Of a stretch of 64,000 nt of DNA, positions 1 to 64,000 are shown one piece after another. Origin of the DNA: a virus. Its lineage: Duplodnaviria; Caudoviricetes. Made by a program: the position numbers and the translations under genes. Each line of letters begins with the position of its first letter. Position 1 is the first letter of the stretch. Under the pieces are notes generated by a model. The model was not told where the DNA came from. It made no database searches and worked only from the letters and a program-made list of their open reading frames with translations. The DNA lies in IMG/VR virus record IMGVR_UViG_3300047564_001818; one strand, written 5' to 3'.

Positions 1-2684
1 TTGCCTGGATAAATTAAATCGTATTTAACAGCATCTATGTATCTGCTTACGTCTCTTCTGCATTTGTCTTCGTCAAAGCTATACATAGGATACTTGTTTT
101 TAATCCATGCAATTGCTTCTTCTATTAAAAATGCTCTATTTTTTTCGATAGCTTCTACTGCATAAGTGTGTGCAGTATCGGTATTTGGAGTATTTGATCC
201 ACTCATAGTCGGAGTTGTACTATCTCCAGTTGCTCCATTAATAGCAAAATCTATATAATCGTGTATTTGCTGGAACAGGTCCGAAGCTTCGGCTGCAACA
301 GTACTGTCGCCTATAACTGATCCTGTGTCTATAGGATTTTCGAGATTTCCTACAGTTTTTCCAATGCTTTCACTTCCAAATACAACAGGATCTATTATAT
401 CTCTCAATCTAAGAATAGCATCTAATGTGTACGGAGTATCAGCAGAGCTTACTAGACTACCTGCAGGTTCTATTCTTGTTGAACGAAGTTCATCTCCCAC
501 TACTGCTGTGTTTCTTGGAATAATAATAGGAAGTACTTCTTGGAACTTTCCAGTTTTTACAAAAATAGTATTGTTAGGAATATATTCTGCAGGTATTCCA
601 GTAGTTACTCCGGCAGTTACAGCACCGGTCATTATATCTATTAAATTACCAACCACAGTTTGTGCATCTGATTCTTCTGTATAAGCTGCATTTATAGTCT
701 GTGAAAATGCACTATAGGTAGTGCCAGGAGCCAGATTTGTCAATACTGCATCAATAACAGTTTCCATATATTCTAATGCTGCAACAAACTGTTCATCTTC
801 ATCTTGCAGTGCAGTAACTAGACTGCCACTGCTAAAGAAAGATACAGTGTTTAGTCTAGTTTTTTCATTTCCATTATGTGTAAGATCATAGATTATTGCA
901 TCTAATGCCTTACCAAATTCTACTAACGACAAATACTCACCGTCGTTAGTAAAGCCTGTCCAAATACCACTGCCCCCTGCAATTTGTGCAGTTACCCAAC
1001 CTAGAGTTTCATTTTGAATAAATGCTTTGTTAAGTTCAAGCAGTGTTCTTGCATTAGGTCTTAGTGCACCTTTTTCTACTTGTTCTGTAGCATAGCGCAC
1101 AGTCTTCCAAGGTTGATTTAAGGATGAACCATAAATTGGCGCAGGTTCATCAACACCATTATTAGTTTCTACATAAAATATGTTGTTAATTGCTCCAAGA
1201 TATTTCCATTCAGGAGCAGTTGCAGATTGATTAACTACTAAAACTTGTCCAGTAGTTCCGACTGGTAGTCTAGTCGGGCCTGCACCGCCGTAGTATACAA
1301 TATCTCCTTCGGTGGTCATTACATTGTTTTCAGGGCCGCCTGATAATAAATTCCAGTATGTTCCTACAGTGTCTTGATCAGGACGATTTTGATCAACGGT
1401 TTCATCAGAAGTATGAGCCAGTATACAAATATAACTGTTATTGTTGTATCTTACGGCATCGCCTGCAATATAAACACTAGAATCAGCCCATGCATTTTTC
1501 CAATCAATACCTTCGTTCAGCTTTTCCCAGTAAGTAGTGTTAGTTGGAAGATAACCTGTATAGCTACCATTTAATGCAATCTCAACATCATACAAATGAT
1601 CTCTAATACATAGATATGTGTATCCGCCATAGCGAACAACGTCACCTACACGATAATCTTGCGCAGAACTGTCGTCTGCATAGCTACCTCTAAAATTAAA
1701 TCCAGTAACATATAACGCCCATGCGTTGGTATTTTGAGTAGGTATCTGACTTATATTATCAGCTTTAGCAATATACGAGTAACCACCGTATGTTACAAAG
1801 TCGCCTTGTTGATATCTAGTTGTGCTATTCCAGCTGTCTTCAAATTGTAGGCCTTCGATGAATTCGTTCCACTTTGAACTATCATCTGTTAGATCAGTCT
1901 GACTAGTGTGAGCAGTAATACAAATTCTAACGCTGCCGCCGTACTTTACTAGATCATTAACTTTATACCTAGTTGCAGTATTCCAATCGCCTTTGTATTC
2001 TACACCTTTTGAAAATACGTCCCACTTAGATTGGTCGTTTTCTAGACCTAATGCATCAGTAGCTGCACTAGTGTGTCCTTGATTACAAATATAGATTTGT
2101 CCGCCATAACGAACTATATCGTTTACAACATATCTAGTACTAGTTGCCCAACTTCCTGTCCATTCTAGACCTTTTGAAAATACGTCCCATTTAGATTGGT
2201 CAGTTTCGAGTCCTAGTGCATTAGTTGCTGCACTAGTATGATCATCAATACAAATGTAAACAGTAGAATTATATTTTACAATATCATTTACTTTATATCT
2301 TACACTAGTTGACCAATCACTTTTCCAATCGAAGCCTTCAGCATATAAATCCCATTTAGATTGATCGTTTTCTAGTCCTAGTGTATTAGTCGATGCACTA
2401 GTGTGTGCAGTATTAGCAATATAGAGGTATCCGCCATATTTTACTACATCATTTTCTTTATAATAAGTTGAAGTAACCCAAGCACCCTTCCATGCCTGTC
2501 CTTCACTTATTTTGTTCCAATATGACGTTTCGTCGATTGCAAAATCGTTTGTAGATGTATGTCCTGATACACAGACATACATGTTTCCGCCATTTTTTAC
2601 AATGTCATCTTTGTAATAGACTGTACTAGAAACCCAATTGTTTTTCCATATAAATCTAATTCTACCTAATTTAAATTCAGCCAT
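1..2684 (-). CDS. Large fibre/appendage structural protein (runs off the left edge): 8 carbohydrate-binding-like (CBM5/12-type) repeats followed by a beta-helix-type domain; paralog of 2719-7821
   Basis: Missing from the ORF track because no stop lies in the window. Manual translation from ATG at 2684 gives MAEFKLGRIRFIWKNNWVSSTVYYKDDIVKNGGNMYVCVSGHTS..., parallel to MADFKLDRIKFRWKGNW of the 1700-aa ORF. It has W-x5-Y-x3-D-x-V-x-Y-G-G-x2-Y-x-C-x3-HTS repeats, later NIFYVETNNG...PWKTVRYA and VVGDELRST motifs. ATAAATA lies upstream. Confidence 0.9.
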   Translation of the reverse strand, partial: MAEFKLGRIRFIWKNNWVSSTVYYKDDIVKNGGNMYVCVSGHTSTNDFAIDETSYWNKISEGQAWKGAWVTSTYYKENDVVKYGGYLYIANTAHTSASTNTLGLENDQSKWDLYAEGFDWKSDWSTSVRYKVNDIVKYNSTVYICIDDHTSAATNALGLETDQSKWDVFSKGLEWTGSWATSTRYVVNDIVRYGGQIYICNQGHTSAATDALGLENDQSKWDVFSKGVEYKGDWNTATRYKVNDLVKYGGSVRICITAHTSQTDLTDDSSKWNEFIEGLQFEDSWNSTTRYQQGDFVTYGGYSYIAKADNISQIPTQNTNAWALYVTGFNFRGSYADDSSAQDYRVGDVVRYGGYTYLCIRDHLYDVEIALNGSYTGYLPTNTTYWEKLNEGIDWKNAWADSSVYIAGDAVRYNNNSYICILAHTSDETVDQNRPDQDTVGTYWNLLSGGPENNVMTTEGDIVYYGGAGPTRLPVGTTGQVLVVNQSATAPEWKYLGAINNIFYVETNNGVDEPAPIYGSSLNQPWKTVRYATEQVEKGALRPNARTLLELNKAFIQNETLGWVTAQIAGGSGIWTGFTNDGEYLSLVEFGKALDAIIYDLTHNGNEKTRLNTVSFFSSGSLVTALQDEDEQFVAALEYMETVIDAVLTNLAPGTTYSAFSQTINAAYTEESDAQTVVGNLIDIMTGAVTAGVTTGIPAEYIPNNTIFVKTGKFQEVLPIIIPRNTAVVGDELRSTRIEPAGSLVSSADTPYTLDAILRLRDIIDPVVFGSESIGKTVGNLENPIDTGSVIGDSTVAAEASDLFQQIHDYIDFAINGATGDSTTPTMSGSNTPNTDTAHTYAVEAIEKNRAFLIEEAIAWIKNKYPMYSFDEDKCRRDVSRYIDAVKYDLIYPG

Positions 2685-2704
2685 TTATTGCTCCGACTTT
2701 ATGT

Positions 2705-2711
2705 TATTTAT
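2705..2711 (-). promoter_or_regulatory. Late promoter motif ATAAATA
   Basis: Matches the core of the T4 late promoter TATAAATA; 20 nt upstream of the ATG at 2684. Confidence 0.6.
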
Positions 2712-2718
2712 TAAATTT

Positions 2719-5700
2719 TTATTTACTACTTCTAGCAAAATACTGTAGGGCAAGAAGTTTACCTTCGAAACCTTGTTTAACGTTTAGCACAACAGGTACG
2801 TCTATTTCTAGGCCTGATGTAGTATCTATTGTAGTTCCTGTTATTCTTACTTGTCCTGAAATTAAAGTGTTGGTGGTTATATCTGAGCCGCCGCCTGTTA
2901 TTCTATTTTCAATATATTTTGCAATAGCTTTTTGTGTAGGAACAATATTATTACTATTCGCTGTAAAATTAGAATCTACGCTAAATTCTCTGATTACAAC
3001 CGGAGTAGTACCAACTTGAATTCCGCCTAATGACAATTCAGTAAGTCCTGCTAAATCAAACTGGCTAGCGTCTACTGTAACAATACCTGTTGATTGCTCT
3101 ACTTTAAATAAACTTCCTACTTTAAAGTTACCGTCTTGGTCGGTGCTTGTAAAGAATACTCTTCCGCCGCCAAATCCTAATGCTTCATTAAACGGCTGTC
3201 TTGCATTTTCCGAAGTTTCACCCTCTGTATATAATTCAGGGTATCTAGTAGATTGTGCATTGCCAGTTCCTATATCTAAAAAGTCATGACCAGTTAGACG
3301 TATTTGACTGAATTGTTTTCTTAGCGTAATAGCTGTGCCTTGATCTGGAGATTCAGCTACTCCTATATTAGGAGTTATTTGTAGAGTAACAGTATACGGA
3401 TGTGGTCCGACTATGTTAATCAATTTAACTACGCTATATAATACATCACCGATTCCAGATATGTTCAAGTTATCTCCAGGCTCGGGTATTGCTCCTAAAT
3501 TGCTTACTTTTAAGAATTTACCAGTTTGATATATTTCTGCAAATCCGTTTCCTGTTATAGTTGCAGTAGCAGTAAAGTAACCTGTACCTCTGTTAGACAT
3601 TTCTGGCTGAGCTAATACTCCGTCGTTAACATATGTTTCAAACACTGCTTCAATAGTATTGTTATTGTCAACAATTTGAACTACTGGATTTGCAGGTAAA
3701 TTACTACCTGGATCATATACTACTATTTGAGAAACTGCTGAGTTAGATATTTTTGCTCTTAAAATTGGTTTAGCGCCAGTGTTAACTATATTCCAGTTAC
3801 TACTGTCATTTCTTACTATTACCCATTTTTCGTCGCCAAATGCACTATCTGTCCAATTACCAGTTTCTCTTAACAAGTACTGAGTACTATCATTGTCAAT
3901 TATTTTCCAAACCGAACCGTCTTGAGATTTAGCTACAGTGTTGCCTATACCTGTTGCAATAAACACACCTTGTGCATAATTTACACGAGTATAAACATCA
4001 GGCGAAGTAATGCTTGATTCAAACCATGTTATTCCGTCGAAACTGTAAACCACTGAGTTTTGTGTCGAATCTTCAGTATCTACAATAGCAACAAATCTTC
4101 CGTTTCCGTATGTTATGTCGTTATAGTTGTTTTGAGGAATTGCGGACGCAGATATTGTCCAATTTATACCATTGTTGGTACTGTATGCAACGTCTCCAAC
4201 TCCGCCGACTCCTATAGCTACTAATTTGTTATTACCGTATTGTAGAAGACTAAAATCTTGTGTTGTTCCGGTTATACTAGAAGTTGACCAAGACACACCG
4301 TGATTACTACTGTAAATTACTTCGTTATTGTTTGTAAGTACAGCTACGTTTCCGTTTCCGTCAGAACTAATATTTAAGAATATACTGTTTAAAGGAAGAG
4401 AAAATGATGCCCAAGTTTCTCCGTTAAGTGAATGTAGTATAGTAGTATGTGGGCTTCCGCTGTTAGATCCTCTAATAGCAAGGAATCGTTCACCTGTATA
4501 AGTTAAGCCGACAATATCATAGTTTGCTCCTAGATTTGCCTCTGTTGCCCAAGTAGTTCCATTGGTACTGTAGGTTGCATATTGACTACTATAAGTTCCG
4601 CTGCCTCCTGTTACTGCAACAAATTTTCCTTCACCGTACACAATAAACTCATAATTTCTATTGTATCCCGTAATAGCAGTATTTGAAAATGTAGGTTCTT
4701 CGACTGTTACTCTAGGTTCAATAGAGTATCTAGTAGTTGAATCTAATAGAGATTCAATAGGCCATCCTGGTTGGAAATGGTCCCATCCGTTGCTTCCGTC
4801 ACTTTCTTTGCTTACAATTGCAATTTTTGTGCTAGAATTATAACCGGTTATTTCTGCGTACTGACCTACTCCTAGACCACTAACAATTACAATTCTTTGT
4901 CCTAAATAATCAGCAGGTGATTGTATATCAGCTTGTGATAATTGTATTTGAGTTTGATCTCCCCCTTGTGCATTGTTTAAAACAAATGTATAGTTAAGTC
5001 CTCCTGGAGTCGAGGAGTCACCTGGATCTAGCATTCTTATGTTAGAAATTGCTCCGTTCCTAAACTCTTTAAATGAGCCAACTGCTCCTGTTCCTGACCC
5101 ATTAAATGATACTGATGCAGAACTATAATCTTGTCCTGCGTGCGAATAGCCAATTGCAAGAATTTTTTGTTCAGCTGTTCCAAAAGTAATGGCCTCTGAA
5201 AACTGTGCTTCTTGCAATCTATTGTTAACTGTTCCTGTTACAGGTGTTTCGCTTGCATCAAAACCTTCAGCTACTGATCCATAAGTTCCGTAGGAATTGT
5301 TACCGTTTGTTGCTCTTAGAATTCCTCCGTTTTCAGCTAGATATCCTATGTGACAATAATATGTGAACACACTTACAAGTTCTGAACGACCTTGATTTGT
5401 AGCCCAATATCCAATACCGTCACTTAACACTTGAGTAAAATCGTTAGCAACAATGGAACGATTTCCACCGTTGTGTAAACTTCCGTCAACTTTTAACCCT
5501 ATACATCCAGTTCCGAATGTTGTAACATTTTGTATGTAGGGAGATTTTGAGGCAATCCATACTGTAGTATCTGCAGGACCCGTTCCTGGATCTAGGCTTA
5601 CGTATGCACCTGCACTGGGTCTTCTTGTTAGATAAATGTTAGGAGAACCTAAAGTACCAGTTAATCCCTGTAGCGTCATGTTTCTTATTCCGCTACCATT

Positions 5701-7821
5701 TCTTACATAAAACATATTTGATGTTTCGTATCCTGATGCAGGAGTAATAGTTGTACTTCTAAGTTCGTCACCCACTAATGCAGTGTTAACTGGTACTCTA
5801 ATTGGCAACTGTTCTTGATAAAAACCAGTTTTTATAAAAATTGTTGCATTGTTTAACGTTGTATTAACATTATTTAAGACATAATTACAGGCATACTTAA
5901 CTGTTCTAAATGGTGCTGAAATAGTTCTTCCGGCAGTAGGTGTGTCTATTCCATCTGTACTAACATAAAACACGTTACTGATTTCTTCGTACCCGCTGTA
6001 TACTGCATTATTTGATAGTACTTTTACTACTTCGCCAGCAGCTCCTATAGGCAATCTAGTTTCTTCAGTTTGGTAAACTTTAATATCACCGACAGCAGCA
6101 AGAACATTGTTCTCTGTAGTCTGTATTAATACTTGCCAATAGTCTTGATCAGTTTGTAATATATCAACATCAGGTCGACTGTCTGATTCAGTAGCTAGAT
6201 GTGGATTGATACAAACATATAATGTTCCTTTATAGATAACAAGATCGCCTTCATAATACTGTGCATTGTCTTGCCATTCTGCTCTATACTTTTTACCATC
6301 AACTATTTTTTCCCACAGAGCAGCATATTCTGATGGGATGTTATTAACATTACTACTTAAACAAACATAAAGATTGCCTCCAGAGCGAACGACATCCCCT
6401 GTTTTGTAACTAGTACTCGAATTCCAATCGTTTTCGAAATTATAACCTGTAGTAATCAGTTGCCAATCTTGATCATCGATTCCCGGAATTTTATTTTGAT
6501 TATTTCTTAGAGCAACATAAGAATACCCGCCATACAATACAACGTTTCCTTGAGAATACTCTGTTGCAGAATTATGAATTAATTCGTAATATAGACCTGG
6601 TATCCACAAATTCCATTTAGATTGGTCGTTACGAAAGGATGAGCTTCCATCTACTGAAGTATGGCCTTGATTTGCTTTCCATAAACTAGCACCGTATTTC
6701 ACAATATCATTAACACGATATCTAGTAGTGTTAGTCCAGTCTCCTCTATACTCAATATCTGAATTTACAATTTCCCATTTAGCTTGGTCAACTTCTAAAC
6801 CTAATGCTTCTGTTGCAGAACTAGTGTGTCCAGTAATGCATCTATAACTTATAGCGCCGTAACGAACTACGTCATTTACTCGATATCGTGTGTTAGTCGT
6901 CCATGATGTACGCCATGAATCAGAAACTGAAACTACAGTCCATTTAGCTTGATCAGCTTCTAATCCTAATGCTGTTGTAGCAGCACTAGTATGACTTTGA
7001 TTAGCTATGTAGGTGATACCATTATATCTTATTACATCACCTAGTACATATACTGTACTAGTTTGCCATTCGTTTAACCAGTTAAATGTGCTAGCAAACA
7101 GTGTCCAATTGCTAATGTCTGTAGTTAAACTAGTAGTTGAAGTATGCGCCGTAACGGCTTTGTATAGATATCCGTTAAATTTAACGATAGAACCTTCAGT
7201 ATATAGTTGTCCAGACGCCCAGTTATTTCTCCAGGCATCGCCATCAAACATTACTTCCCAATTAGAATCATATCTAGTTTGCAGCTCGTTGCCCATTTCT
7301 CTATTATTTGCACTATAATAGAAAACATTGTGAGGAGCCGTTGTAGGTGGAGTAAATCTTAATTCTCTAGTTGTAGCTGTCGAAAAATTACTTATATAAT
7401 TGCTTTCTGAAACTTCAACTCCGTTGATATAATAATCTACACCTTCAGAATATCTTGCACCACCATTTAGATCGCCGTCTGCTGTAATGCTCAACAACAG
7501 AGGATTGCTAGCATTTGATGCTGCATTAAGATTGAAAATATATGTCTTTCCTTTTACTAAGAAAAGTTCTGGATTTTGAGATCCGTTTACATAAAATTTA
7601 CCTTGACTATTACCGTCTATAGTATCTGTAGATACAGTTACAGTATAAGTAACTGAACTAAATGTGTAATTGTCATTTAAGAAGGTAGTTGATGTATGAC
7701 CTTGTAAACAAACATAAGCTTTGCCATCTTGATATACAACATCGTCTTTAATATAGTTTACGCCAGAAGACCAATTGCCTTTCCAACGAAATTTTATTCT
7801 ATCTAATTTAAAATCAGCCAT
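2719..7821 (-). CDS. 1700-aa fibre/appendage structural protein: CBM-like repeats, cupredoxin-like insert, beta-helix domain, BNR/propeller-like repeats
   Basis: Eight W..Y..GD.V.Y.G..Y.C..HTS-type repeats; NPELFLVKGKTYIF module; NVFYVSTDG...APFRTVKYAC beta-helix start; repeated YSTNGTTW / YSSNHGVSW / YSTNNGINW / YSFDGITW (Asp-box-like) motifs. Confidence 0.8.
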   Translation of the reverse strand: MADFKLDRIKFRWKGNWSSGVNYIKDDVVYQDGKAYVCLQGHTSTTFLNDNYTFSSVTYTVTVSTDTIDGNSQGKFYVNGSQNPELFLVKGKTYIFNLNAASNASNPLLLSITADGDLNGGARYSEGVDYYINGVEVSESNYISNFSTATTRELRFTPPTTAPHNVFYYSANNREMGNELQTRYDSNWEVMFDGDAWRNNWASGQLYTEGSIVKFNGYLYKAVTAHTSTTSLTTDISNWTLFASTFNWLNEWQTSTVYVLGDVIRYNGITYIANQSHTSAATTALGLEADQAKWTVVSVSDSWRTSWTTNTRYRVNDVVRYGAISYRCITGHTSSATEALGLEVDQAKWEIVNSDIEYRGDWTNTTRYRVNDIVKYGASLWKANQGHTSVDGSSSFRNDQSKWNLWIPGLYYELIHNSATEYSQGNVVLYGGYSYVALRNNQNKIPGIDDQDWQLITTGYNFENDWNSSTSYKTGDVVRSGGNLYVCLSSNVNNIPSEYAALWEKIVDGKKYRAEWQDNAQYYEGDLVIYKGTLYVCINPHLATESDSRPDVDILQTDQDYWQVLIQTTENNVLAAVGDIKVYQTEETRLPIGAAGEVVKVLSNNAVYSGYEEISNVFYVSTDGIDTPTAGRTISAPFRTVKYACNYVLNNVNTTLNNATIFIKTGFYQEQLPIRVPVNTALVGDELRSTTITPASGYETSNMFYVRNGSGIRNMTLQGLTGTLGSPNIYLTRRPSAGAYVSLDPGTGPADTTVWIASKSPYIQNVTTFGTGCIGLKVDGSLHNGGNRSIVANDFTQVLSDGIGYWATNQGRSELVSVFTYYCHIGYLAENGGILRATNGNNSYGTYGSVAEGFDASETPVTGTVNNRLQEAQFSEAITFGTAEQKILAIGYSHAGQDYSSASVSFNGSGTGAVGSFKEFRNGAISNIRMLDPGDSSTPGGLNYTFVLNNAQGGDQTQIQLSQADIQSPADYLGQRIVIVSGLGVGQYAEITGYNSSTKIAIVSKESDGSNGWDHFQPGWPIESLLDSTTRYSIEPRVTVEEPTFSNTAITGYNRNYEFIVYGEGKFVAVTGGSGTYSSQYATYSTNGTTWATEANLGANYDIVGLTYTGERFLAIRGSNSGSPHTTILHSLNGETWASFSLPLNSIFLNISSDGNGNVAVLTNNNEVIYSSNHGVSWSTSSITGTTQDFSLLQYGNNKLVAIGVGGVGDVAYSTNNGINWTISASAIPQNNYNDITYGNGRFVAIVDTEDSTQNSVVYSFDGITWFESSITSPDVYTRVNYAQGVFIATGIGNTVAKSQDGSVWKIIDNDSTQYLLRETGNWTDSAFGDEKWVIVRNDSSNWNIVNTGAKPILRAKISNSAVSQIVVYDPGSNLPANPVVQIVDNNNTIEAVFETYVNDGVLAQPEMSNRGTGYFTATATITGNGFAEIYQTGKFLKVSNLGAIPEPGDNLNISGIGDVLYSVVKLINIVGPHPYTVTLQITPNIGVAESPDQGTAITLRKQFSQIRLTGHDFLDIGTGNAQSTRYPELYTEGETSENARQPFNEALGFGGGRVFFTSTDQDGNFKVGSLFKVEQSTGIVTVDASQFDLAGLTELSLGGIQVGTTPVVIREFSVDSNFTANSNNIVPTQKAIAKYIENRITGGGSDITTNTLISGQVRITGTTIDTTSGLEIDVPVVLNVKQGFEGKLLALQYFARSSK

Positions 7822-7822
7822 A

Positions 7823-8197
7823 TTATTCTAATCCTTCCGACGATGAGTTTTCATCATATGTGAATTTTTGATTAATTCTTGCAACTAATTCGCCTTCTTC
7901 ACTTACGTAATAGTATATATTTTTATTATTCCATTTAAACTGTTCATAGTTTAAATTTTTGTAAACTAGTTCATGTTTTACGTTTCGGCCTTCGTAAAAA
8001 TCTTGATTTTCAGTATAATTAGGATAATTATCTAAAGGATCTCCGGGCTTGTTTATAGTTAACGAATCATCTTTTTTAAGCTGATCAACTTTTCCTAAAA
8101 AAAGTTCACCTTGATCAGTTCTTCGAAGACCGTAAAAAAATCTGTTTTCTACTTCTCCGTATATTTGTTCTGGATTCATACCTACATAGTTTGACAT
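7823..8197 (-). CDS. Conserved hypothetical virion protein (124 aa)
   Basis: Clean ORF with AGGA upstream, tightly packed in the structural operon. Confidence 0.75.
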   Translation of the reverse strand: MSNYVGMNPEQIYGEVENRFFYGLRRTDQGELFLGKVDQLKKDDSLTINKPGDPLDNYPNYTENQDFYEGRNVKHELVYKNLNYEQFKWNNKNIYYYVSEEGELVARINQKFTYDENSSSEGLE

Positions 8198-8206
8198 CTA
8201 AGTTCC

Positions 8207-8536
8207 TTACACAATATCTACATAACTTATTACAGCATCTAATGCTTCATTTTCATCTGCTACCAAATACAGTTGATTTTCTGGAGCAAGTATTAGTTTT
8301 TCGCCTGCGCTTAATGCTCTTAGGCTTGAGTTGGGCGGAACCATAACATCTTTTAAATAGTAACCCTCAACGCTAGTATCATCGTGCACCAGCACACTAG
8401 CATACACTACTGTTTCTGATAGATTAGCTAAACTAAGTCCTACAATAGTTGTTCTAGTACTTGCATTTGTTTCAAGTGCCAGTATTGGAACAGTTCCTAT
8501 TTCTTTAACTACTTTATTTTTAAACGTTGTTGCCAT
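8207..8536 (-). CDS. Small beta-sandwich-type structural protein (109 aa), paralog of 15057-15392
   Basis: Pattern TIVGLSLAN...VPPNSSL...EKLIL...VISYVDIV mirrors AITNILVCN...LPPGETF...ERIVL...TVSYLEV. Confidence 0.7.
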   Translation of the reverse strand: MATTFKNKVVKEIGTVPILALETNASTRTTIVGLSLANLSETVVYASVLVHDDTSVEGYYLKDVMVPPNSSLRALSAGEKLILAPENQLYLVADENEALDAVISYVDIV

Positions 8537-8540
8537 CTTC

Positions 8541-11500
8541 TTATCCTAATGTTAACACATATTCTATTGCTAGGCTTTCTGCTGCGGAAAATGTGATTGA
8601 CCCCGAAGCCCCTGCTACAGAAACCCAACTATTGCCGTCCCAAATTTCTAAATATCCTGCCTCAGTATTAAATCGAGTCATGCCAGTTTCTCTATAGGCA
8701 GCAGCAGGACGTTCTGCGCTAGTACCCACAGGCATAACAACACCGTTTGACCCTGATATTTTAAAATATCCGTTACCTTCTTGTTGAAAGTAAAGAATGC
8801 CGTCGGTAGTTCTATTTGTAATAGTACTGTTTTTAATTGCTATTTCATCAATAACGACTGCGCCGCTGCCGTTAGCTGATAATACTAAGTCAGTATTTGT
8901 AGTTTCGGTTCTAATAACGTTTCCGTCAATACTAATATCGTCAACTTCTATTCTAGATATTTCTAGCTTGTCGGTGTCGATACTAAGTTTTTCATCGCCT
9001 TGAATATAAAATCTAATTACTCCGTCGTTGGCGCCCGGAGTTAATTCTGTTGTGATATAGGTGTCTAAATCTAGATCGTATACGCCATTAAGTGCGATCC
9101 AGTTACCATCATACCCTTCAAACAGATTTGTATCTGTGTTATAACGTATCATGCCTAGTTCAGGAGAACTAGGACGTTGTGCTGTTGTTCCATTAGGAAG
9201 ATTTAGTGCGCCGGTACTGTTAATTCTAACTGTGCCGCTGTCTGCATCAAGTATGATGTCTCCGCTAACGCTCGAAACTGTGTTTCCGCTTAGTCGTAAA
9301 TTACCAGTGTCTATATATTCACCAGTAATATTAGTAGTACTACTTCCAGTTGTAATAGTAATACCAGTTGTAGTTTCAATATTAAGATCGGAGCTAGTAA
9401 AAGTAACTGTACCAGTTTCTTGATTCACATAGAAAAGGTCGCCAACTCTAAAATCACCCTTGTGGTCTACTGAGCTATATCGTATTTTGGCATCATTTAA
9501 TTCTACAACTTCGTTAGCCTGTATAACTGTTGTATTGTCATTGTCTTCAAATTTTCCATTGCCAATATAAGCAAAGTTTTGGCTAATAAGATACATTAAT
9601 ACGCCAGGGCCATCACCGTATGCACCATAGTTACCATACACACAGGCACTAGCAATACTTCTAACTTCACCACCAAAGTCTGTAAAATCTGTTAGTGTGA
9701 TAAAATCTGCTGTGGCGCCACCGCTAAATCTAATATCTTGAGCTAGCAGTGTGTCATCTTCAAATATTGCAGAACTATCATCTATATTGTTAAAATGTAA
9801 AAGCAAAACAGTATTGCTGTCACTTGTAAACTCGCCGGCAGGAACAATCAATGTACTGCCGCTGTATCTTGATATTTCTTTTGATATTCTAAATTCATCT
9901 ATATATGCACTTGCAGAATTTCCACCGTCAAATCTTGCTCCGATAGTGACTGGTTTAGTAGTTCCGTAATCGTTACTGTCTGCGTATGCACTGCCTACTC
10001 TAGTTCCGTCTACGTAAAGAGAAGTTGTTCCACTTATTCTAGAAAGTGCAATGTGATACCATTGTCCAGTTAACAACGTGCTTCCTATAATTCTATCAGC
10101 ACTGTTTGTGTAATAACGAATCTGTCCACCATTTGAAATATATACTACAGGTGCAACATCTCCAAAGGCTCCTGCTCTAAAATCAAAAATTTCTCTATTT
10201 CCTGATAAACTAGTGAGATAAACAAACGCCTCTACAGTAAAATCACCTGTACCAAACCCAAAGTCGTTATTTGCTGAAACACCTATATAATCTTCAACAC
10301 CATCTAACTGTAAACTGCTAGTGCCAAATCTTTTTATAGCAGTGTCAGTTACAGGGTTGTTATATCTCACAATGGTTTTTCCGCCTCTTTCAGAAAAGGT
10401 TTCAAAGCCAGTTTGTTTGCCGCTTACATAAAACTTGCCGTCTGTATCAACAGAACTAACAGTACCTGTTGCTAACACAGTAACACCATCTGTGTCGTAG
10501 TAGGTTACAGTTTCTCCTGCAAGATATGATCCTGTTATACCGTCTACTCTAATTGCAGTCTTGCCTGTACCTTTAAGTCCAGTTACACCATCTAGTGCTG
10601 TAAGTCCACGATTGGCAAAGTATGTAAAGCAGTTTAACCATTCAACTCGCGTACCGTTAGTAATTACTAGTGCATCTACACCTGGGGTAATAAATGTTAC
10701 ACTATGAAACAGGCAAGCTGCTTCTCTTGACCCTGTTGTTGCAACACTACCGTCTAGATACGCACCTTTGCCTGCATCTCCGGCATCAAATCCTCTAGGG
10801 TCTGTCCCACTAGTTACACTGCCGGATGTTATGACACTTATATTTCTAATATATGGCGAACGTGTAGTGACTGTAAATCCAGGAGCAAACTTGAACGCAT
10901 ATCCGTTGTAAAAATCTTTTACAGTAATATCTTCTATTGTAACTTCGCCGTTTAATAGAAAAGCATCATTGTTTTGAGTTGCCGGTGTGGGTTTAATAGT
11001 AACACTGCGGATACTGTGACCTTTTACAGTAACGCCAGCAGGAATAGTCATAGGAAATACTTCTAGATATGTTCCAGGATAAATGTGTATAGTGTCACCG
11101 CTTGTAGCTTGACTTAATGCATATGCCAATGAACGATAGGGATCGTTTGGATGAGTACCTGAATAAGTATCACTACCGTTTACAGCAACATACAGTATAT
11201 TTCCTTGACGTAAAGTAATGTCAATTCCGTCTACTTCAACAAATCCTGTGGTTACTGAGCCAGCAAAAAAGTTATTAGTCCATATGTTAGCCCATGACTT
11301 ACCACCAGTAGCTGGATTACTACCTAAGTTATAAGTATTGTGAGCATCTGGAATAATATTTGAATTTATTTCTGCATTAAATGTAACATTGTCTGTATTA
11401 GCATCACCTATTGTTATATTACCATTAGCAGTAATCGATCCTGTGGCAACAATGTTTCCGTAAACATTTGTGTCAGCAAAGATCTCGACAGTGCCAGATC

Positions 11501-11876
11501 CATTAGGACGAAACTCCAAATCTTCGTTTGAGGTATTAGTACTGATAACATTATTTTCAATGTCAATACTATCAATTACTAATTTGTTCTGGTATATAAC
11601 ATTATCTGCTGTACCTAATGTCAACACATTGTCTAGTGTAGAAATAGTATTGCCTAAGAAATTTACACTAGAAATTTGCGCTTCTGTGTTTACTTCTATA
11701 CCGGGCGCTCTAATTGTACCGTTTACATCTAAATCGTATTGAGGAGATGCAGTATTGATACCAATTCGGCTGTTATTAACATCAAGATATAGTAGATCAT
11801 TCTCAAAGGCTAAGTTTACTCCTTCTCTCAGAAGGTTAGCCCTCAAGAGTGGACCACTAATGCGACCAATAGCCAT
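8541..11876 (-). CDS. 1111-aa fibre-like structural protein with beta-helix domain and inserted LamG/concanavalin-like domain
   Basis: LYVAVNGSD...PYRSLAYAL beta-helix start; KRFGTSSLQLDG...FGTGDFTVE...YIDEFRISK LamG motifs; LPNGTTAQRP...GMIRYNTD repeats; paralog of 12007-14472. Confidence 0.8.
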   Translation of the reverse strand: MAIGRISGPLLRANLLREGVNLAFENDLLYLDVNNSRIGINTASPQYDLDVNGTIRAPGIEVNTEAQISSVNFLGNTISTLDNVLTLGTADNVIYQNKLVIDSIDIENNVISTNTSNEDLEFRPNGSGTVEIFADTNVYGNIVATGSITANGNITIGDANTDNVTFNAEINSNIIPDAHNTYNLGSNPATGGKSWANIWTNNFFAGSVTTGFVEVDGIDITLRQGNILYVAVNGSDTYSGTHPNDPYRSLAYALSQATSGDTIHIYPGTYLEVFPMTIPAGVTVKGHSIRSVTIKPTPATQNNDAFLLNGEVTIEDITVKDFYNGYAFKFAPGFTVTTRSPYIRNISVITSGSVTSGTDPRGFDAGDAGKGAYLDGSVATTGSREAACLFHSVTFITPGVDALVITNGTRVEWLNCFTYFANRGLTALDGVTGLKGTGKTAIRVDGITGSYLAGETVTYYDTDGVTVLATGTVSSVDTDGKFYVSGKQTGFETFSERGGKTIVRYNNPVTDTAIKRFGTSSLQLDGVEDYIGVSANNDFGFGTGDFTVEAFVYLTSLSGNREIFDFRAGAFGDVAPVVYISNGGQIRYYTNSADRIIGSTLLTGQWYHIALSRISGTTSLYVDGTRVGSAYADSNDYGTTKPVTIGARFDGGNSASAYIDEFRISKEISRYSGSTLIVPAGEFTSDSNTVLLLHFNNIDDSSAIFEDDTLLAQDIRFSGGATADFITLTDFTDFGGEVRSIASACVYGNYGAYGDGPGVLMYLISQNFAYIGNGKFEDNDNTTVIQANEVVELNDAKIRYSSVDHKGDFRVGDLFYVNQETGTVTFTSSDLNIETTTGITITTGSSTTNITGEYIDTGNLRLSGNTVSSVSGDIILDADSGTVRINSTGALNLPNGTTAQRPSSPELGMIRYNTDTNLFEGYDGNWIALNGVYDLDLDTYITTELTPGANDGVIRFYIQGDEKLSIDTDKLEISRIEVDDISIDGNVIRTETTNTDLVLSANGSGAVVIDEIAIKNSTITNRTTDGILYFQQEGNGYFKISGSNGVVMPVGTSAERPAAAYRETGMTRFNTEAGYLEIWDGNSWVSVAGASGSITFSAAESLAIEYVLTLG

Positions 11877-11987
11877 CTCTTCTCCTCAACACGGGGATCC
11901 TGTCCCTCTCACCGAATTTTCAGCTTGCGCTCTTTGCTGGTGCCCACAGTTTGACAGTATAGCACAATGGTCGCTGTGCTACATTAT
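11877..11987 (-). ncRNA. Candidate structured 5' leader (cis-regulatory RNA)
   Basis: About 110-nt GC-richer leader between the late promoter and the GAGGAG SD. 7-bp hairpin TAGCACA/TGTGCTA (11960-11981); CTGTC/GACAG, CACC/GGTG and CAGC/GCTG nested stems. Confidence 0.4.
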
Positions 11988-11994
11988 TATTTAT
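11988..11994 (-). promoter_or_regulatory. Late promoter motif ATAAATA
   Basis: Intergenic, just downstream of the stop of 12007-14472. Confidence 0.65.
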
Positions 11995-12006
11995 CGTTTT
12001 TTAGTA

Positions 12007-14472
12007 TTACCCTAATACTAGAGTATAGATATCCATTAATTCTTTAAAGGTTTCTTCAGTAACAGATTCGTCTTCGCCTGTACTTGGTTGCCATTCTGTT
12101 CCATTCCAAGTTTCAAGATATAATAAATCAAGATTCCATCGTGTATCTCCAATTTCAGGAGAACCGGATCTTTCTGCAGTTGTACCGTATGGTATTACAA
12201 GACCTGTAGTGCTATCAAACTTAGCATACCCTCTATCGGTAGTTGCTATTACAAAAGCACTATTTGATATATTAGAAAAATACGAATCGTTTATGTCTAT
12301 ATCAAACGTATTTACAACAGCATTTCCACTTCTTATTAGTTCTAAATCACTGTTGCTTAGTGTAGTTCTAATTATATTGTTATCGAAAAGTATATTTTCA
12401 TTAGACAGGCCGTGAATTTCTAAACTGTAAGGTGTTAGTCTACCTCTTTCTGCACTGCTGGTTCTAAAAATTATTTCATTACTAAAATTAGTAGCATCAA
12501 CACTAGTTGCTCTATTGTCAGAATAGATTCCACCAAAACTTAAATTAGCAGTCGAGTATCCTTCATATAAGTTTGTTTGAGTGTTATATCTAACGTTGCT
12601 GCTAACGTTAGTTCTTTCAATATTTGTGCCTCTACTTACAATTAACCCAGGATTACTTGTTAAGGTCAATATTTCTGTATACGGTGATATTTCTAAATCT
12701 TCAGCAATGTTAATAATAGTATTGCCTGTAATTCTTAAATTACCAGTATCAATACGTTCACCATCAATATAAGTAATAGATCCATTTGTATTGACGATAA
12801 TACTGCTTACTCCAGAAAAGTCTATGTTTTCGGCATTAATACTTGTGGTACCGGTTTCAAAATCTACAAAAAACTGATCTCCGATTCTATAGGTTCCAAA
12901 TGCATCAGTACTATTGTAGTAAATTTTGCCGAAGTTTATTTCAACTGTTTCGTTAGCTTGTTCTACCAGTGTGCCATCATTGGTTACATCTTTACCTGTT
13001 CCTATATAAGCAAAGTTATGACCTATTAGATACATTAAGGTATTAGGTCCATTGGCTACAGCACCAAAGTTTCCGTAAACATTTGCACTACCAATACTGC
13101 GTATTTCTGCTCCGTATCTTAAACTACTGTCGCTGAGAGGTTTGCCTATGGATCCCTCTAGTGCGTATAATCCACGGTTAGCAAAATATGTAAAACTATT
13201 AAGCCATTCTACTCTTACGCCGTTGGTCATTGTAATACAATCTACACCAGGTGTAATAAAAGTAGCACTGTGGAATAGCATACTGGCTTCTAAACTGTCA
13301 GCATCAAGTTCGCTACCATCTATATAGGCGCCTCGGCCTGCATCAGCATTGTTAAATCCTCTAGGATCAGCTGCTGAAGTTACACTGCCTTGCGTGATAA
13401 CACTTACGTTTCTAATGTAGGGACTTCTAGTACTTACTAGACCATTTGGTGTAAATCTAAAAGCATGACCTGTGTTAGTTACACTGTTGTAATAAAAATC
13501 CTTAACTGTAATATTTTCTATAGTAACATCGCCTTGTACTAAAAAAGCATCTTGTGTTTCTGTTACAGATGTAGGTGTTATAACTGTGTTTCTTAAATCT
13601 TCGCCGCTCACAGTTACATGTGGAGGTACTGTTAACGGAAAATCTTCTTCGTATACACCAGGAAATATATGAATAACAATTGGTCCTTCTGTACTTCCAT
13701 CGCTTTGTGCAAGAGCATGTTTTAGTGTACGGAATGCACCATGCTGATGGTCGCCTACATTAGTGTCACTGCCTAGAGTACTAACATAAAAAATGTTACC
13801 TTGTCTACGTGCTACACTAGTGCCGCTAGATATTAATTCTTCAAGTTGAATTGATTGGCCGTTAAGTAAAGTACTATAAATTCCAAGCCATTGTTTACTT
13901 GGAGAACCTAAATTACTTGTATTATCTTGATCTGGTATAAGATCACTATTAACATCAGCTGCAAACGAAACATTATCTGCATCATTGTTACCTAATGTTA
14001 GATTTCCTCCAAATGTAATATCACCTGTAGCGTGTAAGCTTCCAGTAATATTCCAATTACTGTGCATGTTTAGTGTGCCAGTACCGTTTGGCCTAATTTC
14101 TATATTAGAGTTAGAGGTAGTTGAGCTAATAGTATTAAAATCAAATTTTAAGTTAGCAGTAGCAATACTGGTAGCAAAAATATAGTCTGCACTGGTTAAG
14201 AATATATTGCCTATGTTGTTAACTATTTCGCTATTTTGTATCGAATAGTTTCCAGTATTTACATAGTCTGCTAATAAGTTGACTGTTCTATAGGTTGTTG
14301 GTATACTTAAAGTATCGCCAGGTGCTTCTGTGTTAATACCAATTCGGCTGTTGTTTACATCTAAATGAAGCAGTGCAGTATCACTGGTTGTATTTTTAAA
14401 GTTGAGATTTACGCCTTGGCGCAGTAGATTATCTTGTAAAACTCCACCTGAGATGCGCCCTAACTGTGACAT
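12007..14472 (-). CDS. 821-aa fibre-like structural protein with beta-helix domain (paralog of 8541-11876, without LamG)
   Basis: MSQLGRISGGVLQDNLLRQGVNL vs MAIGRISGPLLRANLLREGVNL; shared FITPGVD...NG.RVEWLN.FTYFANRGL motif. Confidence 0.8.
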   Translation of the reverse strand: MSQLGRISGGVLQDNLLRQGVNLNFKNTTSDTALLHLDVNNSRIGINTEAPGDTLSIPTTYRTVNLLADYVNTGNYSIQNSEIVNNIGNIFLTSADYIFATSIATANLKFDFNTISSTTSNSNIEIRPNGTGTLNMHSNWNITGSLHATGDITFGGNLTLGNNDADNVSFAADVNSDLIPDQDNTSNLGSPSKQWLGIYSTLLNGQSIQLEELISSGTSVARRQGNIFYVSTLGSDTNVGDHQHGAFRTLKHALAQSDGSTEGPIVIHIFPGVYEEDFPLTVPPHVTVSGEDLRNTVITPTSVTETQDAFLVQGDVTIENITVKDFYYNSVTNTGHAFRFTPNGLVSTRSPYIRNVSVITQGSVTSAADPRGFNNADAGRGAYIDGSELDADSLEASMLFHSATFITPGVDCITMTNGVRVEWLNSFTYFANRGLYALEGSIGKPLSDSSLRYGAEIRSIGSANVYGNFGAVANGPNTLMYLIGHNFAYIGTGKDVTNDGTLVEQANETVEINFGKIYYNSTDAFGTYRIGDQFFVDFETGTTSINAENIDFSGVSSIIVNTNGSITYIDGERIDTGNLRITGNTIINIAEDLEISPYTEILTLTSNPGLIVSRGTNIERTNVSSNVRYNTQTNLYEGYSTANLSFGGIYSDNRATSVDATNFSNEIIFRTSSAERGRLTPYSLEIHGLSNENILFDNNIIRTTLSNSDLELIRSGNAVVNTFDIDINDSYFSNISNSAFVIATTDRGYAKFDSTTGLVIPYGTTAERSGSPEIGDTRWNLDLLYLETWNGTEWQPSTGEDESVTEETFKELMDIYTLVLG

Positions 14473-14491
14473 TGATTACTCCTTGACACAG

Positions 14492-14498
14492 TATTTAT
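14492..14498 (-). promoter_or_regulatory. Late promoter motif ATAAATA overlapping the upstream stop codon
   Basis: TAA of 14495-15055 forms part of ATAAATA; AAGGAG SD follows before ATG 14472. Confidence 0.6.
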
Positions 14499-15055
14499 TT
14501 GTCAAAGTTATGAATAACTGTTACTGGTTTTCCTAAAGGTACAGCACCAGTAAATTCAATCCACCATCCTGTATCTGTTTCTGTATAAGGTGCGTTTGGA
14601 CCAGTTAAATTAACCTGTGCTGTTTGTCTAATATTATAGTTTGTTGCCGGAAGTTGATAAACGTTTTCAACAAAAACTAATATATTTTGAGATGCTGCTG
14701 GTGCCGGAAAGTCTACGTCTCCGCTGTTTAATTCACCAAACACAGTTTCTGTAGCATCGCCATTACCTAGATTCTGTACAACAATACCTGGATCTTGGTT
14801 AGGTTCTTTGAATCTAACATTTCTCCAAGCACCGTTTTGATAAGCTTCTAATTGATCTGTAGTAGTATTATATCTTACATGACCTTCTGTTGCGGCTGTT
14901 GCTATACCTGATTCTCCGGGTCTTGCAGTTTCTGCACCTTTAGGTACTAGCATAGCACGTTCACTGTCTACTATGACTTGATTGTCATAGTCATATTTTA
15001 CGCCTTTACCGTAAATATTTCTAAGATTAGTGTTTTGTGCTTTTAACAATCTCAT
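14495..15055 (-). CDS. Hypothetical virion protein (186 aa) with the fibre-type PKG...RP...G.VRYNT module
   Basis: Shares VPKGAETARP...GHVRYNTTTDQLEAYQNGAW with the C-termini of neighbouring fibre-like proteins. Confidence 0.7.
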   Translation of the reverse strand: MRLLKAQNTNLRNIYGKGVKYDYDNQVIVDSERAMLVPKGAETARPGESGIATAATEGHVRYNTTTDQLEAYQNGAWRNVRFKEPNQDPGIVVQNLGNGDATETVFGELNSGDVDFPAPAASQNILVFVENVYQLPATNYNIRQTAQVNLTGPNAPYTETDTGWWIEFTGAVPLGKPVTVIHNFDK

Positions 15056-15056
15056 A

Positions 15057-15392
15057 TTATACTTCCAAATAGCTTACTGTAGCTGCAAGATTAGTAAGTC
15101 CTGATCCAATAGTAGGTTCTGCCACAAACGTAATTCTATCGCCTTGATCCAAAACAATACGTTCTGAATCGAATGTAAAAGTTTCTCCTGGCGGAAGAGT
15201 TAGATTTCTTACAACAGTTGTAACAGCATTACTAAGTGTGTCGCCAAAAGGTATTAAATGTAGGTCGAAACTAGCACTAGCTGCTAACGAAGTATTGCAA
15301 ACTAAAATGTTAGTAATTGCATAACTTTTTTCAACAGGAACAACTAAGATATCTAATGCAGTTGTTGTTAATTGGGCATTTACTATTGCCAT
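15057..15392 (-). CDS. Small beta-sandwich-type structural protein (111 aa), paralog of 8207-8536
   Basis: Same sequence pattern as 8207-8536; AAGGA SD upstream. Confidence 0.7.
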   Translation of the reverse strand: MAIVNAQLTTTALDILVVPVEKSYAITNILVCNTSLAASASFDLHLIPFGDTLSNAVTTVVRNLTLPPGETFTFDSERIVLDQGDRITFVAEPTIGSGLTNLAATVSYLEV

Positions 15393-15402
15393 ATTTTTTT
15401 CC

Positions 15403-16377
15403 TTAAAATAACATACTAAAAAGTAATGATCTATTCTTACTTACTAATTCGTCTCTAGTTTGATTAGCATTTGCGAAATAAATCCCAGTCTTACCAGTAT
15501 ATTCGTCTGAAATATAAATTTTTGCACCGTTACTAGGAAAACTTGGACTTGTGCTAGGATCGTTGTCACCAGGTACACTATTAATATGTAATACATCATC
15601 AACTCTTATACTACCAGTTCCTGATGATTTTAATACTAGATCACTATTACTAGTAAGTGTATCTATAGTTGTTCCTGCGATTCTTATTTCATCAAATTCC
15701 CAGCGGTCAATAAAAAGCTGACTTACAGTAACTCCATCAATAGCAAAATTAATTACACTGTCGACTCCACTAGTTTCTTCGTCGACCACAATAATACTCG
15801 ATGTTGATATTACTCCGTCACCTATCTGTCCAAGAAACACTGTAGAAAATGCTGTAGTAATTGCATCGTCTACATATTTTTTATTTGTAATATGATCGTC
15901 GTCGGTAACATTTACTTCATAGTTTGTAGTTCCAGTAACGCTGATTACTCCTGTGCCGCTGTTTATTAAATAAAGGTCGCCGCCGCCAGTTGATATACTG
16001 TTAGTCCTAATTCCAACTAAAGATCCTTCGTTGTCTCTAAAAACAAATCCGCCTGTTTTAGTAGTTTCTGTATTTGGATCTCTCCAGGTTATGTTTTCGT
16101 TAAATGTAAAGAATGCGTCAGAAAATGTACCTCGGTCTATTCTTAACCCTGCTTCGTCAAGTGTAATACCTGCTCCAGTTTCTCCGCTATTAACAACGAT
16201 AATATTGTCTCTAACAGCTAAATCTTCACTTTGAACCGTTGTAGTATTACCCTCAACAATTAAGTCGCCTGTAATAACAACTTGACCTTGTTCAGAACCT
16301 GTATTCAATCTTATTTGGCCGCCTTCTTGTACGGTTACATAAAAATTGCCATTTGGTACATTAATAAATCTTGACAT
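15403..16377 (-). CDS. Hypothetical fibre-like virion protein (324 aa)
   Basis: VITGDLIVEGNTTTV...DNIIVVN...AGLRIDRG beta-repeat pattern typical of phage fibres; C-terminal LVSKNRSLLFSMLF. Confidence 0.65.
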   Translation of the reverse strand: MSRFINVPNGNFYVTVQEGGQIRLNTGSEQGQVVITGDLIVEGNTTTVQSEDLAVRDNIIVVNSGETGAGITLDEAGLRIDRGTFSDAFFTFNENITWRDPNTETTKTGGFVFRDNEGSLVGIRTNSISTGGGDLYLINSGTGVISVTGTTNYEVNVTDDDHITNKKYVDDAITTAFSTVFLGQIGDGVISTSSIIVVDEETSGVDSVINFAIDGVTVSQLFIDRWEFDEIRIAGTTIDTLTSNSDLVLKSSGTGSIRVDDVLHINSVPGDNDPSTSPSFPSNGAKIYISDEYTGKTGIYFANANQTRDELVSKNRSLLFSMLF

Positions 16378-16390
16378 TTACGATCCTTAG

Positions 16391-16414
16391 TATGGGGGGA
16401 TTGCTCCCCCCATA
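16391..16414 (-). other. Perfect 10-bp hairpin with GNRA (GCAA) loop, no U-tract
   Basis: TATGGGGGGA-TTGC-TCCCCCCATA on +; the loop reads GCAA on the sense (-) strand; sits between two co-oriented genes. Confidence 0.7.
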
Positions 16415-16418
16415 ATCA

Positions 16419-16838
16419 TTAAAGTGCTGTTAAAACAATATAATCGTTTGAGCTATCGTTTTCTAGATACCAAGTATATTTGTTTCCAGAAAAGTCAGTT
16501 GCTACTCGCTTAGTTATTTTTGCAATAGCTACTTCTGCGCTGGTTACATCGCCGCCTGATGGTGTTGCATAACCAACTAATCTCATTTGTCCTAATGCCG
16601 AAGGTGTAGCAGATTGTAATACACAAGTTACAGTATCAGTACTGTCTTTGCCTTTATTTCCTGCTAGATTTCCTACTCTAGTTACTTTAAAAGTTTTTGC
16701 ACCACGTTGTTTAACAATAGCACCATCTGTTCTTAATGAAGTGCCGTCATGAAATGCAATTCTTATACCAGCAGCCGAACTGGTAAAAGAACCAATAACA
16801 TCTACTCCGTTTATATCTTTTCTTAATGGACGTCCCAT
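16419..16838 (-). CDS. Hypothetical virion protein (139 aa) immediately downstream of the major capsid gene
   Basis: Strong AAGGAG SD and its own late promoter; position suggests a head-associated protein (inference). Confidence 0.7.
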   Translation of the reverse strand: MGRPLRKDINGVDVIGSFTSSAAGIRIAFHDGTSLRTDGAIVKQRGAKTFKVTRVGNLAGNKGKDSTDTVTCVLQSATPSALGQMRLVGYATPSGGDVTSAEVAIAKITKRVATDFSGNKYTWYLENDSSNDYIVLTAL

Positions 16839-16920
16839 TGTTTTCTCCTTGACGTTCTAGGTCTACGCGGTGGGTCAATTCCGCATAAGTCCTCCGAATG
16901 AGGCACGATTAACGACAAAG
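16839..16920 (-). ncRNA. Candidate cis-regulatory leader with H-type pseudoknot overlapping the SD
   Basis: Stem TATGCGG/CCGCGTA (16864-16887); loop TTGAC (16874-16878) complementary to GTCAA (16849-16853), which overlaps AAGGAG (16845-16850); upstream CCTC/GAGG hairpin. Confidence 0.5.
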
Positions 16921-16927
16921 TATTTAT
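16921..16927 (-). promoter_or_regulatory. Late promoter motif ATAAATA
   Basis: Lies just downstream of the capsid terminator and restarts transcription. Confidence 0.7.
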
Positions 16928-16945
16928 CAAATTTGTATAAGTCAT

Positions 16946-16973
16946 AAAAATAGGCCCCGTAGGGCCTATTTTT
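16946..16973 (-). terminator. Rho-independent (bidirectional) terminator after the major capsid gene
   Basis: AAAAATAGGCCC-CGTA-GGGCCTATTTTT, 12-bp inverted repeat; the loop reads UACG (UNCG class) on the sense strand, with T-runs on both strands. Confidence 0.9.
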
Positions 16974-16990
16974 TAAGTTATATATACCTA

Positions 16991-18160
16991 TTAGCTGAAG
17001 CTTACGTTGCCGCTAGTGATAGCAACTTTACCTAGGTAGTCTGCTGCGTTACCAAGTGTCGAAGCAGTGTTTGTTAGTTCAACATAACCATAGCGAGTCA
17101 TGAAGCTCACAGTTGGTTCGAATGTTGACGGATCTAGTACAACACCGCTGCTCATCAATGGAATGTATGGGCAGTAGAATGCGGCTGCGTCTGATTCTGA
17201 AGAACCTTTGTAACCGATCAGTACTGCTGAGTCATCTGCTGCGTATGTATTTACATATACACGCATAGCATTATTCAAAGTACCAACCATCTTAGTGTTA
17301 GTTGGTGCTTCAAAAGTACCTTCAGTTGTACGAGCAAACGCTGAAGTAGTTGCTGACTGAAGAATTGTTAGCGCGAATGGGCTAACAACTGCCCAGTTAC
17401 CAGCACCACGACGTGTACGCTGTGCAATCAAGTTGCTTACACGGTTGATTTGAACTGCTAGAGCAGCATGTTCGTCACCAACGAATGTAGCAGTACCGCT
17501 TACAGCAGCTTGGTCGTAAGTTTGGTACACACTAGCAAGAGTGCCTAGAGAATTAAGTACTTCTTGGTCGATTTCAGCAGTAATCTCTTGTGCAAGAGCA
17601 GCCATGATTTCTGCTTCAACGTCGATGCCATGCTGTGACTGTGCGTCTTGAGCAGCTTCGAAAGTCCAGCGTGCGCTGATCTTACGAGTTTTGGCTTCAA
17701 CAGTTTGCTTCAAGATTTGAATGCTTAGTCTGTTACCAGCTGTGCCTTCTGCTGCGGCAGTTGCAGCAGCTTTACCAGCAGTAGTACCTGTATATGCTTC
17801 AGCGATCTTGAATGGGCTTAGGGCTTCTTCACCTGCAACTGCACCTGAAGCGCCTGAGCCAAATGTGTCCGCATAACGAACACGTAGAGTGTGGATTTGA
17901 CCCACAGGACCTGTCATTGGCTGAACGCCAATGAGTTCGTTAGCAATGACTGTTGGCATTACACGACGAATAACTGGTAGGATAACACGGTTGAGTGTTG
18001 CGACATTACCGGCAGAAGTAGCACCAGCTGTAGCAGTTTCTGCTAGATAACGACGAGTGTTCTCTAGTGTAGTTGCCATTACAGCTTTTTTATTGCCTTG
18101 TAGGCCTTCAAGAAGTGCTGTCTTCGTATCCTGCCAGCGACTTTCTAGTAGTTCTGACAT
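16991..18160 (-). CDS. gp23: Major capsid protein, T4 gp23 family (compact, 389 aa)
   Basis: VIRRVMPTVIANELIGVQPMTGPVGQI, VEAKTRKISARWTFEAAQD, LAQEITAEIDQE and FYCPYIPL...TRYG are signature gp23 motifs. Confidence 0.97.
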   Translation of the reverse strand: MSELLESRWQDTKTALLEGLQGNKKAVMATTLENTRRYLAETATAGATSAGNVATLNRVILPVIRRVMPTVIANELIGVQPMTGPVGQIHTLRVRYADTFGSGASGAVAGEEALSPFKIAEAYTGTTAGKAAATAAAEGTAGNRLSIQILKQTVEAKTRKISARWTFEAAQDAQSQHGIDVEAEIMAALAQEITAEIDQEVLNSLGTLASVYQTYDQAAVSGTATFVGDEHAALAVQINRVSNLIAQRTRRGAGNWAVVSPFALTILQSATTSAFARTTEGTFEAPTNTKMVGTLNNAMRVYVNTYAADDSAVLIGYKGSSESDAAAFYCPYIPLMSSGVVLDPSTFEPTVSFMTRYGYVELTNTASTLGNAADYLGKVAITSGNVSFS

Positions 18161-18170
18161 TATTATCTCC

Positions 18171-19274
18171 TTAATTTAATCCAGCTAGACGGCGTAAGTC
18201 TAATACGTTACTGTCGTCTGCTTTACTACTAATGTTAGATTGTGACTGAGTGTCACGGTTGCCTGTTACTTCTTTGCCTTCTGATAATATTGCCTTCTGC
18301 TTCGCTGGACCTTTACCGTCGATAACTGTCGGTAGATACTTTTCAAACGCAGTTTGTAGTCTGCCTGTTTGAACACTTTCCAGTAAGTCTGTCATTATTT
18401 CGCGTTGATCTTTACTTAACGGAGAAATTAACTCGTTAATTGTTTTTTCACGCTTAACAGATTCTTCGAGACGCTTTCTTTGAGCTTCTGTTGCTTCTGC
18501 TAGTTTCTTTGCTTTTGCAGCAAATGCTTTTGTTTCTGCTAGTTGCTTGTTTTTTACATCAAGAACTTTTAGAAGTTTCGCAGTTTCTGAACTTTCATTT
18601 AGATATGAAACTCCGTACTCTGCCGCAAATGCTTCAAATATTTTACGACCAAAGTCGTTTCTTCGTGCTGTGTTAATATCTTCTTTAAGCGCATTGATCT
18701 CAGCTTTGAGACCTTTTGCAACTGTTTCAGATACTGCACGAGCACTTCTTTCGATAAAGTCTTTTTTAACTTTAGCGAAGTGTTCTTTAGCTTCACGTAC
18801 TAAACGTACTTTTGTTTCAGCTAAATCTTTTTTATCTTCGTAAAATTCTGCGATTTCATTTGATAGGGCTTCTACCACAAACTCTTCAAGCTTGGCATAG
18901 TTTTCAGCCATTGCTCGTTTGTCTGCATGTAGTTCTAAGATTTCTTTTTGTAGTTGTTCTACTACAAAACCTTTTAGAAGATTTGCATTTTCACGCATAG
19001 CTACTGCATAACGTGCTTTTGCTTCTGCTAGTTGTTTGCGATCTGTTGCAAACTCTGCAATTTCTTCTTGAAGACGCTCAGATAGCATAGCATCAATTGC
19101 TTCTACCATTGTCTGCTTATCATGCTCATACTTCTGTGCGAATTCTTCGCGAAGATCAGCGGTAGCAGCACGACGGTTTTCGGCAACCTTTGCTTCCCAA
19201 GCTTCTTCAATCTGTGCCCTGACCTCTTGTGAAACAACATCGTTTTCGAAGAGTGTTTTCAGTGCATCTATCAT
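18171..19274 (-). CDS. gp22: Prohead core scaffolding protein, gp22-like
   Basis: Coiled-coil Glu/Lys/Ala-rich protein between gp21 and gp23; MIDALKTLFE...IEEAWEAKV start. Confidence 0.85.
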   Translation of the reverse strand: MIDALKTLFENDVVSQEVRAQIEEAWEAKVAENRRAATADLREEFAQKYEHDKQTMVEAIDAMLSERLQEEIAEFATDRKQLAEAKARYAVAMRENANLLKGFVVEQLQKEILELHADKRAMAENYAKLEEFVVEALSNEIAEFYEDKKDLAETKVRLVREAKEHFAKVKKDFIERSARAVSETVAKGLKAEINALKEDINTARRNDFGRKIFEAFAAEYGVSYLNESSETAKLLKVLDVKNKQLAETKAFAAKAKKLAEATEAQRKRLEESVKREKTINELISPLSKDQREIMTDLLESVQTGRLQTAFEKYLPTVIDGKGPAKQKAILSEGKEVTGNRDTQSQSNISSKADDSNVLDLRRLAGLN

Positions 19275-19288
19275 ACCATTCTCCTAGT

Positions 19289-19912
19289 TTATTGGAGTTT
19301 GCTGATTATGTTAATCAGCGATTCCTTTAGATACTTTTGTGCCTTTTCGTCGTGTCTTGTTGCCTGTGCTAGTTCGTATGCCTTGTAACCTCCGCGGGCA
19401 TTCATTAGATGCTCGTAGATTGGTGTTGGGTATGCACCTGGGGCGCTAGGCTGTGCTACAACGTCCACGGTGATGATTTCAAAATCAGAGACGGTGTTTG
19501 AACCGTCTTCTGATACATTGCCGCTACCTCTCGATGAGACACCTAGTTTAACGCCAGCTTCAAGCATGGTTTTAACTAGTTGCCCCATCGGTGTTGGTAG
19601 GATTTTTAGTTTTCCGTAACCATTTGGACCATCCATCCACATTTCATTAATCATGTGGCTAACTCTGTCCAAGTTTATATTAAGGCCTTCTGGATGATCC
19701 ACTTCTCCGAGAACACTATATCCTCCAGTTATTTGATCATTGAGAGTTTTGACAGCCCTGCCTATTTCATTTACAGGATACACTCGCTGATTAGCGTTGC
19801 GAACGCCGCCTTGAATGCAAATACCTTTCATAAAAAGGTCTTTGCCTTCGTTAACGTTTTCGACAACTATCCTAGCTTGGTCGAATGTCAAATGCTCTCG
19901 TAAGTTTCTCAT
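19289..19912 (-). CDS. gp21: Prohead protease, gp21-like
   Basis: GICIQ...NANQRVYP, LGEVDHP, RVSHMI, GVSSRGSG, DVVAQPSAPGA motifs. Confidence 0.95.
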   Translation of the reverse strand: MRNLREHLTFDQARIVVENVNEGKDLFMKGICIQGGVRNANQRVYPVNEIGRAVKTLNDQITGGYSVLGEVDHPEGLNINLDRVSHMINEMWMDGPNGYGKLKILPTPMGQLVKTMLEAGVKLGVSSRGSGNVSEDGSNTVSDFEIITVDVVAQPSAPGAYPTPIYEHLMNARGGYKAYELAQATRHDEKAQKYLKESLINIISKLQ

Positions 19913-19933
19913 TCAAACTTCCTTAATCTTGCC

Positions 19934-20947
19934 TTACTTTGCGCGGCTGCTTAACTTGTTAAGTGTGCTAGTTGCGCCTTTATCGGCAGTGTCTGGCTTG
20001 CCCTTTTTCTCAGCGCCGTGGCCAGGTTGAGCAGTCATTTTAGTGGCTGCTTTTGCTCCAGGAACGTTTACGTTCTTGGTATTCATATCTTTTGTTGTTG
20101 GTGCAGCTAGACCGCCTTTAGTGCCTGCTGATTTGCTTTCGCCACCTTTTGCAATGTTAGCACTTGTGCCGCCCATGTTGTTTGGCTTTGCTACTGCTGA
20201 CTTAGTGTTTACTCCGTTGTCGCCGCCGATCTTTGAACCTAGATCACCACCGTTAACTTTTTCAACATACTCACGCATTTGCTCAGAAGCTGACTTCTTG
20301 TCTTTTTTGTCATCCTTCTTCATCATCTTTTTTGCTTCTTCTAGATCGTCGTCAGCTTCAAACGCAAAAGATTCTTTTTCTTCTTCGTCGTCTTCACCTT
20401 CTTCGTCTTCTTCGTCTTCTTCGTCGTCACCTTCGTCGTCCATGTCCATATCCATGTCCATGTCGTCGCCTTCGTCGTCGCCGCCCATTAGCTTTTCAAA
20501 CTCTGCTTTTAGGTCTTCTAGTGCGTCTTCTAGATCATCTAAACGACCTTCAGTGTCGCCGCCTTCGTCGCCCATGTCCATATCCATATCTATGTCATCG
20601 CCGCCTTCGTCGTCCATGCCAAGGTCTGCCATCATGTCGTCAGTTGGGTCGCCGCCCATGTCCATTGGATCTGCTTCTACTTCAAACTCATCAAGGTCGA
20701 AGCCTTCGTCTAGATCGTCGTCTGACTCATCTACTTCTTCGTCGTCTGACTCGTCTAGGTCGTCGTCTGACTCATCCACTTCTTCGTCGTCTGCTTCGTC
20801 TACTTCTTGATCTTCGTCTTCTAGAAGTGACTCGTAAATATCACGTGACTTTTCTACTACGATTTCGTGGAAAAGTTCTTCTGCTGCTGCTCTGTCTTCG
20901 TTGATAAGAAGCTCTAGCATTTTTTCAAATTTGCTTAGATCTGCCAT
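19934..20947 (-). CDS. Highly acidic prohead core/internal protein (gp67/gp68-position analogue)
   Basis: Very D/E-rich N-terminal two-thirds and basic C-terminus; located between portal and protease. Confidence 0.65.
   Translation of the reverse strand: MADLSKFEKMLELLINEDRAAAEELFHEIVVEKSRDIYESLLEDEDQEVDEADDEEVDESDDDLDESDDEEVDESDDDLDEGFDLDEFEVEADPMDMGGDPTDDMMADLGMDDEGGDDIDMDMDMGDEGGDTEGRLDDLEDALEDLKAEFEKLMGGDDEGDDMDMDMDMDDEGDDEEDEEDEEGEDDEEEKESFAFEADDDLEEAKKMMKKDDKKDKKSASEQMREYVEKVNGGDLGSKIGGDNGVNTKSAVAKPNNMGGTSANIAKGGESKSAGTKGGLAAPTTKDMNTKNVNVPGAKAATKMTAQPGHGAEKKGKPDTADKGATSTLNKLSSRAK
20706..20795. repeat. Tandem 45-bp duplication (2 copies, 41/45 identical) encoding acidic EEVDESDDDLDE-type repeats
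   Basis: Direct comparison of 20706-20750 with 20751-20795. Confidence 0.85.
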
Positions 20948-21065
20948 TTCAAACTCCTATAAATGTTGATCGCACTGGTTCAGTGCGGGGCTGTCATATT
21001 ATATTTAACATTTATATGAAAAAGTGCGCAGAAATAGGCTCAAAACGAGACTATTTTGCTTTACA

Positions 21066-21659
21066 TTAGGTTATCCTGAAGTTTTTTTTGAATTCTTCGA
21101 TGGATATATGTGTTAAGTTTGGTAGTTTACTCAGTTCATTTGGGACAAATACATTTTCTCCCAACACTCGTATATATCTCTTTTTTGAAAACTTTTGAAC
21201 TGTAGTTGTAGTTTGTTTAAGCCAATTTCCAAAGTATGTGGCTCTTTCGTTACTGCGTTTATAGTTGAACGTGTCGGCATATACATTGTTTACGTATTCG
21301 CCGTTTACACCTAGACCTTTGTAATCAAATCCTAATATATAGATTTCGTCACTACCGTGATCACTGGCCATATGCAATGCTGTTGGACCTGAACTCCATC
21401 CTTTTGATGGAGTAAAGAAATTAAAACCTGACATTTTGCTGAATGCTTTGTTAGGATTAGTCCATACTGAACATCTATGCTGTACTGACTCTTTGTTCAG
21501 TTCAATGATCATTTTAGTATCAACTGCTACAAGATAGTCAGGCAAAAACTCTCTGTATATAGCATTACACCCATATACAGATCCATACTGTTTTAGTTCA
21601 CTGAGATTTATAGATTTACGACTGGTACCATTACCTAGTACAAATGCTACTTTCTTCAA
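21066..21659 (-). CDS. Glycosyltransferase-like protein (DUF115/MAF-sialyltransferase-like Rossmann fold)
   Basis: AFVLGNGTSR, YGCNAIYR...PDYLVAVD, WSSGPTALHMA, IYILGFDY motifs. Confidence 0.6.
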   Translation of the reverse strand: MKKVAFVLGNGTSRKSINLSELKQYGSVYGCNAIYREFLPDYLVAVDTKMIIELNKESVQHRCSVWTNPNKAFSKMSGFNFFTPSKGWSSGPTALHMASDHGSDEIYILGFDYKGLGVNGEYVNNVYADTFNYKRSNERATYFGNWLKQTTTTVQKFSKKRYIRVLGENVFVPNELSKLPNLTHISIEEFKKNFRIT

Positions 21660-21662
21660 ACA

Positions 21663-21911
21663 TTAAACTCCGCCAGTTTCTGCGTTAGCTGCTAAGCCAT
21701 ACATCTGCTTAATAAAGTCAAGCTCTTTACGCTTTTCTTCTGTATGTAGCTCGCTAGCTTTTCGAATTCTATTGATCTGGCGAAGTGTTAATCTTGTTTT
21801 GCGTGTATCTTTTTTCTCAACTGGTGAGTCATCATACTCTTCCTCGTAGCGTTTATCTTCTACGGGTTCTACAGTTTCTCTATCAAAATAAAATAATTCA
21901 CGCAGTATCAT
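21663..21911 (-). CDS. Small conserved head-operon protein (82 aa)
   Basis: DTRKTRLTLRQINRIRK...FIKQMYG; preceded by a perfect TATAAATA. Confidence 0.75.
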   Translation of the reverse strand: MILRELFYFDRETVEPVEDKRYEEEYDDSPVEKKDTRKTRLTLRQINRIRKASELHTEEKRKELDFIKQMYGLAANAETGGV

Positions 21912-21916
21912 ATTAT

Positions 21917-21924
21917 TATTTATA
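21917..21924 (-). promoter_or_regulatory. Perfect T4-type late promoter TATAAATA
   Basis: Overlaps the portal stop codon; only 5 nt separate it from ATG 21911 (near-leaderless mRNA). Confidence 0.7.
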
Positions 21925-23677
21925 CCGTTTGGTTAGTTGTTGGCGGAGGCGAACCTAAGTCTTGTCCTGTAGCAGTTTCAGGACCTGCGCCTTCGCCTCC
22001 ATCTACTGGTGGCGGCTCTTCTCCAGTTTCATCTTCTAGTCCGCCAAGATCAGCATCTATGCCAGCACCGCTAATGCCAGCATCTCTCATTTCAGCACTA
22101 GCATCGCCTGGTGTAGGATCAAGATTTTCTTCGTTTTCTTCTCTCCACAAGCGTTCGTTTTCTGCTATCTCTTCTTCGGTCATGCCTAGGAATCGTTTCA
22201 TTGCAAAACGATTTGAGATATAGGGTATTTGACTCATTTGAGTATATGTTGGAACTCTAGCGTTGTCAATTTCTGATTGACGATAAGCAGCAAAGTTTTG
22301 TGGTGGTTGGAATTTGAGATCAAACATACTTGTGTCTATGTTAATGCCTTTTTCTAACATATAACGTTTGAACTCTTGATCAAACTCTTCTACTATTAGG
22401 TTTTGCAGACGTTCACAATAGGTGTTAAAACGAAGTTCTTGTATGTAGGCTGTGCCCACACGTCCGTCATTATATTGAGCAGCTGAGTCATCTGCCCCAG
22501 TTGGTAGGTACGAACTTGGGATACGCAATCCGCGTACCAGCTTATTAGTGAAGTATCGTAGATCATCAATCTCTCCTAGGTTAGTACCGCCTGGCAGTGT
22601 TTCAACTTTTGATCCACGTCCTTCTGCTGTTTGTGGGAAGAAGTAGTCTTCGTTAATACTCAACGGATTGTAGCTGCTGTCAATAACATTTTGGCCGCCG
22701 CCTGTCGAACTAGGAATACGTCTTTGATGTATTTCATTTTTAACACGCTCAACAAACGCCATAGCAAGGTGACTAGGCATGTTACCCACATCAACATAGA
22801 ACACACGTCTTTCAGGAGCACGTTGCACACGATAGATAATAATAGCATCTTCAAGCAGTTCTTTTTGTTTGTAAACTTTGAAGATAGTTTCTAATAAGCT
22901 GTTGCCAAATGGAAAGTTGTTGTCTAAGCCTTCTGAGAGACTGAGGTGTACCATATGTTTGGCTTCGATGGCCCATTCATTTTGATCAGTTTGGAAACGA
23001 CTTCCACTCATGCTTGACTGTGGTTGTCCTACCATACCTCTAGCATTGCCTACAGGTTGATATTGACTTCCTCCAGTGCCACCAGTTATAGTGCCGCTTA
23101 CTTGGAATGGAGTTGTAGCAACACCTTCAACAAAGTTAAAGTTTATATTTTTGACCATATACTGTTCAGGAACTTTGCCTTCTGATTCATTAACAATAAT
23201 ACGAGTAACGTTAGCAGGATCAACATGGAACCAACGCTTAGTTTCTGGATCACGAAGGAAGAACTGATCGCCAAACTTAAAAACATTTCTTAGTATTTTA
23301 AATATTCTTGTTTCAAACTCTTGCAGCTTGCACCACTGTTGTAGATACTTCTGAATGATTGTAACTTCTGAGTTTGTGGCCTGTTGTTTGTATTCTACAA
23401 TAAACGGAGTATTGTTTTGTTTGTTTTTTTGAGTTGTAAACTCTGCTAGAATATCAAGCGCAGCATTAACTTCACTGTCTAAGTCCATAGTATTATATTG
23501 ACCATAGCGTTCAACTCTGTTGGGAGATCCAACATACACATCAGGTAGATAGCTTGAATAGTTAGAGCGAGCAGGGCCTGCCATGCCTCCGCCATTTCTT
23601 AGATTAGTAAAAGGGCTATAACTACCGTTTGGGTTATTTGCTGTAGGCACGGGGGTAAAATACTTTTTCCAGCTCAT
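21920..23677 (-). CDS. gp20: Portal protein, T4 gp20 family
   Basis: LLEDAIIIYRVQRAPERRVFYVDVGNMP, EDYFFPQ..EGRGSKVETLPGG..LGEIDDLRYF, LRIPSSYL motifs. Confidence 0.97.
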   Translation of the reverse strand: MSWKKYFTPVPTANNPNGSYSPFTNLRNGGGMAGPARSNYSSYLPDVYVGSPNRVERYGQYNTMDLDSEVNAALDILAEFTTQKNKQNNTPFIVEYKQQATNSEVTIIQKYLQQWCKLQEFETRIFKILRNVFKFGDQFFLRDPETKRWFHVDPANVTRIIVNESEGKVPEQYMVKNINFNFVEGVATTPFQVSGTITGGTGGSQYQPVGNARGMVGQPQSSMSGSRFQTDQNEWAIEAKHMVHLSLSEGLDNNFPFGNSLLETIFKVYKQKELLEDAIIIYRVQRAPERRVFYVDVGNMPSHLAMAFVERVKNEIHQRRIPSSTGGGQNVIDSSYNPLSINEDYFFPQTAEGRGSKVETLPGGTNLGEIDDLRYFTNKLVRGLRIPSSYLPTGADDSAAQYNDGRVGTAYIQELRFNTYCERLQNLIVEEFDQEFKRYMLEKGINIDTSMFDLKFQPPQNFAAYRQSEIDNARVPTYTQMSQIPYISNRFAMKRFLGMTEEEIAENERLWREENEENLDPTPGDASAEMRDAGISGAGIDADLGGLEDETGEEPPPVDGGEGAGPETATGQDLGSPPPTTNQTV

Positions 23678-23690
23678 CTATATTCTCCTA

Positions 23691-26207
23691 TCAACGAACA
23701 GCACTGATTCTGCCATTTGCAATGTTGCTGCCCATTGATCTTGTGTTACGCTCTATGTTACCTGAGTCTTCGGCCATCTCTTGCATTACTTCTAATACTT
23801 GGCTCATAAGTTTATTTAACTGTTTAATGGTTTCCTGAGAGCTCTGATTGGTTGTGTTAATACTTTTTACAAGTTCTGTTTTCATGTCTTGTATGTTTTC
23901 TGAAAGAATAGCAATGTTGTCTATTTCTATTTTTGGTATTTCGTTAGTTGGAGTTGATCTCATATTATCAAACATATTTTTTTGAAAATCGACTGGTATA
24001 CTTCTGCCGTTAGGTAATGGAACAACAGCTTCAGTGCCATGTAACTGCATTGGGTATCCGCTAGTAGGACCTGTTGCAATACCTCCAGTAGCCATGCCAC
24101 CGTATCCAGCAAATTCATTTGCTGCGTTTGCATTTAACTCACGTTCTTCAACAGTTTCATCGCTGCGCATCCAGTCTGGTAAAAATGATCCAACGTCAGG
24201 CAGTTCAAAATCAAATGCACTAGTTACTTTGTTCCATAAATCGTCAAATATTTTAGAAAAACTAAAATTACTAAACCGATCACTTATATCTGAAAATACT
24301 CCGGTTACTGAGTTCCAAGCGTCGGATATCCATTCTTCAATTTGAGCAAGACCAAAATATGTAGCTATTCCTGCGAATGCTGCTATTACTGGTGCTACAA
24401 TTAATGCTCCAATGCCAACAAATGGCGCTGCTAATAAAACTCCAACACCTACTAGTGCCCCTGTTAAAATTTTACCCCAATTTTCATCAAACCAAGTTGT
24501 AATGCCTCCTCCTATAGCACCAAAAGCACTACCTAATATATCTGTAAACATTGTTGTAAGCTGCGGTGCAACACTAGTAAATGCACTAGATATTACGCCG
24601 CCTTCGCCAAATAAATCTGCAAACAGTCCATCTATTTCTACTGTTTGAGGTCCTCCTGTCCGAGTTTCTATAGTTTCAGTTCCGCCAAACAGTGCTGTAT
24701 CTAAACCAAAATTTCTAAAATTATCAATAAAAGATTTTATTGTTCCTATAAAATCTTTAAATGCGTTTTTAAAGTCTTCACTTTTTATAAGGTCAGCAAC
24801 ACTTGCAACAGCACCAGCTAGATCTTCAAATAATCCACTATCTAATATAGCAGAAGCGATAGTTGCTCTCATTTCTTTGATAGCATCGTCAAAAGTAGTT
24901 AAAGTTCCTGTAATTTCTTCTCGTCTAGCTTGTTCTGCTATTGCTGCATCATATTCAGCAGTTCCGACTTCCATTAGTCTTGTAGCACTATCAAGTATGC
25001 TAGCTAGCACTGGATTGCTTTGTCTTAGTGCAGCAATATAAATAGCTCTCTGCTCACCTTCTAATCCAGCAAACCCTTCTATATTATGACCAGCAGCTTG
25101 TAGCGCATCTAATATTACTTGAGGATCAGCACCAGCAGCAACTTGACGCATAGCTTCCATTATTTCTGGACCAGCGGCAGTAAGTACCATAATACCTTCT
25201 TCAGTCTGAGGTAATCCATCAGCTAGATCTTTTAGTCCAGCTGCTACGTCTGCAGGTAGTGTATCAATTAAAGCCATACTAGCACGGAAGTTTTCTAGAC
25301 TGTCTCCTGTTAATTGATTTGCTAAAGCACGAAATCCTGCATCCTGTGCTTGTGCGGCCATTGATGCTTCTAATTCTTTTCTACTTTTACCAGTAACCTT
25401 AGCAAGTCTATCTAGTTGAACTAGGTAATTTGTAGAGCCCTGAGCCAATTGACCTACACTCATATTTTGCAAGCGACCCATTCTTGATTGAAGTGCAGCA
25501 TAGTTAGCAATGCCTTCATTAACTTCTTCTATTGTAAATCCAAGATTTTTTAGAAAACTAAAATTACCAGTAGCCTTTACAGCTCTATTAATTGCTGTAA
25601 ATCTATTAACGCCTTCAGTAACAGTGCCACCTAGCAAACGAAAATTTTCAGAATTATTTCTAACCAAATTTGACATTTCATCTAAATTTAATTCTAAACT
25701 AGCGGCTGTCATTCTCATTTCTGTAATACTGTTATTAAATCCTGCACCTACACTCGATAAATCTCTAAATGTACTGATACTATTGTCAAGCATCTGTGTA
25801 AATGGAGTTATTAAGCTACCTATTAAAGGTATATGTTGGGCAAAGTCTGAAAGCTGATCGCCGCCATCAAATAAGGCTTTAGTTAATCCAAGAACACTTT
25901 GACCGATACTTCCTATCAGTCCGCCTATTGCACCAAGCATTGCTTTTGAATACCTGTTGGTAGCGTCAGTGGCTTTCTTAGTGGCTTTGGTTTTTTCTTC
26001 TAGTGCATCTCTGTTTTTTGTAACAACAGTAATACCGTTTTTAACAGCATCGTTGTGTGCTTTTTGAACTTTGCCTGCTTCTTTTTTCGGATCTCGACCT
26101 GTTGAAGCTGCTAGTTTTTCGATTGCTCGTGTGAGACTGGCCAGTGTAGCTTCACTGGCTACACCGTTTTCACCGCCTACATTACTAATTTCTACTTCTT
26201 CGGCCAA
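23691..26207 (-). CDS. Tail tape measure protein (838 aa, TTG start)
   Basis: Long alpha-helical A/L-rich body, hydrophobic putative TM stretch ILTGALVGVGVLLAAPFVGIGALIVAPVIAAFAGIATYFG, and a C-terminal MATGGIATGP.SGY...LHGTEAVVPL motif typical of tape measures. Confidence 0.8.
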   Translation of the reverse strand: MAEEVEISNVGGENGVASEATLASLTRAIEKLAASTGRDPKKEAGKVQKAHNDAVKNGITVVTKNRDALEEKTKATKKATDATNRYSKAMLGAIGGLIGSIGQSVLGLTKALFDGGDQLSDFAQHIPLIGSLITPFTQMLDNSISTFRDLSSVGAGFNNSITEMRMTAASLELNLDEMSNLVRNNSENFRLLGGTVTEGVNRFTAINRAVKATGNFSFLKNLGFTIEEVNEGIANYAALQSRMGRLQNMSVGQLAQGSTNYLVQLDRLAKVTGKSRKELEASMAAQAQDAGFRALANQLTGDSLENFRASMALIDTLPADVAAGLKDLADGLPQTEEGIMVLTAAGPEIMEAMRQVAAGADPQVILDALQAAGHNIEGFAGLEGEQRAIYIAALRQSNPVLASILDSATRLMEVGTAEYDAAIAEQARREEITGTLTTFDDAIKEMRATIASAILDSGLFEDLAGAVASVADLIKSEDFKNAFKDFIGTIKSFIDNFRNFGLDTALFGGTETIETRTGGPQTVEIDGLFADLFGEGGVISSAFTSVAPQLTTMFTDILGSAFGAIGGGITTWFDENWGKILTGALVGVGVLLAAPFVGIGALIVAPVIAAFAGIATYFGLAQIEEWISDAWNSVTGVFSDISDRFSNFSFSKIFDDLWNKVTSAFDFELPDVGSFLPDWMRSDETVEERELNANAANEFAGYGGMATGGIATGPTSGYPMQLHGTEAVVPLPNGRSIPVDFQKNMFDNMRSTPTNEIPKIEIDNIAILSENIQDMKTELVKSINTTNQSSQETIKQLNKLMSQVLEVMQEMAEDSGNIERNTRSMGSNIANGRISAVR

Positions 26208-26234
26208 AGTTAAAGATCCAAGTTATATACGCAC

Positions 26235-26270
26235 ATAAATATTTTAGATACATACGTATAGTGTATTTAT
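26235..26270. promoter_or_regulatory. Face-to-face pair of late promoters (ATAAATA + at 26235-26241; ATAAATA - at 26264-26270)
   Basis: Both motifs lie in the 75-bp gap between the divergent tape-measure and gp26-like genes. Confidence 0.65.
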
Positions 26271-26282
26271 GCGGAGAACATT

Positions 26283-27152
26283 ATGGTAGATTTTAACCCA
26301 GACAACTACGAAGCCAATCCTCTGAAGAAGTATTTCAGACAACCTAAAGTCTATGTTACACTGCCTAGCAAGGGTAAGTTCTACCCACAGGGCGCAGTTG
26401 AAATGCCAGAAAACGGAGAACTGCCAATCTATCCTATGACTGCTAAAGACGAACTTACTATGAAAACTCCTGACGCACTGCTGAATGGACAAGCCACAGT
26501 GAGTGTTATTCAAAGCTGTGTGCCTGCTATTAAAAATGCTTGGGCTATGCCTAGCATTGATCTTGACGCACTGTTGATAGCTATTCGTATTGCTACCTAT
26601 GGCGATACTATGGAACTGTCTGTTAAGGTTCCAGGTATAGGCGAAGAAAGAAAATTTGATGTTGATCTGCGCAAGCTGTTAAACAAACTGGTCACAGTAG
26701 AATACGAATCAGAAATACAAATCAACAACATGACAGTAAGTGTACGTCCTTTAGTCTATAAAGAATTTACTGAAGCTAGTCTTAAAACATTTGAAGAACA
26801 GCGTATATTTGCATTGGTTAACAATGAAACTATATCAGAACAAGAAAAGCTAGCAAAGTTTAACGAAAGCTTTGCAAAGTTAACTGACTTAACAGTTAAG
26901 ACTATGAGTAAATGTGTTTCAAAAATTACTGTAAGCGATACAGTGGTTACTAATCAAAATCACATTGATGAGTTTATACAAAACGCTGACAAAGCTTTTT
27001 ATAAAGCTGTAGTTGAACATCTTGATCTACAAAAAGAAAAGTTTCAGATAGAACCTATTCAAGTACACAGCTCAGAAGAAGACATAGCCAAAGGTGCTCC
27101 TACAAATTGGACTGTGCCTATTACATTTGATCAGTCAAATTTTTTCGCATAA
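26283..27152 (+). CDS. gp26: Baseplate hub assembly protein / tail chaperone, gp26-like
   Basis: NPLKKYFRQPKVYVTLPSKG, PMTAKDEL.MKTPDALLNG, DLDALLIAIRIATYG motifs; ends ...FDQSNFFA. Confidence 0.8.
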   Translation: MVDFNPDNYEANPLKKYFRQPKVYVTLPSKGKFYPQGAVEMPENGELPIYPMTAKDELTMKTPDALLNGQATVSVIQSCVPAIKNAWAMPSIDLDALLIAIRIATYGDTMELSVKVPGIGEERKFDVDLRKLLNKLVTVEYESEIQINNMTVSVRPLVYKEFTEASLKTFEEQRIFALVNNETISEQEKLAKFNESFAKLTDLTVKTMSKCVSKITVSDTVVTNQNHIDEFIQNADKAFYKAVVEHLDLQKEKFQIEPIQVHSSEEDIAKGAPTNWTVPITFDQSNFFA

Positions 27153-27183
27153 GGATCTTGCCTCTAAGTGTAGGTGAGATCCT
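27140..27183 (+). promoter_or_regulatory. Predicted programmed -1 ribosomal frameshift signal
   Basis: In-frame heptamer T TTT TTC (27140-27146), 5-nt spacer, 12-bp stem AGGATCTTGCCT/AGGTGAGATCCT (27152-27183); the -1 frame is open and in frame with 27158-27376. Confidence 0.75.
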
Positions 27184-27376
27184 CGAAGAAGTAAAACGCT
27201 ACGAAGGTGAACAAAAGCAGTTTAAATCAGAACTGCTTAAGATCTGCTGGTACATGCGTGGCGGCGTTACTATTGAAGATGCTTATTCTCTATCATTTGA
27301 AGATAGACTGTTGATAGGCGATATAATCAAAGAGAACTTAGAAACTACGAAGAAAAGCGGAATGCCTTTCTTTTAA
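27158..27376 (+). CDS. gp51-like small ORF; probably expressed as the -1 frameshift extension of the gp26-like gene
   Basis: ICWYMRGGVT..DAYSLSFEDR..I pattern resembles gp51/tail-chaperone T-parts. The TTG start has AAGGA only 2 nt upstream and is buried in a hairpin. Confidence 0.65.
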   Translation: MPLSVGEILEEVKRYEGEQKQFKSELLKICWYMRGGVTIEDAYSLSFEDRLLIGDIIKENLETTKKSGMPFF

Positions 27377-27975
27377 CGACCTACTGCTCCGAACTGACTT
27401 AGTTTTTGATTTTTATCAAAGTTCTTGTCAACTGTTGTTGGTTCACGACTAGACTTAAATTGAGGTGCTGCTTTTTGTTTAGCACCTTTGCCAAGAGCAG
27501 CAATTAATCTATTTCTTTCTTTGGTTGACAGTTTAAGTGCAGCATTTTTAACTTGTGCATATTGACTAGACACCTTAGCATTGCCAGCACCAGTACTTGC
27601 AGGAGTCTGTGCAGGAGCAGGCTTAGCGCCCTTACCTCTCATAGCCTGCGTTGCCTTTGCCATAAAGATTTTATTGATTCTGTCAGTGGTCATAGGTTGT
27701 GCAGTATCTATATCACCGGTATCTACATTTTTGCTGTCAAGAAAGTCTATTACATCCTGTGTGTCTGCTTGTTTGTCAGTTTTGTTCTGAGTTCCAAGAA
27801 ATGTCATAAACTGATTGTAAAGATTGTTAGCTGTTGCTGCTAGATCTGCTTTACCAGCTAAGTTAGCAGCCGTAGATTTCATACCAGGAACTTTACCTAA
27901 AACTTTACTTCCGATACTTTGTGCTGCTTGTGCAAATCCACCTACAGGTGCTTCTGTTATCTCATTGATTTTCAT
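27373..27975 (-). CDS. Hypothetical protein (200 aa), candidate internal head protein with capsid-targeting N-terminus
   Basis: MKINEITE|AP start; own late promoter (28001-28007) and AAGGA SD. Confidence 0.65.
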   Translation of the reverse strand: MKINEITEAPVGGFAQAAQSIGSKVLGKVPGMKSTAANLAGKADLAATANNLYNQFMTFLGTQNKTDKQADTQDVIDFLDSKNVDTGDIDTAQPMTTDRINKIFMAKATQAMRGKGAKPAPAQTPASTGAGNAKVSSQYAQVKNAALKLSTKERNRLIAALGKGAKQKAAPQFKSSREPTTVDKNFDKNQKLSQFGAVGR

Positions 27976-28000
27976 TCAGAATGATCCTTACATGTTGCAG

Positions 28001-28007
28001 TATTTAT
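28001..28007 (-). promoter_or_regulatory. Late promoter motif ATAAATA
   Basis: 25 nt upstream of ATG 27975. Confidence 0.65.
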
Positions 28008-28018
28008 TTGACTTTATG

Positions 28019-37500: not shown

Positions 37501-37546
37501 TAGTGCTAATAGATCAAATGATCCTGGCAGAGTAGGACCTCAATAA
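34529..37546 (+). CDS. Baseplate hub protein (gp27/VgrG-hub-like, 1005 aa)
   Basis: Position after gp53-like; PNPL...NYVISL, IRFTVVEPYSMG, KEYNYIYTGLNEDV, EMKIFGDPFFL, FSGLF...VTNNFSKGRFEQTLKL (hub OB/beta-barrel-type end). Confidence 0.65.
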   Translation: MALNFGSLAKSFTQVTTQLNSVATRIQPITAAATQSLAARGLPSQAGTVNTTASQLTNGFSSLAQSNVANVSGQISNLSGAGRVNVNQLLGTAATGFAGSLGQLGAIGNVVSNFTNTVSGIAGAVRGLTSGNSLQGLGSLLGNFDFEQFAKNIINVVPRDFAQLAFAVGGEFDTLRQRIEAIGDVSNLGDFIDLVFNSGSLIGGSGVATNNGASKSKIPNPLRDHNGFNYVISLGLLGAPEYNIPESYRSKGGLSQYIIRSGGGFYNNRYQVLDELGDTSGNGAGHAEYYIEDLEIDAVIAPNPNTSVAMGTTIRFTVVEPYSMGNFIQAIVGSVKEKGFEQSVNGAPFCLQIDFVGWNEDGQTDANFVTAPIFIPINIINMEFNVTGQGSTYQVQAVAYPDIALSDSVNQIFTDVESSGAVIYQVLNGETNSVTSAINERIDNLEQNDVIAAGDRYIIAFPKDLNAIKNALQQMAPVADTIFTTIDTPAGPQTVEVANPSSQMFEALSAYARNEDNMNEIGLSVIIEDTAEGGNQSFIPPDVYYDPIIDIGVRSQNPVLEKSRTYSFSQGDSITNIIEDIILKSRYAAEKATEESAANGTRQWFKIDTQVYIDNTAQAIADRGRAAKIYVYNVIPYFADEAKFLATNQKPKNTEGLKKAAVKEYNYIYTGLNEDVMEFDLTFNNAFLQTALANFGLNPGPEGHFGTQKIGDSGTNVSTGAGTNRDRQDSQNSEPAIATEETIGYRRNTGSYSRDVKLQVAEMFHDRLINQPTDLITAEMKIFGDPFFLPQQTGNYVGQRASGSPNLTTDGTMAYLENELLVVVNFKTPFDYQIEGATMEFPQVVPQFSGLFTCWAVTNNFSKGRFEQTLKLIRRIGQNDQPTTGNTGAVAIDESRSIVTTPRRADRDQQGSAASSGQDRDRQGSGPPPVARVNGVTFDPRTDLFQPPSRTIDTPAGSRTIQPPPIRIYDDAIFRASRTQLPSSLTRPPVNSANRSNDPGRVGPQ

Positions 37547-37549
37547 CAT

Positions 37550-38797
37550 ATGACTGAAATTGTAATAACAGATAGAGAACGTCAACTATTGAATTTTCTA
37601 GCCAAAGGTGAATCCTTCGGGTCAGATCCTTATATCAGCTTGTACCCTTCTACAACTGAACCTGCACTTACACAAATGACACTAGCAGAAGTTGACAGAT
37701 TTCAAACACAACGAATTAATGCAGGAATTGGTTCTAGTGCGTGCGGAAGATATCAATTTATAAGAAAAACTTTAAGAACCTGTGTAGGATTTTTAGGAGT
37801 TGACCCTGCAAGAACAAGATTTACTCCTGGTGTACAGGATGCTCTAGTATTGAAATTATTAAAAGAAGCTAGACAATTAGATGAATGGTTAGCTGGAACA
37901 TTACCTACTGATAGATTTATGATTAAAATGGCACAAGAATTTGCAAGTATGCCAGTACCATATGCTATGAACGGAAGACATCGACCTGTGCAAAAGGGAG
38001 AAAGTTATTATTCAGGAGACAATTTAAATAGATCAAAAGTTGATCCTGGCCCTAACGATCCTAATAGAATACAAAAAAGAGAAGCAGGCACTGATACCAT
38101 ATATCAAGAACTGGAAGACATAAGAACTGGAGGTGTAGGAGGTTCGACAACTATACCGGTTAACGCTGATGGCCCGAGTGGAGTTGTTCCATCAACTGGA
38201 ACAACTCCTAGATCACAAGCAGCCGCGCAAGCCGCAGGTGTAGGTGTAGGTGCATATGTAGGTGGAAACGCAGGTGCAAGACCACTAACGTCTACAATAC
38301 TACCACCTGCTACAGGTGCTGTCTATCAGTACAGAAACACAGATCCTTTAGATGACAGATATGATTTTAGAACAGGCGAAAAAATCAAAGACCTATCAAT
38401 ACACGGCACTGGACCGGCATCTGCAACTCCTGTAATTAATGGTAATATAGGTCCTGCTAATGTGGCAATAACTAATAGCGGTTCAGAAACTCCAGTGCCT
38501 GCACCAGAATTAGATAGTGGAGTTTTAAACCAAGTAGCTGAACTACAGTCAAGTGTTACTAGTGCTGTAGGAAATCTTCTAACAGATCCAACCGGCGCAA
38601 TTGCAGGTATAGCAGATCGTGCAGCATCACTGTTTAATGCTGATGCATTAAATTCTGCACTTACAGGCGGCCGGACCACAGACGCAACTTCTTTTGATAG
38701 TGCAGTAATTACAGGATCGCCTCCGCCGGGCACTAGTACAGCAGCTACGCCCACTAGATCAACACCACCTAGCCCAGTAAGTTCAGGACGAAGATAA
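37550..38797 (+). CDS. Baseplate-associated lysozyme-like muramidase (lambda-lysozyme/GH104-like) with low-complexity tail
   Basis: AKGES, MTLAEV, SSACGRYQFIRKTL, FTPGVQD, AQEFASMP motifs in the first ~190 aa. Confidence 0.75.
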   Translation: MTEIVITDRERQLLNFLAKGESFGSDPYISLYPSTTEPALTQMTLAEVDRFQTQRINAGIGSSACGRYQFIRKTLRTCVGFLGVDPARTRFTPGVQDALVLKLLKEARQLDEWLAGTLPTDRFMIKMAQEFASMPVPYAMNGRHRPVQKGESYYSGDNLNRSKVDPGPNDPNRIQKREAGTDTIYQELEDIRTGGVGGSTTIPVNADGPSGVVPSTGTTPRSQAAAQAAGVGVGAYVGGNAGARPLTSTILPPATGAVYQYRNTDPLDDRYDFRTGEKIKDLSIHGTGPASATPVINGNIGPANVAITNSGSETPVPAPELDSGVLNQVAELQSSVTSAVGNLLTDPTGAIAGIADRAASLFNADALNSALTGGRTTDATSFDSAVITGSPPPGTSTAATPTRSTPPSPVSSGRR

Positions 38798-41496
38798 TGA
38801 CTACAGGAAACTATACAAGAACCGCATCTAGAGATACAATAGTAAAAGACTCAGGACCTTATGAAGCACTGGTAGTAAACAATCTTGATCCTAAATACAT
38901 GGGCAATCTAGAAGTAGAATTACTCAAATACACAGGTGCAGGCAACAGTCCAGAACGCAGCGGGGAACTAGTAACAGTTAGATATCTGTCTCCGTTTTAT
39001 GGAATTACATCAAGCCGCGGTGTTGGTATAGAAGATGGTTATGCTAATACTCAAAAAAGTTACGGATTTTGGGCAGTGCCGCCGGACATTGGCACAAGAG
39101 TATTAGTTATATTTGCTGAAGGAAATCCTAACTTTGGATTTTGGATTGGTTGTATACAAGACGATTATATGAACTTTATGGTTCCTGACGGTCGTGCATC
39201 AACAGAACGCACTACTGATGCTACACCACAAAATCTAGTTGGTGCAAAATTACCTGTTGGGGAATACAACAAGTTAATAGAAACCGGCGAACTAATAGAT
39301 CCAACACTGTTTGAAAAACCTTACAATAAAGATTTTACTAATGTACTGGAAGTACAAGGTTTAATATTTGACGAAACTAGAGGTACAACCACTAGTAGTG
39401 CTAGACGCGATTCGCCCAGTATGGTTTTTGGTATAAGCACACCTGGACCAGCAGACAAAAGAGCAGGTAACCCTAGAGTAGAACTAGGACCAGAAGGACG
39501 CCGTGCTAACGTACCCTTCAACAGACTAGGCGGTTCAAGCTTTGTTATGGATGATGGCGACGACAAGTTTGTTCGTGCTACACATGCTGAAGAAGGTCCG
39601 CCATTCTATATAAACAAAGAAGCAGGTGAAACCGGCGGCGACGAAACAATTCCTCAAAACGAGTTAGTTAGAATTCGAACAAGAACCGGTCATCAAATAC
39701 TGTTACACAATTCAGAAGATCTAATCTACATAGGCAACAGTCGTGGTACAGCTTGGATAGAAATCACATCAGATGGCAAAATAGACATTCATGCACAAGA
39801 CAGTGTTAGTGTCATGTCGAACAATGACATTAATTTCACTGCTGAAAGAGATTTTAATGTAGAAGCAGGCCGTAACATCAATATGAAAGCTACTGCTCGT
39901 TATAGCGATGGTGCACATTATCTAGACAACAAGGAAAGCGGCCGTGTACAAATAGAAAGTGTATGGGATACAAACTTTTTTGTAGGACATGATTATAAAC
40001 TCACAGTAAAAGGCAACAGTGATATTGCTGTAGATCTAGAATCAAACACAACCGTTAAGTTAAACTATCAACTACACGCTAATCAAAACATTAACATATT
40101 GTCTGATAAAAATACACATATGAAAACTGGTCACAGTTTTTACAGAACATCCAGTCGTGCTATACACGATAATGCTGGACAAAACTATATGTTAAAAGCA
40201 GCCAACGTTGATGTAAGTGTTGGACAAAGCTATAAAACATCAGCAGGGTTAATAAGTCAACAAGCATCCGGTGAAATCATATCAAATGCTTCAAGTATAT
40301 CTAGAACTTCTAGCGGATCAATCTATGACAGTGCATCTAGCGGTATTAGCTTGTCGGGCGGAACTGTTATAGCAGGCGATGCTGCTGAAATACATTGGAA
40401 CAGCGGATTAGCAACCTCTGGTTCACAAGCACAAACTGCACAAAATGCTCTGCAAGCAATAGATGCAATTGATGCAGACAGAGCTAGTCCGCTACCTACA
40501 ATTGTTCTACCATTTGTATTTCCAGGAGCAATACAACCTGTTCCTTATGAAAGTATTCTTACAAGAGCTCCACAGCATGAACCTTGGACACATCATGAAA
40601 ATATGAATCCGAAAGCATTTAAAAAGGAAAAAACTGACAGAGAAGCTCCAGGTACATTATCTAGCAATGATAGAGTAATTACTCCTGACACATTTGCAAA
40701 AAATCTTGGATCTATTACTACAAGTCAAACTGTTCTAGGATCAGGAAACATTCCAGGATTCGATGGCGGAACAGGAGACTCGGGTTTAGTAAATGGCACT
40801 GTACCACAAGGAACTGCAAGAACCTATGGCGGCGACATACAAGTTGATACAACTAGAGGTGATCCTTCAGGCAATGATATTACTAACTACTTTTTTGTTG
40901 GTGACGGCCCGTTGGCTACTATTAGAACTAGAAAACGAGGACTTACTACACAAGTTGCAGAACTATTTGCTCCAAACTTCCAAGCCTTTATAGACGATCT
41001 CGAAGCCACCGGTTATGAAATCAAAACACTAATAGGATATGCTAAACGAGAAATAACCAGCGGCGGCGCCTGGTCAATTCATGCCAGTGGTGCTGCGATT
41101 GATATTAATCCACCTGCTGTAGTTACGAACGGATTTCCAAATGGATATTTTAGTCCACGACCTGCAAATGCTCCTATGACGGATATGCCTCCTAATACAC
41201 TCCAGCTAGCTAACAAGCATGGGCTAGGATGGGGAGGAGCATGGGATGATATCGACGATGCTATGCATTTTAGTGCAGCTAAAAACGAAGGCGGCGCATT
41301 TCAGATTCGTAGAGGATTTATTCCTCTAGGACCTAGCAGCACAAGAACAGACGGCGTCCCGTCAATTGAAGCCGACGCCGCCGGACAAGTTACAAATCGA
41401 GATCGTCAAGGTGCAGATTATGTAACGCCAAGCAACATTGACGACGCAAGATTACCAGGTGCACAAAACGCTGACGGATCTGCCAGAGGTCGATAA
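38797..41496 (+). CDS. gp5: gp5-like baseplate spike with C-terminal M15 (Zn D-Ala-D-Ala/L-Ala-D-Glu) peptidase
   Basis: N-terminal OB fold (DPKYMGNLEV...YGFWAVPPDIGTRVLV.F..G), RIRTRTGHQI, beta-helical repeats, then WSIHASGAAIDIN...HGLGWGGAW...DAMHFS. Confidence 0.8.
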   Translation: MTTGNYTRTASRDTIVKDSGPYEALVVNNLDPKYMGNLEVELLKYTGAGNSPERSGELVTVRYLSPFYGITSSRGVGIEDGYANTQKSYGFWAVPPDIGTRVLVIFAEGNPNFGFWIGCIQDDYMNFMVPDGRASTERTTDATPQNLVGAKLPVGEYNKLIETGELIDPTLFEKPYNKDFTNVLEVQGLIFDETRGTTTSSARRDSPSMVFGISTPGPADKRAGNPRVELGPEGRRANVPFNRLGGSSFVMDDGDDKFVRATHAEEGPPFYINKEAGETGGDETIPQNELVRIRTRTGHQILLHNSEDLIYIGNSRGTAWIEITSDGKIDIHAQDSVSVMSNNDINFTAERDFNVEAGRNINMKATARYSDGAHYLDNKESGRVQIESVWDTNFFVGHDYKLTVKGNSDIAVDLESNTTVKLNYQLHANQNINILSDKNTHMKTGHSFYRTSSRAIHDNAGQNYMLKAANVDVSVGQSYKTSAGLISQQASGEIISNASSISRTSSGSIYDSASSGISLSGGTVIAGDAAEIHWNSGLATSGSQAQTAQNALQAIDAIDADRASPLPTIVLPFVFPGAIQPVPYESILTRAPQHEPWTHHENMNPKAFKKEKTDREAPGTLSSNDRVITPDTFAKNLGSITTSQTVLGSGNIPGFDGGTGDSGLVNGTVPQGTARTYGGDIQVDTTRGDPSGNDITNYFFVGDGPLATIRTRKRGLTTQVAELFAPNFQAFIDDLEATGYEIKTLIGYAKREITSGGAWSIHASGAAIDINPPAVVTNGFPNGYFSPRPANAPMTDMPPNTLQLANKHGLGWGGAWDDIDDAMHFSAAKNEGGAFQIRRGFIPLGPSSTRTDGVPSIEADAAGQVTNRDRQGADYVTPSNIDDARLPGAQNADGSARGR

Positions 41497-41500
41497 CAAG

Positions 41501-41507
41501 ATAAATA
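41501..41507 (+). promoter_or_regulatory. Late promoter motif ATAAATA
   Basis: 4 nt upstream of the ATG of the gp25-like gene (near-leaderless). Confidence 0.6.
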
Positions 41508-41511
41508 CTGT

Positions 41512-41949
41512 ATGAGTCAACTAGAGAAAAATCTTTATAAACGTGTAACAGTTAAGCCTAACGGTTCTACAGCCAGCACAGGCAGAGCCTATAGAGGATT
41601 TAGCACTGTGAGCACTAAAAACAAAGGATACAGTCTTTACGATTTTGAATTAATCAAACAGGATATCATCAATCATTTTCATATACGCCAGGGCGAAAAA
41701 TTAAGTGATCCTACATTTGGATGTATTATTTGGGACCTACTTTTTGAACCTTTTACTGCTTCAGTTCAAACCGCTATTGTAGAAAATGTTACAACTATTG
41801 TTAATTATGATCCTAGAGTAAATGTAGACAGCATTATAGTTGATACATACGAGCAAGGCATTAGCGTAGAGTGCCAAATCACTTACCTTCCCTACAGTAT
41901 TTCAGAGCAGTTAAGATTCCGATTTGACCAACAAAATGGTCTGTTATAA
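41512..41949 (+). CDS. gp25: Baseplate wedge subunit, gp25-like
   Basis: LIKQDIINHF..RQGEKL.DPTFGCIIWDLLFEP...IVNYDPRV motif. Confidence 0.9.
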   Translation: MSQLEKNLYKRVTVKPNGSTASTGRAYRGFSTVSTKNKGYSLYDFELIKQDIINHFHIRQGEKLSDPTFGCIIWDLLFEPFTASVQTAIVENVTTIVNYDPRVNVDSIIVDTYEQGISVECQITYLPYSISEQLRFRFDQQNGLL

Positions 41950-41954
41950 TTAAC

Positions 41955-41981
41955 TACGCAGTTTTCTAAACTAGATAAATA
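41955..41981 (+). promoter_or_regulatory. TACGCAG-N14-TAAATA late promoter for the gp6 unit
   Basis: Intergenic; AAGGA SD downstream. Confidence 0.6.
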
Positions 41982-42004
41982 TCATAGTAAACAAGGAATC
42001 TCAC

Positions 42005-45000
42005 ATGTCTGCAAGCGATAGACAAAATAGACTATTAGTGGCTGAAGATTGGAAAAGAATCTATCAGAGTTTTAGAAATGCAGATTTTCAAAGTTATGAC
42101 TTTGATAATCTCCGTCGCACAATGATCAACTATCTGCGTCAAAACTATCCTGAAGATTTTAATGATTATATTGAAAGCTCAGAATATCTTGCGCTGATTG
42201 ACATGATTGCGTTTCTTGGACAAAATCTAAGTTTCCGTATTGATCTAAACGCTAGAGAAAACTTTTTAGAAACAGCAGAACGTAGAGAATCAATACTGCG
42301 TCTTGCTAGAATGTTGGCCTATAATCCAAGACGAAATCAAGCAGCTAACGGTCTACTAAAAATAACCACAGTTAAAACCACTGAAACAGTGAGAGACAGC
42401 TCGGGTGTAAATCTTAGTGGCGTTGTAGTACGCTGGAATGATCAGTCAAACAGCAACTACTTTGAACAGTTTATTAAAATACTCAATGCTGCACTTCCTG
42501 TTACTAACAGTGTAGGAAATCCTTTAAAGAGCGAAAACATTGAAGGTGTGCAAACACAAAAATATCGTATTAATGCTACAAACACAACTGTTCCAGTTTT
42601 TCCGTTTTCTAAAAATGTCGAAGGTGTGAGCACTCGTTTTGAAGTTGTAAGCACAGACTTTGATCGTGGAGTTATAAGAGAAGAGCCACCTCTGCCAGGA
42701 ACAAGTCCTGCATTTTTATTCCGTGATGACGGTCAGGGTGCAGGCAGCACTAATACTGGTTTCTTTATGCATTTCCGTCAAGGCAAACTAGACAACGGAA
42801 CTTTTAATGTATCTAATCCTACACCAAACCAAGTAGTTTCTATTGATGCTGAAAACATTAATAACTCAGATGTATGGCTATATGCCGTAGACACTAACGG
42901 ATTTGAAACTATACAATGGAGCAAGCTTGACAGTGTAGAAGGCAACAATATTATCTATAACAGTTTGTTCCAAGGTATACGCAACGTATATGCTGTTACT
43001 ACAAGAATAGGTGATAGAATAAATCTAGTGTTTAGTGACGGTGTGTTTGGAAATCTTCCCAGTGGAAACTTTAAAATCTATTACAGAACCAGTGCTAACA
43101 GACCTAGTGTTATTGCACCCGGCGCCATTGGAAATGTAAACATAGAAATACCATATCAAGGCCGCAGCGGATCACTAGAAACACTAACATTAGGCCTAAG
43201 GTTACAAACCACAGTTGCTAATGGTACTGCTACAGAATCCAATGACAGCATTAAACAAAATGCTCCTGCAACTTATTACACACAAAATAGATTAATTACA
43301 GGAGAAGATTATAATATTGGTCCGCTTGCTGTTAGTCAAGATATTATCAAGACCAAAGCTGTAAACAGAATATCAAGTGGAATCAGTAGATATTTTGATC
43401 TCAAAGATGTAAGTGGCAAGTATTCAAGCACTAGCTTGTTTGCAGACGACGGCGTAGTTTATAAAGAAACATTTGACACAAAAACACAGTTTACTTTTAG
43501 TACACAAAGTGATGTTGAAGGCATTATTGTTAATGTAGTTGAAGGCATTATTTCTAGTACTAACTTAAAAAACTTTTATTACAGCGAGTTTCCACAAATT
43601 ATTGTAACAGATCTCAATGCTGCATGGGAAAATACAACAGAGTTTACGAATCAATATACAGGTTTTATTAAAGACATAGATGGCACTGCTTATACACTGG
43701 GATCATTTACTGCTAATAATCTAAGACTTGTAGAAGCAGGTACACTGATGAGATTTGTACCTCCTCTGTCACAGTCAGGCGCAACACAATATTTTCTACC
43801 TAACGGAACCTACACAACCAACAGTGAAGCAGTAGGAGCAACTTCTTACAAATGGACAAAGGTTGCAGGTGTTACAGGCAACGGAGCACAGACTACAGAA
43901 ACTGGAGCCGGCGCTGTAACACTGGTTGATCTAATACCCGATGGTGCCATACTAGAACAGATCATACCAAAGTTTTCTAGATCACTTAGCGATGATTTAA
44001 AAACACAAATCATTGATCAAACATTTGCTTATAGAGATTACGCACTAAGATATAATGTAAACACTAGATCGTGGACATTAGTTCTAGCAGCTGACATTAA
44101 CACAGTTGACGATTTTGCTACAGGTAAAACAGGTGATGCTAGCGGACAAAACCTAGATTCAAGCTGGTTACTGTATTTTAAAACTGATGGCGAAACCTAT
44201 ACTATTACCTATAGAAACCTCAGATATGTATTCGAAAGCGCAGAAGAGATACGATTCTTCTTTGACAGTGCTGACAAAGTCTATGATCCAAAAACCAGTA
44301 AAATACTGAGAGATAAAATCACAGTACTCAACATCAATAAACAACCTGACGCTAATAGTAGCTTTACTAGAGATTTTGTATGGAATATTAGCGACGCCTA
44401 CAGAGACAAAGAAGGTTATGTTGATACTAGAAAAATACAGGTACAATTTTTTGACCTAGACGACGATGGTGTAATTGACGATCCTGATCTATTTGAAAAA
44501 CTAGTCGAACCTAATGTTAACTCACAGCAAAAGATTGTATTCCAGCAGCGTTATACTACTAGTGACGGAGTAGAAGATTTTAGATATTTTGACAACATCA
44601 ACAGTACAGTTAAAATTGTAACCAACGAATCTGCTATTGTTTACAGCAGAGAAGTTGATGGACAGGTTTTCTATCTGTTCGAAGAAGGCGTATTTAAAAC
44701 ACTAAACAAAAGCCGCAACAATACTACTATTAATACCAATTACAAAGCATTTGTAGGACGCAGCGGTTTAAAGTTCCATTATGTTCATGTAGCAGATTCA
44801 AACTATAGAATTGATCCAAGTGCTAGCAATATCATTGATACTTATCTGCTTACTAGAAACTACGATACAGAAGTTAGAAAATATCTTGCAGGCGGTAGAG
44901 CCACTGAGCCTAAGCCAGAAAGCAATGATCAGCTGTTTAGAAATTATGGCAGCGCAATAAATGCAATAAAATCAATAAGCGACGAAATAGTATATCATCC

Positions 45001-45475
45001 AGTTAAGTACAAGATACTGTTCGGTAATAAAGCAAAAGAAGATCTACAAGTGAAGTTTAAGATAGTAAGAAACAGAGACCTAGTGGTTAATGAAAATGAA
45101 CTTAAAGCTGATATTATACAAGCTGTTGACAGATTTTTTGCTATTGAAAACTGGGACTTTGGAGAAACTTTCTACTTCCAAGAACTTAGCGCATACATTA
45201 TGAATCAACTTAGCCCAAAATTGTTAAGTGTTATTATTGTGCCTAGACAAGGATCACAGAGTTTTGGTAGCTTGTTTGAAATAAAATCAGAACCAGATGA
45301 AATCTTTATTAGTGCAGCAACAGTATTTGACGTAGAAATAATAGACGAACTAACAGCTACTGAGTTACAGTCTTCAGGCACAGTAATAACCAGCGTTACT
45401 ACAACTACAACCGCAGGCATAGTCAGTTCCGCAACAGCAACATCAAGCAATACTAGTGGAGGTTACAGCTTCTAA
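42005..45475 (+). CDS. gp6: Baseplate wedge protein, gp6-like (1156 aa)
   Basis: DFDNLRRTMINYL...DYIESSE...LIDMIAF, ENFLETAERRESILRLARMLAYNP, ESNDSIKQNAP..YYTQNRLITGEDY motifs. Confidence 0.88.
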   Translation: MSASDRQNRLLVAEDWKRIYQSFRNADFQSYDFDNLRRTMINYLRQNYPEDFNDYIESSEYLALIDMIAFLGQNLSFRIDLNARENFLETAERRESILRLARMLAYNPRRNQAANGLLKITTVKTTETVRDSSGVNLSGVVVRWNDQSNSNYFEQFIKILNAALPVTNSVGNPLKSENIEGVQTQKYRINATNTTVPVFPFSKNVEGVSTRFEVVSTDFDRGVIREEPPLPGTSPAFLFRDDGQGAGSTNTGFFMHFRQGKLDNGTFNVSNPTPNQVVSIDAENINNSDVWLYAVDTNGFETIQWSKLDSVEGNNIIYNSLFQGIRNVYAVTTRIGDRINLVFSDGVFGNLPSGNFKIYYRTSANRPSVIAPGAIGNVNIEIPYQGRSGSLETLTLGLRLQTTVANGTATESNDSIKQNAPATYYTQNRLITGEDYNIGPLAVSQDIIKTKAVNRISSGISRYFDLKDVSGKYSSTSLFADDGVVYKETFDTKTQFTFSTQSDVEGIIVNVVEGIISSTNLKNFYYSEFPQIIVTDLNAAWENTTEFTNQYTGFIKDIDGTAYTLGSFTANNLRLVEAGTLMRFVPPLSQSGATQYFLPNGTYTTNSEAVGATSYKWTKVAGVTGNGAQTTETGAGAVTLVDLIPDGAILEQIIPKFSRSLSDDLKTQIIDQTFAYRDYALRYNVNTRSWTLVLAADINTVDDFATGKTGDASGQNLDSSWLLYFKTDGETYTITYRNLRYVFESAEEIRFFFDSADKVYDPKTSKILRDKITVLNINKQPDANSSFTRDFVWNISDAYRDKEGYVDTRKIQVQFFDLDDDGVIDDPDLFEKLVEPNVNSQQKIVFQQRYTTSDGVEDFRYFDNINSTVKIVTNESAIVYSREVDGQVFYLFEEGVFKTLNKSRNNTTINTNYKAFVGRSGLKFHYVHVADSNYRIDPSASNIIDTYLLTRNYDTEVRKYLAGGRATEPKPESNDQLFRNYGSAINAIKSISDEIVYHPVKYKILFGNKAKEDLQVKFKIVRNRDLVVNENELKADIIQAVDRFFAIENWDFGETFYFQELSAYIMNQLSPKLLSVIIVPRQGSQSFGSLFEIKSEPDEIFISAATVFDVEIIDELTATELQSSGTVITSVTTTTTAGIVSSATATSSNTSGGYSF

Positions 45476-48400
45476 TGGCTTACAACGACAATCAAAACGA
45501 AAATCCGTTACCAGTTCCAGGCAACGAAAAACGTTCAGCATCTGATCTAATTCCAAAGTTTTTTAGAACAGAAGCTAACAGAAAGTTTTTACAAGGAACT
45601 ATTGATCAATTAATACAGCCCGGAGTTGCAGAAAAACTAAGCGGATTTGTGGGTCGTAAAACTGCCAAAGCTTTTCGTAGTACAGACAACTATGTGGGTG
45701 ATGTAAGCAGTAACAGAGAAAATTATCAATTTGAGCCTGCGGCTGTTATTAAAGACAGTCTAGACAATGTTACTTTTTATAAAGACTACAACGATTATTT
45801 AGGAGCTTTAAACTTTTTTGGAGCCAACACCAGTAATCATGATCGTCTTAACAGCCAAGAATACTATGCTTGGGACCCGCACGTTGACTGGGACAAGTTT
45901 GTAAACTTTCGTGAATATTACTGGTTACCTAATGGACCATTATCTGTACCAGTGCGCGGCCAACAAAGAACAATAGTTAGCACTTATACTGTTACAACTG
46001 TAGTAGAAGATGACAACACAGCATATATTTTTAACGACGGTTTTGTTAGAAATCCAACACTAAAACTCTACAGAGGTCAAACCTACAGATTTGAAATAGA
46101 TACCCCTGGACATCCTATTGCTTTTGCTATTAGCAGAACATTCACGCCGGGTGCTGCTATACTAACTGCAGGTAGAGAAGGCTTGCGAGCAAGTGGATTG
46201 TTTGATGGCATACTCTACGGTAACGAATATGACCAAGGCGACTTTATTATATTGCCTAGCAGCGGTAGTGTAACCTTTGAAGAAGATGAAAACGTTAGTA
46301 CATTGTATCCTGATGGTATTCGCAAACTGGGCGAAGATGGAGAAGAAGTTGCTACTGTTTACATAGAAAAAGGCACAATAGAATTTACTATTCCTGCCAA
46401 TGCTCCTGATAGACTGTACTATATTAGTAAAAACAATATTGACACTAGCGGATTGTTTAGAATTTATGATGTTGAAGAAAACACATTTCTTGATGTAGTT
46501 GCTGACATATTAGGCAAGAAAACATACCGTACTGCTGATGGTATAGAACTGTCAAATGGTATGAAACTAGAGTTTACAGGAGACGTTGCACCTGCCGAAT
46601 ACAGCAACAACTCATGGTATGTAGAAGGTGTTGGAGACAAAATACGTCTAGTCAAAGACATTGATCTTACAATTCCAGCAGCCTATTCTCAAAATAAATT
46701 AGTACCATTTGATGCTGATGCATTTGACATATTACCGTTTGCTAATGCTAGTTCATTTCCAGCTGAAAAAGATTATATTGTTATTAACAGAGCAGCACAA
46801 GATAAAAATGCTTGGAGTCGCTATAATCGTTGGTTCCACCGAACTGTAGTAGAAACTAGTTTCTTACGCAACAATCTACCTGTAAACATTGACGAAGAAT
46901 CTAGAGCCAAACGTCCTATTATTGAGTTTGAGGCTGGCTTAAAACTTTACAACTTTGGTACAGAAGCCAAGCGCGATGTTGATCTAGTAGACGTTTTTAC
47001 TAAAGATGTATTTTCTACAATAGAAGGGCAAATAGGTTACAACGTAGACGGTATTGACTTTGCTGATGGAATGAGAATATTATTTACAGCAGATACTGAC
47101 ATACTAGTACGTGGTAAAATATATCAAGTTAACTTTATACAAATAGGGAATCGTAGACAGATTAGTCTAGTAGAAACTGCTGACAGTGAACCGCTAGAAA
47201 ACGAAACTGTGTTTATTACCCAAGGCAACAAATATGCTGGCCAAACATTCTACTATAACGGCACAGATTGGCGTCTAGCACAAGAAAAAACACAGCGTAA
47301 CCAACCTCCTATGTTTGACCTTTGCTGTCCGCAAGGAAACGAATTTGCTGACACTAATGTTTTTGACAGCGCAACATTCAGAGGAACAAAACTTTTTAGC
47401 TATAGACAAGGCACTGGCACTGTTGATCCTGAACTAGGATTTCCTTTAACCTATAGAAATATTGAAAACAGCGGCGATATACTGTTCGACTTCAATCTAC
47501 TCACTGACAGTTTTACAGTTCAAACTGATAGCGGCATTGTGACTGTGACTACTGATACTGCTAATCTACGAAAATACAACAATAGAATTGACTTTGCTTG
47601 GGTTAATGGCTGGTCGAGTGTAGCATCAACTAGTAAACAATATGTAGTAAGACAGTATGTAGCAGACGAACTTGTTTTAAATAACTTTGAAATAGATGTC
47701 TATGATAAGGCAGGCAATCTTAACGACCTTAAAGTTATTGTACAAGTCAACAATAGTCTAAAAGTAAAACTACAAGATTATGAAGTTGACAGAACTGATG
47801 CCAGGGCATTTGTTCGTTTCTACAATAATCTAAACGAAGGCGATGTAGTAGTCATTAAAACTCGCAGCGCCACAGAAAAAAATGCCAACGGCTACTACGA
47901 GTTCCCGCATAACTTAGAACGCAACCCGCAAAATCAAGATGTAACAGAGTTTACGTTAGGTGAAGTTATTGATCATGTAGACAGTATGATTGAAGAAATT
48001 AACAGTTTCAGTGGTGTATTTCCGGGAACTAGCAATCTAAGAGACTTAGGCAACGTTGACGCTTACGGTAAGAAGTTTGTTAAGCACACCGGACCTATCA
48101 ACTTACCTCTCTATCACTTAACTACTAAAGATTACAATATTTTTAAAGCACTAAGATACAGCAGAGATGAATATGCCAAGTTTAAACGTGTGTTTTTAGA
48201 AACTGCTGAAACATTGGGATTTGATGGCGAAACAAGAATACATGTTGACAAAATACTAGCGGATATTAACAAGGACAAAATTAAAAGTCAGCCTTTCTAT
48301 TTCTCAGACATGATAGGTTATGGACCTCTCAACAGAATAGAATATGAAGTTTTAGATTCTAGGTCAATTTTTTATGCTCTTAGTAGAACATTCTCACTGT

Positions 48401-51400
48401 CAACAGTTAGTTCAGCTAGTGTATTAATATATCTAAACGGTCGTCAACTGATACACAGCAGAGACTACACATTTAACACAGACGGTTATGCACTGATCAG
48501 TGCAGGCCAACAAGAAGGCGACATAATCGAAATAGTTGAATACTCTACAACTGACGGTAGCTTCATTGCTCCAACTCCTTCTAAACTAGGCCTATTCCCT
48601 AAGTATGAACCTGAACTGACTATAGACGACACTTATCAAACTGAAGAACCTAGCACTACAGGCCCATACAAGATTTATGGAGAAGTTGACGTTGGTCCAA
48701 TTCTAGCAGGTACTAGAGGTTGGTTCTATCCTGTTTATACTACACGTTCGGCAGCACGAGCAGCAGATCAAGCACTTGGCGGCACAGGAGTAGTCGAATC
48801 GTATCAGTTTAAAGGTCTTAATAGAACGTTGTATATGGCAGTAAATGCCCAAAATACTAGAGGCGGCCAAGATAACATAGAAATAGATGCTTATCCTGTA
48901 GGTATACCTTTTGTGAGAGGTCACGACGGCAGCTATATTAGAGCTTATCTTGACTATAGAGATAATCTACTAATAGAACTAGAAAATAGAATATTTAATA
49001 ACATCAAGGTTGAATGGTCAGAAGACATAACAGATATCTACAGTTTCCTTGGCGGCGATTTTAGAACTAGTGAGTTCTCTAAAACTGAAATTGACAGAAG
49101 CTTGCTAACAGATTTTACCCAATGGCTGAAGTTAGTAGATAACGATTATACTGACAATTTCTTTTATGATAGACTAAACGAGTTTACATTCAACTATTCA
49201 AATGCTAATAATCCTCAAGGCAAACTGATACCGGGATTTTGGAGAGGCGTGTACAAACGTGCGTTTGACACAGACCGTCCTCACAGTCATCCATGGGAAA
49301 TGATAGGATTTGCTATTAAACCTGAGTGGTGGAACACAGTGTATGGACCTGCTCCGTACACTAGCGATAACTTAATAATGTGGAGAGACTTAGAACAAGG
49401 TATCGTAAGAGAGCCAAATAAAGAAACAGTAGTTCGTGCTAAGTTTACTAGACCTGGTCTAGTAAACTTTATTCCTGTAGATGATCAAGGCCGCTTAAAA
49501 TCACCATTGGCATCTAGTTATGTTAAAAACTTTGTACCGAGATTAAGTACAGGTAACTTTAACTTTGGAGATGAAGCACCTGTAGAAACAGCATGGCGAA
49601 GAAGTTCGCAGTATCCATTTGCTGTAATTACAAGCTTGCTCTTAAACAAGCCTGCCCAAACTATGGGCTCGGGGTTTGACGTTAGCAGAATTTCTAAAAA
49701 CTTAGCAGGTCAAAAGGTTTACGCAGCGTCGAGTAAACCAATATCAAATCTAGACATTGTATTTCCTAATACAATTTCTGACAATCAAAGAATATTAACT
49801 GCTGGTTTTGTAAACTACATTTACAATCTAGTAGCTAGTGACATACTAGCAGTATATAGTGACTATCAAACACAACTTACAAGTTTGACAAATCAGCTAG
49901 GCTTTAAACTAGGTGGATTTACTGACACACAAAAGTTAAATCTAATACTTGAAAGCAGATCGCCTGCTGCAACGTTTGAAGGCGGCGTGTTTGTACCTCA
50001 GGAAAACTATAAAATAGTATTCAATACTAGTTCTCCTGTTGATCTAGCAGTTTATAGCGGTGTAGCAGTAGAAAAGGTAGCCAACGGATTTGTTGTGAGA
50101 GGTTATAACAACGATGCTCCGTTCTTTGAATACTATGCACCTAGAACAGGTACTAGTGGTGTTTCTGTAACAGTAGGCGGAATCTCAGAAACTGCTTCAG
50201 AATGGCGATCAAATACTAGATACCAAGAAGGTCAAATTATACAAAATACCAATGCCTTCTATAGAGCAACGGCAACTTTTACGTCAGGCAACACTTTTGA
50301 CACTGATAACCTAGCACGATTACCAGTATTACCTATTGTTGGCGGAAAAACAGCAGAGTTTAAGCGAACTTTTGAAAATACACAAGTTAGATCAATACCA
50401 TACGGAACGTTACTAGCAAACAGCCAGGCAGTAGTTGACTTTTTATTAGGATATGGTGCTAGACTAGAAGATATAGGATTTGATTTTAACTTTGTAGAAA
50501 ACGAAGGTCGTGTTAACAACTGGGATTCAGCAGCAAGAGAGTTCTTGTTCTGGACCACACAAGGTTGGGCCAGCGGCACTGTGATTACAATATCGCCGGC
50601 AGCTAATAGATTCTTTTTCCAAAGAGATTATGCTGTTGTTGATGACATTTACGACAAGTTTTACAATTACAGTATACTTCAAGCAGACGGTCAATCACTG
50701 CCTAGAGAGTTTGGCAGCTTGTTAAGAGATCAAAACAGTTTTGGTTTAGAAACTGTAAACACAGACGAAGGGCTTTACTCAATAGCATTGCCCTTAGTAC
50801 AAAAAGAACACGTAGTACTACTAGACAATCGCACAATATTTAACGATATTGTTTACCAGCCTAGCACAGGCTATCGCAGAGACAGAATTAAAGTAGCAGG
50901 TTATCGTTCAGACAACTGGAACGGCGGCCTAAATATTCCTGGTTTTGTATACGACGAAGCAATAACCACAGAATGGACACAGTGGCGAGATTATGCTATA
51001 GGTAGCTTGGTTAAGTATAAACAGTTTTACTATGTGGCTACTGAAAATGTTTCCGGTAGTAAAGATTTTAATAGTAACTTCTGGTTTAGACTAAATGAAA
51101 AGCCAGCGCCAGAACTGATCACTAACTTTGATTACAGAATCAACCAGTTTACAGATTTCTATGACCTAGACACCGATGGATTTGACGCTGAACTACAGCG
51201 TATGGCACAACATTTAACAGGTTATCAAAAGCGCCAGTACCTTGCTAACATCATTAACGACGATGTTAGCCAGTACAAGTTCTATCAAGGTATGATACAA
51301 GACAAAGGTACTAAGAATGCACTTACAAAACTGTTTGGCAAGCTTAGTTCGGCCGGCGAAGAAAGTCTTGAGTTTTTTGAAGAATGGGCGCTACAAGTAG

Positions 51401-54400
51401 GACGTTTTGGTGCAGTTGATAGTGTACAGCAGATAGAGTTTAATCTTAAACAAGATAAAATGCAAGAGTCACCACAGGCTATTGAACTTGTAAACAGTTT
51501 ACCTGCTCTAAACTTTGACAAAATATATCGCATCTTGCCATTTGAGATGTACGACAAACCTGCAGATTACAATCACAAACCGTTTCCGATTAAACCGCTG
51601 GATAAAGAATATATCAGATCAGCAGGCTACGTAAATGAAGAAGACGTTTCATTCATAGTAGGCACTACAGAAGAACTCAACACAGGTGACGTAAATCTTT
51701 TAGGACTAGGTGAATATGTTTGGGTTACCGAAGTAGGTGCAACTCCTTGGGATGTTTACCAACATGTAGCTACTAATGCTAGAGTAATTGAACTAGAGGA
51801 CAACCAAGAAACTAACAGTCAAGGTATACCTCTAATGAGTCTACTACTTGACAAGTGGGCCAAGGACCACGTTCAACCTGGCGATCTAGTTGGTGTAAGA
51901 TCTGCGCAAGACAACAATCTTAATAGCATATATAAAGTCGATAGCATTGATCTAGAAGTTGTTAAAATACAAGTTCCTGCAGATAACGAAATAACACCAT
52001 TTGGCACAGCAAACTACATTTTAACTAAGCTAAGAAGTGTAAGAGCTAACGATCTAACTGGTCTTGCAGCACTAGCACAAGAAAAATTGTACAACAATCA
52101 ACGTGTATGGGTTGATGACTACAACGGTGATTGGGCTGTTCTTGAAAACACACCTGTTTATGTAAATCGTCAAACTCTATCAAATCTGTCTGATTTTGAC
52201 AGCACTGTGCAGGACTTTGGTGCAAGCATTGCAGCAACTCCTGACAACAACAACATTTTTGTAGCAGCACCAGGTGATGCCAACGGTAAGATATTCTTCT
52301 ATCGCAGAACTAAAGAAACATTCAACTTCAACGTTGATCAAGAGATAGTGCTAGATGAACCTAATCTCTATACTGTAACTAATAGTGGATTTGCATCTAG
52401 TGTCGACGTTTCAGAAGACGGCGAGTATTTAGTTGTAGGATTACCCGATGCTAGCGGTGTAAAAACTAGATTTAAAGGAAACTTTGATGCCGATGTTACA
52501 TATAACAAAAATGAAATTGTAAAATATCGTGACAGCTTGTGGAAAGCTAACAGAACTATTCTTCCACAAATTGCAACACAGTCGTTCAGCACATTTGATA
52601 CCTACGTTAACATTGCTAACAGTGCAGACGTAGATTCTACTAGCCTTACACTGCTAGTAGCAGGTGATCCAGGGCTTGAAGACAATACTGTTGATCACTT
52701 GTTAGTTCGTGCTCCTAAAGACATGTATCTAGGCACTAAAGCTGGTGATACTATAAACTTATTTTGGAACAGACGTAGTTATGCTTACCCAACACTGGAT
52801 GTGTTTCTTCCGTTTGATGGAGTAATACCTCAAATAACACCAGAGTTTTTACAACAAGATCATGAAATTATAGAAAAAATAGATCATGTATTTTTTGTAG
52901 AAACTTTTGTTACACTACCCAGTGTTGGCGATATTGTAACTACGGATACTGGTCAAGCAGAAGTGTTTTATGTAAGCACTAAAAGAGATAGTGCAGTTCT
53001 TTATCTAAAAAATACCAATGGTACATTTGATATTAGTGGCGAATTGTTTATACAAGCAGTAGACTTTGTAGGGTTTTATACAGAAGAAGACACTTACAAT
53101 ACTAGTGATACAATTGACGGTTTTTGGTATATAGAAACACCTAGCTATTCAAACAACGGTCGTTATTATGATGTAGGTCGTGGACTTGTATATGCTGATG
53201 TAAGACTACAAGGATCTACTAGATCGCTAAATGCTTACTATAATGTTCAAGATACTATAGGTGTTATAGGTAACTATGTTTTAAACAGAGATAGAGTTAG
53301 TTTTGTAACTCAGTTAGCCTATAGAGGAGACCCTGCAGGCGCAGACGGTGTGAACGGAACAGAACAAAACATACCTTCAGATCTTTGGGTTGTTAGAGCT
53401 GGAAAAATCTTTACTGATACATTGACAGCAGGAGACAGTTTTGAATTCCGCATGTATGATCTTGATAACAGAGACTTAACCAACACACTTGATCTTGCTG
53501 GTATTACTGGAAACTACACTGTTACTAACAAAACACAAACTGTCTATGATCTGTGGGACGGATACATTGATTTTGAATTTACGAGATTTGACTTTAGTGG
53601 TTTTCCTTTTGAACCTCAAATAGGAGACATAATTGAAGACGTTCAAACTCCTAGAGACGGCACAGGCGGCCTAGCTCTTACTAGCATAACAACTAGTAGT
53701 GCTGAAGTTGTTTACTTACAGCGCAACTTTAACAGCGTCAGAGTTTATGTAAAAGTTCTCTCAGGCACGTGGGCACAACAAAACAATATTGGTCGTTACG
53801 AAATAAGACGCAATGCCAACAACTCAATTAGAGGACCGGGTGATGTCGATCGTGTTATGGGAACTGTTAACTCTCCTAATAATGATATTGTGGTAGGAAC
53901 AGCACAGGTTGGTAAACTCATAGTATTCCAAAACACAGTAAACTTTACAGATACAAGAGCATGGAATGCTATTCCTCCTGTAGTAGATGAAGAATATTTC
54001 TTCTTTGACGAAACAGTAGAATCAGGTATAGCTCGTGAACCTAACACACCGTTCAGCCTCAACAAGGATTATACACAGGTCTACCACATTCCTGCTGATG
54101 AGTTTGGCACAGCAGGACCTGCAGGCGAAGGCGCAGTGGCCATATTCCGCAAACTACCAGACGGCAGATACAGGTTTAAAAAGCTGTTTGTAAGCGAATA
54201 CGGAACTGCAAACAGAGGGTTTGGTAAAACTGTTAAAATTAAACAGGTCAACAACTATTATACACTGTTTGTGTCAAGCATAGGAAATGGCAGTAGAGAT
54301 CATCCTGGCAGCGTAGAAATATTCCGTCACGGTACTAAACCTAGCGACAGTTTCCGTGGAGAATATAAACTTACTGCTTACTCACAAGGTGATATAGTAA

Positions 54401-57400
54401 TCTACAAAGATGAATACTATGTTGCTAGAAAGAATGTGTCAGAGACTGAGAACAGAATACAAGATCCAATCTATTGGAATAATATTAGCTGGCGTAGAGG
54501 AAAAGATGTCAACTACAGAGGTGACTGGGATAACAGCTACGGATATGCAACAGGAAGTATTGTACGATACAACAGTAAATTCTATCAAGCACAGACTAAC
54601 ATAGCAGCAGATGAACCATTTAATACTGCTCTATGGCAAGAACTTAGTGAGTTGATTGATTATGTAGGATATCTACCAAATCTAACTGGTGTAAATGCTT
54701 ACAATGAAGATGTGTTTGATCCAGTAACTAATATTGCACAGTTTAGCAACGCATTTGATGTAAGCAGAGATGCACAAGTTATCGTAATCACTGCTGAACT
54801 AGTTAATGCCAGCAGCACTAGTGAAACTAAGGTATTGGTATACAGAGAAACTGGCGACAAATACCTGTTGGATCAAATCATTGATGCTCCTGAATTACAA
54901 AACACAACTGATTGGGCAAGAAAAATTAGCATACGTCCGAGCGGAACACAGTTTGCTATCAGTGCTCCTTTAGATGATGTTATAAAAACTAATCAAGGTC
55001 AAGTGTATGTTTACAATCAAGTAGACGGCGAGTTTGTGTTAAGTCAAACATTAACACCGCCAAACAATGAAGAAAGTGAACAGTTTGGTTATGACATTAG
55101 TTTTGGTGAAGATAACCTTGTAGTATCTAGTTTAAATGGCGATCAAAGAATACCTGCTACTTTTGACAGCGGCGCAACTGTGTTTGACAACAACTTTACT
55201 AATTTTAGAAACATTAAACTAGATACAGGTGTAGTTTATATATTTGAAGAACTTAACAATAGATTAGTTTATAGCGAACAGTTCCGCTACGATTCTGCAC
55301 AGTCAGAGTTTGGTGAAACACTGTTAGCTAATGATAATCATGTTTATGTGGGTGTGCCGTCACATGCGTCTAACGAAACTTCAAAAGGTATCGTAGTTGA
55401 TTACAGAAAGCCAAAAGGTGTTTATGCTTGGAATACACTAAGATCAAGTGTTACACCTGTTGACATCTCTAGAATAGAAGGCATATTCCTTTACAACAAG
55501 CGTACTAATCAGATTGTTAGTTACATTGATTATGTTGATCCAATACAAGGCAAGATCCCGGGTGTTGTAGAACAAGAGTTAACTTACAAGATAGGATTTG
55601 ATCCTGCGGTATACAATGTTGGCGATTTAACTGACACAACAGTTGATCCTTCAAGATACTGGGGTGCAGAACACGTAGGCCAAACTTGGTGGAACATTAA
55701 TACTGCTAGATTTGCTTTCCCATATCAAGGATCAACTGCGTTCCAAAAGAACGAATGGAACCGTTTGATGCCAGCAGCAACTATTGACATTTACGAATGG
55801 GTAGAAAGCGATTTACTACCGAGTCAATGGGATCAGCTAGCAGACACTGATGCAGGAGTTGATAGAGCAATAAGTGGTACATCTGTTTATAGTGACGCCA
55901 AATATAGTGCTAGATTAACTTATGACGATGTTGGCCAAACTTTTAGTGTCAAATATTACTTCTGGGTACAGAATAAGAAAACTGTACCAGTAAGCAGAGA
56001 CAGACTTATTAGCACTTTTGAAATGGCTAATCTAGTTGCTAGACCAAGAGAACAAGGCTATAGATTTGTTAGCTTCCTAAGTGAAAATAAGTTTGTAGTA
56101 AACAACTTTGAAAATCTAGTAACTTCAGATGACTTAGTACTAAACATACGTTATAGCACAGGACCGCAAAAAGAACAAAACACACATGCGCAGTACCTAT
56201 TGATGTCAGACGGGTTAGACCGCAGCAGACCAGATCCTGACGTTGAACGCAAGTGGTTTGATAGCTTGATAGGTGTTGACACCAACAACAGACCTGTACC
56301 AGATCCAAACATACCGGCTGCTAAACGCTATGGTATACAGAATCGTCCAAGACAGGGCATGTTTGTAAATCGCATAGAAGCACTCAAGCAAGCTATAGAG
56401 CGTGTAAATCTTGTAATATCTCAAAATCTAATAGTGGATCAATATGATATTGACAGACTGTTCGAAAAAGAACCACAGCCATCTACAGCTACAAAATTGT
56501 ATGATCTGTCAGTTGACACTTATGCTGATCTACGATTTGTAAGTACAAACAAAGTAACACCTGCTAGACTGAGACCTGTAGTATTGAATGGTCGTTTGAT
56601 TAGAGTAGACATCACAGAAAGCGGACGCGGGTACAAAGTTGCTCCTAGCATTGAAATAGTTGGCAGCGGAGTAAATGCAGAAGTTGAACTAACAATTAAT
56701 AATCTAGGACAAGTAATTGCAGCAGAAGTAGTTAATGACGGTTCGGGATATGACGAAAACACACTAGTTAACGTAAGAAGATTCACTGTCCTAGTAAATA
56801 GTGATGAAACACTAAACGGTAAATGGGCACTTTACTCATGGAACAACAACACTAACTCATGGTTTAGAAGCAGCCTACAAGATTACGATGTAAGCTTGTA
56901 CTGGAACTATGTTGACTGGTATGCAGAAAGCTACAATCAGTTTACAAACATTGATTACGAAGTTGATGGTGCTTATCTATTGAGCAGTCTAGATGATCTA
57001 GTAGGCGATATAGTAAAGATCAAAAACGTAGGTAGTGGCGGCTGGCTGCTGTTAGAAAAAGTTGCCAGCGAGCGTACAGAAGATTATACCATAAACTATA
57101 AGACTATAGGTCGTCAAAATGGTACAATACAGTTTAAAGACAGCTTGTATGATTATTCTAAGAATACAGTCGGATTTGATAATCGCAGCTTTGACAGCTG
57201 GTTCTATGATAATAATCCTGCCAAAGAGTTGAGAATCATACTAGAAACACTGCGTGACAACATATTGATTACTGATCTTGCTGTAGAATACAATCAACTG
57301 TTTTTTGCAAGCTTGCGTTATATTCTAGCAGAACAGCCAAGAGTTGATTGGATGTTCAAAACTAGTTTTGTGAATGTTAAACATAATCTAGGTGCGCTTG

Positions 57401-60400
57401 AACAAAAGATAAATTTTGAAAACAATAAGCTACCTAGTTATCAAGCTTATGTCGAAGAAGTAAAACCATACAGCACCAAAATAAGAGAGTTTGTAAGTTC
57501 GTATAACAGTCTAGACAATACCAACAGCAGTGTAACAGACTTTGATAATGCACCTTACTATGATGAGTTGACTAAACGTATAGAAGCTAGTCGTGCAGTT
57601 ATACGTGACGGTGTATTGTTTGGTGCCAATTCTCTTGCTAACGAATATCCACGCAAGCATTGGGCGGATAACATAGGTTATGGCGTAAAAGAAATACGCA
57701 TAGCTAATCCTGGCAGTGGATATACCGGCGAACCTAAAATACGCTTAGAAAGCAGTGAAGGCACTGGGGCTACAGCTCGTGCATACTTAGGTTATGGACG
57801 CATTACTAAGATTGAAGTAACCAATCCGGGTCAAGGGTATATTACAACACCTAGAGTAGTAATAGAAGGACCGCAGAACGACACAGGCGTACCGGCCTTA
57901 GCTAGTGCCATACTAGGCAACGGACTGGTAAGAACACCTTCAATAAGAATCAAGTTTGACAGAACAGCAGGCATTTACACATTTGAAGATCTAGCCGAAA
58001 CAGAAACATTCACAGGTTCAAATGTAAGATCTGTATTTGATCTAGAATGGCCAATGGATCTTGATAATAGAAAAGTTAAAGTATATGTAAACGGCACTGA
58101 ACAGTTAAGAAGTCAATACAGCTACAAGAATGTAGACTATTTGCCAACAGCTGAATCTTTAGCTAAAGATTTTGTGTATAACAATATAACCAGCGCAGCA
58201 GGTCCTGGAACACAAAAGTTAGTAGAAGGTTACAGCTACCAAAAAGGTCGCATAACTTTTGCTCGTCCTCCTGCCAGTGGTGCAACCATAACAGTTGAAT
58301 ACTACAAGCCGTTAAGTATGCTAGGAGCTGAAGACCGTATTAGGTTTGCTTATGCTCCTGTTGCAGGTATGTTAGGTAACGATCTAGCACAGCTAATGAG
58401 CGGTGTAGACTATGGTGGTGTTGAAGTACGTGGATTTGATTTTGGCGGCCCGAGCGGATGGGATAGCCAAGGATGGTACACAGACACTTGGGATACCTTT
58501 GATAACACATTTGAAGATGAAGTATTTGTAGCAGATGGATCTACTATAACAGTCGAACTATCACAACCACTAACTAACGGCGTTGTCTACAACCTTTATA
58601 AGAACGGTGTAAGATTAGACGATCCTAGCTATAACAATGGAACACCTACAAATCCAAATGCTGTAACTAATAGCATAACAGGCAACGGTGTAACTACGGT
58701 TATCGATCTTGACGATCTAGGTATACCATTGTTAGACGGCGACATACTGATTGTAAGAAAAGTTACTAGCGACGGCAGTGTAATACCCGATCCTCTCAGC
58801 TATGATATGGCACTGTCAGGCGGTGATTTAGCATATCAAACAGCTAGAGGCGTTAACCCGGAAGAGATTGTTATAGACGGTGACGGTTTTGTTACACCTA
58901 CAACATCAAGCGGTCCAGAAGAACTAGTACCAGGACAAGTTCTTGATACACTGGATATCAAAGTCTATACTAGAGAGAGTAGCGGCCAAGGCATGATCTA
59001 TAGCCAAAGCTACATTATGAACAGTGCCGTTACTGTTTATGATCTAGGTGTTATACCCGGCAATCAAAACAGTGTGATTGTAAAACTTAACAATGTAATA
59101 TTACCAGCAGACCAGTATACTATAGACTGGACTAATCGTACAGTTGAAATATTAAACCCAATCAATGGTGCAGAACTGAATATTGTTACTGTTGGTCTTG
59201 GCACTCAAAACATCATGGACTACGGATTCTTTACATCTGTAGAAGGTCAAACTGATTATGTAACTACAGTTGAATGGACAGACAATGCTAATGTGTATGT
59301 CACCGTGAATGGTGTACAACAGGCTGTATTAGTGTTTAGAAATAGTGTTAACAATAGAACTGCATTTAGATTCGACACACCGACCGCAGCAAGTGATATA
59401 ATATATTGGGTTGTATTTGATAATAGCACAGAAGTAAACTACAGTCAAATAGTCAAAGACTCATTTACAGCCAACGGTACAGATACTCAGTTTGAACTGC
59501 TAACTGCTCCGTTCTATGCTCAGCCTAACGAACACAACATACTTGTTAAAGTAGGCAACTCAATACTAAACGCAGGATACAATCTACAGTTTACTATACC
59601 AAGCACGGGCGACAGAGAATATGCACTAGAAACATTCCAACAGCCTGTAGGTTCACTTGATGTGTCTGAAGTGAAGGTATTTTTAAACGGCATAGAGATT
59701 ACAGCTCCAGTACAGTGGCGTTTAGATATTAATAACAGTTCAGTTATATTATCAGATGAAGTAGGTGTACCTGGAGATCTTTTAGAATTTTATGTAATTG
59801 CAGACGGCGACTATAGAATTTCTAATAAAACTGTAACACTTAATACTGCACCTGCTAATGGTACTGTAGTTGAGATATATCAGTTTAGCAATCATGATTT
59901 GTTGGGCATTGAAAGAATTAACTATGATGTGGTTGCCAGAACAACATTAATACCAGAAGACATACAGTATGTAACCTACAACAGACTAACAGTAGGAGAA
60001 ATCACACTAAGATCACCAGCAGTGGATGCTGAGTATGTTTGGGTAGCAGTAAACGGCGAACTGTTAACACCTAGTGTTGACTACTACGTAACCAATGACA
60101 GAACTAAACTAAGACTAGTACGCACCCCTGCTGCTAATGATGTGATTGATGTAATACATTTTACAACACCTGTAAATGTAGCGAGATTTGCATATCGTCA
60201 GTTTAAAGATATGTTGAACCGTACGCACTTCAAGCGTCTAGATACCGCAGCAACAGCACTAGCACAACCGCTGAACTACTACGATCTAAGAATAGAACTA
60301 GTTGACGGAACTGCATTGGCTGAACCAAACAAGGGTCAAAACATGCCGGGAATCGTTTGGATTAACAGTGAACGTATTGAATACTTTGTAAAAGAAGGCA

Positions 60401-60876
60401 ACACACTGCGTCAGTTGCGTAGAGGTACACTGGGCACAGGCACACCGGCAACACATCCTGCAGGTGAAAAGGTGTTTGACCAAAACGTAGGAAAAACTGT
60501 GCCTTACAAAGATCAAACACTGGTACAAAACTTTGTAGCCGACGGTGTAACAGACACATTTGCTGTTAGTTTTGGAGTAAACAACGCTAACGAAATAGAA
60601 GTATTTGTAAGTGGAGTTAGATTAAGAAAAGCAGCAATCACAGTGTTTGATCCTAATCTTGCTCTAGACAGCCCTGCAGGTGATGTAGAACAACCTGCAG
60701 AGTTTACAGTTGAAAACGGAAACGTTGTACTAGATACAGTGCCTGCCGATGAAGCTAAAATCACTGTTGTCAAAAAGATAGGTCAAACTTGGACTAGATT
60801 GGGCGAATCGCTGTCAACTGCGGAAAATAGCATAGCAAGATTCTTGCGTGCAGGCACAACTGAGCTACCAGAATAA
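45475..60876 (+). CDS. Giant 5133-aa baseplate/virion protein (gp7 position), multi-domain
   Basis: Uninterrupted 15.4-kb ORF coupled to gp6 (TAATG). It contains a cupredoxin-like NPTLKLYRGQTYRF module, CBM-like repeats, FG-GAP-like propeller repeats (FGASIA, FASSVDVS, FGYDIS, FGETL) and GSGY/GRGY Ig-like repeats. Confidence 0.85.
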   Translation: MAYNDNQNENPLPVPGNEKRSASDLIPKFFRTEANRKFLQGTIDQLIQPGVAEKLSGFVGRKTAKAFRSTDNYVGDVSSNRENYQFEPAAVIKDSLDNVTFYKDYNDYLGALNFFGANTSNHDRLNSQEYYAWDPHVDWDKFVNFREYYWLPNGPLSVPVRGQQRTIVSTYTVTTVVEDDNTAYIFNDGFVRNPTLKLYRGQTYRFEIDTPGHPIAFAISRTFTPGAAILTAGREGLRASGLFDGILYGNEYDQGDFIILPSSGSVTFEEDENVSTLYPDGIRKLGEDGEEVATVYIEKGTIEFTIPANAPDRLYYISKNNIDTSGLFRIYDVEENTFLDVVADILGKKTYRTADGIELSNGMKLEFTGDVAPAEYSNNSWYVEGVGDKIRLVKDIDLTIPAAYSQNKLVPFDADAFDILPFANASSFPAEKDYIVINRAAQDKNAWSRYNRWFHRTVVETSFLRNNLPVNIDEESRAKRPIIEFEAGLKLYNFGTEAKRDVDLVDVFTKDVFSTIEGQIGYNVDGIDFADGMRILFTADTDILVRGKIYQVNFIQIGNRRQISLVETADSEPLENETVFITQGNKYAGQTFYYNGTDWRLAQEKTQRNQPPMFDLCCPQGNEFADTNVFDSATFRGTKLFSYRQGTGTVDPELGFPLTYRNIENSGDILFDFNLLTDSFTVQTDSGIVTVTTDTANLRKYNNRIDFAWVNGWSSVASTSKQYVVRQYVADELVLNNFEIDVYDKAGNLNDLKVIVQVNNSLKVKLQDYEVDRTDARAFVRFYNNLNEGDVVVIKTRSATEKNANGYYEFPHNLERNPQNQDVTEFTLGEVIDHVDSMIEEINSFSGVFPGTSNLRDLGNVDAYGKKFVKHTGPINLPLYHLTTKDYNIFKALRYSRDEYAKFKRVFLETAETLGFDGETRIHVDKILADINKDKIKSQPFYFSDMIGYGPLNRIEYEVLDSRSIFYALSRTFSLSTVSSASVLIYLNGRQLIHSRDYTFNTDGYALISAGQQEGDIIEIVEYSTTDGSFIAPTPSKLGLFPKYEPELTIDDTYQTEEPSTTGPYKIYGEVDVGPILAGTRGWFYPVYTTRSAARAADQALGGTGVVESYQFKGLNRTLYMAVNAQNTRGGQDNIEIDAYPVGIPFVRGHDGSYIRAYLDYRDNLLIELENRIFNNIKVEWSEDITDIYSFLGGDFRTSEFSKTEIDRSLLTDFTQWLKLVDNDYTDNFFYDRLNEFTFNYSNANNPQGKLIPGFWRGVYKRAFDTDRPHSHPWEMIGFAIKPEWWNTVYGPAPYTSDNLIMWRDLEQGIVREPNKETVVRAKFTRPGLVNFIPVDDQGRLKSPLASSYVKNFVPRLSTGNFNFGDEAPVETAWRRSSQYPFAVITSLLLNKPAQTMGSGFDVSRISKNLAGQKVYAASSKPISNLDIVFPNTISDNQRILTAGFVNYIYNLVASDILAVYSDYQTQLTSLTNQLGFKLGGFTDTQKLNLILESRSPAATFEGGVFVPQENYKIVFNTSSPVDLAVYSGVAVEKVANGFVVRGYNNDAPFFEYYAPRTGTSGVSVTVGGISETASEWRSNTRYQEGQIIQNTNAFYRATATFTSGNTFDTDNLARLPVLPIVGGKTAEFKRTFENTQVRSIPYGTLLANSQAVVDFLLGYGARLEDIGFDFNFVENEGRVNNWDSAAREFLFWTTQGWASGTVITISPAANRFFFQRDYAVVDDIYDKFYNYSILQADGQSLPREFGSLLRDQNSFGLETVNTDEGLYSIALPLVQKEHVVLLDNRTIFNDIVYQPSTGYRRDRIKVAGYRSDNWNGGLNIPGFVYDEAITTEWTQWRDYAIGSLVKYKQFYYVATENVSGSKDFNSNFWFRLNEKPAPELITNFDYRINQFTDFYDLDTDGFDAELQRMAQHLTGYQKRQYLANIINDDVSQYKFYQGMIQDKGTKNALTKLFGKLSSAGEESLEFFEEWALQVGRFGAVDSVQQIEFNLKQDKMQESPQAIELVNSLPALNFDKIYRILPFEMYDKPADYNHKPFPIKPLDKEYIRSAGYVNEEDVSFIVGTTEELNTGDVNLLGLGEYVWVTEVGATPWDVYQHVATNARVIELEDNQETNSQGIPLMSLLLDKWAKDHVQPGDLVGVRSAQDNNLNSIYKVDSIDLEVVKIQVPADNEITPFGTANYILTKLRSVRANDLTGLAALAQEKLYNNQRVWVDDYNGDWAVLENTPVYVNRQTLSNLSDFDSTVQDFGASIAATPDNNNIFVAAPGDANGKIFFYRRTKETFNFNVDQEIVLDEPNLYTVTNSGFASSVDVSEDGEYLVVGLPDASGVKTRFKGNFDADVTYNKNEIVKYRDSLWKANRTILPQIATQSFSTFDTYVNIANSADVDSTSLTLLVAGDPGLEDNTVDHLLVRAPKDMYLGTKAGDTINLFWNRRSYAYPTLDVFLPFDGVIPQITPEFLQQDHEIIEKIDHVFFVETFVTLPSVGDIVTTDTGQAEVFYVSTKRDSAVLYLKNTNGTFDISGELFIQAVDFVGFYTEEDTYNTSDTIDGFWYIETPSYSNNGRYYDVGRGLVYADVRLQGSTRSLNAYYNVQDTIGVIGNYVLNRDRVSFVTQLAYRGDPAGADGVNGTEQNIPSDLWVVRAGKIFTDTLTAGDSFEFRMYDLDNRDLTNTLDLAGITGNYTVTNKTQTVYDLWDGYIDFEFTRFDFSGFPFEPQIGDIIEDVQTPRDGTGGLALTSITTSSAEVVYLQRNFNSVRVYVKVLSGTWAQQNNIGRYEIRRNANNSIRGPGDVDRVMGTVNSPNNDIVVGTAQVGKLIVFQNTVNFTDTRAWNAIPPVVDEEYFFFDETVESGIAREPNTPFSLNKDYTQVYHIPADEFGTAGPAGEGAVAIFRKLPDGRYRFKKLFVSEYGTANRGFGKTVKIKQVNNYYTLFVSSIGNGSRDHPGSVEIFRHGTKPSDSFRGEYKLTAYSQGDIVIYKDEYYVARKNVSETENRIQDPIYWNNISWRRGKDVNYRGDWDNSYGYATGSIVRYNSKFYQAQTNIAADEPFNTALWQELSELIDYVGYLPNLTGVNAYNEDVFDPVTNIAQFSNAFDVSRDAQVIVITAELVNASSTSETKVLVYRETGDKYLLDQIIDAPELQNTTDWARKISIRPSGTQFAISAPLDDVIKTNQGQVYVYNQVDGEFVLSQTLTPPNNEESEQFGYDISFGEDNLVVSSLNGDQRIPATFDSGATVFDNNFTNFRNIKLDTGVVYIFEELNNRLVYSEQFRYDSAQSEFGETLLANDNHVYVGVPSHASNETSKGIVVDYRKPKGVYAWNTLRSSVTPVDISRIEGIFLYNKRTNQIVSYIDYVDPIQGKIPGVVEQELTYKIGFDPAVYNVGDLTDTTVDPSRYWGAEHVGQTWWNINTARFAFPYQGSTAFQKNEWNRLMPAATIDIYEWVESDLLPSQWDQLADTDAGVDRAISGTSVYSDAKYSARLTYDDVGQTFSVKYYFWVQNKKTVPVSRDRLISTFEMANLVARPREQGYRFVSFLSENKFVVNNFENLVTSDDLVLNIRYSTGPQKEQNTHAQYLLMSDGLDRSRPDPDVERKWFDSLIGVDTNNRPVPDPNIPAAKRYGIQNRPRQGMFVNRIEALKQAIERVNLVISQNLIVDQYDIDRLFEKEPQPSTATKLYDLSVDTYADLRFVSTNKVTPARLRPVVLNGRLIRVDITESGRGYKVAPSIEIVGSGVNAEVELTINNLGQVIAAEVVNDGSGYDENTLVNVRRFTVLVNSDETLNGKWALYSWNNNTNSWFRSSLQDYDVSLYWNYVDWYAESYNQFTNIDYEVDGAYLLSSLDDLVGDIVKIKNVGSGGWLLLEKVASERTEDYTINYKTIGRQNGTIQFKDSLYDYSKNTVGFDNRSFDSWFYDNNPAKELRIILETLRDNILITDLAVEYNQLFFASLRYILAEQPRVDWMFKTSFVNVKHNLGALEQKINFENNKLPSYQAYVEEVKPYSTKIREFVSSYNSLDNTNSSVTDFDNAPYYDELTKRIEASRAVIRDGVLFGANSLANEYPRKHWADNIGYGVKEIRIANPGSGYTGEPKIRLESSEGTGATARAYLGYGRITKIEVTNPGQGYITTPRVVIEGPQNDTGVPALASAILGNGLVRTPSIRIKFDRTAGIYTFEDLAETETFTGSNVRSVFDLEWPMDLDNRKVKVYVNGTEQLRSQYSYKNVDYLPTAESLAKDFVYNNITSAAGPGTQKLVEGYSYQKGRITFARPPASGATITVEYYKPLSMLGAEDRIRFAYAPVAGMLGNDLAQLMSGVDYGGVEVRGFDFGGPSGWDSQGWYTDTWDTFDNTFEDEVFVADGSTITVELSQPLTNGVVYNLYKNGVRLDDPSYNNGTPTNPNAVTNSITGNGVTTVIDLDDLGIPLLDGDILIVRKVTSDGSVIPDPLSYDMALSGGDLAYQTARGVNPEEIVIDGDGFVTPTTSSGPEELVPGQVLDTLDIKVYTRESSGQGMIYSQSYIMNSAVTVYDLGVIPGNQNSVIVKLNNVILPADQYTIDWTNRTVEILNPINGAELNIVTVGLGTQNIMDYGFFTSVEGQTDYVTTVEWTDNANVYVTVNGVQQAVLVFRNSVNNRTAFRFDTPTAASDIIYWVVFDNSTEVNYSQIVKDSFTANGTDTQFELLTAPFYAQPNEHNILVKVGNSILNAGYNLQFTIPSTGDREYALETFQQPVGSLDVSEVKVFLNGIEITAPVQWRLDINNSSVILSDEVGVPGDLLEFYVIADGDYRISNKTVTLNTAPANGTVVEIYQFSNHDLLGIERINYDVVARTTLIPEDIQYVTYNRLTVGEITLRSPAVDAEYVWVAVNGELLTPSVDYYVTNDRTKLRLVRTPAANDVIDVIHFTTPVNVARFAYRQFKDMLNRTHFKRLDTAATALAQPLNYYDLRIELVDGTALAEPNKGQNMPGIVWINSERIEYFVKEGNTLRQLRRGTLGTGTPATHPAGEKVFDQNVGKTVPYKDQTLVQNFVADGVTDTFAVSFGVNNANEIEVFVSGVRLRKAAITVFDPNLALDSPAGDVEQPAEFTVENGNVVLDTVPADEAKITVVKKIGQTWTRLGESLSTAENSIARFLRAGTTELPE

Positions 60877-60879
60877 ATA
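60873..60879 (+). promoter_or_regulatory. Late promoter motif ATAAATA overlapping the stop of the giant gene
   Basis: gaATAAATAc; AGGA SD and ATG 60896 follow. Confidence 0.65.
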
Positions 60880-60895
60880 CAGTATAGGAAAAACA

Positions 60896-61498
60896 ATGAG
60901 CGGAAACATGCAAGATAACAATGGTGTAAGAGTACAAGGGCATATTAAAATATTTGATCCTGAAACAAATCACGTCTATATTGACAAAAGAAATGCTATT
61001 CATTATGAAAATATGAGTATTGCCCTTGCGGAAAGTTTAAGTAATGCTGGTCAAGGATTCATATATGAAATGAGCTTTGGAAACGGTGGAACTTCAGTTG
61101 ATCAAACAGGTGTTATAACCTATCTAACACCAAACTCAACTGGTACCAATGCCAGCTTGTACAATCAAACCTATACTAAGATTGTAGATGACCGCTCAGT
61201 AAACAACACAGATCCTGCTCGCAACAAAATAGAAACTCGGCATGTTAGTGGCACTAACTATACTGATATCCTTGTTAGCTGTTTGTTAGACTACGGTGAG
61301 CCTAACGGTCAACAAGCGTTTGACACTGCTACTAATACAGATGACGCATATGTGTTTGATGAGCTAGGACTACGCAGCTATAATCCAGACGGCACAGGTA
61401 GATTGCTTACTCATGTTATTTTCCATCCTGTACAAAAATCACTTAACCGTTTAATTCAGATTGATTATACAGTAAGAGTACAGAGTTTAGCAGGGTAA
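60896..61498 (+). CDS. Conserved baseplate structural protein (200 aa; start revised to ATG 60896)
   Basis: GHIKIFDP...DKRNAIHYENMS.ALA, FDELGL...LLTHVIFHPVQKSLNR.IQIDYTVR; promoter and SD support the shorter start. Confidence 0.75.
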   Translation: MSGNMQDNNGVRVQGHIKIFDPETNHVYIDKRNAIHYENMSIALAESLSNAGQGFIYEMSFGNGGTSVDQTGVITYLTPNSTGTNASLYNQTYTKIVDDRSVNNTDPARNKIETRHVSGTNYTDILVSCLLDYGEPNGQQAFDTATNTDDAYVFDELGLRSYNPDGTGRLLTHVIFHPVQKSLNRLIQIDYTVRVQSLAG

Positions 61499-61508
61499 GG
61501 AGTAGACT

Positions 61509-63563
61509 ATGCCATATGAGATTAGATACACTGACGCTGTTAACAAAGGCATTATAACCGTTGAAGATGGAACAGTCAACGATGAAACAAGTTTAACTTT
61601 TGTAGGACGTAACTACACAGGGTATGGGCAAGTTGTAGCTGAAAACTTTTTACATCTTTTAGAAAACTTTGCTAATTCAACTGCGCCTCTACGTCCAGTT
61701 GAAGGACAACTTTGGTATGATACCAGTGTAGGTGTTGATCAACTAAAAATATATGATGGTACTAATTGGGTAGCAGCAGGCGGCCTCAAAAAAGCTACAG
61801 CAGAACCGGCAGTAGCTAACTCTACAGCAGGCGATCTATGGGTAAACACAGAAAGTCAGCAGCTTTATTTGTTTACTGGAACAAGCTGGGTATTGGTAGG
61901 CCCTGAGTTTAGTGATGGCCTGCTTACTGGCACACAATCAGAAGCTATCGTAGGCACAGATGATGTTACCTACACAGTACTGAGCATTAAAATTCAAAAT
62001 CAAACAGCTATTATAGTCAGCGCACAGCCGTTTGTTCCCAAAACAGCAATACCTGGTTTTAGAAATGGTATTAATCCTGGTATGAACATCAGTGCCGAAG
62101 CACTGGTCGGATTAAACGTTTTAAAATATTGGGGAACTGCAGAAAAGGCAGAAAATTTAGTAGTAGCAGGCGAAACTGTATCTGCTAGTAACTTCTTAAG
62201 AGGCAATGCTAGTTCGTCAACTAACTTTGATCTAAGAATTAAAAATAATGAAGGTCTAAAAATAGGTACCGGCGGCCAACTGTCAATAGGCATAGACGGT
62301 GAAGCAGGTGTTATACAGCACAATACTAGTGGATCTAACATTGACTTTAGATTAAGAAGTGGTACAAGTACTCCTACTATATTAAGAATTGACGCTGCTG
62401 GTCTAGTTGGTGTTAACAATGCTGCTCCTGAAGAAGCACTTGATGTTAAAGGAAACGTTAAGATATCATCAAAAACAGGAGAACCGCAAACCGGCGTTTT
62501 AAGAGTTGAAAGCACTGTAAACAGCAGCAATATCAGTACAGGATCTATTGTTACTAACGGTGGTTTAGCTGTAGCTCTTAATGCTTACATAGGCGGAAAT
62601 CTTGATGTAGGCGGAGCTATTATATCAGAAAACATTGCTCCTGATCAAAATGTTACTAGAAACATTGGTACAACAAATCTACGCTACGATCAAGTGTATG
62701 CTCAAACATTTTTTGGAAATCTACAAGGAAATGTAAGTGGCACAGTTAGTGGCCGTGCAGGCTCGGCCGACAGATTAGCTAGTGCTACTACTTTTGGAGT
62801 TAGTGGCGATGTTGAAAATACCAGTTTTGCTTTTGATGGACAAATTGGCGGAACTACAAAAACATTTGATATAAGAATTTCTAACAGTTTTATTTCAAAT
62901 AAAGAAACAATATTTGATGCTAATAATGCAGATGAAATATTAATTAATAGAGTAGTTGGCGAAAGCGGTGTTTACAAAATTACTAAACGCAATTTCTTAA
63001 AAACAATTCCTCTTATACCTGCAGGCGTTTTTGTACCTTTTGGAGGAGAAACACCACCGTCAGGTTGGCTGCTCTGTGATGGTTCAGAAGTGTTGAAATC
63101 TGATTACACTTTGTTATGGGAAGCTATTAGACATAATTTTAAAGATCCTTTATTACTTAGTGACAGTGGTGTTAATACTTTTGCGTTACCCGATATGAGA
63201 GGACGTTTCCCCTTAGGACTCGATAATCTTGGTGGTCCTAGTGCAAACAGAGTTACCAATATTGCTGCTGATGTTATTGGTGGAAATGCAGGAACAGAAA
63301 CTAGTAGTATAGGCCTAAATAATTTACCAGAACACGAACACGATCTACGAGGTGATAGTGGAACACAGTACTATGGAATTAGAGCAGGATCGGGCGAACC
63401 TGTAGACGATAACGCTGTTACTCTAACTATTGAACCTGGATTGGGCGGCACACAAGGCATAGCATCAAGCGGCGGAATACAAACTACAGGATCACTAGGC
63501 GATCCATTAAACGTAATGAATCCGTACTTGGCTATTAATTATATTATCTATACTGGAACATAA
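61509..63563 (+). CDS. Baseplate wedge/short tail fibre protein with phage tail-collar domain (gp10/gp12-like)
   Basis: GRNY.GYG...AENFLHLLENFA N-terminus; IPAGVFVPFGG..PPSGWLLCDG...FALPDMRGRFPLG collar; MNPYLAINYIIYTG end. Confidence 0.8.
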   Translation: MPYEIRYTDAVNKGIITVEDGTVNDETSLTFVGRNYTGYGQVVAENFLHLLENFANSTAPLRPVEGQLWYDTSVGVDQLKIYDGTNWVAAGGLKKATAEPAVANSTAGDLWVNTESQQLYLFTGTSWVLVGPEFSDGLLTGTQSEAIVGTDDVTYTVLSIKIQNQTAIIVSAQPFVPKTAIPGFRNGINPGMNISAEALVGLNVLKYWGTAEKAENLVVAGETVSASNFLRGNASSSTNFDLRIKNNEGLKIGTGGQLSIGIDGEAGVIQHNTSGSNIDFRLRSGTSTPTILRIDAAGLVGVNNAAPEEALDVKGNVKISSKTGEPQTGVLRVESTVNSSNISTGSIVTNGGLAVALNAYIGGNLDVGGAIISENIAPDQNVTRNIGTTNLRYDQVYAQTFFGNLQGNVSGTVSGRAGSADRLASATTFGVSGDVENTSFAFDGQIGGTTKTFDIRISNSFISNKETIFDANNADEILINRVVGESGVYKITKRNFLKTIPLIPAGVFVPFGGETPPSGWLLCDGSEVLKSDYTLLWEAIRHNFKDPLLLSDSGVNTFALPDMRGRFPLGLDNLGGPSANRVTNIAADVIGGNAGTETSSIGLNNLPEHEHDLRGDSGTQYYGIRAGSGEPVDDNAVTLTIEPGLGGTQGIASSGGIQTTGSLGDPLNVMNPYLAINYIIYTGT

Positions 63564-63565
63564 CA

Positions 63566-64000
63566 ATGAGTTATCAACTAAACAAGACTGACGGAACACT
63601 GTTAACTGATTTGATCGATGGACAGATCGATACCAACAGCACTAATCTTGTGTTAGTTGGTAGAAACTATTCTGGCTATGGCGAGTTTTTTAATGAAAAT
63701 TTTATAAAATTACTAGAGAATTTTGCCAACACCGCAGCACCGAGCAATCCTTTATCTGGACAGTTATGGTGGGATACTAGTGAACAACGACTAAAAGTGT
63801 TTGACGGTAATGTATGGAAAGCCAGCGGCGGCCCATTTGTACAAAATACTCGTCCTCAAATGGTTGCTGGTGATCTTTGGATTGACAATTTAAGAAATCA
63901 ATTGTATGCGTTTGACGGAACAGACTTAATACTGGTAGGTCCGCAGTATACTCAGCAACAAGGGATAAGCGGGTTTCAAATAGGTAGTTTACTAGACGAA
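63566..64000 (+). CDS. Paralogous baseplate/fibre protein (runs off the right edge)
   Basis: Manual translation MSYQLNKTDGTLLTDLIDGQIDTNSTNLVLVGRNYSGYGEFFNENFIKLLENFA...; parallels the N-terminus of 61509-63563. Confidence 0.85.
   Translation, partial: MSYQLNKTDGTLLTDLIDGQIDTNSTNLVLVGRNYSGYGEFFNENFIKLLENFANTAAPSNPLSGQLWWDTSEQRLKVFDGNVWKASGGPFVQNTRPQMVAGDLWIDNLRNQLYAFDGTDLILVGPQYTQQQGISGFQIGSLLDE

Follow-up and report, generated by a model that had tools for sequence, protein, structure and literature searches.

The leader of the 139-aa gene in this phage DNA is a member of freshwater-2 (RF02980), an orphan cis-regulatory RNA family in Rfam, and the loop of its second hairpin probably pairs with the start codon of the gene. 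I give the joint reading, namely that this is the 5' leader of a late phage message, that it belongs to freshwater-2 and that its translation is tuned through a start-codon pseudoknot, a probability of about 0.7. The original prediction had seen here a translational switch built on a pseudoknot over the Shine-Dalgarno sequence (SD). What stands of it is a conserved structured leader that very probably acts on translation, with a loop knot that is itself probable, but the partner to which conservation and a G:C to C:G swap point is the start codon and not the SD.

Results

Genomic context

The minus strand is the sense strand for the leader, and the 139-aa gene is the next one after the major capsid gene (Table 1). 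All the elements on which the original prediction was built are present on that strand: the promoter word, the CCUC/GAGG hairpin, the UAUGCGG/CCGCGUA stem and the TTGAC of its loop. The position after the major capsid gene is likewise confirmed, by the match of the upstream gene to the major head protein family phrog_138. At the DNA level this capsid gene is 65-72% identical to the capsid genes of Rak2-like and other jumbo phages.

The window, that is, the whole stretch of 64,000 nucleotides that was analysed, contains a single ORF of 5133 aa on the plus strand (45475-60876), preceded by ORFs of 1156, 899 and 1005 aa, and its minus strand holds ORFs of 1700 and 1111 aa. Because of the 5133-aa ORF and the other very large ORFs in the window, the source is taken to be a giant (jumbo) phage.

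The terminator-like hairpin that follows the capsid gene is also kept in L011-L013. A simple terminator scanner made no call at 16946-16974, probably because the A-run can pair with the U-run.

Table 1. Coordinates of the leader, its candidate pairing strands and the neighbouring elements in the window.
Feature	Position	Strand	Remark
Major capsid (head) protein gene, 389 aa	16991..18160	-	phrog_138 major head protein, E 7.7e-99
Terminator-like GC-rich hairpin AUAGGCCC-UACG-GGGCCUAU, with A-run and U-run at its flanks	16946..16974	-	After the capsid gene; direct sequence reading
T4-type late-promoter-like word GATAAATAC	16920..16928	-	82 nt before ATG, 30 nt before P2
P1 hairpin CCUC-AUUCG-GAGG	16891..16903	-	First helix of the RF02980 consensus
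P2 hairpin UAUGCGG (16881-16887) / CCGCGUA (16864-16870), 7 bp	16864..16887	-	One U.G pair
P2 loop AAUUGACCCA, 10 nt	16871-16880	-	Contains TTGAC and CCCA
TTGAC of the P2 loop, pseudoknot strand of the original prediction	16874..16878	-	
CCCA, 3' end of the P2 loop, candidate start-codon pseudoknot strand	16871..16874	-	
P3 hairpin GAC-CUAGAAC-GUC, 7-nt loop near-invariant	16851..16863	-	Stacked directly on P2
GUCAA, pseudoknot partner in the original prediction	16849..16853	-	GUC is the 3' strand of P3; AA is the start of the SD
Shine-Dalgarno AAGGAG	16845..16850	-	Unpaired in the family consensus
AUG start codon (16836-16838) and GG of codon 2	16834..16838	-	UGGG (16834-16837) is the candidate partner of CCCA
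139-aa gene (MGRPLRKDINGVDV...)	16419..16838	-	Protein family that follows freshwater-2 leaders
Gene starts with ATAAATA(C/T/A) upstream	14472(-), 21911(-), 27975(-), 26283(+), 41512(+), 42005(+), 60896(+)	As listed	Word 12-49 nt before the start

The T4 late promoter has the consensus TATAAATA, and the word at 16920-16928 resembles it, lies at a suitable distance and recurs before late genes. In the leaders of the relatives described below, the TAAATA core is invariant (122/122), GATAAATAC is the commonest form of the word (77/122), and its distance is mostly 29-36 nt to P2 and 67-115 nt to the ATG. Within the window, ATAAATA(C/T/A) stands upstream of seven other gene starts, most of them of structural genes, a distribution that would suit T4-type late promoters whose leaders are for the most part very short. 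Long spacing occurs only twice in the window, once with the 82-nt leader of the 139-aa gene and once where 119 nt separate a promoter word from the 1111-aa gene. The promoter 8-mer is found 6 times in the window where 4.65 are expected, which is no excess over chance, so the promoter argument rests on position and conservation. I infer a promoter function for GATAAATAC from the T4 consensus and, by the same analogy, a late transcript probably begins with this leader.

Membership of the freshwater-2 family

A scan against all Rfam families matched RF02980 (freshwater-2, Cis-reg) at 16836-16905 on the minus strand, with 42.6 bits over the full model (positions 1-84 of 84); E is 1.1e-4 for a search of 1.8 kb and 0.0038 for the 64 kb. 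It is the sole Rfam match with E<=1 across the 64-kb window. The score falls short of the gathering score of the family, 49.9 bits, which is an operational cut-off and no structural feature. The shortfall arises because P3 is short (3 bp in the window against 4-5 bp in RF02980) and because the 13-nt linker between P3 and the SD is absent.

Every conserved word of RF02980 is matched in the window, namely ACUUAUGCGG, CCGCGUAG, CUAGAAC and AAGGAGAAAAC-AAUG, and the words stand in their structural places. A hairpin lies directly 5' of ACUU (16891-16903), the P2 words UUAUGCnG and CnGCGUAG are exact, the 7-nt loop CUAGAAC adjoins P2 on its helix of 3 bp, and AAGGAGAAAACAAUG at 16836-16850 leads into the 139-aa ORF. 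Leaders of orthologous genes score 41.7-74.5 bits against the same model, and six of these 11 reach the gathering score. The window leader is a short-form, sub-threshold member of one continuous homologous series, RF02980; the element that had been put forward as undescribed is thus a short-form copy of an RNA already catalogued.

The freshwater-2 motif presumably goes back to the survey of 224 motifs by Weinberg et al. 2017. The name freshwater-2 is absent from the main text of that survey (PMC5737381), and a full-text literature search for 'freshwater-2' returned unrelated papers only.

Conservation of the three hairpins

Relatives were collected along two independent routes: by way of the downstream protein, which gave 38 IMG/VR loci with orthologues at 51-65% identity, and by way of the P2 pattern, which gave more than 120 further viral contigs. 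The same leader is present at all 38 of the orthologue loci. The pooled set consists of 122 unique leaders from uncultured phages, with 120 distinct rows in the pairing statistics and an alignment of 237 columns. By a simple classification, 57 of the leaders are short forms, 53 have a GGACUnCU linker and 12 have another long 3' part.

The P1 and P2 hairpins are far beyond chance, because both are conserved with compensatory changes in the 122 leaders. A P1-type hairpin abutting ACUU is predicted in 102 of them, and its 3' strand takes 61 different sequences. In P2 every cell of the 120 distinct leaders is paired (100%), and one of its pairs varies among G-C, U-A and A-U, with 68 two-sided changes. 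The third hairpin, P3, has no counterpart in the original prediction, and its 3' strand is the GUC of the GUCAA proposed there as a pseudoknot strand. In P3 the paired fraction is 95% of cells, and each of the four pairs shows two-sided changes (120 leaders). Together P2 and P3 show 262 two-sided changes and a covariation score of 0.47, against 0.09 for shuffled and at most 0.05 for slid partners. In an unbiased all-against-all scan of the 237 columns the P3 pairs are the top covarying column pairs, and the scan found no helix of comparable strength besides P1-P3. The conserved U.G pair in P2 identifies the sense-strand RNA as the strand that folds. The words AGGAG and GGAG, ending 6-7 nt before the AUG, are conserved in nearly all leaders.

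Folding energies in the window are -7.3 kcal/mol for P2 and -3.5 kcal/mol for P1; the 3-bp P3 is unstable on its own, and the folding energy of the whole leader is unremarkable (z = -0.23). The minimum-free-energy fold pairs the 5' end (CUUUG.UCGU) with ACGU.CAAGG, and this pairing was set aside because the segment lies a few bases from the promoter word, is probably not fully transcribed and is unconserved. An upstream ORF starting from the conserved AUG inside P2 (AUG CGG AAU UGA in the window) was also considered and rejected: it has no conserved SD, and no frame is kept because the loop lengths differ by non-multiples of three. ORFs of 40 and 43 aa that overlap the leader were rejected on the same grounds.

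Several features of the leaders are recorded here as observations in their own right. The P3 loop CUAGAAC of the window (16854-16860, minus strand) resembles a tRNA anticodon loop in having U as its second and A as its sixth base. Anticodon loops carry U33 and a purine at 37. The hairpin might mimic an anticodon arm, for which the thrS operator is a precedent. The leaders L031, L034, L089, L138, L155, L051 and L121 have a fourth hairpin in their 3' part, whose loop displays the SD and which stops at the AUG (for example AAUGAU...AUCAUU, with the compensatory variants AAUGU/ACAUU and AUAUU/AAUAU). Finally, the manA RNA (RF01745) is found at L032 (2661-2865, 80.4 bits) and at L002 (2630-2834, 47.9 bits), in both about 70 nt upstream of the freshwater-2 leader, so that two orphan leader RNAs lie in tandem between a capsid-region gene and the MGRP gene.

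Proposed pairing of the P2 loop with the Shine-Dalgarno region

The original prediction held that TTGAC in the P2 loop pairs with GUCAA, giving an H-type pseudoknot that occludes the SD and serves as a ligand- or protein-responsive switch. The complementarity itself, with GUCAA overlapping AAGGAG, can be read directly in the sequence. Its 5 bp are real, the loop lengths are sterically fine for an H-type knot, and the duplex is worth -4.9 kcal/mol against a P3 of only 3 bp in the window. The pairing also recurs in one further leader, L114, whose P2-to-SD segment is identical to that of the window and precedes a different paralogue.

Conservation, which the original prediction had itself made decisive for this pairing, speaks against it. 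TTGAC:GUCAA can form only in the window leader and L114, two of the 120 distinct leaders, where chance would give 1.5-6%. The loop columns of the knot are gapped in 93-101 of the 120 leaders and, where letters exist, 54% are paired; its central G:C pair occurs only in the same two leaders. About 15 leaders share a TGACCCA-type loop, and most of these read GUUUU downstream, with the 5' strand of P3 changed to AAC, a combination that keeps P3 and not the TTGAC:GUCAA knot. Other downstream reads among some 13 leaders with the TGACCCA loop are GUAA or GGG, and many leaders with GUCAA have loops without TGAC, GACCUAGAACGUCAA being common among leaders of this kind. Over the 122 leaders as a whole, the loops are no more complementary to the downstream region than their shuffled versions are. 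When the window loop is shuffled, 5.9% of the shuffles yield a Watson-Crick run of at least 5 with the 33 nt downstream, and 1.5% yield one near the SD.

The TTGAC:GUCAA pairing is not beyond chance. It would moreover use up the 3' strand of P3, all four of whose pairs covary. The covariation check that had been suggested for the leaders thus sustains the P2 stem (and P1), conserved with compensation, but not this pairing, which is a peculiarity of the window leader and one near-identical leader, competes with P3 and bears no sign of selection. By energy alone it may still form in this one RNA. I regard a switch that works by occluding the SD in this way as very improbable.

Probable pairing of the P2 loop with the start codon

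In most leaders the P2 loop closes on its 3' side with a C-rich word (CCCA, CCCG or CCA), and a pairing of the CCCA:UGGG kind is possible in 89.6% of cells. UGGG is made up of the UG of the start codon and the GG of codon 2. AUGGGA is present in 119-120 of the 122 leaders, and 120 of the 122 have A as the synonymous third base of codon 2, whereas AGA and CGU interchange freely at codon 3. Because the third base of codon 2 is fixed while codon 3 switches freely, codon 2 must be under constraint beyond that of the protein.

As the pairing is nearly invariant in the main set, leaders with a different second codon were sought. Among leaders with AUGGCA there are four lineages that have G opposite position +5, with the loops UUUGCCA, AACGCCA, CGCCA and UAGCC; the first of these is a 5-6-bp complement of UGGCAA. 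G stands opposite +5 in 4 of the 17 leaders with C at +5 and in none of the 72 with G at +5 (Fisher p = 0.001, counted over unique leaders that are not phylogenetically independent). Conversely, C stands opposite +5 in 2 of 17 and 42 of 72, respectively (Fisher p = 0.0008, again over unique leaders and not independent lineages). Five of the 17 rows with C at +5 are probably spurious non-leader matches, and their removal strengthens the test; three of the four lineages with G opposite +5 were found after the hypothesis had been formed. A pairing of the P2 loop with the SD rather than with the AUG was considered for these leaders as well and rejected, since GCCA loops that occur with AUGGCA fit the start region only.

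The CCCA:UGGG duplex (-5.5 kcal/mol) is at least as good as TTGAC:GUCAA, in a helix of only 4 bp. The pairing is not universal: about 11 leaders are without CC in the loop, mostly in a clade with the P3 loop GGAGAAC. Most of the leaders without CC belong to a clade with a perfect anti-SD, CUCCU, in the linker a few bases before AGGAG, as if anti-SD pairing had replaced the start-codon knot, which is a post-hoc observation. More widely, 53 of the 122 leaders (for example L049, L014 and L039) have the linker GGACUnCU 6-10 nt before AGGAG, with CUCCU or CUUCU complementary to the SD.

From these comparisons the P2 loop probably pairs with the start codon (UGGG) and forms a pseudoknot. Argued mostly from invariance, together with one covarying position, the start-codon knot is supported but not proven.

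The downstream protein family

Every leader with an identifiable start precedes an ORF of 116-216 aa that begins MGRP (MAR in the AUGGCA set), and 112 of the 113 downstream proteins form one family even without their first 12 residues. Proteins behind conserved leaders are only 50-65% identical, and the one strongly conserved part across paralogues is the basic N-terminus, MGRP(L/I)(N/R/K)K. Homologues of the 139-aa protein number at least 1405; none of them is named, and the contigs that encode them reach 369 kb. The protein itself has no match in Pfam or PHROG, and a tblastn search against 50,697 cultured-phage records found none. Modelled with an alignment it is all-beta, with a mean pLDDT of 84.5 (35 in a single-sequence prediction). 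Foldseek returned nothing for this model at E<=0.001 in the PDB, and a wide search with VIA-align gave a best Z of 4.8, for Tudor/SH3-like barrels over residues 14-89, which is within background. The matches in BFVD are uncharacterised phage proteins only, including those of two jumbo phages, Agrobacterium phage Atu_ph07 and Yersinia phage fHe-Yen9-04. An association of the protein with the capsid, as its gene position might suggest, is only a guess.

On L077 two neighbouring MGRP-family genes (215 and 134 aa) each have their own late-promoter word and freshwater-2 leader (480-504 and 1662-1686). Promoter, leader and first codons behave as a cassette common to paralogues (L077, L114).

Discussion

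How might such a leader work? The T4-type late-promoter word starts a leader of 80 nt, counted from a presumed start, which folds into P1 (variable), P2 (UAUGCnG/CnGCGUA) and P3 (loop CUAGAAC), followed by an exposed strong SD and the AUG. This unit of promoter, leader and first codons in every case heads the uncharacterised all-beta MGRP.../MAR... family, which belongs to T4-like and jumbo phages that are uncultured. The CCCA with which the P2 loop ends on its 3' side would then pair with UGGG to give an H-type pseudoknot, stacked coaxially on P2, that masks the AUG; the SD would be left open for ribosome docking, the start codon being masked in its place. The near-invariant lower part of P2 and the P3 loop would be the likely contact for a factor that opens or locks the knot.

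The leader may be a protein operator, in which the MGRP-family protein (by feedback) or a late regulator binds the base of P2 and the P3 loop and represses or activates all paralogues. I consider this possible, though on the unlikely side. Stems and a 7-nt hairpin loop, not junctions, hold the conserved bases, the motif is strictly tied to one protein family with a conserved basic N-terminus, and on some contigs (L077) two such genes each stand behind a leader of their own. The operators of T4 gp32, RegA and ribosomal proteins are precedents for control of this kind. Against it, the model of the 139-aa protein matches no solved fold, the best hits being weak ones to Tudor/SH3-like barrels at Z 4.8. 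A protein operator is compatible with the start-codon knot, which would be the state that the protein locks.

The main rival to control by a start-codon knot is a passive stabiliser, that is, a leader whose hairpins do no more than shield the 5' end of a strongly expressed late mRNA and offer a strong SD, with no switching and with no function for the complementarity between loop and start codon. Hairpins at the 5' end slow mRNA decay, given the 5'-end dependence of RNase E. The SD is indeed very strong and unpaired in the consensus, the leader starts a few bases after the late promoter, the pseudoknot is short at 4 bp, and some clades are without the CC loop. However, a passive leader has no need for a near-invariant lower P2 and P3 loop across proteins that are 50-65% identical, and it leaves unexplained both the conserved synonymous base in codon 2 and the covariation between the loop and +5. 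This explanation is rather unlikely.

A small-molecule riboswitch of a new class, for which a conserved multi-stem leader with a possible pseudoknot ahead of the SD might speak, as in SAM-II and preQ1, has very little probability: no riboswitch family is among the hits, either those with E<=10 in 16000-17800 or those with E<=1 over all of the window, in keeping with the original remark that the sequence does not fit SAM-II or preQ1, the junctions of 0-3 nt offer almost no conserved unpaired bases for a pocket, and the downstream genes are one phage protein family with no metabolic link, under an Rfam type of Cis-reg only.

The reading that I prefer, a freshwater-2 leader that tunes translation through a start-codon pseudoknot, can be taken one step further. 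Freshwater-2 leaders might be feedback operators, with the MGRP-family protein or a late factor binding the base of P2 and the P3 loop and locking the knot; I offer this tentatively, as it is decidedly improbable. Feedback through the conserved basic N-terminus or the small beta-barrel modelled for the MGRP protein is an attractive possibility. If true, it would amount to an undescribed phage translational feedback circuit, common to all paralogues, across hundreds of uncultured giant phages.

The copy in the window is itself ordinary, one more short-form copy of an orphan motif already in Rfam. What the comparison yields is a fixed context for freshwater-2: it stands behind a T4-type late promoter and ahead of a single uncharacterised protein family, and its place is often right behind the major capsid gene. 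In the AUGGCA leaders, an independent data set, there is a statistically supported base swap in favour of the knot between loop and start codon, by which the orphan motif becomes a directly testable model of translational control. Short forms make up 57 of the 122 leaders, and those that were scored fell below or just above the RF02980 threshold, so annotation may miss many.

Comparison with known systems

With the RF02980 family itself the window leader shares the order of elements: P1, then ACUUAUGCnG...CnGCGUAG (P2), then P3 with CUAGAAC, then AAGGAGAAAAC-AAUG. The difference is that the structure line in Rfam has no pseudoknot. The link to a late promoter, the single downstream protein family and the pairing between loop and start codon are additions to the Rfam entry.

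SAM-II and preQ1 are translational riboswitches built on H-type pseudoknots. The likeness of the present leader to SAM-II and preQ1-II/III is in the working principle only, a hairpin loop that pairs with the ribosome-binding region just downstream; there is no match to them in Rfam, and the partner supported here is the start codon, not the SD. Freshwater-2 also differs from SAM-II and preQ1 in having no evident ligand pocket and in preceding genes that are not metabolic.

The manA RNA (RF01745), one of several orphan leader motifs known from T4-like cyanophages and marine phages, is, like freshwater-2, an orphan cis-regulatory RNA of uncultured T4-like phages. Its fold and its size (192 positions) are different, and the window contains no match to it.

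The T4 gene 32 operator consists of a 5' pseudoknot and an unstructured region at the ribosome-binding site; the knot lies upstream of that site and nucleates the cooperative loading of the single-stranded-DNA-binding protein. The gene 32 and RegA operators resemble the present case in their T4-like phage setting and in the structured 5' leader, which there serves protein-mediated translational control. They differ in that no sequence similarity was detected, and in that the knot proposed here would involve the AUG itself.

Follow-up and report, generated by a model that had tools for sequence, protein, structure and literature searches.

In phage lambda, one gene gives a major short form, gpG, and a minor long form, gpGT, the latter when the ribosome slips by -1 on an X_XXY_YYZ heptamer close to the 3' end. 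Xu, Hendrix and Duda are said to have described in 2004 a conserved -1 frameshift in tail assembly chaperone genes, and the E/E+E' pair of P2 reportedly behaves likewise. Phage T4 differs in having two genes and no frameshift: its gene 26, with gene 25 behind it, has the non-slippery 3' end GAG TTC TTT GAG.... The T4 products gp26 and gp51 each match the whole PF12322 model and are thus paralogues. Since gp51 is made of the PF12322 domain followed by a C-terminal extension of about 48 aa, both a short and a long version exist in T4 as well. The tail assembly chaperones of T4-like phages are the subject of Vladimirov, Gautam and Davidson (Virology 2022;566:9-15, doi 10.1016/j.virol.2021.11.003). 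In a passage of PMC10885494, this work is cited for some T4-like phages that, in place of a frameshift, have two chaperone genes, a short one and a longer fusion, and a passage of PMC12846349 refers to poly-T slippery sequences as known in short-form genes of T4-like phages. The principle seems to have been described already by Vladimirov et al., which probably limits the novelty of the present case; the earlier note, which knew of no such description in T4-like phages, is probably wrong on this point, as passages of the citing papers credit these authors.

The window, i.e. the whole stretch of 64,000 nucleotides analysed here, comes from an uncultured freshwater giant phage. It contains a single PF12322 gene, the product of which (289 aa) matches PF12322 (T4_baseplate) at 1.3e-12 with 48.4 bits, against a gathering cut-off of 24.5, and phrog_150 (baseplate hub) at 3.7e-15, in agreement with its former description as gp26-like. 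Direct reading showed that this open reading frame ends with AAT TTT TTC GCA TAA and confirmed the in-phase heptamer. The -1 frame is translated as F-F-R-I-R-I-L-P-L-S-V-G-E-I-L... and its first stop is the TAA at 27374-27376, so the stop-free passage into the small downstream frame, as announced in the earlier note, was found as such, together with the 364-aa fusion predicted beside the 289-aa product. The spacer and the stem with its two G-U pairs were recovered by RNAfold. The features of the locus are collected in Table 1.

Table 1. Features of the gp26-like locus and of its surroundings in the window.
Feature	Position	Strand	Remarks
Tape-measure-like protein, 838 aa	23691..26207	-	Divergent from the gp26-like gene
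ATAAATA motif, T4 late promoter-like	26235..26241	+	42 nt before the gp26-like start
Second ATAAATA motif	26264..26270	-	Faces the tape-measure-like gene
gp26-like baseplate-hub assembly gene	26283..27152	+	0-frame product of 289 aa (short form)
Predicted trans-frame product, 364 aa	26283..27376 (join 26283..27146 + 27146..27376)	+	Junction ...D-Q-S-N-F-F-R-I-R-I-L...
Slippery heptamer T_TTT_TTC (X_XXY_YYZ)	27140..27146	+	In phase, X at codon position 3; direct read
-1 frame extension	27140..27376	+	78 codons from the heptamer, then TAA; would encode the C-terminal domain of the long form
Spacer from heptamer to stem	27147..27151	+	5 nt
Stem-loop, likely frameshift stimulator	27152..27183 (27152-27163 with 27172-27183)	+	12 bp, two G-U pairs; RNAfold
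Mechanically listed 72-aa ORF from TTG	27158..27376	+	Inside the -1 frame; TTG in the 5' arm of the stem

We propose, with a probability of about 0.85, that a programmed -1 ribosomal frameshift yields a short and a long protein from this one gene. Most ribosomes would read AAT TTT TTC GCA, stop at the TAA and release the short form. Some of them would slip back by one base with two Phe-tRNAs on UUU UUC (27141-27146), probably while pausing at the hairpin located 5 nt downstream, and re-pair on UUU UUU. The slipped ribosomes would then read 76 more codons in the -1 frame, and the resulting long form would gain about 75 aa as a helical C-terminal domain. The short and long forms would represent the pair encoded by two tandem genes in other relatives, and both may assist, as chaperones, the assembly of the central hub and of the neighbouring tape-measure-like protein.

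The conservation of the heptamer and of the -1 frame in orthologues, on which the earlier note had made its proposal depend, was analyzed in 71 related loci: the window, 25 IMG/VR sequences, 36 metagenome sequences and 9 isolate phages, among which RaK2, 121Q, GAP32, PA5oct, Atu_ph07 and SCTP-2. The relatives were reached through protein searches alone; with blastn, the locus had no match among 50,697 phage records, and the related loci, with amino-acid identities as low as 28%, share no DNA similarity detectable by blastn. An in-phase T_TTT_TT(C/A) followed by an open -1 frame of 72 to 79 codons was present in 71/71 loci, the heptamer ending in TTC in 69 of them and in TTA in the other two. 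As judged from these alignments, the pattern is far beyond chance. The codon preceding the T run varies (AAT, CAT, AGT, CGT or GAT, coding for N, H, S, R or D) and its third base is always T, while the chance of finding NNT TTT TTC given x-Phe-Phe, computed with the codon usage of the genes themselves, is about 0.07 per independent lineage. These two observations indicate that selection at the heptamer acts on nucleotides. The -1 frame is conserved from its first codon at the heptamer (F-F-R-x-(R/K/Q)-(I/L)-L), whereas the 0 frame is unconserved after it and meets a stop 1 to 11 codons on. In L027 and L081, where TTC-G is replaced by TTA-G, the 0-frame Phe becomes Leu and the -1 Arg is kept (CGA to AGA). 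At the heptamer, selection switches from the 0 frame to the -1 frame. A sequencing error in the T run was also considered and rejected: six T are found in 71 independent assemblies, including finished isolate genomes, and DNA contigs from three other sequencing runs span the site without any indel.

The 70-nt stretch at the hairpin folds with -19.4 kcal/mol (RNAfold), i.e. a z of -3.9 relative to shuffles. In the stem alignment of the window's clade (16 alleles), 86.5% of the cells pair, against at most 49.5% with slid partners, three pairs are changed on both sides, and the covariation score was equalled by 7/500 shuffles. This covariation evidence is modest because the invariant pairs fall in conserved codons. 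The hairpin begins 4 to 7 nt past the heptamer in most lineages, but it is not kept in all of them, RaK2 and the L009-L016 clade having a weak one. As to the covarying stem for which the earlier note asked, the window's own clade keeps the structure with some double changes, whereas it is weak or different in other lineages. The hairpin is likely to stimulate the frameshift. The same 364-aa fusion could also come from transcriptional slippage, in which RNA polymerase would add one U on the T6 run and the messenger would be translated normally; the product would be identical, the conserved element is a homopolymer run, and a passage of PMC10885494 gives the mechanism of Vladimirov et al. as two separate genes. 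However, in 71/71 loci the run counts exactly six T, never more, before a C or A, and a structure lying 4 to 7 nt downstream has the geometry of ribosomal -1 frameshifting. In bacteria, sites of such slippage usually require about 8-9 identical bases, and the hairpins that stimulate it are located upstream, in the nascent RNA. Of the sequencing runs, a single RNA library contains a small share of the window, with contigs that do not include the heptamer. Slippage of the polymerase is consequently considered as unlikely, and ribosomal frameshifting is preferred.

The extension could otherwise be produced as a separate 72-aa protein, without any fusion, by re-initiation at TTG 27158 after the stop of the gp26-like gene. 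Gene callers and annotators do call the extension a separate gene of 58 to 89 aa, and an AAGGA precedes the TTG of the window. This AAGGA is only 2 nt from the TTG, which is itself buried in the stem, as the earlier note had remarked in speaking of a mis-spaced Shine-Dalgarno sequence. Across relatives the first start codon of the extension ranges from codon 3 to codon 38, neither its kind nor its place being conserved; many loci have it 14 to 38 codons into the extension, and the 75-codon extension of PA5oct contains no ATG, GTG or TTG. Furthermore, the peptide is conserved ahead of the candidate starts, directly from the heptamer, and neither the invariant in-phase heptamer nor the T kept in third position of a variable codon would be explained by re-initiation. 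In Atu_ph07, Phosso, 121Q and Serratia BF, a -1 frame ATG overlaps or abuts the 0-frame stop, and coupled re-initiation could also yield a free small protein in these phages. The absence of a start in PA5oct and the late first start at many loci nevertheless indicate, from the comparison of the genes, that independent initiation is not the conserved mechanism, in accordance with the earlier note. With its TTG within the stem and 2 nt past AAGGA, and relatives devoid of a conserved start codon, ORF 27158..27376 is probably not an independent gene. Re-initiation as the general source of the extension is judged very unlikely, also in view of the natural fusions described below, in which the domain works joined to PF12322 and is modelled with it by AlphaFold as a single unit.

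A profile of the extension retrieved 495 proteins at E <= 1e-3, of which 20 carry the domain in frame after PF12322. These 20 natural proteins (319-351 aa) consist of PF12322 and the extension in a single frame, with the predicted junction present, e.g. in P0224, P0233, P0237, P0245 and P0249. When an HMM of the natural in-frame long forms was compared with the window, the 0-frame piece matched positions 3-258 (E = 5e-59) and the -1 piece positions 259-336 (E = 9e-28), the second match abutting the first. The AlphaFold model of one in-frame long form is a single confident unit (pLDDT 91, pTM 0.87). Searched against BFVD, the model of the in-frame homologue retrieved baseplate hub and hub assembly protein folds with E down to 2.7e-17; no match was obtained in AlphaFold Swiss-Prot nor, by Foldseek, in the PDB, and VIA-align against 48,161 chains gave generic helical hairpins only (Z <= 8.3), so that neither a solved relative nor the fold of a tail chaperone came up in these searches.

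The genes of the in-frame long forms are paired in tandem with a short gene at the same place; like the gene of the window, the pairs have a divergent neighbour, here of 829 aa. One of the tandem short genes (L043) keeps a relic heptamer, TCT TTT TTC, with a closed -1 frame, and the other has lost the heptamer; both are nested within the frameshift clade (100/99 support). The relic of L043 would fit an overlap left at the window by chance or from a split gene, with a downstream frame no longer expressed. Against such a remnant, a frame of 78 codons is open over the 71 loci and its protein sequence is conserved, down to 34% identity, and its profile matches the 495 proteins mentioned above, so a dead overlap is extremely improbable and the programmed frameshift is retained. 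The PF12322 genes number two in T4 and one in each of four complete genomes of the frameshift type that were searched, namely Atu_ph07, PA5oct, RaK2 and a complete 338-kb relative. Should the published work be restricted to T4 and its close relatives, recoding in RaK2-like phages, PA5oct, Atu_ph07-like phages, SCTP-2 and freshwater or marine giant phages would still be unreported. It may tentatively be suggested that the family would then form a natural series in which a single frameshifted gene and a pair of genes have taken each other's place on more than one occasion, as indicated by the short genes nested in the frameshift clade and by the relic heptamer in one of these; this broader proposal is held as rather doubtful.

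The small downstream frame had been called gp51-like. This frame is not a gp51 gene, but the extension seems to be the counterpart of the C-terminal extension of gp51. The gp51 extension aligns to that of the window's family in one register, with a hhalign P of 0.0027, or 4e-4 with a broader profile, and the score was reached by 1/200 column shuffles. In the predicted models of gp51 and of the window's family, four helices follow in the same order after the second zinc-ribbon hairpin. The whole-family local profile alignment covered the N-domain only and did not reach the C-termini, and no meaningful match to T4 gp51 was obtained when the extension was compared with it by BLASTP. The two differ in that the extension of the window is about 27 aa longer than that of gp51, the four Cys of the zinc ribbon are absent from the window's clade, and the precomputed Pfam family PF28602 (gp51 C-terminal family) is found on gp51 homologues and not on in-frame long forms. 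Profiles and models support, with moderate confidence, that the extension of the window corresponds to the C-terminal part distinguishing gp51 from its paralogue gp26, and T4 gene 26 (short) and gene 51 (long) are probably the equivalents of the short and long forms of the window.

The gene and the tape-measure gene cluster point away from each other in T4 as in the window. The 838-aa neighbour in the window has no family match in Pfam or PHROG searches; its role as tape measure is suggested by the divergent neighbours found in relatives. The equivalent gene is noted in the RaK2 record as similar to a tape measure protein, that of PA5oct is a structural protein by MS, and L044 has the 829-aa gene at this place. 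The same divergent arrangement of a gp26-like and a tape-measure-like gene occurs in RaK2, PA5oct, 121Q, GAP32 and L044. The client of the short and long chaperone pair is likely the 838-aa protein. The motif ATAAATA is present in 13 copies in the window, against 23 expected by chance, and the majority of them are just upstream of gene starts in the correct orientation; they may act as promoters.

As in lambda, the gene adjoins a tape-measure-like gene and a role in tail assembly can be supposed; in contrast to lambda, where the chaperone gene comes after the tube gene and lies directly upstream on the same strand, the two genes of the window are divergent. Lambda gpG is about half as large as the present protein, and no tail-chaperone Pfam family was matched, even at E <= 10. 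Homology to G/GT is not established since the gene order is divergent, tail-chaperone Pfam and solved-structure matches are absent and the size is double. The comparison to lambda G/GT made in the earlier note stands as an analogy in the logic of the system.

The frameshift is annotated in 0/12 isolate records, and the proteome papers on CBB and PA5oct mention neither a frameshift nor a small ORF. Literature combining gp26, gp51 or baseplate hub with frameshift yielded nothing relevant. In phage genome records the extension stands as a separate hypothetical gene of 40-76 aa or, in those of PA5oct and RaK2, is missed altogether, and it is never joined to the hub gene.

Many records should be correctable by one annotation rule: to look in PF12322 genes for a TTTTTTC that is in phase and close to the 3' end, with a -1 frame open for about 75 codons behind it. 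The comparative evidence strongly supports a programmed frameshift giving two products, as put forward in the earlier note. It also supports that the T4 proteins gp26 and gp51, which have long passed for hub assembly factors with an unclear role, represent the short and the long form of a single chaperone system. The myoviruses of this lineage would need both forms, from one gene or from two. The two-gene relatives and the relic heptamer show that a gene duplication can take the role of a recoding signal and the reverse and, if such exchanges have indeed occurred more than once, the series of one-gene and two-gene states would be a rare chance to study the gain and loss of a recoding signal.

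The slippery heptamer T_TTT_TTC at the end of the gp26-like gene stands in the X_XXY_YYZ phase, which is required for tandem -1 slippage. Read from the heptamer, the -1 frame (F-F-R-I-R-I-L-P-L-S-V-G-E-I-L...) is open until a TAA and passes through the listed 72-aa ORF. Ribosomes reading the 0 frame would produce the short product of 289 aa, and those making a tandem -1 slip at the heptamer would continue in the -1 frame to this TAA and produce a fusion of 364 aa. When the sequence was re-read, the heptamer, its phase, the open frame and both lengths were as claimed in the earlier note, and DNA contigs from three other sequencing runs span the site with no indel. We put the probability of a programmed -1 ribosomal frameshift in this gene at about 85%.

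Coordinates of the frameshift region and of other features of the window
Feature	Position	Strand	Remarks
Tape-measure-like protein gene	23691..26207	opposite to gp26-like gene	838 aa; neighbour of gp26-like gene
gp26-like ORF	26283..27152	+	289 aa; 3' end AAT TTT TTC GCA TAA
Slippery heptamer T_TTT_TTC	27140-27146	+	first T is third position of Asn codon
Stem, 5' and 3' arms	27152-27163 with 27172-27183		12 bp, two G-U pairs; 5 nt downstream of heptamer
TTG of 72-aa ORF	27158		within 5' arm of stem; AAGGA ends 2 nt before TTG
TAA closing the -1 frame	27374-27376
149-aa ORF	28807-29256	-	between structural genes and gp46-like gene
Single 5133-aa ORF	45475-60876	+	after 1156-aa ORF, in tail/baseplate region
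ATAAATA (examples)	26235-26241, 41975-41981	+
ATAAATA (examples)	26264-26270, 14492-14498, 28001-28007, 33202-33208	-

No match to the locus was obtained by blastn against 50,697 phage records; protein-guided searches yielded 25 IMG/VR loci, 37 metagenome loci and 94 records of isolate phages. We inspected the 3' ends at 71 loci; amino-acid identity to the window falls as low as ~28%, and nine of the loci are from isolates (Atu_ph07, Phosso, PA5oct, 121Q, RaK2, GAP32, Serratia BF, XaC1 and SCTP-2). All 71 possess six T in identical phase and a -1 frame open for 72-79 codons. The 0-frame stop is found at a variable distance (1 to 11 codons) past the heptamer and the 0-frame residues there are unconserved; in the -1 frame conservation begins at codon one, F-F-R-x-(R/K/Q)-(I/L)-L, and to an extension persisting as an unexpressed relic we give almost no credence. 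The codon preceding the T run (Asn, His, Ser, Arg or Asp) ends with T in every case. Because the probability of NNT TTT TTC given x-Phe-Phe, computed with the genes' own codon usage, is 0.07 per lineage over a dozen deep lineages, retention of the heptamer cannot be due to protein-level conservation alone. The base after the run is C except in two loci, L027 and L081, in which A-G replaces C-G with the 0-frame Phe changed to Leu and the -1 Arg kept (AGA for CGA). The resulting T_TTT_TTA also belongs to the classical slippery heptamers. If transcription added one U at the T run, the protein would be identical, and the single RNA library located does not extend over the site, but the run of exactly six T in 71/71 loci and the presence of the conserved structure downstream and not upstream fit a ribosomal mechanism better, and such an insertion is improbable.

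This structure was analyzed with RNAfold, which reproduced the stem and spacer proposed in the earlier note; a 70-nt stretch of the window folds at -19.4 kcal/mol (z = -3.9 vs shuffles). The hairpin begins 4-7 nt past the heptamer in most lineages. Across 16 alleles belonging to the window's clade, 86.5% of the cells of the 12-bp stem pair, against at most 49.5% with the partners slid, and three stem pairs are altered on both sides (at columns 22/35, for instance, G-C is replaced by C-G); 7/500 shuffles equal the covariation score. Conserved codons lie in the lower stem, which is therefore invariant, so that the covariation support appears real but modest; in RaK2 and the L009-L016 clade the hairpin is weak.

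The extension could also be a separate small gene, as an ATG stands at or beside the 0-frame stop in Atu_ph07, Phosso, 121Q and Serratia BF, isolates in which some coupled re-initiation may occur. Across the loci, however, the position of the first ATG, GTG or TTG ranges between codons 3 and 38, and none is present in the 75 codons of the PA5oct extension. The TTG of the window, mis-spaced and buried in the stem as previously noted, is not conserved among relatives. Judging from these sequences, the conserved mechanism is other than independent initiation, and a separate gene is very improbable. The lengths given by gene callers to this "small gene" diverge (58 to 89 aa) because the position of the first start varies. 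Among 12 isolate records (10 phages; L001-L002, L028-L034 and L042), the two ORFs are never joined: the extension is recorded as a hypothetical protein of 40-76 aa with assorted internal starts, and the records of PA5oct and RaK2 leave it unannotated.

A profile of the extension built from 15 alleles (alignment A1) was searched against 1.84 billion representative proteins and matched 495 of them at E <= 1e-3. The best 150 of these include 20 proteins of 319-351 aa with the extension at the C-terminus, all of which exceed the PF12322 cut-off when scanned. Their junction, ...L-D-x-S-x-x-F-R-x-(K/R)-I-L-x-x-x-E-E-I..., is the predicted trans-frame junction. With an HMM derived solely from natural in-frame long proteins, the 0-frame piece of the window matched positions 3-258 (E = 5e-59) and the -1 piece positions 259-336 (E = 9e-28), the two pieces thus abutting. 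The AlphaFold model of one in-frame protein, P0233, is confident over its whole length (pLDDT 91, pTM 0.87), suggesting that the extension packs against the N-domain.

The in-frame long genes immediately follow a short gene (287-294 aa) of the PF12322 family, and the pair is divergent from an 829-aa gene at a location matching the window's. In the short gene of one such locus, L044, the heptamer is lost (AAT TTT ATG). That of another (L043:820-1704) ends in TCT TTT TTC AAT GAC TAA with the -1 frame shut after one codon, and its TCT TTT TTC looks like a slippery-site relic left behind once a separate gene had taken over the long form. In a maximum-likelihood N-domain tree, where the position of T4 is unreliable because of its long branches, both short genes fall within the window's frameshift clade (support 100/99). 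Since they nest there, the two-gene lineages appear to have come from a frameshifting ancestor, the long form now being provided by the second gene. On an NCBI contig of a two-gene relative (GCA_015689235.1), the T4-type portal gene (1015 aa) contains an intein, with Intein_splicing lying inside Portal_T4.

The 289-aa protein matches Pfam PF12322 T4_baseplate (48.4 bits vs a cut-off of 24.5), in agreement with its designation as gp26-like, and phrog_150 (baseplate hub); no Pfam or PHROG family matched the 72-aa ORF. Both Cys pairs of the zinc ribbon (CxxC...CxxC) are lost in the window's clade of gp26-like proteins, as compared with the isolates L001 and L028-L034 and with P0224-P0366 from the profile search; they do not vary among the in-frame long forms and also occur in T4 gp26, gp51 and RaK2-, PA5oct- and Atu_ph07-type genes. 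The window also encodes a T4-type portal and major head protein, gp46/gp47-like nuclease subunits, a gp5-like hub/lysozyme protein and baseplate wedge proteins. Because of these T4-type genes, its occurrence in freshwater metagenomes and a relative with a complete 338-kb genome, the source is a T4-related, uncultured giant phage. The 5133-aa ORF could encode a giant fibre or structural protein. By eye, the 149-aa ORF looks like a GIY-YIG homing endonuclease; a SegE_GIY-YIG gene lies near the corresponding locus in a related contig. The T4 late promoter (TATAAATA) has ATAAATA as its core; the window contains fewer copies of this motif than expected by chance (13, at sites within 2705-60879, vs 23). 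Most copies precede gene starts by 20-110 nt in matching orientation, two of them back to back between the gp26-like and tape-measure-like genes, and they are probably late promoters. A chaperone function with the tape-measure-like neighbour as client is suggested by gene position and by the roles proposed for T4 gp26 and gp51 (as cited in PMC9024508).

In the T4 genome, gene 25 comes after gene 26 (208 aa), from which gene 51 (249 aa) diverges. These two are the PF12322 genes of T4; Atu_ph07, PA5oct, RaK2 and the relative with the complete 338-kb genome carry one each, and a single one lies within the 64 kb of the window. Since gp26 and gp51 both match the full PF12322 model, gp51 having ~48 extra residues, they are paralogues. 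The 3' end of T4 gene 26 (...GAG TTC TTT GAG TTA CTA TAA) keeps Phe-Phe in a non-slippery form. The extension aligned with the gp51 C-terminus in one register (hhalign P = 0.0027; 4e-4 with a broader profile), a score equalled in 1/200 column shuffles, and in models of a gp51 homologue and of the long form the second zinc-ribbon hairpin is followed by four helices in the same order, of which the second exceeds its counterpart by 14 residues in the long form. On the other hand, a local whole-family profile alignment ended within the N-domain, and the newer Pfam family PF28602, listed on gp51 homologues, is absent from the listings of in-frame long forms. The term gp51-like is thus borne out in part, the evidence for homology being moderate and homology itself somewhat favoured.

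The likeness to lambda G/GT put forward in the earlier note is one of logic, which is common to both systems; the order of genes is different, none of the tail-chaperone Pfam families matched the window proteins or the in-frame homologues, and no match was found among solved structures. Direct literature searches for this frameshift found nothing. Nevertheless, two papers citing Vladimirov et al. (Virology 2022) describe one short and one longer fusion gene in place of frameshifting in some T4-like phages (PMC10885494) and poly-T slippery sequences in short-form genes of T4-like phages (PMC12846349). On these accounts the principle is very probably already published, and the earlier note's view that it might be undescribed for T4-like phages is probably wrong. 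What may be new is how widely the signal occurs in RaK2-like, PA5oct, Atu_ph07-like and aquatic giant phages, together with the missing annotation and the evidence for one-gene/two-gene switches. The observation holds up and has good support; it is of use for correcting annotation and offers an appealing evolutionary example of a known principle rather than a discovery.
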